Source: a virus (Duplodnaviria > Heunggongvirae > Uroviricota > Caudoviricetes). Taken from it: DNA of 19,664 nt. Both the position numbers and the translations under genes were made by a program. The stretch lies in the IMG/VR virus record IMGVR_UViG_2667527633_000005; one strand, 5' to 3'. A model generated the notes under the pieces. That model saw only the letters and a program-made list of their open reading frames with translations. It was not told where the DNA came from and made no database searches. Numbering within the stretch: the first letter of the stretch is position 1; every line of letters begins with the position of its first letter. Below, piece after piece: positions 1-19,664 of the stretch.

Positions 1-177
1 CTACCNNNNNNNNNNTACTTTTGCGCCTCCCAGCCGGACCGGCGCTGCGGCGTAATACGCGGCAATTTCACCAATCCAGCCGGTCAGCCTTTCCCGCTGC
101 TCCTGACTGTTCGCGCCCAGAATAAAATCCATCGCTGACTGCGTATCCAGCTCACTCTCAATGGTGGCGGCATACAT
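1..177 (-). CDS. hypothetical protein, 5' portion only (runs off window start; N-run 6..15 inside)
   Basis: Minus-strand frame opening with ATG at 177..175 (MYAATIESELDTQSAMDFILGANSQEQRERLTGWIGEIAAYYAAAPVRLGG...). Absent from the ORF track because there is no stop in the window. No family recognised. Confidence 0.3.
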   Translation of the reverse strand: MYAATIESELDTQSAMDFILGANSQEQRERLTGWIGEIAAYYAAAPVRLGGAKVXXXX

Positions 178-257
178 CGCCTTTATGAAAAGACAGGAAA
201 AAATAAAATTTAAAAACAGTACATTACGAATGCTCAGACCTATCGTTTAAAGGAGTC

Positions 258-279
258 GCAATACACACTGCAATACACG
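258..279. repeat. left copy of 21-bp direct repeat gcaatacacaCtgcaatacac (two tandem GCAATACAC half-sites); candidate att/arm-type site at left island end
   Basis: Matches 10950..10970 (gcaatacacaTtgcaatacac) at 20 of 21 positions; a further GCAATACACA copy lies at 10920..10929 beside the integrase start. Confidence 0.45.
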
Positions 280-312
280 ATTATTTATAAGATGAGCGGC
301 ATCCGTCATAAA

Positions 313-551
313 GCTGGTGGATGCTTTTTCTATGCATATATGCACAGTTTTAGTGGGCGTTAATGTCGATATAGGGATCCCCATATCGAGATTGGATACC
401 TGGCTTTTTTCCGGTTAACCTTTAATCAGGCTGGTGGGCTTTACCTGTTTTGTATGAGTGGTCATCATGACCATGTCATAACAAAAACCCCATATTCGTG
501 GTTTTTCTGTGTCGGGCTATTCTGTCGTTGCTGTGCTGATTTGGCTGGTGG
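313..551 (+). other. cluster of three Chi octamers 5'-GCTGGTGG-3' in one orientation (313..320, 430..437, 544..551)
   Basis: Exact octamers read directly from the sequence within 240 bp of non-coding DNA; palindromes GTCGATATAGGGATCCCCATATCGA (367..392) and GGTCATCATGACC (461..473) lie between them. Confidence 0.75.
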
Positions 552-617
552 GCTGAATCATCATTACGGCGATGCAGCTATGTAGACGTTCCGGCCTCCT
601 CAAATTGAGGATTGTGG

Positions 618-778
618 AAGAATCAATGGGTTAGTCTTACTTTCCCGACATCCCCCAATGGGGGTTTTCGAAACAATCAATAGCTTAGGCTTACTTCCCC
701 GATTTCCTGCATTGCAGGTTTTCGAAATAATCAATGGGTTAGGCCATCGTGCAATTTTGCACTTTGCCAGCCAGCGCA
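618..778 (+). repeat. tandem ~55-bp repeat array (about 2.5 units), each unit with ATCAATGGGTTAG..CTTACTTCCCGA plus a short GC-rich hairpin followed by TTTTCGAAA
   Basis: Units begin near 622, 678 and 731. Hairpins: CCCCCaatGGGGG (about 652..668), CCTGCattGCAGG (706..718), GTGCAAttTTGCAC (759..772). A second repeat family GCCAGCGCAAT..CGCGTTATC occurs near 768..795 and 955..984. Confidence 0.6.
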
Positions 779-992
779 ATGTCGCGTTATCAGTCCTCAG
801 ATGTGAGGGATGTAGCCAGCTTTTCCCCCAGTGGGGGATATCCAGCACCGACGGCTTAACTGTGCGTGCCAGCACAAGGTAGCCTTGAACTACTTACTGC
901 ATCCCATCTTACAGGCCGTGCCTTCCTGCTTAACTTTTTGCAATGCAACAAGTCAGCCAGCGCAATTTTGCGTTATCGGGAATATCAGCAAG

Positions 993-1274
993 TTACCGCC
1001 GCAATCGTTCCGGCTTCTTCCACTGGTAAGTATTTTTCGCGCTCTCCCTCCGTTGTTGAGAACGGCGACGATATGCCAGCAACTCAAGGACTCTTGTTCG
1101 TATGTTGCGCATATCCACGCCGTTAAGCTCAATACCGTCACGGCGCATCACCTCAGCCACTACACGCACATAATTATCTGCGGTCACGCTGTCCGGCTGC
1201 GTGGCCTGTTCGTCATGCTGCTTGCTGATTCCACAAGCACGGCGGATTAATCGCAGTATTTCGGATTCAGTCAT
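993..1274 (-). CDS. hypothetical small protein (93 aa) with arginine-rich C-terminus
   Basis: ORF with ATG at 1274, directly downstream of the terS-like gene on the same strand; C-terminus RRRSQQRRESAK..KKPERLRR suggests nucleic-acid binding. Weak RBS, no family recognised. Confidence 0.4.
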   Translation of the reverse strand: MTESEILRLIRRACGISKQHDEQATQPDSVTADNYVRVVAEVMRRDGIELNGVDMRNIRTRVLELLAYRRRSQQRRESAKNTYQWKKPERLRR

Positions 1275-1356
1275 AGCGTACTACGTTACTTATCTTTATT
1301 CGGCTGCAACTTATCCGGTACGTTTCCGGCAGTTTCCATCAGATAATCGGACAGCA

Positions 1357-1827
1357 TCAGCGGTATGTTTTCGTCAAGTTTTGCGCATGCGTTACAGGCT
1401 CTGATAACTTCTTTTTCAGTCCATCCAGCATAGACGGCTTCATGTCGGGAAACTTCCTTGTCATGGCAAGCGGCAGGCTGTCCATGATTGAAGAAATCTG
1501 ACTCGCCAATTTTGAAAGCACGTATATACAAAACGCTGTATCAATAACGTCGCCGCGTTCGCGCTCGTTTTTAAGCTCCTGCGCCTCTGCCTGTGCTGTC
1601 AGCAATCTGATCCTGACTCGTAGGAGTTCATCATCATCAATCTCGCCTTTGTCGTCTGTAATCTGGTTAATTGCATTGCTAACCCGATTGTCTATTACGC
1701 TGGCAACATCATAAAACGCCTCGCGGCCTTTACGTTCAACGGGAGTCACTCCCCACTTGTCGAACGCTGTCGCACTTACACGGCAGCTTTGCGCCATGTT
1801 TTTTTTGTTCATCAGGTGCGATTTCAT
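1357..1827 (-). CDS. terminase small subunit, phage lambda Nu1-like
   Basis: LLTAQAEAQELKNERERGDVIDTAFCIYVLSKLASQISSIMDSLPLAMTRKFPDM aligns with lambda Nu1 (..RLTRAQADAQELKNARDSAEVVETAFCTFVLSRIAGEIASILDGLPLSVQRRFPEL) as I recall it. Start placed at ATG 1827 (GGGGA RBS 5 nt upstream); the track ORF begins at GTG 1839. Lies about 135 bp downstream of cosN, as in lambda. Confidence 0.85.
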   Translation of the reverse strand: MKSHLMNKKNMAQSCRVSATAFDKWGVTPVERKGREAFYDVASVIDNRVSNAINQITDDKGEIDDDELLRVRIRLLTAQAEAQELKNERERGDVIDTAFCIYVLSKLASQISSIMDSLPLAMTRKFPDMKPSMLDGLKKKLSEPVTHAQNLTKTYR

Positions 1828-1939
1828 CAATATCCCCACTTAAGTAATGTTTCAGGTTGGTGTATTGGCTTTATCTTTTCCTTTTTATTCATAGAGATAG
1901 AGCGAACAACAAAACCACCACCAGCACCCGAAAAAGGCT

Positions 1940-1990
1940 CATAAATAGCGAAAACCCGCGAGGTCGCCGCCCCGTAGCCTACCGGATCGC
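1940..1990 (-). other. lambda-type cohesive-end site (cosN core = reverse complement of 1961..1972, GGGCGGCGACCT, plus conserved flank)
   Basis: Minus strand reads ..ACG GGGCGGCGACCT CGCGGGTTTTCGCTATTTATGAg.., matching the lambda left-end/cosN sequence from memory; positioned immediately upstream of the Nu1-like gene. Confidence 0.8.
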
Positions 1991-2028
1991 CGGAAAGGAC
2001 CCGCCAGCCAGAACGGGCCCTAATTTCA

Positions 2029-2412
2029 TCAACCAATCAACTTATAGCGACCATCCCGTGCATTGCGACGTACACGCTCAATCTTGAGGCATAGCGCCGC
2101 ATCTGGCTTTTTTGGGACAGGTACGCGGCAATATTCAGAAGATCGAGGAATATTGTTTATCCAGTCGATCACTTCACTTAAATACCAGGCCTTACGCCCT
2201 TCCGTAACCTGCACACGCTCCGGGAACTCTCCACTAGCCTCAAGGTTTAGCAATGTGCGACGGCTAAGGGTAGTAAGTTCCATCACCTGATTCATATCAA
2301 CAAGGCGTTCACTTAAACGCATTTTGTCAGCAATAGCCTTTAATTCCTCTACTGCTGGATCCGGATACATCATTTCGGCAATTGGCTTAAGGTCATTGTA
2401 ATGATTCTGCAT
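2029..2412 (-). CDS. AlpA/excisionase-like HTH regulator (127 aa)
   Basis: Central segment MELTTLSRRTLLNLEASGEFPERVQVTEGRKAWYLSEVIDWI resembles the AlpA/Xis-type winged HTH; GGGGGA RBS 4 nt before ATG 2412; sits between the decoration gene and cos. Confidence 0.55.
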   Translation of the reverse strand: MQNHYNDLKPIAEMMYPDPAVEELKAIADKMRLSERLVDMNQVMELTTLSRRTLLNLEASGEFPERVQVTEGRKAWYLSEVIDWINNIPRSSEYCRVPVPKKPDAALCLKIERVRRNARDGRYKLIG

Positions 2413-2423
2413 TGTATCCCCCT

Positions 2424-2765
2424 TTACACACGAGCCAGCGGCTGAACAGAAATACCTGAGCCAACAAACGCGGCAACCTTTGCCGACAGTTCTTTTACAG
2501 ACTCAGGCCAGTTCAGAGCATCAACATTTAAAACACCTGTCTTATAAACCTGTGCCTGTGTTTTTTTCGCTGTGTCGATTTGTACAGCGGAAACATAAAC
2601 CGCTTTACCTACGCTCGAACCATCCCATACCACCAGTGCACCTGTTGCATCTTCCTGCATCAGTGGCGTAAATGCAGGAATTACCCCTTTATTAGCTGAA
2701 AATATCCCCAGCGTAGTCACCAGTGCTTCAGTGCCAGCCATGAGTTCAGTGTAATGAGTAGCCAT
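2424..2765 (-). CDS. head decoration protein, phage lambda gpD-like
   Basis: TPLMQEDATGALVVWDG..VYKTGVLNVDALNWPE..AAFVGSGISVQ parallels lambda gpD (TPLMLDTSSRKLVAWDG..FYKSGTFRYEDVLWPEA..TAFAGTAISIV, from memory); GGGGGAG RBS overlaps the stop of the upstream capsid gene. Confidence 0.8.
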   Translation of the reverse strand: MATHYTELMAGTEALVTTLGIFSANKGVIPAFTPLMQEDATGALVVWDGSSVGKAVYVSAVQIDTAKKTQAQVYKTGVLNVDALNWPESVKELSAKVAAFVGSGISVQPLARV

Positions 2766-2774
2766 TGCTCCCCC

Positions 2775-3815
2775 TTAGCCAATGCGAACGGTAACAAAAC
2801 GATTGATGCGGGCCGGTATTGGCTGTGGTGCTGAATGTGTCTGCACATATTCAATAGCCGGATCACCAGGCACAATATAGTTTTTCGGTGCAAGTTCGGC
2901 TTTAGTCAGCCCCATTCGGATTAGCTCCGGATCCTGAATACCGCCATAGGCGACAATCCCCTGAAGAGCCGTATTGCCAAGCACCATCAAATCAGGATCA
3001 AGGAAATGTTTTTCTGTTCCGTCCTCGTCGGTATAACGCCCGCTGTAAACAACAATCGCAACATCGCCCATATACCCTTTAAAACTCACCGAATCACCAA
3101 GGTCTTTAAGGGCCGTTTCCAGTTCGGAATTAGAACCACGACGGGTATCCAAAGCCTCTTTTATCGCTCTGAATGAACGGTATTTCTTCCATACATTACC
3201 ACCCATAATGATGATATTAGTGACGCCCTCACTAAATTCTGCGTAGCTCTCAATATCATCATTTGGATCAAAAGTTTCTTTATCCTTACCTGACCACTCA
3301 GTACCGCCAGACTGAGTGATGATATTTTGTGGTTTTATATTCCAGTCCAGCTCATAACGTTCAATACCATCGCCCTCAATGATATTTTTCCCCGTTGTGA
3401 TTGCCTGAACAGCAAGCCATTCAATACGTGCACGAATAGCTTTAGCCTGATTTACAATCGCCTGTTTAACTTTAATATTACGTGCCCCAAAAGCATTGTA
3501 TTGCTCAGGTGATACACCAGCAGGGCGCACAGCTAACTTATTTGGATCAATGCTGCTTTTCGGCTTCATATAGCCTGGACGAATTGTTTTTGATTCGTAC
3601 CCTTCGTCACGTGAAACTTTACTACCCACCATAGGAGAACAAAACGCTGCAATTGGGATATTTGGATCGTCGATTGTATCAAGAATAATATCGCGCGATT
3701 CAAACATTACCGAGCGAGTAAAAAACAAACTGGTAAACAACGCATTTAGTTGTTTTTGTACATCTACAGCATTAACCACCTGTACAAGCTGAGTAGGCGA
3801 ATATAAATCAACCAT
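2775..3815 (-). CDS. major capsid protein, phage lambda gpE-like
   Basis: Long collinear match to lambda gpE, e.g. NIITQSGGTEWSGKDKETFDPNDDIESYA..YRSFRAIKEALDTRRGSNSELETALKDLG..YMGDVAIVVYSG..MVLGNT. Start set at ATG 3815 (AAGAGG 6 nt upstream; aligns with the gpE N-terminus); the track ORF extends to 4028, but a stable hairpin at 3990..4020 argues against that extension. Confidence 0.85.
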   Translation of the reverse strand: MVDLYSPTQLVQVVNAVDVQKQLNALFTSLFFTRSVMFESRDIILDTIDDPNIPIAAFCSPMVGSKVSRDEGYESKTIRPGYMKPKSSIDPNKLAVRPAGVSPEQYNAFGARNIKVKQAIVNQAKAIRARIEWLAVQAITTGKNIIEGDGIERYELDWNIKPQNIITQSGGTEWSGKDKETFDPNDDIESYAEFSEGVTNIIIMGGNVWKKYRSFRAIKEALDTRRGSNSELETALKDLGDSVSFKGYMGDVAIVVYSGRYTDEDGTEKHFLDPDLMVLGNTALQGIVAYGGIQDPELIRMGLTKAELAPKNYIVPGDPAIEYVQTHSAPQPIPARINRFVTVRIG

Positions 3816-3989
3816 ACGCATCCTCTTTGCATTCATTAAAAATAATTGTGGATATATGCTACCACCGATATTTGTCATGCGAACACATGCAACCGAGTGC
3901 AATGTTGTATAAAGTTTTGGGGTGACAACTTCAGTGCGGACAATTAGTGTTAATATCTTCACTCCCTTTGGTCGGGATTTATGTAGCAT

Positions 3990-4020
3990 GCCGGAAAATT
4001 TATTTTTTCCGGCCTTTTTT
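3990..4020 (+). terminator. intrinsic-terminator-like hairpin (GCCGGAAAA-tttatt-TTTTCCGGC followed by a T-run), plus-strand orientation
   Basis: Perfect 9-bp stem 3990..3998/4005..4013 with T6 at 4015..4020, in the gap between the SSB-like stop (4032) and the capsid gene; on the minus strand it is a hairpin without a U-tract. Confidence 0.4.
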
Positions 4021-4031
4021 ATTGGCAATAT

Positions 4032-4481
4032 TTAAAACGGGATATCATCTCCCCATTGCTCATTATCTCCCACTGGTGGCTGGCTTCCTTGCTGATCTGC
4101 CTGTTGTTTTGCTCTGTTCAGTTCGTCAGTAGCCTGCCCCTGTTGGCCTTTTTTGCCGCCCGGTCGCGCCGTTCGCGCACTGATTACGCTGTCTGCGATA
4201 ACCTGCCAGCCCCGCCGCGTTTCGCCGTTCTGGCCTGTCCACTGGCTTACCTGCATGTTACCCGCCACGCTCACCAGTTCGCCTTTGTGGTGTTTTGCCA
4301 GTGCGTCGGCCTGTCTGCCAAACGCCAGGACGGATAACCACATCGTCGCCGTTCCGTCATCTGCCTGGCTGCACGGCAGGGGAACCGCCATACTCGCCAT
4401 CGCCATTTGTGTCCCTTTGCTGGTGGTCTTTAACTGCGGGTCAGCCACCAGCCGCCCGTAAGCCGCTATCTGTGCTGTCAT
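4032..4481 (-). CDS. single-stranded DNA-binding protein-like (C-terminal acidic DDIPF tail)
   Basis: Ends ..NEQWGDDIPF, the hallmark SSB C-terminal tail, preceded by a Gly/Gln-rich linker and an N-terminal domain compatible with an OB fold; overlaps the upstream ORF by 4 bp. Confidence 0.65.
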   Translation of the reverse strand: MTAQIAAYGRLVADPQLKTTSKGTQMAMASMAVPLPCSQADDGTATMWLSVLAFGRQADALAKHHKGELVSVAGNMQVSQWTGQNGETRRGWQVIADSVISARTARPGGKKGQQGQATDELNRAKQQADQQGSQPPVGDNEQWGDDIPF

Positions 4482-4792
4482 GCTGTCTGCTCTCCGGTTT
4501 TAACATTGATGGTTGTCACCTGTTCCGCTTCGGCAATCTCCCGTTCTGTCAGCGTGGCAAAGTTTGCCGCTGCTGTGGTCATGAATGCGCTTATCAGGTC
4601 GGGATGTTCCTTCGCGTATCCTGCCCGTGTGTGGTGGTCTATCGCTTTGATTGCCACCTTTAAGGAAAGCTCTGTCATGTCTAACGCTTTATATTTTGCC
4701 TGTGTTCTGTCTCTGCGAATTTTGGTCATTTGTCGCCCCTGATTCATGTTTTCGGCTGGCATGTTTATTAAGTGATTTTTATGTATGCGCAT
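4478..4792 (-). CDS. hypothetical protein (104 aa; start uncertain, several in-frame ATGs)
   Basis: ORF immediately downstream of the iteron origin and translationally coupled to the SSB-like gene; no family recognised. Confidence 0.45.
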   Translation of the reverse strand: MRIHKNHLINMPAENMNQGRQMTKIRRDRTQAKYKALDMTELSLKVAIKAIDHHTRAGYAKEHPDLISAFMTTAAANFATLTEREIAEAEQVTTINVKTGEQTA

Positions 4793-4843
4793 TTATTTTC
4801 ACCCCCCCCTCGTTTAAAAAGTTTTTAGTTGTGCCTCCCCCCC

Positions 4844-5061
4844 TCTACCCATCTACCCGAATGCTCATCATGTCAGTAATGGCGCGGCTTTCAGCGGGTA
4901 GATAGCTTTTTGACTCCTCTACCTGCCGTCTACCCTGCTACCTGAAACTGATAAAATCAGGTAGAAGAGGTAGAGAGCTTTTATTAGCCTTCTACCTAGC
5001 CCTATACCCACTTATCATGTTGAATAATATGCGTTTATTTTGTTCAGGTAGATGGGGTAGA
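4844..5061. repeat. iteron array (TCTACC forward, GGTAGA inverted; at least 10 copies) with adjacent AT-rich DNA: putative replication origin of the island
   Basis: TCTACC at 4844, 4852, 4918, 4929, 4991; GGTAGA at 4897, 4960, 4969, 5047, 5056 (pairs spaced 8-11 bp); AT-rich stretches at 5018..5045 and 5066..5090; immediately 3' of the primase/helicase gene. Confidence 0.6.
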
Positions 5062-5077
5062 TGGCTTTTACAAAAAA

Positions 5078-6832
5078 TTATAAAAACGCGTCGCAATCGT
5101 CTGTTGTAATTGCGTTGGTCTGCGTTACTCCCTTAACTTTTCGCGTAATATATTCATGCCCGTAAACTTTCGCCGCTGGCTTCATGGCCTTGCTGAACTC
5201 AGCCACGTTTAGCGGTTTGCTCCTGCCCGCGTATGCCATAAACGCCAGATAGACGCGGTAAAGGCTGTTCCTGGTCGTGTACTTCACTGAATCACCACCG
5301 CCACCCATCATCAGGCCGCGCGCTTCCTCCAGAAAATTCAGGAACTGGCAAAACTCAATAACCGGATCCGTCTGTTGCTTTATTGCCAGTGCTTCATCAC
5401 CGTCACGCTGTTCCAGTAGTAAAGCCCGTGCCTTCTCAGGGTCGGTAAAGTTCGCCAGCAATCGGCGGATAATAACGGGGATTTCAGCCGCAATCTTTTC
5501 CGGTAGCTCCCTGTCTTTTTCGGCCTCACTGACGATATTGTCGAAACGGAAAATCACGCGACGACGTGCCACACCTCCGGCCCGTTCGGTGAATATCATC
5601 GGGTTGTTGTTGGTCGCCAGCACCACCGCCCTGATTACCGCCGTGAAACGCTTTTCATATTTCGGGTTAATTTCCACGGGGTCGCCGCCTGTGATTTTCT
5701 TGATGCCCGTTCCTTCGCCTGTATATTTCGGCTGGTCAGCCAGGACGATAAGACGACTCCCGACAACCTGCGCACGTCCACCAGCATCATCAAGCGATGT
5801 CATTTCAGCGCTTACCGTGTTCTGTTTCCCTGCCAGAAGGCTGGCTATGTGTGTGAATGTACTTTTACCGCTCCCGCCGTCTCCGGTGGCCTCAATAAAC
5901 ATCTGCCAGTCGTACCGGTTCGCCATAATCATGTACAGCGCGGCACATATACGCATCATCTTGCGCGGGTCTTTTCCGGCTGCGTGCTCAAGCCATTTAT
6001 GAAAGTTTGGCGCGTTATCGCGGATGTTCTCCCCTGGTGCTGGTGGCGTGTACTCAATGCCGTTGTGCGTGGTGATCCAGTTCTCCGGCGTGTGCGGGGA
6101 AAATTCCCCCGTTTTCAGGTCAAGCGCACCATTGGCGAACGGCAGCAAATCGCCAGACGGCTCGCCCATTGGTTCGGCAATAACTTTTAACGCTTCCACG
6201 GCGTTATTGATTACGCGCTTGCTGAAAGTGGCCCTGTGCTCTGAATAGATCGCCACCATTTCGCGGCTAAGTTCCATTGTGCTGACCGGACACCATACCC
6301 CGCCGCGCCATACGTGAACGATTTCACTTTCAGGATGTACGCAAACGCCATCAAAGCGATCGGCAAGCAACTGCGCGCGCTCACTGTCCGCCATCTGCGA
6401 AAGTTGCGCCTTTTGCTTTACCGGAAGCTCAATGACCAGACCATCAGAAAGATTCTGGCGTTCACGGGCCAGATATTCGCGCCAGTTCTGCACCTCCTGG
6501 CCGTGCATACCCTCAGGATAAAAATTTGCATCCTGTACGCCTGCTGCCGCCAGCTTCTGACCAATCGCCTTTATCATTACAGGCGCAAGATATCCGGCCC
6601 TGTATATGCGTGCTGATTTTCGGCCTTCCGGCACAATTTGCAGATTATCCAGTTCGGATAGCTGCTGCTCCCCAAGCCACACAGGAGGCTCATTATCTCC
6701 GGCCATACGCGCATCATGTTCCTGCCATTGTTTCGCGTGTGCCCAGGCATCACTACCCGCAAAAATAATGACTTCTGTTCCTTTGTGTTTTATGCCGCGT
6801 GACTGCTGTTTTACGTTCGGTGCCAGTTTCAT
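5078..6832 (-). CDS. P4-family primase/helicase (Pri-Rep-like replication initiator)
   Basis: 584-aa ORF with Walker A IEATGDGGSGKSTFTHIASLLAGK and a C-terminal region typical of phage/plasmid P4-type primase (D5_N/SF3 helicase-like); the position (small ORFs, pri, then iteron ori) matches satellite replication modules. Confidence 0.9.
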   Translation of the reverse strand: MKLAPNVKQQSRGIKHKGTEVIIFAGSDAWAHAKQWQEHDARMAGDNEPPVWLGEQQLSELDNLQIVPEGRKSARIYRAGYLAPVMIKAIGQKLAAAGVQDANFYPEGMHGQEVQNWREYLARERQNLSDGLVIELPVKQKAQLSQMADSERAQLLADRFDGVCVHPESEIVHVWRGGVWCPVSTMELSREMVAIYSEHRATFSKRVINNAVEALKVIAEPMGEPSGDLLPFANGALDLKTGEFSPHTPENWITTHNGIEYTPPAPGENIRDNAPNFHKWLEHAAGKDPRKMMRICAALYMIMANRYDWQMFIEATGDGGSGKSTFTHIASLLAGKQNTVSAEMTSLDDAGGRAQVVGSRLIVLADQPKYTGEGTGIKKITGGDPVEINPKYEKRFTAVIRAVVLATNNNPMIFTERAGGVARRRVIFRFDNIVSEAEKDRELPEKIAAEIPVIIRRLLANFTDPEKARALLLEQRDGDEALAIKQQTDPVIEFCQFLNFLEEARGLMMGGGGDSVKYTTRNSLYRVYLAFMAYAGRSKPLNVAEFSKAMKPAAKVYGHEYITRKVKGVTQTNAITTDDCDAFL

Positions 6833-7128
6833 TTTTTACCTCTGAATCCGTTAATCATGGTTTTCATTTTCTGGATATTTCCCCACGCTTTTTCCCTGCT
6901 GATGGGCTTACTGCGGGGTGCGGCATATACCAGGGGAAAATCACGCCGGAACTGATAAACAGGCATCACGCAGTCATAGCTATACCCCTCACGGCGGTAA
7001 GTGATGCGCCGTTCTGCCACGCCTTTAATCGTTACCGTGCCGCCGTATTTATCGCGGTAAATATCGCCGTTCATAAATTCAGGTCGAGCGGGGCCGCTGG
7101 CAATAAAGCCAGAATTTTTCATTTCCAT
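6829..7128 (-). CDS. hypothetical protein (99 aa)
   Basis: ORF overlapping the primase start by 4 bp (coupled); no family recognised. Confidence 0.5.
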   Translation of the reverse strand: MEMKNSGFIASGPARPEFMNGDIYRDKYGGTVTIKGVAERRITYRREGYSYDCVMPVYQFRRDFPLVYAAPRSKPISREKAWGNIQKMKTMINGFRGKK

Positions 7129-7145
7129 ATTATTTATTCCTCGAC

Positions 7146-7367
7146 TTAACTCGACTTATTTGATAGCAGGGCACTATTTATTGCGTCATTGAGTTTTTCT
7201 GCTGATTCATCAATAAGTGACAACAGGCCATAAGCAATATTTGCATCTTCATTGTCATTTATGCAATCAAGCCACATATTTAATATTGCTTTTGCTGAAT
7301 TATTTAAAGTTAATGAACTTTCTGCACATGCTAACAATTTAAAAAAGACTTCCCGTTCTGTATTCAT
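7146..7367 (-). CDS. hypothetical protein (73 aa), encoded in a visibly AT-rich segment
   Basis: ORF in the same operon string; local base composition is much more AT-rich than the flanking genes. Confidence 0.4.
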   Translation of the reverse strand: MNTEREVFFKLLACAESSLTLNNSAKAILNMWLDCINDNEDANIAYGLLSLIDESAEKLNDAINSALLSNKSS

Positions 7368-7559
7368 TTAATCCCCCACCAGCTTACTTTCTTCCTCAAT
7401 CAAAAAACTAGCGACACTTCCCGAAAGACGCGCCAGTAGGCTCGCCAGTGCGGATATATCAGCATCTGTAATTTTGTTCGGGTATACCTCAAGAAGGCGG
7501 CAAATAATTTCTGTCTGGTGCGCACGTTCAGCGGCTTCGTGTAATGTAATTTCCTGCAT
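7368..7559 (-). CDS. hypothetical protein (63 aa)
   Basis: ORF abutting its neighbours with no gap (7367/7368; shares nt 7559 with the upstream ORF). Confidence 0.4.
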   Translation of the reverse strand: MQEITLHEAAERAHQTEIICRLLEVYPNKITDADISALASLLARLSGSVASFLIEEESKLVGD

Positions 7560-7744
7560 TAATGCACCTCTTTTAATTCATACACTGCTGAAATAATGAC
7601 TTGTGATAAGCCATATTCTGATGATTCGCTTCTCACCGCAGCAATAGCCGTCTGAACATTAACAGCCTTCACATTCTGAGCGATACCAATTGTGTGGCCT
7701 ATTGGGTTAACAGCTCGGGCAAATACACGGAAGGTTTTAAGCAT
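7559..7744 (-). CDS. hypothetical protein (61 aa), first gene of the leftward operon
   Basis: ATG at 7744 preceded by GGGAG (6-nt spacer); lies immediately downstream of the divergent control region. Confidence 0.45.
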   Translation of the reverse strand: MLKTFRVFARAVNPIGHTIGIAQNVKAVNVQTAIAAVRSESSEYGLSQVIISAVYELKEVH

Positions 7745-8025
7745 GACTCACTCCCTGGCGGATTTTTGCAGCGAATACAGCAACACAACCGGACGGGCAA
7801 CGGCTACGCGCTTCGCGTTCCGTCCAGGCGGTTACGTGGATGATTTGAGATTCTCCGGCACTCAGTGCCAGAAAACGCCACACAAAGGCCGTTTGTGTGT
7901 GTACAAGGTGTGGTATATGATTTACAGCAACCATAACGGCTCCTAGTTTACGTTGTTGGTTAGACGCCCCGTATGTGTTCCCAGCACTGCGGGGCGTTGC
8001 TCTTTGTATTTCAACAATCCTTTCG

Positions 8026-8103
8026 GTGTGTTTCATGTTATGAGCGCATGAAACACACGTCAAGGCTTTTTGTATTTCTTTTTTTGTGTATACTGAAACA
8101 CAC
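8026..8103. promoter_or_regulatory. operator-like sites in the divergent control region: GTGTGTTTCATG-N9-CATGAAACACAC (8026..8058) plus a third TGAAACACAC (8094..8103) overlapping a TATACT -10-like hexamer (8089..8094)
   Basis: Perfect 12-bp inverted repeat read directly; located 20-100 bp upstream of the RHH gene start (8125, AGGAG RBS) and within the 380-bp gap separating the two divergent transcription units. Confidence 0.5.
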
Positions 8104-8124
8104 CGATGATTAGGAGTTTCAGAA

Positions 8125-8430
8125 ATGGCAACGGCTAACAAAAACGCAAAATCACAACTGACAACTGTCAGAGTCCCACTAGATGTTATGCAAGGGATGG
8201 AATCCGTTAAGCTGGACGGTGAAAGCAATGCCGGATTTATCGTAACCGCCATGCGCGGAGAAATAGCCCGCCGCCAAGCAGAAGGCAGCGGAGAAAATCC
8301 CCTTGTGTCGTCACTGGATGCCCTGGCTAAGGTCGAACAAATCGGCATCAAAGCAGCCGAGGAGATCGGGCAACTCGTCACCGTCGCGCGTGAAGAACTC
8401 CAGCGACGCAAGGTCAAAGAGCATGAATAG
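8125..8430 (+). CDS. ribbon-helix-helix (CopG/Arc-like) DNA-binding protein; candidate island repressor
   Basis: N-terminal LTTVRVPLDVMQGMESVKLDGESNAGFIVTAMRGEI has the strand-helix-helix pattern of RHH regulators; strong AGGAG RBS; transcribed opposite to the main island operon. Confidence 0.55.
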   Translation: MATANKNAKSQLTTVRVPLDVMQGMESVKLDGESNAGFIVTAMRGEIARRQAEGSGENPLVSSLDALAKVEQIGIKAAEEIGQLVTVAREELQRRKVKEHE

Positions 8431-8487
8431 CCAATATCAGCGCCATAGTTTGAGGAACGCAGGCGCATTGCTTTACAGGACAGCACC

Positions 8488-8667
8488 ATGAGCGACACAG
8501 AATCAACCAAAACACCATCACCAACTCGTAAGAGACGACGCAAAAATATAGCGCATGAACATGAATCAGAAAGATTCGCACCTTGTTCGTTTGCTCTTGA
8601 GAAATTCCTTAAAGAGCACAGGAAAAAGCTCTCGTTGCAAACCTTGGAACGAACCAAATCTGACTGA
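8488..8667 (+). CDS. hypothetical small basic protein (59 aa)
   Basis: ATG 8488 to TGA 8665..8667 (MSDTESTKTPSPTRKRRRKNIAHEHESERF...), below the ORF-track length cut-off; follows the RHH gene and precedes a strong terminator. Confidence 0.4.
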   Translation: MSDTESTKTPSPTRKRRRKNIAHEHESERFAPCSFALEKFLKEHRKKLSLQTLERTKSD

Positions 8668-8733
8668 TCACATTGCCCACCAGCCGCAAATGTGGCATTG
8701 TTGGTGATGCTTTTGTTTTCCCTTGTTCCCACT

Positions 8734-8765
8734 GGCGACCCTTTTGCGGTCGCCTTTGTTTTGTC
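8734..8765 (+). terminator. rho-independent terminator (GGCGACC-cttttgc-GGTCGCC followed by TTTGTTTTGTC)
   Basis: 7-bp GC-rich stem with T-rich tail, read directly; placed between the convergent plus-strand pair and the Bro-N gene. Confidence 0.6.
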
Positions 8766-9342
8766 ACTGAATGCGGTTACCAAAGTAAAACTCAGGCTGA
8801 TATTCACGTATCAGCGTTTTTTCTTCTTCCTCCAGCTCACGCTTTTTGCGCTTACATGCCTGTAGCTCCCTCCCCTTCTCGCTGGCACTTATTTGATATT
8901 GCTCTTTACGGCGGGAAAAATCCTGTAATGCACCCCACGGGATACCATAAGTCCCCGTTTTTCTGATACCTGGTATCACATTTCTGAATACCCAGTTACT
9001 GAAACGATGAGCAAATGTGCCAGGCGTCGTTGCTTTGCGGCTGCGGGCTATTAGTTTGTAGAAACCTGACTCAGAGATAATTCTCATATTCTGATTTCCT
9101 CCTGGGGTGTAAGTTAAATTTACTCCCTTTTCATCATCATCAAGCATCTGCAACGCCGTACGCGAATTGGTTAGTTCCAGCGCAGCACAAACATCTTTTG
9201 CAACAAACCACGGATCGCCGTTCAGATACACCACACGAACGTTCACACTATCAAAGCGCAGAACGACGAGATCACGAATATCGCAGAATTTTTTCACTGG
9301 ACGAGCGTACCCCTTGCCCGTCACGGCAATATTTTTATTCAT
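8764..9342 (-). CDS. Bro-N domain protein (phage antirepressor-like) with coiled-coil C-terminus
   Basis: N-terminal region (..NGDPWFVAKDVCAALELTNSRTALQMLDDDEK..) is typical of Bro-N/AntA DNA-binding domains; C-terminus is charged and heptad-like (RELQACKRKKRELEEEEKTLIREY). Confidence 0.75.
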   Translation of the reverse strand: MNKNIAVTGKGYARPVKKFCDIRDLVVLRFDSVNVRVVYLNGDPWFVAKDVCAALELTNSRTALQMLDDDEKGVNLTYTPGGNQNMRIISESGFYKLIARSRKATTPGTFAHRFSNWVFRNVIPGIRKTGTYGIPWGALQDFSRRKEQYQISASEKGRELQACKRKKRELEEEEKTLIREYQPEFYFGNRIQ

Positions 9343-9362
9343 CGCGTTTTTACCTTATAGAC

Positions 9363-9385
9363 AAAAAACCCCTCGTGATGAGGGG
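9363..9385 (-). terminator. rho-independent terminator on minus strand (CCCCTC-gtgat-GAGGGG; U-tract from the A6 run 9363..9368)
   Basis: Hairpin 9369..9385 directly downstream of the alpA stop (9399), followed on the minus strand by six U. Confidence 0.5.
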
Positions 9386-9398
9386 CATTATTTACTGG

Positions 9399-9656
9399 TT
9401 ATTGCTGTTTTGTTTTTCCAGGTTTCCATCCAGGATGCCACTCACCACGGATCCATGCCTGAACCTCTGAAAGTCGATACCCTGCAGCACGTTCACCGAT
9501 CTTGATACGTCGCGGGAATTTACCTGCCTGCTCCATTTTCCAGCGTGTTGAGTTTGCCAGCGTGGTAAGTGCTATGCACTCTTTTTCACGAATGAACCGA
9601 TCAATGTCCTTCATTGTGCGCAAATCGTTTTCATCAACAAGAGAATAAATTGCCAT
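9399..9656 (-). CDS. alpA: AlpA-family transcriptional regulator / excisionase-like protein
   Basis: 85 aa; ..CIALTTLANSTRWKMEQAGKFPRRIKIGERAAGYRLSEVQAWI is typical of AlpA (prophage CP4-57 regulator family); start is 2 bp after the integrase stop. Confidence 0.85.
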   Translation of the reverse strand: MAIYSLVDENDLRTMKDIDRFIREKECIALTTLANSTRWKMEQAGKFPRRIKIGERAAGYRLSEVQAWIRGEWHPGWKPGKTKQQ

Positions 9657-9657
9657 A

Positions 9658-10899
9658 TCACACCACCTCTTTATTAAGCTCGATAACGTTGTTGTTAAAT
9701 CCTGCTATCGTATTAAGGTAATTAACCCACATATTAAGCACCTCAAGTTTTTTCTTTATATGCCTGCTTTTATTGTAAACACCAGCAACCCCTTTCACTT
9801 TATGACCTAAAAGAAGTTCGACAATATAAGGATCCGCCCCCATATCATTAAGCGTAGTGGAAAATGTGCGCCTGAAATCATGTATGCACCACAAGCCATT
9901 AGTATCATGACCAAGACGCCTGCATATTCTGTTTGCAGCCCCTGTTATTGTCGCCCTTTGCAAAGCACAACCGACAACATAACCGCGATTTTTTGTTTCT
10001 GCGTAAAGATTAACGATCCATTGTTTTATTCCGTCAGGAACAGGCCTTACTATAGCCTCCTTGTTTTTGCTGTGCTCTTTTGGGACTGTCCATACCCAGT
10101 TTTTTAAATCCCATTCGTCCCAGGTGGATAGCCTCGCCTCCTGCTGTCGGCAACCAAACACCAGGCAGATAACCATTATTCTTCGGTTATATATTGATGA
10201 CAGAGTTAGCAAATTATTACCGTAAGCATAAGACCATACATCAGCGGTTTCATTGATATTAAGAACGCGATCCCTTATACCGGATGAGCGCCCGACATAA
10301 CTTACGTTAATATCTCCAAAGGGATCGCACGCGATGTATTGCCTGACGCGACAAAAACGCAACGCCTGTTTGATATCAAGAAAAATTGCACCAGACATAA
10401 CAGGCGCATTTTTTTTGATCCTGTCAAAGACGGTAAGCCATGTGTGTAATTTGCACTGTTCTATAGCCATATCACCGATATAGGGGAAGATATGCTTTTC
10501 AAATCGTTTTATTAAATATTCATGCTCTTTTCTGGCTGTTGTGGCGTGATTGTCGTACCAGTAAAACAGCGCATCCCTTACGGTCACTGGTTGCATAGTT
10601 TTTTCGGCAGCAAGTTTTATTTGCCTGCGGGGGTCCAGATTTTCAGCCAGCCATTCACGGCACTGATCACGCATGCGCCTGGCCGTTGCAAGAGACATGT
10701 CAGGATAGCGACCAAGTGTAAGCCATACCGGAGGGGATTCCCTGCCACCAAGACGATAGTAAAAAACAAAGCTGATCCCCCCAACCATGCTTACACGCAC
10801 AGACAACCCGCGCCCATCCGCTATTGTTTTTTGTTTGTCCTGCCGTTTTCCGACAAGACTCTTTAACAGTTTGTCACTGAGTTTGTTTTCAATAGCCAT
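9658..10899 (-). CDS. int: tyrosine site-specific integrase, P4-type
   Basis: 413 aa; N-terminal arm-binding-like region (LSDKLLKSLVGKRQDKQKTIADGRGLSVRV..FYYRLGG); C-terminal catalytic motifs HDFRRT..LLGH..GVY; GAGGG RBS 7 nt before ATG 10899. Confidence 0.95.
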   Translation of the reverse strand: MAIENKLSDKLLKSLVGKRQDKQKTIADGRGLSVRVSMVGGISFVFYYRLGGRESPPVWLTLGRYPDMSLATARRMRDQCREWLAENLDPRRQIKLAAEKTMQPVTVRDALFYWYDNHATTARKEHEYLIKRFEKHIFPYIGDMAIEQCKLHTWLTVFDRIKKNAPVMSGAIFLDIKQALRFCRVRQYIACDPFGDINVSYVGRSSGIRDRVLNINETADVWSYAYGNNLLTLSSIYNRRIMVICLVFGCRQQEARLSTWDEWDLKNWVWTVPKEHSKNKEAIVRPVPDGIKQWIVNLYAETKNRGYVVGCALQRATITGAANRICRRLGHDTNGLWCIHDFRRTFSTTLNDMGADPYIVELLLGHKVKGVAGVYNKSRHIKKKLEVLNMWVNYLNTIAGFNNNVIELNKEVV

Positions 10900-10919
10900 T
10901 AAAAGCCCTCAAGAGATTT

Positions 10920-10970
10920 GCAATACACACCCATCCCGATCGCCAATTTGCAATACACATTGCAATACAC
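10920..10970. repeat. right copies of the GCAATACACA repeat (10920..10929; 21-mer gcaatacacaTtgcaatacac at 10950..10970); candidate attR/arm-type or AlpA/Int operator sites
   Basis: Direct repeat of 258..278 (20/21 identical); located in the integrase promoter region. Confidence 0.45.
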
Positions 10971-11174
10971 AAAACCGCGAAAAACTGGAAGGGTGATGAA
11001 CGGTCATCAAAAGCATGGAAAACGACATTCCAGACGCAGCAAGGGTTTCAGTGGAGTTGGCGAACGATGCGGGCAACTACGGTGAGATGATAGACATAAA
11101 TCGCCTTCACAATGGCGCTCTGCAGCTGCGTGTTCTGCAGCGTGTCGAGCATCTTCATCTGCTNNNNNNNNNNT

Positions 11175-11468
11175 GCCGGTTTTAAGGGGTTAATTTCTTC
11201 AAAAGTCAAATCTCGCCCGCAATGCTGTGACGATGACGCGATGATCATTTGTGGATGTATGGCTCGCCTGAAAAAAAACAACAGCGATTTGCATGATTTA
11301 TTGGTGGACTATTATGTCGGCGGCATGACTTTTATGGCGCTTGCACGTAAGCATGGGCGATCTGATTGTTGGGTTGGCAGGATGCTCCAGAAAGCTGAGG
11401 GCGTAGTGGAGGGCATGCTGATGGTGTTGGATCTCCGATTGGAGATGGATGCTGATTGTTCGAAATAA
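11175..11468 (+). CDS. phage antitermination protein Q-like, C-terminal portion (N-terminus lies across the N-run 11164..11173)
   Basis: ..[68 protein letters not shown]..: Cys cluster plus a sigma-region-4-like HTH, resembling small lambdoid Q proteins (DLP12 QuuD type, from memory). Context supports this: a terminator about 100 bp downstream and a lysis cassette further on. The track ORF's MALCSC.. N-terminus across the Ns is probably not real. Confidence 0.4.
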
Positions 11469-11566
11469 TTAAAAGAAAAGTTGCTGTCTGATTGTCATTA
11501 GTCTAACATTTTAAATGTTGGAATCGCAACGTAGTTATTATCATATAACAGCTTGTTTCCTGATTT

Positions 11567-11598
11567 AGCCAGCCTCCCCAAAGGCTGGTTTTTTTTCT
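11567..11598 (+). terminator. rho-independent terminator (CCAGCC-tccccaaa-GGCTGG + T8), tR'-like position downstream of the Q-like gene
   Basis: Hairpin 11569..11588 and T-run 11589..11598 read directly; a possible -35/-10 (TTGTCA ..TTAAAT) lies near 11495..11525. Confidence 0.55.
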
Positions 11599-11624
11599 AA
11601 TAAGTATCATTTCGGGTAGGGATT

Positions 11625-12149
11625 TTATTGTTTAACCCATAATAATTCATTGACATTGAATCCCAGCTTTTGAGCGGTTCGCACATAGTCTGCTTTTACT
11701 TTATCTGGAATAGTTGGGGTCCTTGCCAGAATCCATAGGTATTCTCTGTTCGGACCACTGACAAGAGCATACTTATACTCATCATCCAGTTTGATTACAT
11801 TATAGCCACCATAGAAGGGGCCAAAAAACGAAACCTTCAACGCTGCAGTTTTAGTATCTCCAGTAAAGTATGCTTTACCTTCGCTCTCGCTCCATTTATT
11901 TTTCGTTGGATCGTATCCACGGTTAAGTACACGAATCCCTCCGTCGTTCCGTTTTCCATAAGTAGCGCTGACCTGTTCCAGACCACGTTCGAACCGGTTC
12001 TCGAGGCGAGCTATTTCATACCATTTTCCGAGATAGCGGTTGGCGTCAAAATTTGTAATCGGCTGCACACCTTTAGGTGGTGTCGGGGCCTTACATGCTA
12101 TAAGAGTGAAAGAGAGTGCAATGCCAGTCAACACAGGCCATAACTTCAT
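11625..12149 (-). CDS. blc: outer-membrane lipoprotein lipocalin Blc
   Basis: Lipoprotein signal ..LTGIALSFTLIACKAP then NFDANRYLGKWYEIARLENRFERGLEQVSATY..GKAYFTGDTKTAALKVSFFGPFYGGYNVIKLD..YLWILARTPT, clearly Blc-like but only moderately similar to E. coli K-12 Blc; start set at ATG 12149 (AGGA RBS) rather than the track's 12209. Confidence 0.85.
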   Translation of the reverse strand: MKLWPVLTGIALSFTLIACKAPTPPKGVQPITNFDANRYLGKWYEIARLENRFERGLEQVSATYGKRNDGGIRVLNRGYDPTKNKWSESEGKAYFTGDTKTAALKVSFFGPFYGGYNVIKLDDEYKYALVSGPNREYLWILARTPTIPDKVKADYVRTAQKLGFNVNELLWVKQ

Positions 12150-12341
12150 AATAAATCCTGTACTTTTGATAGTTGAGGGTAAGTATGAAAGATAGATGAT
12201 TACGACCAATCACTTAAAGAACTTTTATACTATATTAGGAATAGTCCATAACAGAAAAATTGTCAGTGATGACGCCAGAAAGGCAATTTATTCCGTGCAC
12301 TACACAGTTTATCTGTTAATGAATTAGTCAAGGGGGAGGAT

Positions 12342-13301
12342 ATGATAAAAAAACCTGTGATTGGAATCAGCGGTTGTTTGGCCGGTTCTGCTGTTCGTTT
12401 TGATGGTGGTCACAAAAGAGCTGACTTTTTAATGGACAAATTAGTGGAATGGGTAACATTCAGACCAGTATGTCCGGAAATGGCTATAGGGCTGCCAGTT
12501 CCGCGTCCTGCTCTACGTCTTGTGCGCTCGACGCAAGGAAATATACGGATGTGTTTCAGCCACGACCAGAATGAGGATGTGACAGAGAGAATGACAGAGT
12601 TTAGTCGTTCTTATATGGACAAATTAAAGGATGTATCGGGGTTTGTGGTTTGTGCTAAATCTCCCAGCTGTGGCATGGAGCGCGTGCGTGTCTATGATGA
12701 AAATGGTAATCGAGGTCGTAAAGATGGAGTGGGACTATTTACGAGCACTTTGATGGAAAAGTTTTCTTGGCTACCGGTTGAAGAGGATGGGCGATTACAT
12801 GATCCAGTGCTTCGTGAGAATTTTGTTGAAAGAGTTTTTGCTTTGCATGAGCTCAATCACCTTTACAAGGAGAAATTATCAAGAAGAGAGTTATTAGCTT
12901 TTCATAGTCGTTATAAGCTTCAGTTGTTGGCGCATAGTCAGGCAGGCTATAAAGATATGGGACCATTTGTGGCTGCAATACACGAGTGGGCGGACCTTGA
13001 ATCATTCTTTGAGGTGTATCGTGATAAGCTGATGGCGATTCTCATAAAACCTGCATCACGTAAAAATCACACGAATGTGCTGATGCATATACAGGGGTAT
13101 TTTAGTAACTACTTAAGTACACGCCAGCGTAAAGAGTTGAGCGAGGTTATACTTAACTATCGTTCTGGCACATTGCCTCTTCTTGCGCCGTTGACTCTGC
13201 TGAAGCATTATCTGGGTGAGTATCCTAATGATTACTTGCTTACACAGAATTACTTCGATCCCTATCCGGAAGAACTGGCTTTAAGACTGATGGTGAATTA
13301 A
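12342..13301 (+). CDS. DUF523 (TudS-like) / DUF1722 fusion protein
   Basis: N-terminal domain with three spaced cysteines (GISGCLAG, PVCPE, SPSCG) as in DUF523 [4Fe-4S] proteins, C-terminal half YbgA/DUF1722-like; strong RBS AAGGGGGAGG; AT-rich gene. Confidence 0.6.
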   Translation: MIKKPVIGISGCLAGSAVRFDGGHKRADFLMDKLVEWVTFRPVCPEMAIGLPVPRPALRLVRSTQGNIRMCFSHDQNEDVTERMTEFSRSYMDKLKDVSGFVVCAKSPSCGMERVRVYDENGNRGRKDGVGLFTSTLMEKFSWLPVEEDGRLHDPVLRENFVERVFALHELNHLYKEKLSRRELLAFHSRYKLQLLAHSQAGYKDMGPFVAAIHEWADLESFFEVYRDKLMAILIKPASRKNHTNVLMHIQGYFSNYLSTRQRKELSEVILNYRSGTLPLLAPLTLLKHYLGEYPNDYLLTQNYFDPYPEELALRLMVN

Positions 13302-13780
13302 CTGTATGCGATATCATCTGAAAGTGATGAGTTCCTGCATGCAGGATATTTACAATCGTAAAAACTACACTATGATACCCATAGTGTCAGTTTGTATAAA
13401 AATCCTGTTCACGCTGAAGAAAATATTGAGATGCAATTTAATGTTGGTAAATATACCAGCCCCAAAATATTTTATTCAATCTGTTTTTATATAAAGATAT
13501 TTCAAGCGAATATTAAGAGCATATAATATTATTATTGCACGCAGCTATTATAATATAACAGATTAGTTTAATGATTTTTTGCGAGTTAAACACATGCTTT
13601 TATAGTTGTGATGCAATGAGATTTTCCTTATTGTTGAACTGGCGAATATTGATTACCCACCTATACTTACCTGGTGTAACCCCAATGATATCAGGTGGAT
13701 AATATGCCATACATATGTTCTATGGTGATGCCTCTAATTAGTTGAGTCTGATGTATAATACGGGCTTTTGAGGTTATCTC

Positions 13781-14053
13781 ATGGCCAGAGTTAATATTCA
13801 TTGTCCCCGTTGTCAGTCAGCTCAGGTTTACCGCCATGGTCAGAACCCTAAAGGCCGTGACAGATTTCGCTGCCGTGACTGCCACCGTGTGTTTCAGCTC
13901 ACTTATACTTATCAAGCACGTAAGCCGGGTATGAAAGAGCGGATAACTGAAATGGCCTTTAATGGTGCCGGGGTTCGCGATACCGCCAGGACACTGAAAA
14001 TTGGTATTAACACCGTCATCCGGACTTTAAAAAACTCGCGCCAAAGCGAATAA
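13781..14053 (+). CDS. insA: IS1 transposase InsA
   Basis: MARVNIHCPRCQSAQVYRHGQNPKGRDRFRCRDCHRVFQLTYTY.. has the same zinc-finger/HTH pattern as IS1 InsA ([45 protein letters not shown].., from memory). Confidence 0.85.
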   Translation: MARVNIHCPRCQSAQVYRHGQNPKGRDRFRCRDCHRVFQLTYTYQARKPGMKERITEMAFNGAGVRDTARTLKIGINTVIRTLKNSRQSE

Positions 14054-14439
14054 CTTCTTCGCCTGTTGCCCATGCTGATGTGGCGCTTATCTGCGAGCTT
14101 GATGAGCAATGGAGCTACGTTGGCAGTAAAGCCCGGCAACACTGACTCTGGTACGCGTACAACACCAAAACAGGCGGTGTACTGGCCTACACTTTTGGTC
14201 CCCGAACCGATCAAACGTGCCGGGAGCTACTGGCACTGCTTACACCCTTCAATATCGGCATGCTGACCAGCGATGACTGGGGCAGCTATGGCCGGGAGGT
14301 GCCGAAGAATAAGCATCTGACCGGCAAAATATTCACCCAACGCATTGAGCGTAATAATCTGACGCTACGCACCCGTATTAAGCGGTTGGCTCGTAAAACA
14401 ATCTGCTTCTCACGCTCAGTTGAGATCCACGAAAATTAA
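14029..14439 (+). CDS. insB: IS1 InsB segment (-1 frame; expressed as InsAB' by programmed frameshift at TTAAAAAAC 14027..14035)
   Basis: -1 frame encodes ..[73 protein letters not shown].., matching the IS1 InsB catalytic region; ends at TAA 14437..14439, earlier than canonical InsB. Confidence 0.7.
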
Positions 14440-14606
14440 TTCTTGAAGAGCGAATGGTGATGGCGGAAAGGTTATTAAGCTACAATTTATATTCTGTTGG
14501 GAAAGTTGCTGAGATATGCGGTTATGAAAATACGTCATATTTTGTAAGTGTTTTCAGAAGATATTTTGGTGTTCCTCCCCACAAATATTCATCAAGATTT
14601 TTTTAG
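14440..14606 (+). pseudogene. AraC-family regulator, C-terminal HTH remnant (5' part deleted at the IS junction)
   Basis: Frame encodes ..MAERLLSYNLYSVGKVAEICGYENTSYFVSVFRRYFGVPPHKYSSRFF*, the second HTH of AraC/XylS proteins; no N-terminal part upstream of the IS; left boundary approximate. Confidence 0.55.
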
Positions 14607-14684
14607 AAAAACACATGATGTAACGTGATGCGTTTTAATGATTTTGTAATTTTCGTATTTGATAATTTTATGATGCTTTCAGCT

Positions 14685-14716
14685 ACGCCAGAATAATCGC
14701 TGGCGTTTTTCTTTTT
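14685..14716 (+). terminator. rho-independent terminator (ACGCCAG-aataatcg-CTGGCGT + T-run)
   Basis: 7-bp stem 14685..14691/14700..14706 followed by TTTTTCTTTTT; downstream of the AraC remnant. Confidence 0.6.
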
Positions 14717-14812
14717 GAATAGATGTTCAGGCCTTACGCTAATGTAACTTCTATACCTTTCCCTCTTCGTTCCGAACCGTGTACACCATCCGTTATTTGC
14801 GGAGGTGAGGCT

Positions 14813-15028
14813 ATGAAATCCATGGACAAGTTAACAACGGGCATTGCCTACGGCACCTCCGCAGGCAGTGCTGGCTACTGGTTTTTACAGTGGCTTGATC
14901 AGGTCAGTCCATCACAGTGGGCTGCTATTGGTGTGCTGGGAAGTCTGGTTCTGGGCTTTCTGACTTACCTGACGAATCTGTACTTCAAAATAAGAGAAGA
15001 CAAGCGTAAAGCTGCGCGGGGAGAGTAA
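14813..15028 (+). CDS. class II holin, phage 21 S-type (dual-start MKSM motif)
   Basis: [71 protein letters not shown] is near-identical to S21/EssD-type holins from memory; GGAGGTGA RBS; the track ORF starts upstream at 14723. Confidence 0.9.
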
Positions 15029-15032
15029 TTCA

Positions 15033-15377
15033 ATGACTCAAAACTATGAACTGATTGTGAAAGGGATCCGCAATTTTGAGAATAAAGTTACGGTAACTTT
15101 AGCGTTACGGGACAAAAACCGCTTTGACGGTGAAATTTTTGACCTGGACATCTCGCTGGACCGTGTTGAAGGTGCCGCGCTGGAGTTTTATGAGGCAGCA
15201 GCCAGAAGGAGCATCAGACAGGTCTTCCTGGATGTTGCTGCCGGGTTATGTGAAGGGGATGAGCTGTCGCCGGAAAAGCGCCCCATAATTTTAGAGGCGC
15301 AGAATGTGTGGATAACCTACAAAGGAAAGCTACCGGGAAGAATTACTGGTTCTCTGAAGACTCCGCCGAAATGGTAA
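15033..15377 (+). CDS. hypothetical protein between holin and endolysin (possibly YdfR/DUF1327-like, from memory of Qin-type cassettes)
   Basis: 114-aa ORF starting 5 bp after the holin stop, same strand; family assignment is recollection only. Confidence 0.5.
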   Translation: MTQNYELIVKGIRNFENKVTVTLALRDKNRFDGEIFDLDISLDRVEGAALEFYEAAARRSIRQVFLDVAAGLCEGDELSPEKRPIILEAQNVWITYKGKLPGRITGSLKTPPKW

Positions 15378-15615
15378 TTTCACCAGCATATTTTTCTTCC
15401 AGTAATACCGCCAGCCACTTGAAAGAATTTTGTTGTTGCTGGGACCATTTGGGGTTGAGTGATTCAAGCTGGAGCGATGCCAGTGTTGGTTGCATTTGTT
15501 CCTTGGGAATTGAGAATGCCAGATATGAAAATGCGACAGTAAGGGCATTTACATCATCCCGAAGCTTGGAAATGCAGTCGAGCAACTCCTGTAGAGAAAT
15601 GGTGCTATTGTCCAT
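15343..15615 (-). CDS. hypothetical protein (90 aa), antisense between the holin-adjacent ORF and the endolysin
   Basis: ATG 15615 preceded by AGAGGA (6-7 nt spacer); reasonable composition; overlaps the 3' end of the 15033..15377 ORF by 35 bp. Competes with plus-strand ORF 15308..15640, which is Cys/Ser-rich and looks spurious. Confidence 0.35.
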   Translation of the reverse strand: MDNSTISLQELLDCISKLRDDVNALTVAFSYLAFSIPKEQMQPTLASLQLESLNPKWSQQQQNSFKWLAVLLEEKYAGEITISAESSENQ

Positions 15616-15720
15616 AAACAATCCTCTCTATTGTATTTAACTATTCCTTGCCTGATTCAACAGGCCGGGACAGATAAACATATCCAGGGTTCAGAAACCG
15701 ATAAATCCTGATAAATATCC

Positions 15721-16254
15721 ATGAACGTAAAAATCAGATACGGCCTGTCGGCTGCCGTTCTGGCACTGATTGCCGTCGGTGCGCCTGCGCCTGATATTCT
15801 CGACCAGTTTCTGAATGAAAAAGAAGGTAACCACACAACGGCATACCGCGATGGTTCCGGCATCTGGACCATCTGTCGGGGTGCCACGGTGGTGGATGGA
15901 AAACCCGTTTTTCCCGGTATGAAACTGTCGAAGGAAAAATGCGACCAGGTTAACGCCATTGAACGGGATAAGGCGCTGGCATGGGTGGAGCGCAATATTA
16001 AAGTGCCACTGACCGAACCACAGAAAGCGGGTATAGCGTCATTTTGTCCCTATAACATTGGCCCCGGTAAGTGTTTCCCGTCGACGTTTTATAAGCGGCT
16101 GAATGCCGGTGATCGTAAGGGTGCATGCGAGGCGATTCGCTGGTGGATAAAAGATGGTGGGCGCGATTGCCGCATACGTTCAAATAACTGCTATGGACAG
16201 GTTATTCGTCGTGACCAGGAAAGCGCATTAGCCTGTTGGGGGATAGATCAGTGA
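15721..16254 (+). CDS. SAR endolysin (phage 21 R / DLP12 RrrD-type lysozyme)
   Basis: N-terminal signal-anchor-release segment [13 protein letters not shown]; catalytic E-D-T region [20 protein letters not shown]; overall near-identity to RrrD-type lysozymes from memory. Confidence 0.9.
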
Positions 16255-16718
16255 GCAGAGTCGCCGCGATTATTTATGCTCTGGTTATCTGCATCATCGT
16301 CTGCCTGTCGTGGGCGGTCAATCATTACCGTGATAACGCCATCGCCTACAAAGAACAGCGTGATAAAAAAGTCAGTGAGCTGAAGCAGGCGACCGCCACC
16401 ATTACTGACATGCAGCAACGCCAGCGTGCTGCTGATGTACTCGATGCTAAATACACGAAGGAGTTGGCTGATGCGAAAGCTGAAAATGATGCTCTTCGGC
16501 GCAAGCTTGATAATGGTGGTCGGGTGCTCGTCAAAGGAAAATGCTCTGTGCCATCCTCAGCCGAAACCTCCAGCGCCTCCGGCATGGGCAATGATGCCAC
16601 CGTCGAACTCTCTCCAGTTGCTGGACGAAACGTTCTCGATATCCGGGACGGAATTATCCGCGACCAAACAGCACTGAGAACGCTTCAGGAATACATTAGG
16701 ACGCAATGCCTTCGATGA
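16251..16718 (+). CDS. rz: Rz i-spanin
   Basis: GTG 16251 overlaps the endolysin stop (GTGA); N-terminal [19 protein letters not shown], then a coiled-coil periplasmic domain (..[20 protein letters not shown]..) and C-terminal Cys; the track ORF starts at TTG 16236. Confidence 0.85.
16471..16677 (+). CDS. rz1: Rz1 o-spanin lipoprotein, embedded in the +1 frame of Rz
   Basis: [19 protein letters not shown] (lipobox VVGC) followed by a proline-rich segment [11 protein letters not shown]; fully inside Rz, the classic embedded arrangement. Confidence 0.75.
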
Positions 16719-16873
16719 TAGCGATAATTTTACTCATCATCCTTCACATCTGGCTCTGTAGNNNNNNNNNNCCTGTCACGCCCGGATTTTTTACAGGCGT
16801 TACCTCATTTTCATCTTTTTCATTCACTGCTCGCTGACGACAGTTACGGGCAGATTATCCATAAGGAACAGGT

Positions 16874-17509
16874 ATGAAATTACTCATCACAGCGGCGCTG
16901 GTCGCCAGTCTCAGCATTATCTCAGCGCCCCCGGTCCTCGCTGAAAATATCGTGGGTTCAGTCAGAACCTGGAAGTCCATGCAGGCAGATGGCTGGAAAT
17001 CCGCTGATGGATACGATGATAACCATATGCATAACGCACTCTATCAGGCGGTTGTACTCGACAATTATCCCTGGACGAATCACTTTTTTCTTCGCAGCAG
17101 AGATGGAGGCTCGCTTTATCTGGCAGACAAAAAATCCCTGACGGTCAGATACATTGATATAAAACCCCGTGACGAATATCCGCTACATCTCCGGATTATT
17201 TATCAGGGCAATAATGAAGGACAGGGCTGTTATTTCGCTGTCGTTGATGACCGGATGGCTAACTACTGGACAGCCGTTGAAGACAAGCTGCTCTACCAGT
17301 ATCCCGCCGTTGAAAATGTTGATGAAAAAGCGGCTGAACTCAAAAAACAGTTCACGCCGGAAGTCATGATGATGGTAAAGGACAATTGTGTTAACAAACG
17401 GCAGCAGGCAGCGCTTGCAGCCCGGCGTACTGAAAAAGACAGGGAACTGCAACAGTGGGTGGCACAGCAGAGTCTTGCTGAGCTATGCCGTCGTACCGGT
17501 AACTGCTGA
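16874..17509 (+). CDS. exported hypothetical protein (cleavable signal peptide)
   Basis: MKLLITAALVASLSIISAPPVLA-ENIVG.. signal peptide; 211 aa; AGGAACAGG RBS; no family recognised. Confidence 0.6.
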   Translation: MKLLITAALVASLSIISAPPVLAENIVGSVRTWKSMQADGWKSADGYDDNHMHNALYQAVVLDNYPWTNHFFLRSRDGGSLYLADKKSLTVRYIDIKPRDEYPLHLRIIYQGNNEGQGCYFAVVDDRMANYWTAVEDKLLYQYPAVENVDEKAAELKKQFTPEVMMMVKDNCVNKRQQAALAARRTEKDRELQQWVAQQSLAELCRRTGNC

Positions 17510-17547
17510 CGCAGTCAAAACGATATTATCAGCAAGGGATCAACGTC

Positions 17548-18003
17548 ATGAAAAAAACATACCCGCGTATTGTTGTCACTGTTCTGGCCGTTATCAGTGC
17601 TATCAGTGTTTCCGGTTGTGACAGCAAGGAAGATGCTGGCGTGAAAGCGATAGCCCGATTTAAGGACCTGACTCCACCACCGTTCAGCGATGTGGTGGCG
17701 CATAAATCCGACATCGTGCAGGAATGGGTAAAAAAGGATGCCTTCGGCACGCCGCAATACACGGTAATGAAAACCCGCCAGTCGCCGGAAGGCTGTGAGT
17801 CCGGCAGTTATTACTACATTGCCGATATGCAGCAGAAAACGGTGCAGCCGCTGATAGCCGCCCTGTGCCTTGCTGACAATATCGCCCTGAGCTTCCGGAT
17901 TGAGACCGACAGCTATACGGGTGAGAAATCGGTGGTGTATTCGCACGATGGCAAGGAAATGGGGAAACTCTACCTGCCGGAGAATCAGGAGAACAACCCA
18001 TGA
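17548..18003 (+). CDS. lipoprotein of unknown function
   Basis: MKKTYPRIVVTVLAVISAISVSGC.. with lipobox VSGC; 151 aa; AAGGGA RBS. Confidence 0.6.
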   Translation: MKKTYPRIVVTVLAVISAISVSGCDSKEDAGVKAIARFKDLTPPPFSDVVAHKSDIVQEWVKKDAFGTPQYTVMKTRQSPEGCESGSYYYIADMQQKTVQPLIAALCLADNIALSFRIETDSYTGEKSVVYSHDGKEMGKLYLPENQENNP

Positions 18004-18460
18004 GCCATAAGCTGAAAGGTGTCGTCTCTGCTGCAGCCCTGAATCTGTATTTACTGACACCGGCCCATGCTGATGTCTCTGGTGGTTTTCAGGGGCTATC
18101 AAAGGCGGCATTCCGGCCTACATCCGCGATGTAAAACACAACAACCCCTTCTGGTGTAACCAGTACAGGCTGGTGCGAAAGATGTGTGAAGTGGTCGCGC
18201 AATCGGAAAACGGGCGCGTCGCCATCGTCAGAATGGTCCCCACCGACTGGAAATGCCCCAACGGTATCTGGGGTGTGGTTGACCGTTCTGATGGTGATGC
18301 CATGGAGCTGGTCCCGGCGGCGAAAATGTCCCTGGAGCAGTACTGCAGCAAGGCATTCAGTGCAGGTTTTGTCAAACTGAAGAACAGGAAATCACTGGCC
18401 GATGTCGTGATGTACTACAACGGCAGGCCAGTCGATTCTTTCGAATACCTTGAAGAATGA
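18000..18460 (+). pseudogene. periplasmic protein gene disrupted by an apparent 1-nt frameshift (or homopolymer sequencing error)
   Basis: ATG 18000 gives signal peptide MSHKLKGVVSAAALNLYLLTPAHA then stops at 18132..18134; the -1 frame is open from 18074 to 18460 (..GAIKGGIPAYIRDVKHNNPFWC..EYLEE) and has no plausible start of its own until GTG 18173. The switch lies near the T4/G4 runs at about 18085..18095. Confidence 0.45.
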
Positions 18461-18526
18461 ACTAACCCCCGGCCTCCGGGAGACGCTTCCCGTATTCACT
18501 CAACAGAATAAAAAATAAGGAAAAGA

Positions 18527-19066
18527 ATGAACTGGCATTATGAGAAAAATGGCGTGCGTCATGACAATGTGACCGAAGCCGACATAACCGAACGCATTCA
18601 GCGCGGAGAGTTGAATGCATCAACGCTGGTATGGCAACAGGGAATGACAGAATGGCAGCCGCTGTCAGCTACACGGCTCGCAGAAGTGCTGAAACAAAGT
18701 GCGGTTCCCCCCGCGCTCCCCGGCCATCGTATCCCCGGTGGCGTGGTCTGGACGCTGGCTTTTGCTCCCCTGATTGGGTATGCCCTGGAAATATGGACTG
18801 CAGGGCTGAGCGGAATGGAATTTGAGGAAGCGTATGCCGCAGTAAGTGAAGGGCAATACTGGTTTATCACGCTGATACTGAATATTGCGCTGGGATATCT
18901 GGATGAACGGCGGCTCCGTAAATCCGGCGTGGATACCACCGCCTTTGGCTGGCTGGCCTGGCTGGTACCGTTTTATCTGTGGCGTCGGGCAAAGGCCCTC
19001 AGTCAGAAACCGGCTTACTTCTGGGTCTGGCTGGTCGCGCTGATACTGGTACTGCTGACTGGCTGA
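18527..19066 (+). CDS. DUF4339 (GYF-like N-terminal domain) membrane protein
   Basis: N-terminus MNWHYEKNGVRHDNVTEADITERIQRGELNASTLVWQQGMTEWQPL is the pattern I associate with DUF4339; C-terminal half has several hydrophobic helices (..WFITLILNIALGYL.., ..FWVWLVALILVLLTG). Confidence 0.55.
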   Translation: MNWHYEKNGVRHDNVTEADITERIQRGELNASTLVWQQGMTEWQPLSATRLAEVLKQSAVPPALPGHRIPGGVVWTLAFAPLIGYALEIWTAGLSGMEFEEAYAAVSEGQYWFITLILNIALGYLDERRLRKSGVDTTAFGWLAWLVPFYLWRRAKALSQKPAYFWVWLVALILVLLTG

Positions 19067-19160
19067 TGGTTATTCAGCAGAAGGAATGCTGAACATCACC
19101 GTTTAATTGCAATCGCTATTATCAACACATTAACAGTATTCATTACTTAAGGACAATATC

Positions 19161-19664
19161 ATGAGACTGTCTCACTGTATTCTCACCGCAGCCATACTGG
19201 CTTCCGCGTCAACAGCCCATGCCCTGCCCAATATGTGGACCAGCGGATTTGGTCAGGGCGTGACCGAATATATCATTACCAGCCCGGATAAGGTGGTATT
19301 TAATCTGAATTGTACTGGCAATCCGGATGCGCAGAATATTCTGCAACACAGCGTCTGGCTCACCCTGCCTGATGGCACTTCCGTCAATTCCAGCGATGAC
19401 GGAACAGAGATAACGGTCGTCATGGATAACAGCCAGTACCCCTTACCGTCATTCCTTGGCTGGCGAAACGGTGACAATGCCTGGGTGTCATTTATTAATG
19501 CGCTGAGTCAGGCTGCGAATTTTGATGTTTACGTCAACGATAAAAAAGTTGGCTCCTTTAGGGAAGGTGCGAATAAGCGGGGAAATTCTTCTCGGCTGAC
19601 TCAGTCATTTCATTTCTTCATNNNNNNNNNNCTATGTACAGGCTCCATCAAGGGTAAAGCGTGA
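19161..19664 (+). CDS. exported hypothetical protein (signal peptide); 3' region interrupted by N-run 19622..19631
   Basis: MRLSHCILTAAILASASTAHA-LPN.. signal peptide; the frame passes through the N-run, so the C-terminus and stop are unreliable. Confidence 0.45.
   Translation: MRLSHCILTAAILASASTAHALPNMWTSGFGQGVTEYIITSPDKVVFNLNCTGNPDAQNILQHSVWLTLPDGTSVNSSDDGTEITVVMDNSQYPLPSFLGWRNGDNAWVSFINALSQAANFDVYVNDKKVGSFREGANKRGNSSRLTQSFHFFXXXXLCTGSIKGKA

What the first reader, a model, noticed from the sequence alone, without database searches (positions are those of the whole stretch)
11175..14812. Cargo locus between a Q-like antiterminator/tR' and the holin gene: divergent blc, DUF523/DUF1722 protein, truncated IS1, AraC fragment
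Seen: a Q-like gene and tR'-like terminator are followed by about 3.2 kb of unrelated, AT-richer genes before the S21-type holin. Established: the Q-to-S interval is a classic moron site in lambdoid phages (stx in Stx phages, nmpC in DLP12). The Blc here is clearly a lipocalin but only moderately similar to E. coli K-12 Blc, so it looks like an imported paralogue; the DUF523 domain belongs to the TudS-like [4Fe-4S] desulfidase family and is fused to DUF1722. Caveat: the N-run at 11164..11173 sits inside the Q region.
Basis: partly seen in the sequence, partly recalled or inferred. Interest (0 to 1): 0.5.

Follow-up and report, generated by a model that had tools for sequence, protein, structure and literature searches.

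The report
Known blc–rudS cargo in lambdoid prophage
This is a decayed copy of a common, already described accessory-gene cassette of E. coli lambda-like prophages: an outer-membrane lipocalin, a tRNA 4-thiouridine-removing enzyme, and a regulator gene here destroyed by an IS1 remnant, all lying between the late-gene antiterminator and the lysis genes, so it is real but ordinary.

Summary
On one gap-free draft contig (11174-16761) lie a Q antiterminator 3' fragment, a strong intrinsic terminator, and about 3.2 kb of AT-richer cargo. The cargo holds blc on the minus strand, a 319-aa DUF523-DUF1722 gene, an IS1 remnant and the 3' end of an AraC-family gene. An S21-type holin, ydfR, a lysozyme and Rz follow.

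The N-run at 11164-11173 is a contig spacer. The sequence to its left belongs to an unrelated P4-like satellite next to a portal-gene remnant, so only 97 of 125 Q codons are present and Q integrity is unknown.

The cassette is not new. The blc+rudS stretch matches in 1152 of 5426 complete E. coli genomes, mostly in Qin-type prophages. It also occurs in cultured lambdoid phages such as 1H12, the Lambda_ev series and IdasGreatGrand.

The DUF523-DUF1722 protein is 92% identical to RudS_vir of phage 1H12, which lowers tRNA 4-thiouridine when overexpressed in E. coli (Jamontas 2024). blc was already listed as a frequent lambda moron (Mathieu 2020). The regulator is a YdeO/PatE-like paralogue.

Only the 265-270-bp deletion that removes the right end of IS1 is private to this strain. 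Novelty: already known. Interest is low.

The parts
11164..11173 (.). 10-N spacer joining two unrelated draft contigs. The left side is a P4-like satellite next to a truncated portal gene; the right side is the Qin-type prophage contig.
   Evidence: Four identical 10-N runs in the window. The left flank continues into a portal and terminase in complete genomes, not into Q. An alignment with intact Q loci shows homology only from 11174 onward.
11175..11468 (+). 3' fragment of the late-gene antiterminator Q: 97 of 125 codons plus the stop. It is QuuD-like at its first ~30 codons and matches the blc-linked allele afterwards.
   Evidence: PF06530 6.5e-33. Alignment to intact 125-aa Q genes. The intact allele is 86% identical to K-12 QuuD. 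Fragment translation.
11469..11566 (+). Spacer between Q and the terminator, the expected place of the late promoter pR' and the Q-loading site. A candidate is TTGCTG-17-TAACAT at 11481-11509. The promoter is not established.
   Evidence: The consensus scan found no strong sigma-70 site here. The stretch is about 97% conserved among five loci, including two cultured phages. The promoter assignment is inference.
11567..11598 (+). tR'-like intrinsic terminator: a 9-bp G+C-rich stem, a 6-nt loop and eight U.
   Evidence: -14.2 kcal/mol, z -3.36, 0 of 200 shuffles as good. The stem and loop are invariant in five loci. The opposite strand has the hairpin but no U-tract.
11625..12149 (-). blc paralogue: a 174-aa outer-membrane lipocalin lipoprotein with lipobox LIAC (Cys19, Lys at +2). 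The ORF is intact and antisense to the late operon.
   Evidence: Lipocalin_2 1e-43. NCBIfam NF007786 316 bits, above the 267 cut-off. PDB Blc 3MBT 3.5e-69 at 64% identity. 97% identical to phage 1H12 gp65.
12150..12341 (.). 192-bp, 34%-GC divergent intergenic region between blc and rudS, presumed to hold their own promoters.
   Evidence: Composition. The same divergent arrangement, with 188 bp between the genes, occurs in the Citrobacter sedlakii chromosome. No consensus promoter was found. Promoter presence is inferred.
12342..13301 (+). rudS: a 319-aa fusion of a TudS-type [4Fe-4S] desulfidase domain and DUF1722 (tRNA 4-thiouridine desulfidase). The ORF is intact, with Cys12, Cys44 and Cys110.
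   Evidence: PF04463 3.8e-40 and PF08349 5.7e-40. 92% identical over 319 aa to phage 1H12 gp66, which is RudS_vir. Cysteine positions equal those listed for RudS_vir and RudS_ST in PMC11417400 Table 1. Weak direct match to the TudS structure 6Z92.
13302..13703 (.). 31%-GC spacer upstream of the regulator gene, with a strong hairpin at 13358-13397. The 62-aa ORF 13306-13494 is probably not a gene.
   Evidence: Hairpin -13.6 kcal/mol, z -5.2. The ORF has no Pfam hit, and an indel in IdasGreatGrand interrupts this stretch.
13704..13723 (+). First 20 nt (ATG plus six codons) of the AraC/XylS-family regulator gene, cut off by IS1.
   Evidence: Alignment with the intact genes of CFSAN061769 and IdasGreatGrand.
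13724..14435 (+). IS1-family remnant, about 712 of 766 bp. The left inverted repeat (GGTGATGCCTCTAATTAG) and insA (13781-14053) are present. insB has an in-frame TGA at 14143-14145. The last ~52 bp, including the right inverted repeat, are deleted.
   Evidence: InsA and InsB Pfam hits. Alignment to the complete copy in PK8566. Frame translation showing the stop.
14436..14606 (+). 3' fragment (56 codons plus stop) of the YdeO/PatE-like AraC-family regulator. Only part of the second helix-turn-helix remains, so it is a pseudogene.
   Evidence: HTH_18 1.8e-09. The intact homologues are 237-243 aa and match the YdeO model best, at 108-113 bits against a 348 cut-off. Deletion end-points.
14685..14716 (+). 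Second intrinsic-terminator-like hairpin with a T-run, closing the cargo about 100 nt upstream of the holin.
   Evidence: -12.1 kcal/mol, z -2.0. The hairpin is nearly invariant (one base differs in CFSAN061769) in the four aligned loci. Homology with other essD loci starts at about this point or later.
14813..15028 (+). S21-type class II holin, 71 aa, with a dual-start motif (MKSM). It is the first gene of the lysis cassette, followed by ydfR 15033-15377, lysozyme 15721-16254 and Rz 16251-16718.
   Evidence: PF04971 1e-34. Translation. Phage_lysozyme 1.3e-24 and Phage_lysis 7.8e-29.

Best explanation
The region is the accessory (moron) cassette in the late operon of a Qin-type lambdoid prophage of E. 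coli. It lies between the Q antiterminator with its tR'-like terminator and the S21-type holin.

The original cassette has three genes:
- **blc**, an outer-membrane lipocalin lipoprotein, on the opposite strand.
- **rudS**, a [4Fe-4S] desulfidase fused to a DUF1722 tRNA-binding domain. It converts the UVA-sensitive 4-thiouridine of tRNA back to uridine.
- **A YdeO/PatE-like AraC-family regulator gene.**

In this strain an IS1 entered the regulator gene 20 nt after its ATG. Deletions then removed most of that gene and the right end of IS1. blc and rudS remain intact.

Likely operation (inferred):
- In the lysogen, blc and rudS are transcribed from their own divergent promoters and act as host-benefit genes. 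They would provide envelope lipid maintenance, and fewer tRNA photocrosslinks with a shorter UVA growth delay.
- After induction, Q-modified RNA polymerase reads through both terminators. It crosses the cargo, sense for rudS and antisense for blc, and reaches the lysis genes.
- Whether this copy's own Q is intact cannot be told from the window.
For: **Shown**
- Domain identities of every part.
- Two intrinsic terminators bracket the cargo.
- The cargo is 42% GC against 50-52% for the lysis genes.
- The same gene order, hokD-rem-ydfU-Q-blc-rudS-HTH-essD-ydfR-rrrQ, is seen in complete genomes, with and without IS1.
- The blc+rudS stretch matches in 1152 of 5426 complete E. coli genomes, and the regulator gene in 922.
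- The same module is in cultured phages 1H12 and IdasGreatGrand and about ten Lambda_ev phages.
- RudS is 92% identical to 1H12 gp66. That protein is RudS_vir, which lowered tRNA s4U when expressed in E. coli. RudS_KT overexpression diminished UVA growth delay (PMC11417400).
- Cys12, Cys44 and Cys110 are conserved.
- blc is reported as a moron in more than 50% of 19 intestinal lambdas (PMC6969025).
- The IS1 and deletion anatomy comes from alignments.
- K-12 carries other cargo at the same site.

**Inferred**
- The cargo genes' own promoters, Q-dependent read-through, and any physiological benefit.
Against: - No consensus sigma-70 promoter was found for pR' or in the blc-rudS intergenic region.
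- The 5' end of Q is missing at a contig edge. Another strain has an IS1 in Q 3 nt from that edge, so this Q may be broken.
- RudS_vir was the less active of the tested RudS enzymes on tRNA despite good expression.
- Insertion sequences hit the cassette repeatedly. IS1 is in the regulator here and in at least four complete genomes, IS3 truncates rudS in BL21, and ISEc43 sits between Q and blc in strain 600029. This fits weak selection in defective prophages.
Confidence: 0.88

Rival explanations
1. The arrangement is an assembly artefact. Under this reading the Q fragment, the cargo and the lysis cassette are not truly adjacent, or the cargo is chromosomal rather than phage DNA.
For: The window is a concatenation of contigs with 10-N spacers, and one spacer touches Q. 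The sequences on the two sides of each spacer are not neighbours in complete genomes.
Against: There is no N between 11174 and 16761. The same order occurs in 142 complete genomes at 80% coverage or more. It also occurs in packaged, cultured phage genomes.
Confidence: 0.02
2. The DUF523-DUF1722 protein works mainly as a TudS-like free-base (thiouracil) desulfidase for pyrimidine salvage, not as a tRNA modification eraser.
For: The N-terminal domain is the Pfam '2-thiouracil desulfurase' family. RudS_vir gave the shortest lag on 4-thiouracil among the RudS enzymes tested.
Against: No RudS supported uracil-auxotroph growth the way TudS did. All tested RudS enzymes, including RudS_vir, lowered tRNA s4U. 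The DUF1722 domain mediates tRNA binding (PMC11417400).
Confidence: 0.1
3. In this strain the cassette is functionally inert, hitch-hiking DNA in a decaying cryptic prophage. The intact blc and rudS ORFs would simply not have been hit yet.
For: The regulator gene is destroyed by IS1 plus two deletions, and the IS1 itself is dead. Other strains carry IS3, ISEc43 or IS1 in rudS, next to blc, or in Q. The relatives' prophages are heavily decayed.
Against: blc and rudS are intact here. The stretch is 95-99% conserved in most of the 1152 genomes that match it, and it is present in viable phages.
Confidence: 0.25
4. rudS is chiefly a lytic-cycle auxiliary gene. It would be expressed from pR' by Q read-through after UV/SOS induction, to keep tRNA chargeable and damp the stringent response while late proteins are made. 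It would not be a lysogenic-conversion gene.
For: rudS and the regulator gene are co-oriented with the late operon, between tR' and the holin, where stx sits in Stx phages (general knowledge). No own promoter was detected. s4U photocrosslinking causes translation arrest and a ppGpp burst.
Against: The chromosomal homologues have the same divergent blc-rudS layout without any phage promoter. There is no expression data. A terminator-like hairpin follows rudS.
Confidence: 0.3

Closest known systems
Q-blc-rudS-regulator-holin module of Escherichia phage 1H12 (NC_049947, gp64-gp68) and related intestinal lambdoid phages (Lambda_ev series, IdasGreatGrand)
   Same: Same genes, order and strands. Blc is 97% and RudS 92% identical, and the tR' hairpin is identical. 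IdasGreatGrand is 97% identical at the DNA level over the shared part.
   Different: Those phages have a complete Q and an intact 243-aa regulator, and no IS1. Their lysis cassette lacks ydfR. The window copy lies in a Qin-type cryptic prophage context by analogy with PK8566 and CFSAN061769.
RudS tRNA 4-thiouridine desulfidases (Jamontas et al. 2024, NAR; RudS_vir, RudS_ST/ORF319 STM1389, RudS_KT)
   Same: TudS-DUF1722 fusion of 319 aa, with cluster cysteines at 12, 44 and 110 exactly as in RudS_vir and RudS_ST.
   Different: Chromosomal rudS genes usually sit with MerR/LitR-type light regulators or photolyase genes (Enterobacter locus). The phage copy has no MerR gene and is followed by an AraC-family gene. 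Its GC is 43% against 54-59% for chromosomal homologues.
E. coli K-12 Blc (PDB 3MBT, 1QWD, 2ACO)
   Same: Lipocalin_2 fold family, lipoprotein signal, same length class, and passes the NCBIfam Blc model.
   Different: Only 64% identical. It is closer (about 80%) to the Blc encoded divergently from rudS in Enterobacter, Leclercia and Citrobacter sedlakii. It is prophage-borne rather than in the K-12 chromosomal blc context, which I know to be next to ampC.
Other Q-to-S cargo in lambdoid prophages: nmpC in DLP12, cspB/cspF in K-12 Qin, stx in Stx phages
   Same: Same insertion site, downstream of Q and upstream of the S21-type holin. nmpC is likewise on the opposite strand and IS-disrupted. The Q allele is 86% identical to QuuD.
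   Different: The gene content differs. No E. coli genome was found with this Q 3' flank and this holin 5' flank adjacent without the cargo.
Prophage-encoded AraC-like regulators of acid resistance and T3SS (PatE, PsrA/PsrB, AppY)
   Same: The intact regulator is prophage-borne and full-length YdeO-like. It is 53% identical over 235 aa to Sakai Sp1 ECs_0287, which is probably the PatE orthologue.
   Different: It is a paralogue, not an orthologue. It lies below the YdeO and GadX equivalog cut-offs, its regulon is unknown, and in the window it is a 56-codon remnant.

Membership tests
Phage antiterminator Q (Pfam PF06530, QuuD/82-type) | Profile match above the gathering score | tested here: met
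   113.6 bits against a cut-off of 26 on the fragment. 171.6 bits for the intact allele.
Phage antiterminator Q (Pfam PF06530, QuuD/82-type) | Complete reading frame | tested here: not met
   The first 28 codons are missing at the contig edge, and the sequence left of the N-run is unrelated. This may reflect the assembly rather than the biology.
Phage antiterminator Q (Pfam PF06530, QuuD/82-type) | Followed by a late promoter and tR' terminator and then the lysis genes | tested here: inconclusive
   The terminator lies 99 nt after the stop, and the holin is downstream on the same strand. The promoter and Q-binding site were not identified.
Phage antiterminator Q (Pfam PF06530, QuuD/82-type) | Antitermination activity | not testable with these tools
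   Needs reporter or RNA-seq assays.
RudS (TudS-DUF1722 tRNA s4U desulfidase) | N-terminal DUF523/TudS domain fused to C-terminal DUF1722 | tested here: met
   PF04463 covers residues 7-149 and PF08349 covers residues 192-309.
RudS (TudS-DUF1722 tRNA s4U desulfidase) | Three conserved cysteines that ligate the [4Fe-4S] cluster | tested here: met
   Cys12, Cys44 and Cys110 are present, the same positions as RudS_vir and RudS_ST. Cys12 and Cys44 align with TudS 6Z92 Cys10 and Cys43.
RudS (TudS-DUF1722 tRNA s4U desulfidase) | Close relationship to an experimentally tested member | tested here: met
   92% identity over 319 aa without gaps to 1H12 gp66, which is RudS_vir.
RudS (TudS-DUF1722 tRNA s4U desulfidase) | Removal of s4U from tRNA | not testable with these tools
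   Needs LC-MS of tRNA nucleosides for this allele.
Bacterial lipocalin Blc | Lipocalin_2 domain and the NCBIfam Blc subfamily score | tested here: met
   149 bits in Pfam. 316.1 bits against a cut-off of 267.
Bacterial lipocalin Blc | Lipoprotein signal peptide with lipobox and an outer-membrane sorting residue | tested here: met
   The sequence reads MKLWPVLTGIALSFTLIAC-K, with Cys19 and no Asp at +2. The sorting rule is from general knowledge.
IS1 insertion sequence | insA and insB reading frames | tested here: inconclusive
   insA is complete at 90 aa. insB is interrupted by TGA at 14143-14145 and truncated at its 3' end.
IS1 insertion sequence | Two terminal inverted repeats | tested here: not met
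   The left repeat is at 13724. The right repeat, present in PK8566 (GGTAGTGCATCCAATTAG on the complementary strand), is deleted here. It is an immobile remnant.
AraC/XylS regulator (YdeO/PatE-like) | C-terminal double helix-turn-helix plus N-terminal domain | tested here: not met
   Only 56 C-terminal codons remain (HTH_18 positions 36-79 of 80). The intact homologues are 237-243 aa.
Phage moron | Dispensable gene block between conserved phage genes, with deviant composition | tested here: met
   42% GC against 50-52%. Other lambdoid prophages carry different genes at this site.
Phage moron | Own promoter and terminator, and expression from the repressed prophage | tested here: inconclusive
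   Terminators were found. No consensus promoter was found. Expression was not tested.

The most novel reading that the evidence does not exclude
The conserved divergent blc-rudS pair may be a light/UV-stress module that lambdoid phages captured for their own use. UV both induces the prophage and photocrosslinks tRNA s4U. Phage-encoded RudS, boosted by Q read-through, would erase s4U, prevent the UVA translation arrest and ppGpp burst, and so protect late-protein synthesis and burst size. Its presence in about a fifth of complete E. coli genomes would also make UVA growth delay a strain-dependent, prophage-determined trait.
Probability: 0.2. Interest if true: 0.45.

Novelty: already known. Interest (0 to 1): 0.15.

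Why it matters
It matters little for discovery. The cassette is annotated in over a thousand complete genomes, blc was already catalogued as a common lambda moron, and the orthologous phage RudS has been assayed.

Two practical points follow:
- Statements that E. coli lacks RudS hold for K-12 but not for the species. The blc+rudS stretch matches in 1152 of 5426 complete genomes (21%), and B strains carry an IS3-truncated copy. This could confound UVA and s4U experiments.
- Windows built from concatenated draft contigs create chimeric ORFs across N spacers, which must be recognised before gene neighbourhoods are interpreted.

Tried and rejected
- **Cargo-less allele.** I joined the Q-3'/tR' flank to the holin-5' flank and searched for genomes where they are adjacent. 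None of 5426 has this, so exact insertion boundaries could not be drawn. The right-hand homology with other essD loci begins between about 14678 and 14783.
- **Private deletion junction.** I searched for the junction at 14433-14436. No complete genome has it as one piece. Four cover it only as two pieces about 265 bp apart.
- **Rfam and tRNA scans of the contig.** Only a sub-threshold hit on the terminator appeared (30.5 bits against 50), and there were no tRNAs. No known ncRNA or Stx-phage-like tRNA cluster is present.
- **Consensus promoter scan.** The count equalled the shuffled expectation (9 against 9.1), and nothing convincing was found for pR' or the blc/rudS promoters.
- **ORF 13306-13494 (62 aa).** It has no Pfam hit and is not conserved, so I rejected it as a gene.
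- **Recent donor for the cargo.** The best chromosomal RudS is 77% identical and the best Blc about 81%, and their GC is 10-15 points higher. No recent donor was identified.
- **Same IS1 insertion as strain 600029.** The contig edge reads as Q sequence, not as an IS1 end. The edge is better explained by a repeat shared with a QuuD-type Q elsewhere in the genome. This remains unresolved.
- **PatE and PsrB primary papers.** They are not held in the library, so I used a review.
- **Structure prediction and large protein-database searches.** I did not run them because 92-97% identity to characterised or annotated phage proteins made them unnecessary.

Full report
**1. What the window is**

The 19.7-kb window is not one piece of DNA. 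It holds four 10-N runs, at 6-15, 11164-11173, 16762-16771 and 19622-19631.

- The stretch left of 11164 matches, at 100% identity in many complete E. coli genomes, a P4-like satellite next to a truncated portal gene of a DLP12-like prophage. The satellite carries a tyrosine integrase at 9658-10899 (-), an AlpA-type regulator, a BRO-N protein and a primase. In those genomes the sequence runs on into the head-tail joining, terminase and nohD genes, not into Q.
- The stretch right of 16771 matches a different island, with a YfjS/YafY lipoprotein and a WYL-domain protein.
- The finding therefore sits on a 5588-bp draft contig, 11174-16761.
- An alignment with intact loci shows homology to Q only from 11174 onward. 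The 118-aa ORF 11112-11468 is a chimera across the spacer.

**2. Check of the observation**

- **Q:** 11175-11468 encodes the last 97 of 125 residues of a Q antiterminator. PF06530 gives 6.5e-33 on the fragment and 6.9e-51 on the intact allele.
- **Terminator:** 99 nt downstream lies a strong intrinsic terminator, 11567-11598. It folds at -14.2 kcal/mol, z -3.4, and none of 200 shuffles does as well. The hairpin is invariant in five loci, including two cultured phages.
- **Cargo composition:** from there to the holin ATG at 14813 is 3216 bp at 41.9% GC. The holin, lysozyme and Rz genes are 50-52% GC.
- **Lysis cassette:** the holin is S21-type (PF04971, 1e-34) with the dual-start motif MKSM. 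ydfR, a lysozyme and Rz follow it.

**3. Anatomy of the cargo**

- **blc, 11625-12149 (-).** A 174-aa lipoprotein with lipobox LIAC. It passes both the Pfam Lipocalin_2 model and the NCBIfam Blc model (316 bits against 267). It is 64% identical to crystallised E. coli Blc.
- **Intergenic region.** A 192-bp AT-rich stretch separates blc from the divergent rudS.
- **rudS, 12342-13301 (+).** A 319-aa protein with a TudS/DUF523 domain and a DUF1722 domain (3.8e-40 and 5.7e-40). It has cysteines at 12, 44 and 110.
- **Spacer.** A 31%-GC stretch follows, with a strong hairpin at 13358-13397 (z -5.2).
- **Regulator gene.** An AraC/XylS-family gene starts at 13704. It is interrupted after 20 nt by an IS1-family element whose left inverted repeat begins at 13724.

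Comparison with PK8566 (complete IS1) and with CFSAN061769 and IdasGreatGrand (intact gene) gives a three-step history:

1. IS1 inserted into the regulator gene.
2. About 312 bp of the 5' part of the gene next to the IS were lost. At least four complete genomes share this state (PK8566, 23AR0885, MB06171 and MY203L1).
3. A further deletion of about 265-270 bp has its junction at a 3-nt AAA microhomology (14433-14435). It removed the last ~52 bp of IS1, including the right inverted repeat, and about 215 bp more of the gene.

insB also carries an in-frame TGA at 14143-14145. The third step is private to this strain. No complete genome contains the junction as one piece.

What remains of the regulator gene is 56 codons of the second helix-turn-helix (14436-14606). 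A second terminator-like hairpin at 14685-14716 closes the cassette.

**4. Relatives**

- The 4.2-kb stretch is found at 80% coverage or more in 142 complete E. coli genomes.
- The blc+rudS stretch alone matches in 1152 of 5426 genomes (1047 at 80% coverage or more, mostly 95-99% identical). The regulator gene matches in 922.
- Annotated contexts are Qin-type prophages: hokD-rem-ydfU-Q-lipocalin-'YbgA family'-HTH-essD-ydfR-rrrQ.
- BL21 and C43(DE3) carry the module, with rudS truncated by IS3.
- The module is also in packaged, cultured lambdoid phages: 1H12, about ten Lambda_ev or Lambda_x phages, and IdasGreatGrand. It is therefore genuine phage cargo.
- No genome has the two flanks adjacent without the cargo.
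- K-12 shows different cargo at the same site: cspF/cspB in Qin, and IS5-disrupted, opposite-strand nmpC in DLP12.
- The Q allele is 86% identical to QuuD. The first ~30 codons of the window's fragment read like QuuD (SKVKSRP, ICGC). This mosaic boundary could explain the contig break as a repeat shared between prophages.
- Strain 600029 has an IS1 in Q 3 nt from the same point. The integrity of this copy's Q is unknown.

**5. What the genes do**

*rudS.* The protein is 92% identical, without gaps, to 1H12 gp66. Jamontas et al. (NAR 2024, PMC11417400) synthesised that gene as 'RudS_vir'.

- They showed that TudS-DUF1722 fusions (RudS) remove the 4-thiouridine modification from tRNA in E. coli.
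- The [4Fe-4S] TudS domain is catalytic and DUF1722 binds tRNA.
- Overexpression of RudS_KT diminishes the UVA-induced growth delay.
- RudS_vir was active on tRNA, although less so than RudS_KT or RudS_ST. It gave the shortest lag on 4-thiouracil.
- The cluster cysteines they list for RudS_vir and for Salmonella ORF319 (12, 44, 110) are those of the window protein.
- The paper says E. coli lacks RudS. That holds for K-12 but not for the fifth of complete genomes that carry this prophage module.

*blc.* Mathieu et al. (Nat Commun 2020, PMC6969025) listed blc among the morons present in more than half of 19 intestinal lambda-type phages. The window Blc is 97% identical to 1H12 gp65.

*Regulator.* The intact protein matches the YdeO model end to end but far below its cut-off (108-113 bits against 348). 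GadX and HilD are the next best matches.

- The 1H12 copy is 53% identical to Sakai Sp1 ECs_0287. I take that protein to be the PatE (Z0321, OI-8) orthologue, on the basis of a review and my own knowledge that Sp1 corresponds to CP-933H.
- It therefore belongs to the class of prophage-borne AraC-like regulators (PatE, PsrA/B, AppY). Its targets are unknown, and in this window it is dead.

**6. Origin of the cargo**

- Species-representative genomes hold RudS homologues of 66-77% identity in Citrobacter, Kluyvera, Enterobacter, Leclercia, Klebsiella, Pectobacterium and others.
- In most Enterobacter and Leclercia loci, and in Citrobacter sedlakii, a Blc about 80% identical to the phage Blc lies upstream on the opposite strand. 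That is closer than E. coli's own Blc.
- In C. sedlakii the two genes are directly adjacent (188 bp apart), between a BCCT transporter gene and a pseudouridine synthase gene.
- In Enterobacter a MerR/MlrA-like regulator gene and a transthyretin-like gene lie between them. This matches the MerR linkage noted by Jamontas et al..
- The divergent blc-rudS pair is thus an old enterobacterial chromosomal unit that a lambdoid phage acquired as a block.
- The phage copy is much more AT-rich (43% against 54-59% GC), and no near-identical donor was found. The capture is not recent, or the donor is unsampled.

**7. How it most likely works**

Shown: gene identities, intact blc and rudS, a dead regulator gene and a dead IS1, two terminators, and the position inside the late operon.

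Inferred:
- In a lysogen, blc and rudS are expressed from promoters in the 192-bp divergent region. The chromosomal homologues have the same layout without a phage promoter.
- Blc would support outer-membrane lipid maintenance. RudS would lower tRNA s4U and hence UVA photocrosslinking, translation arrest and the stringent response.
- After induction, Q-modified polymerase starting between 11469 and 11566 reads through 11598 and transcribes rudS in sense and blc in antisense. It then passes 14716 and expresses the holin, ydfR, the lysozyme and Rz, as stx is expressed in Stx phages (general knowledge).
- No convincing sigma-70 consensus was found for either promoter, so these steps need transcript mapping.

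**8. Verdict**

The observation and interpretation are correct apart from the nature of the N-run and the updated function (RudS rather than TudS). The object is already known. It is annotated in over a thousand complete genomes, present in cultured phages, catalogued as a moron, and its key enzyme's orthologue has been assayed. Only the terminal deletion of the IS1 is strain-specific. Interest is low (0.15).

The most novel reading still open is that phage-borne RudS serves phage development after UV induction. I give it a probability of about 0.2 and moderate interest if true.

Noticed in passing
window 6-15, 11164-11173, 16762-16771, 19622-19631: The window is at least four draft contigs glued with 10-N spacers. 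Neighbours across the spacers are not adjacent in complete genomes, so ORFs and gene neighbourhoods spanning them are artefacts.
   Followed up: yes
window 16-11163 (integrase 9658-10899 -, primase 5078-6832 -): A P4-like satellite (integrase, AlpA-type regulator, BRO-N, DUF4222, primase, Icd-like, SSB, capsid-like gene) lies next to a truncated portal gene of a DLP12-like prophage, as in strain Z0117EC0116.
   Followed up: partly
window 10918-10972: Three copies of TTGCAATACACA lie just upstream of the satellite integrase start. They may be arm-type or regulatory binding sites. Not analysed.
   Followed up: no
window 11174-11220; L070 4100-4900: The contig edge in Q lies 3 nt from the point where strain 600029 has an IS1 in the same gene (target duplication CGGTTTTA). 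The window's first ~30 Q codons read like K-12 QuuD, whereas the rest matches the blc-linked allele. This is a mosaic or repeat boundary that probably broke the assembly.
   Followed up: partly
L001 4318-6315 versus L012 3249-5246: The Qin-type prophage of strain PK8566 carries a BCCT transporter gene. Its product is 95% identical to the BCCT that sits directly beside blc-rudS in the Citrobacter sedlakii chromosome. Blc and RudS themselves are only 80% and 75% identical. This hints at repeated uptake from the same chromosomal neighbourhood.
   Followed up: partly
L071 (E. coli BL21) 3493-6082: BL21 and C43(DE3) carry the same Q-blc module, but rudS is cut after about 49 codons by an IS3-family element and the lysis genes are gone.
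   Followed up: partly
L058 and L063 (MAG 'Candidatus Nanosynbacter sp.' D148_maxbin.008): Short contigs that carry this E. coli phage module (Q 98%, Blc 99%, RudS 93-100% identical) are binned in a Saccharibacteria MAG. This is almost certainly mis-binning.
   Followed up: no
window 13358-13397: A strong hairpin (-13.6 kcal/mol, z -5.2) without a U-tract lies in the 31%-GC spacer after rudS. Its arms vary among relatives without clear compensation. Its role is unknown.
   Followed up: partly
window 15343-15615 (-): A 90-aa ORF on the opposite strand lies between ydfR and the lysozyme gene. It is annotated as a conserved hypothetical protein (WP_000370545.1) in relatives and has no Pfam or NCBIfam hit.
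   Followed up: no
window 16772-19621: The third contig matches a YfjS/YafY lipoprotein, DUF4339 and WYL-domain island at 99.9-100% identity in a few genomes, including strain 600029. It is unrelated to the finding.
   Followed up: no
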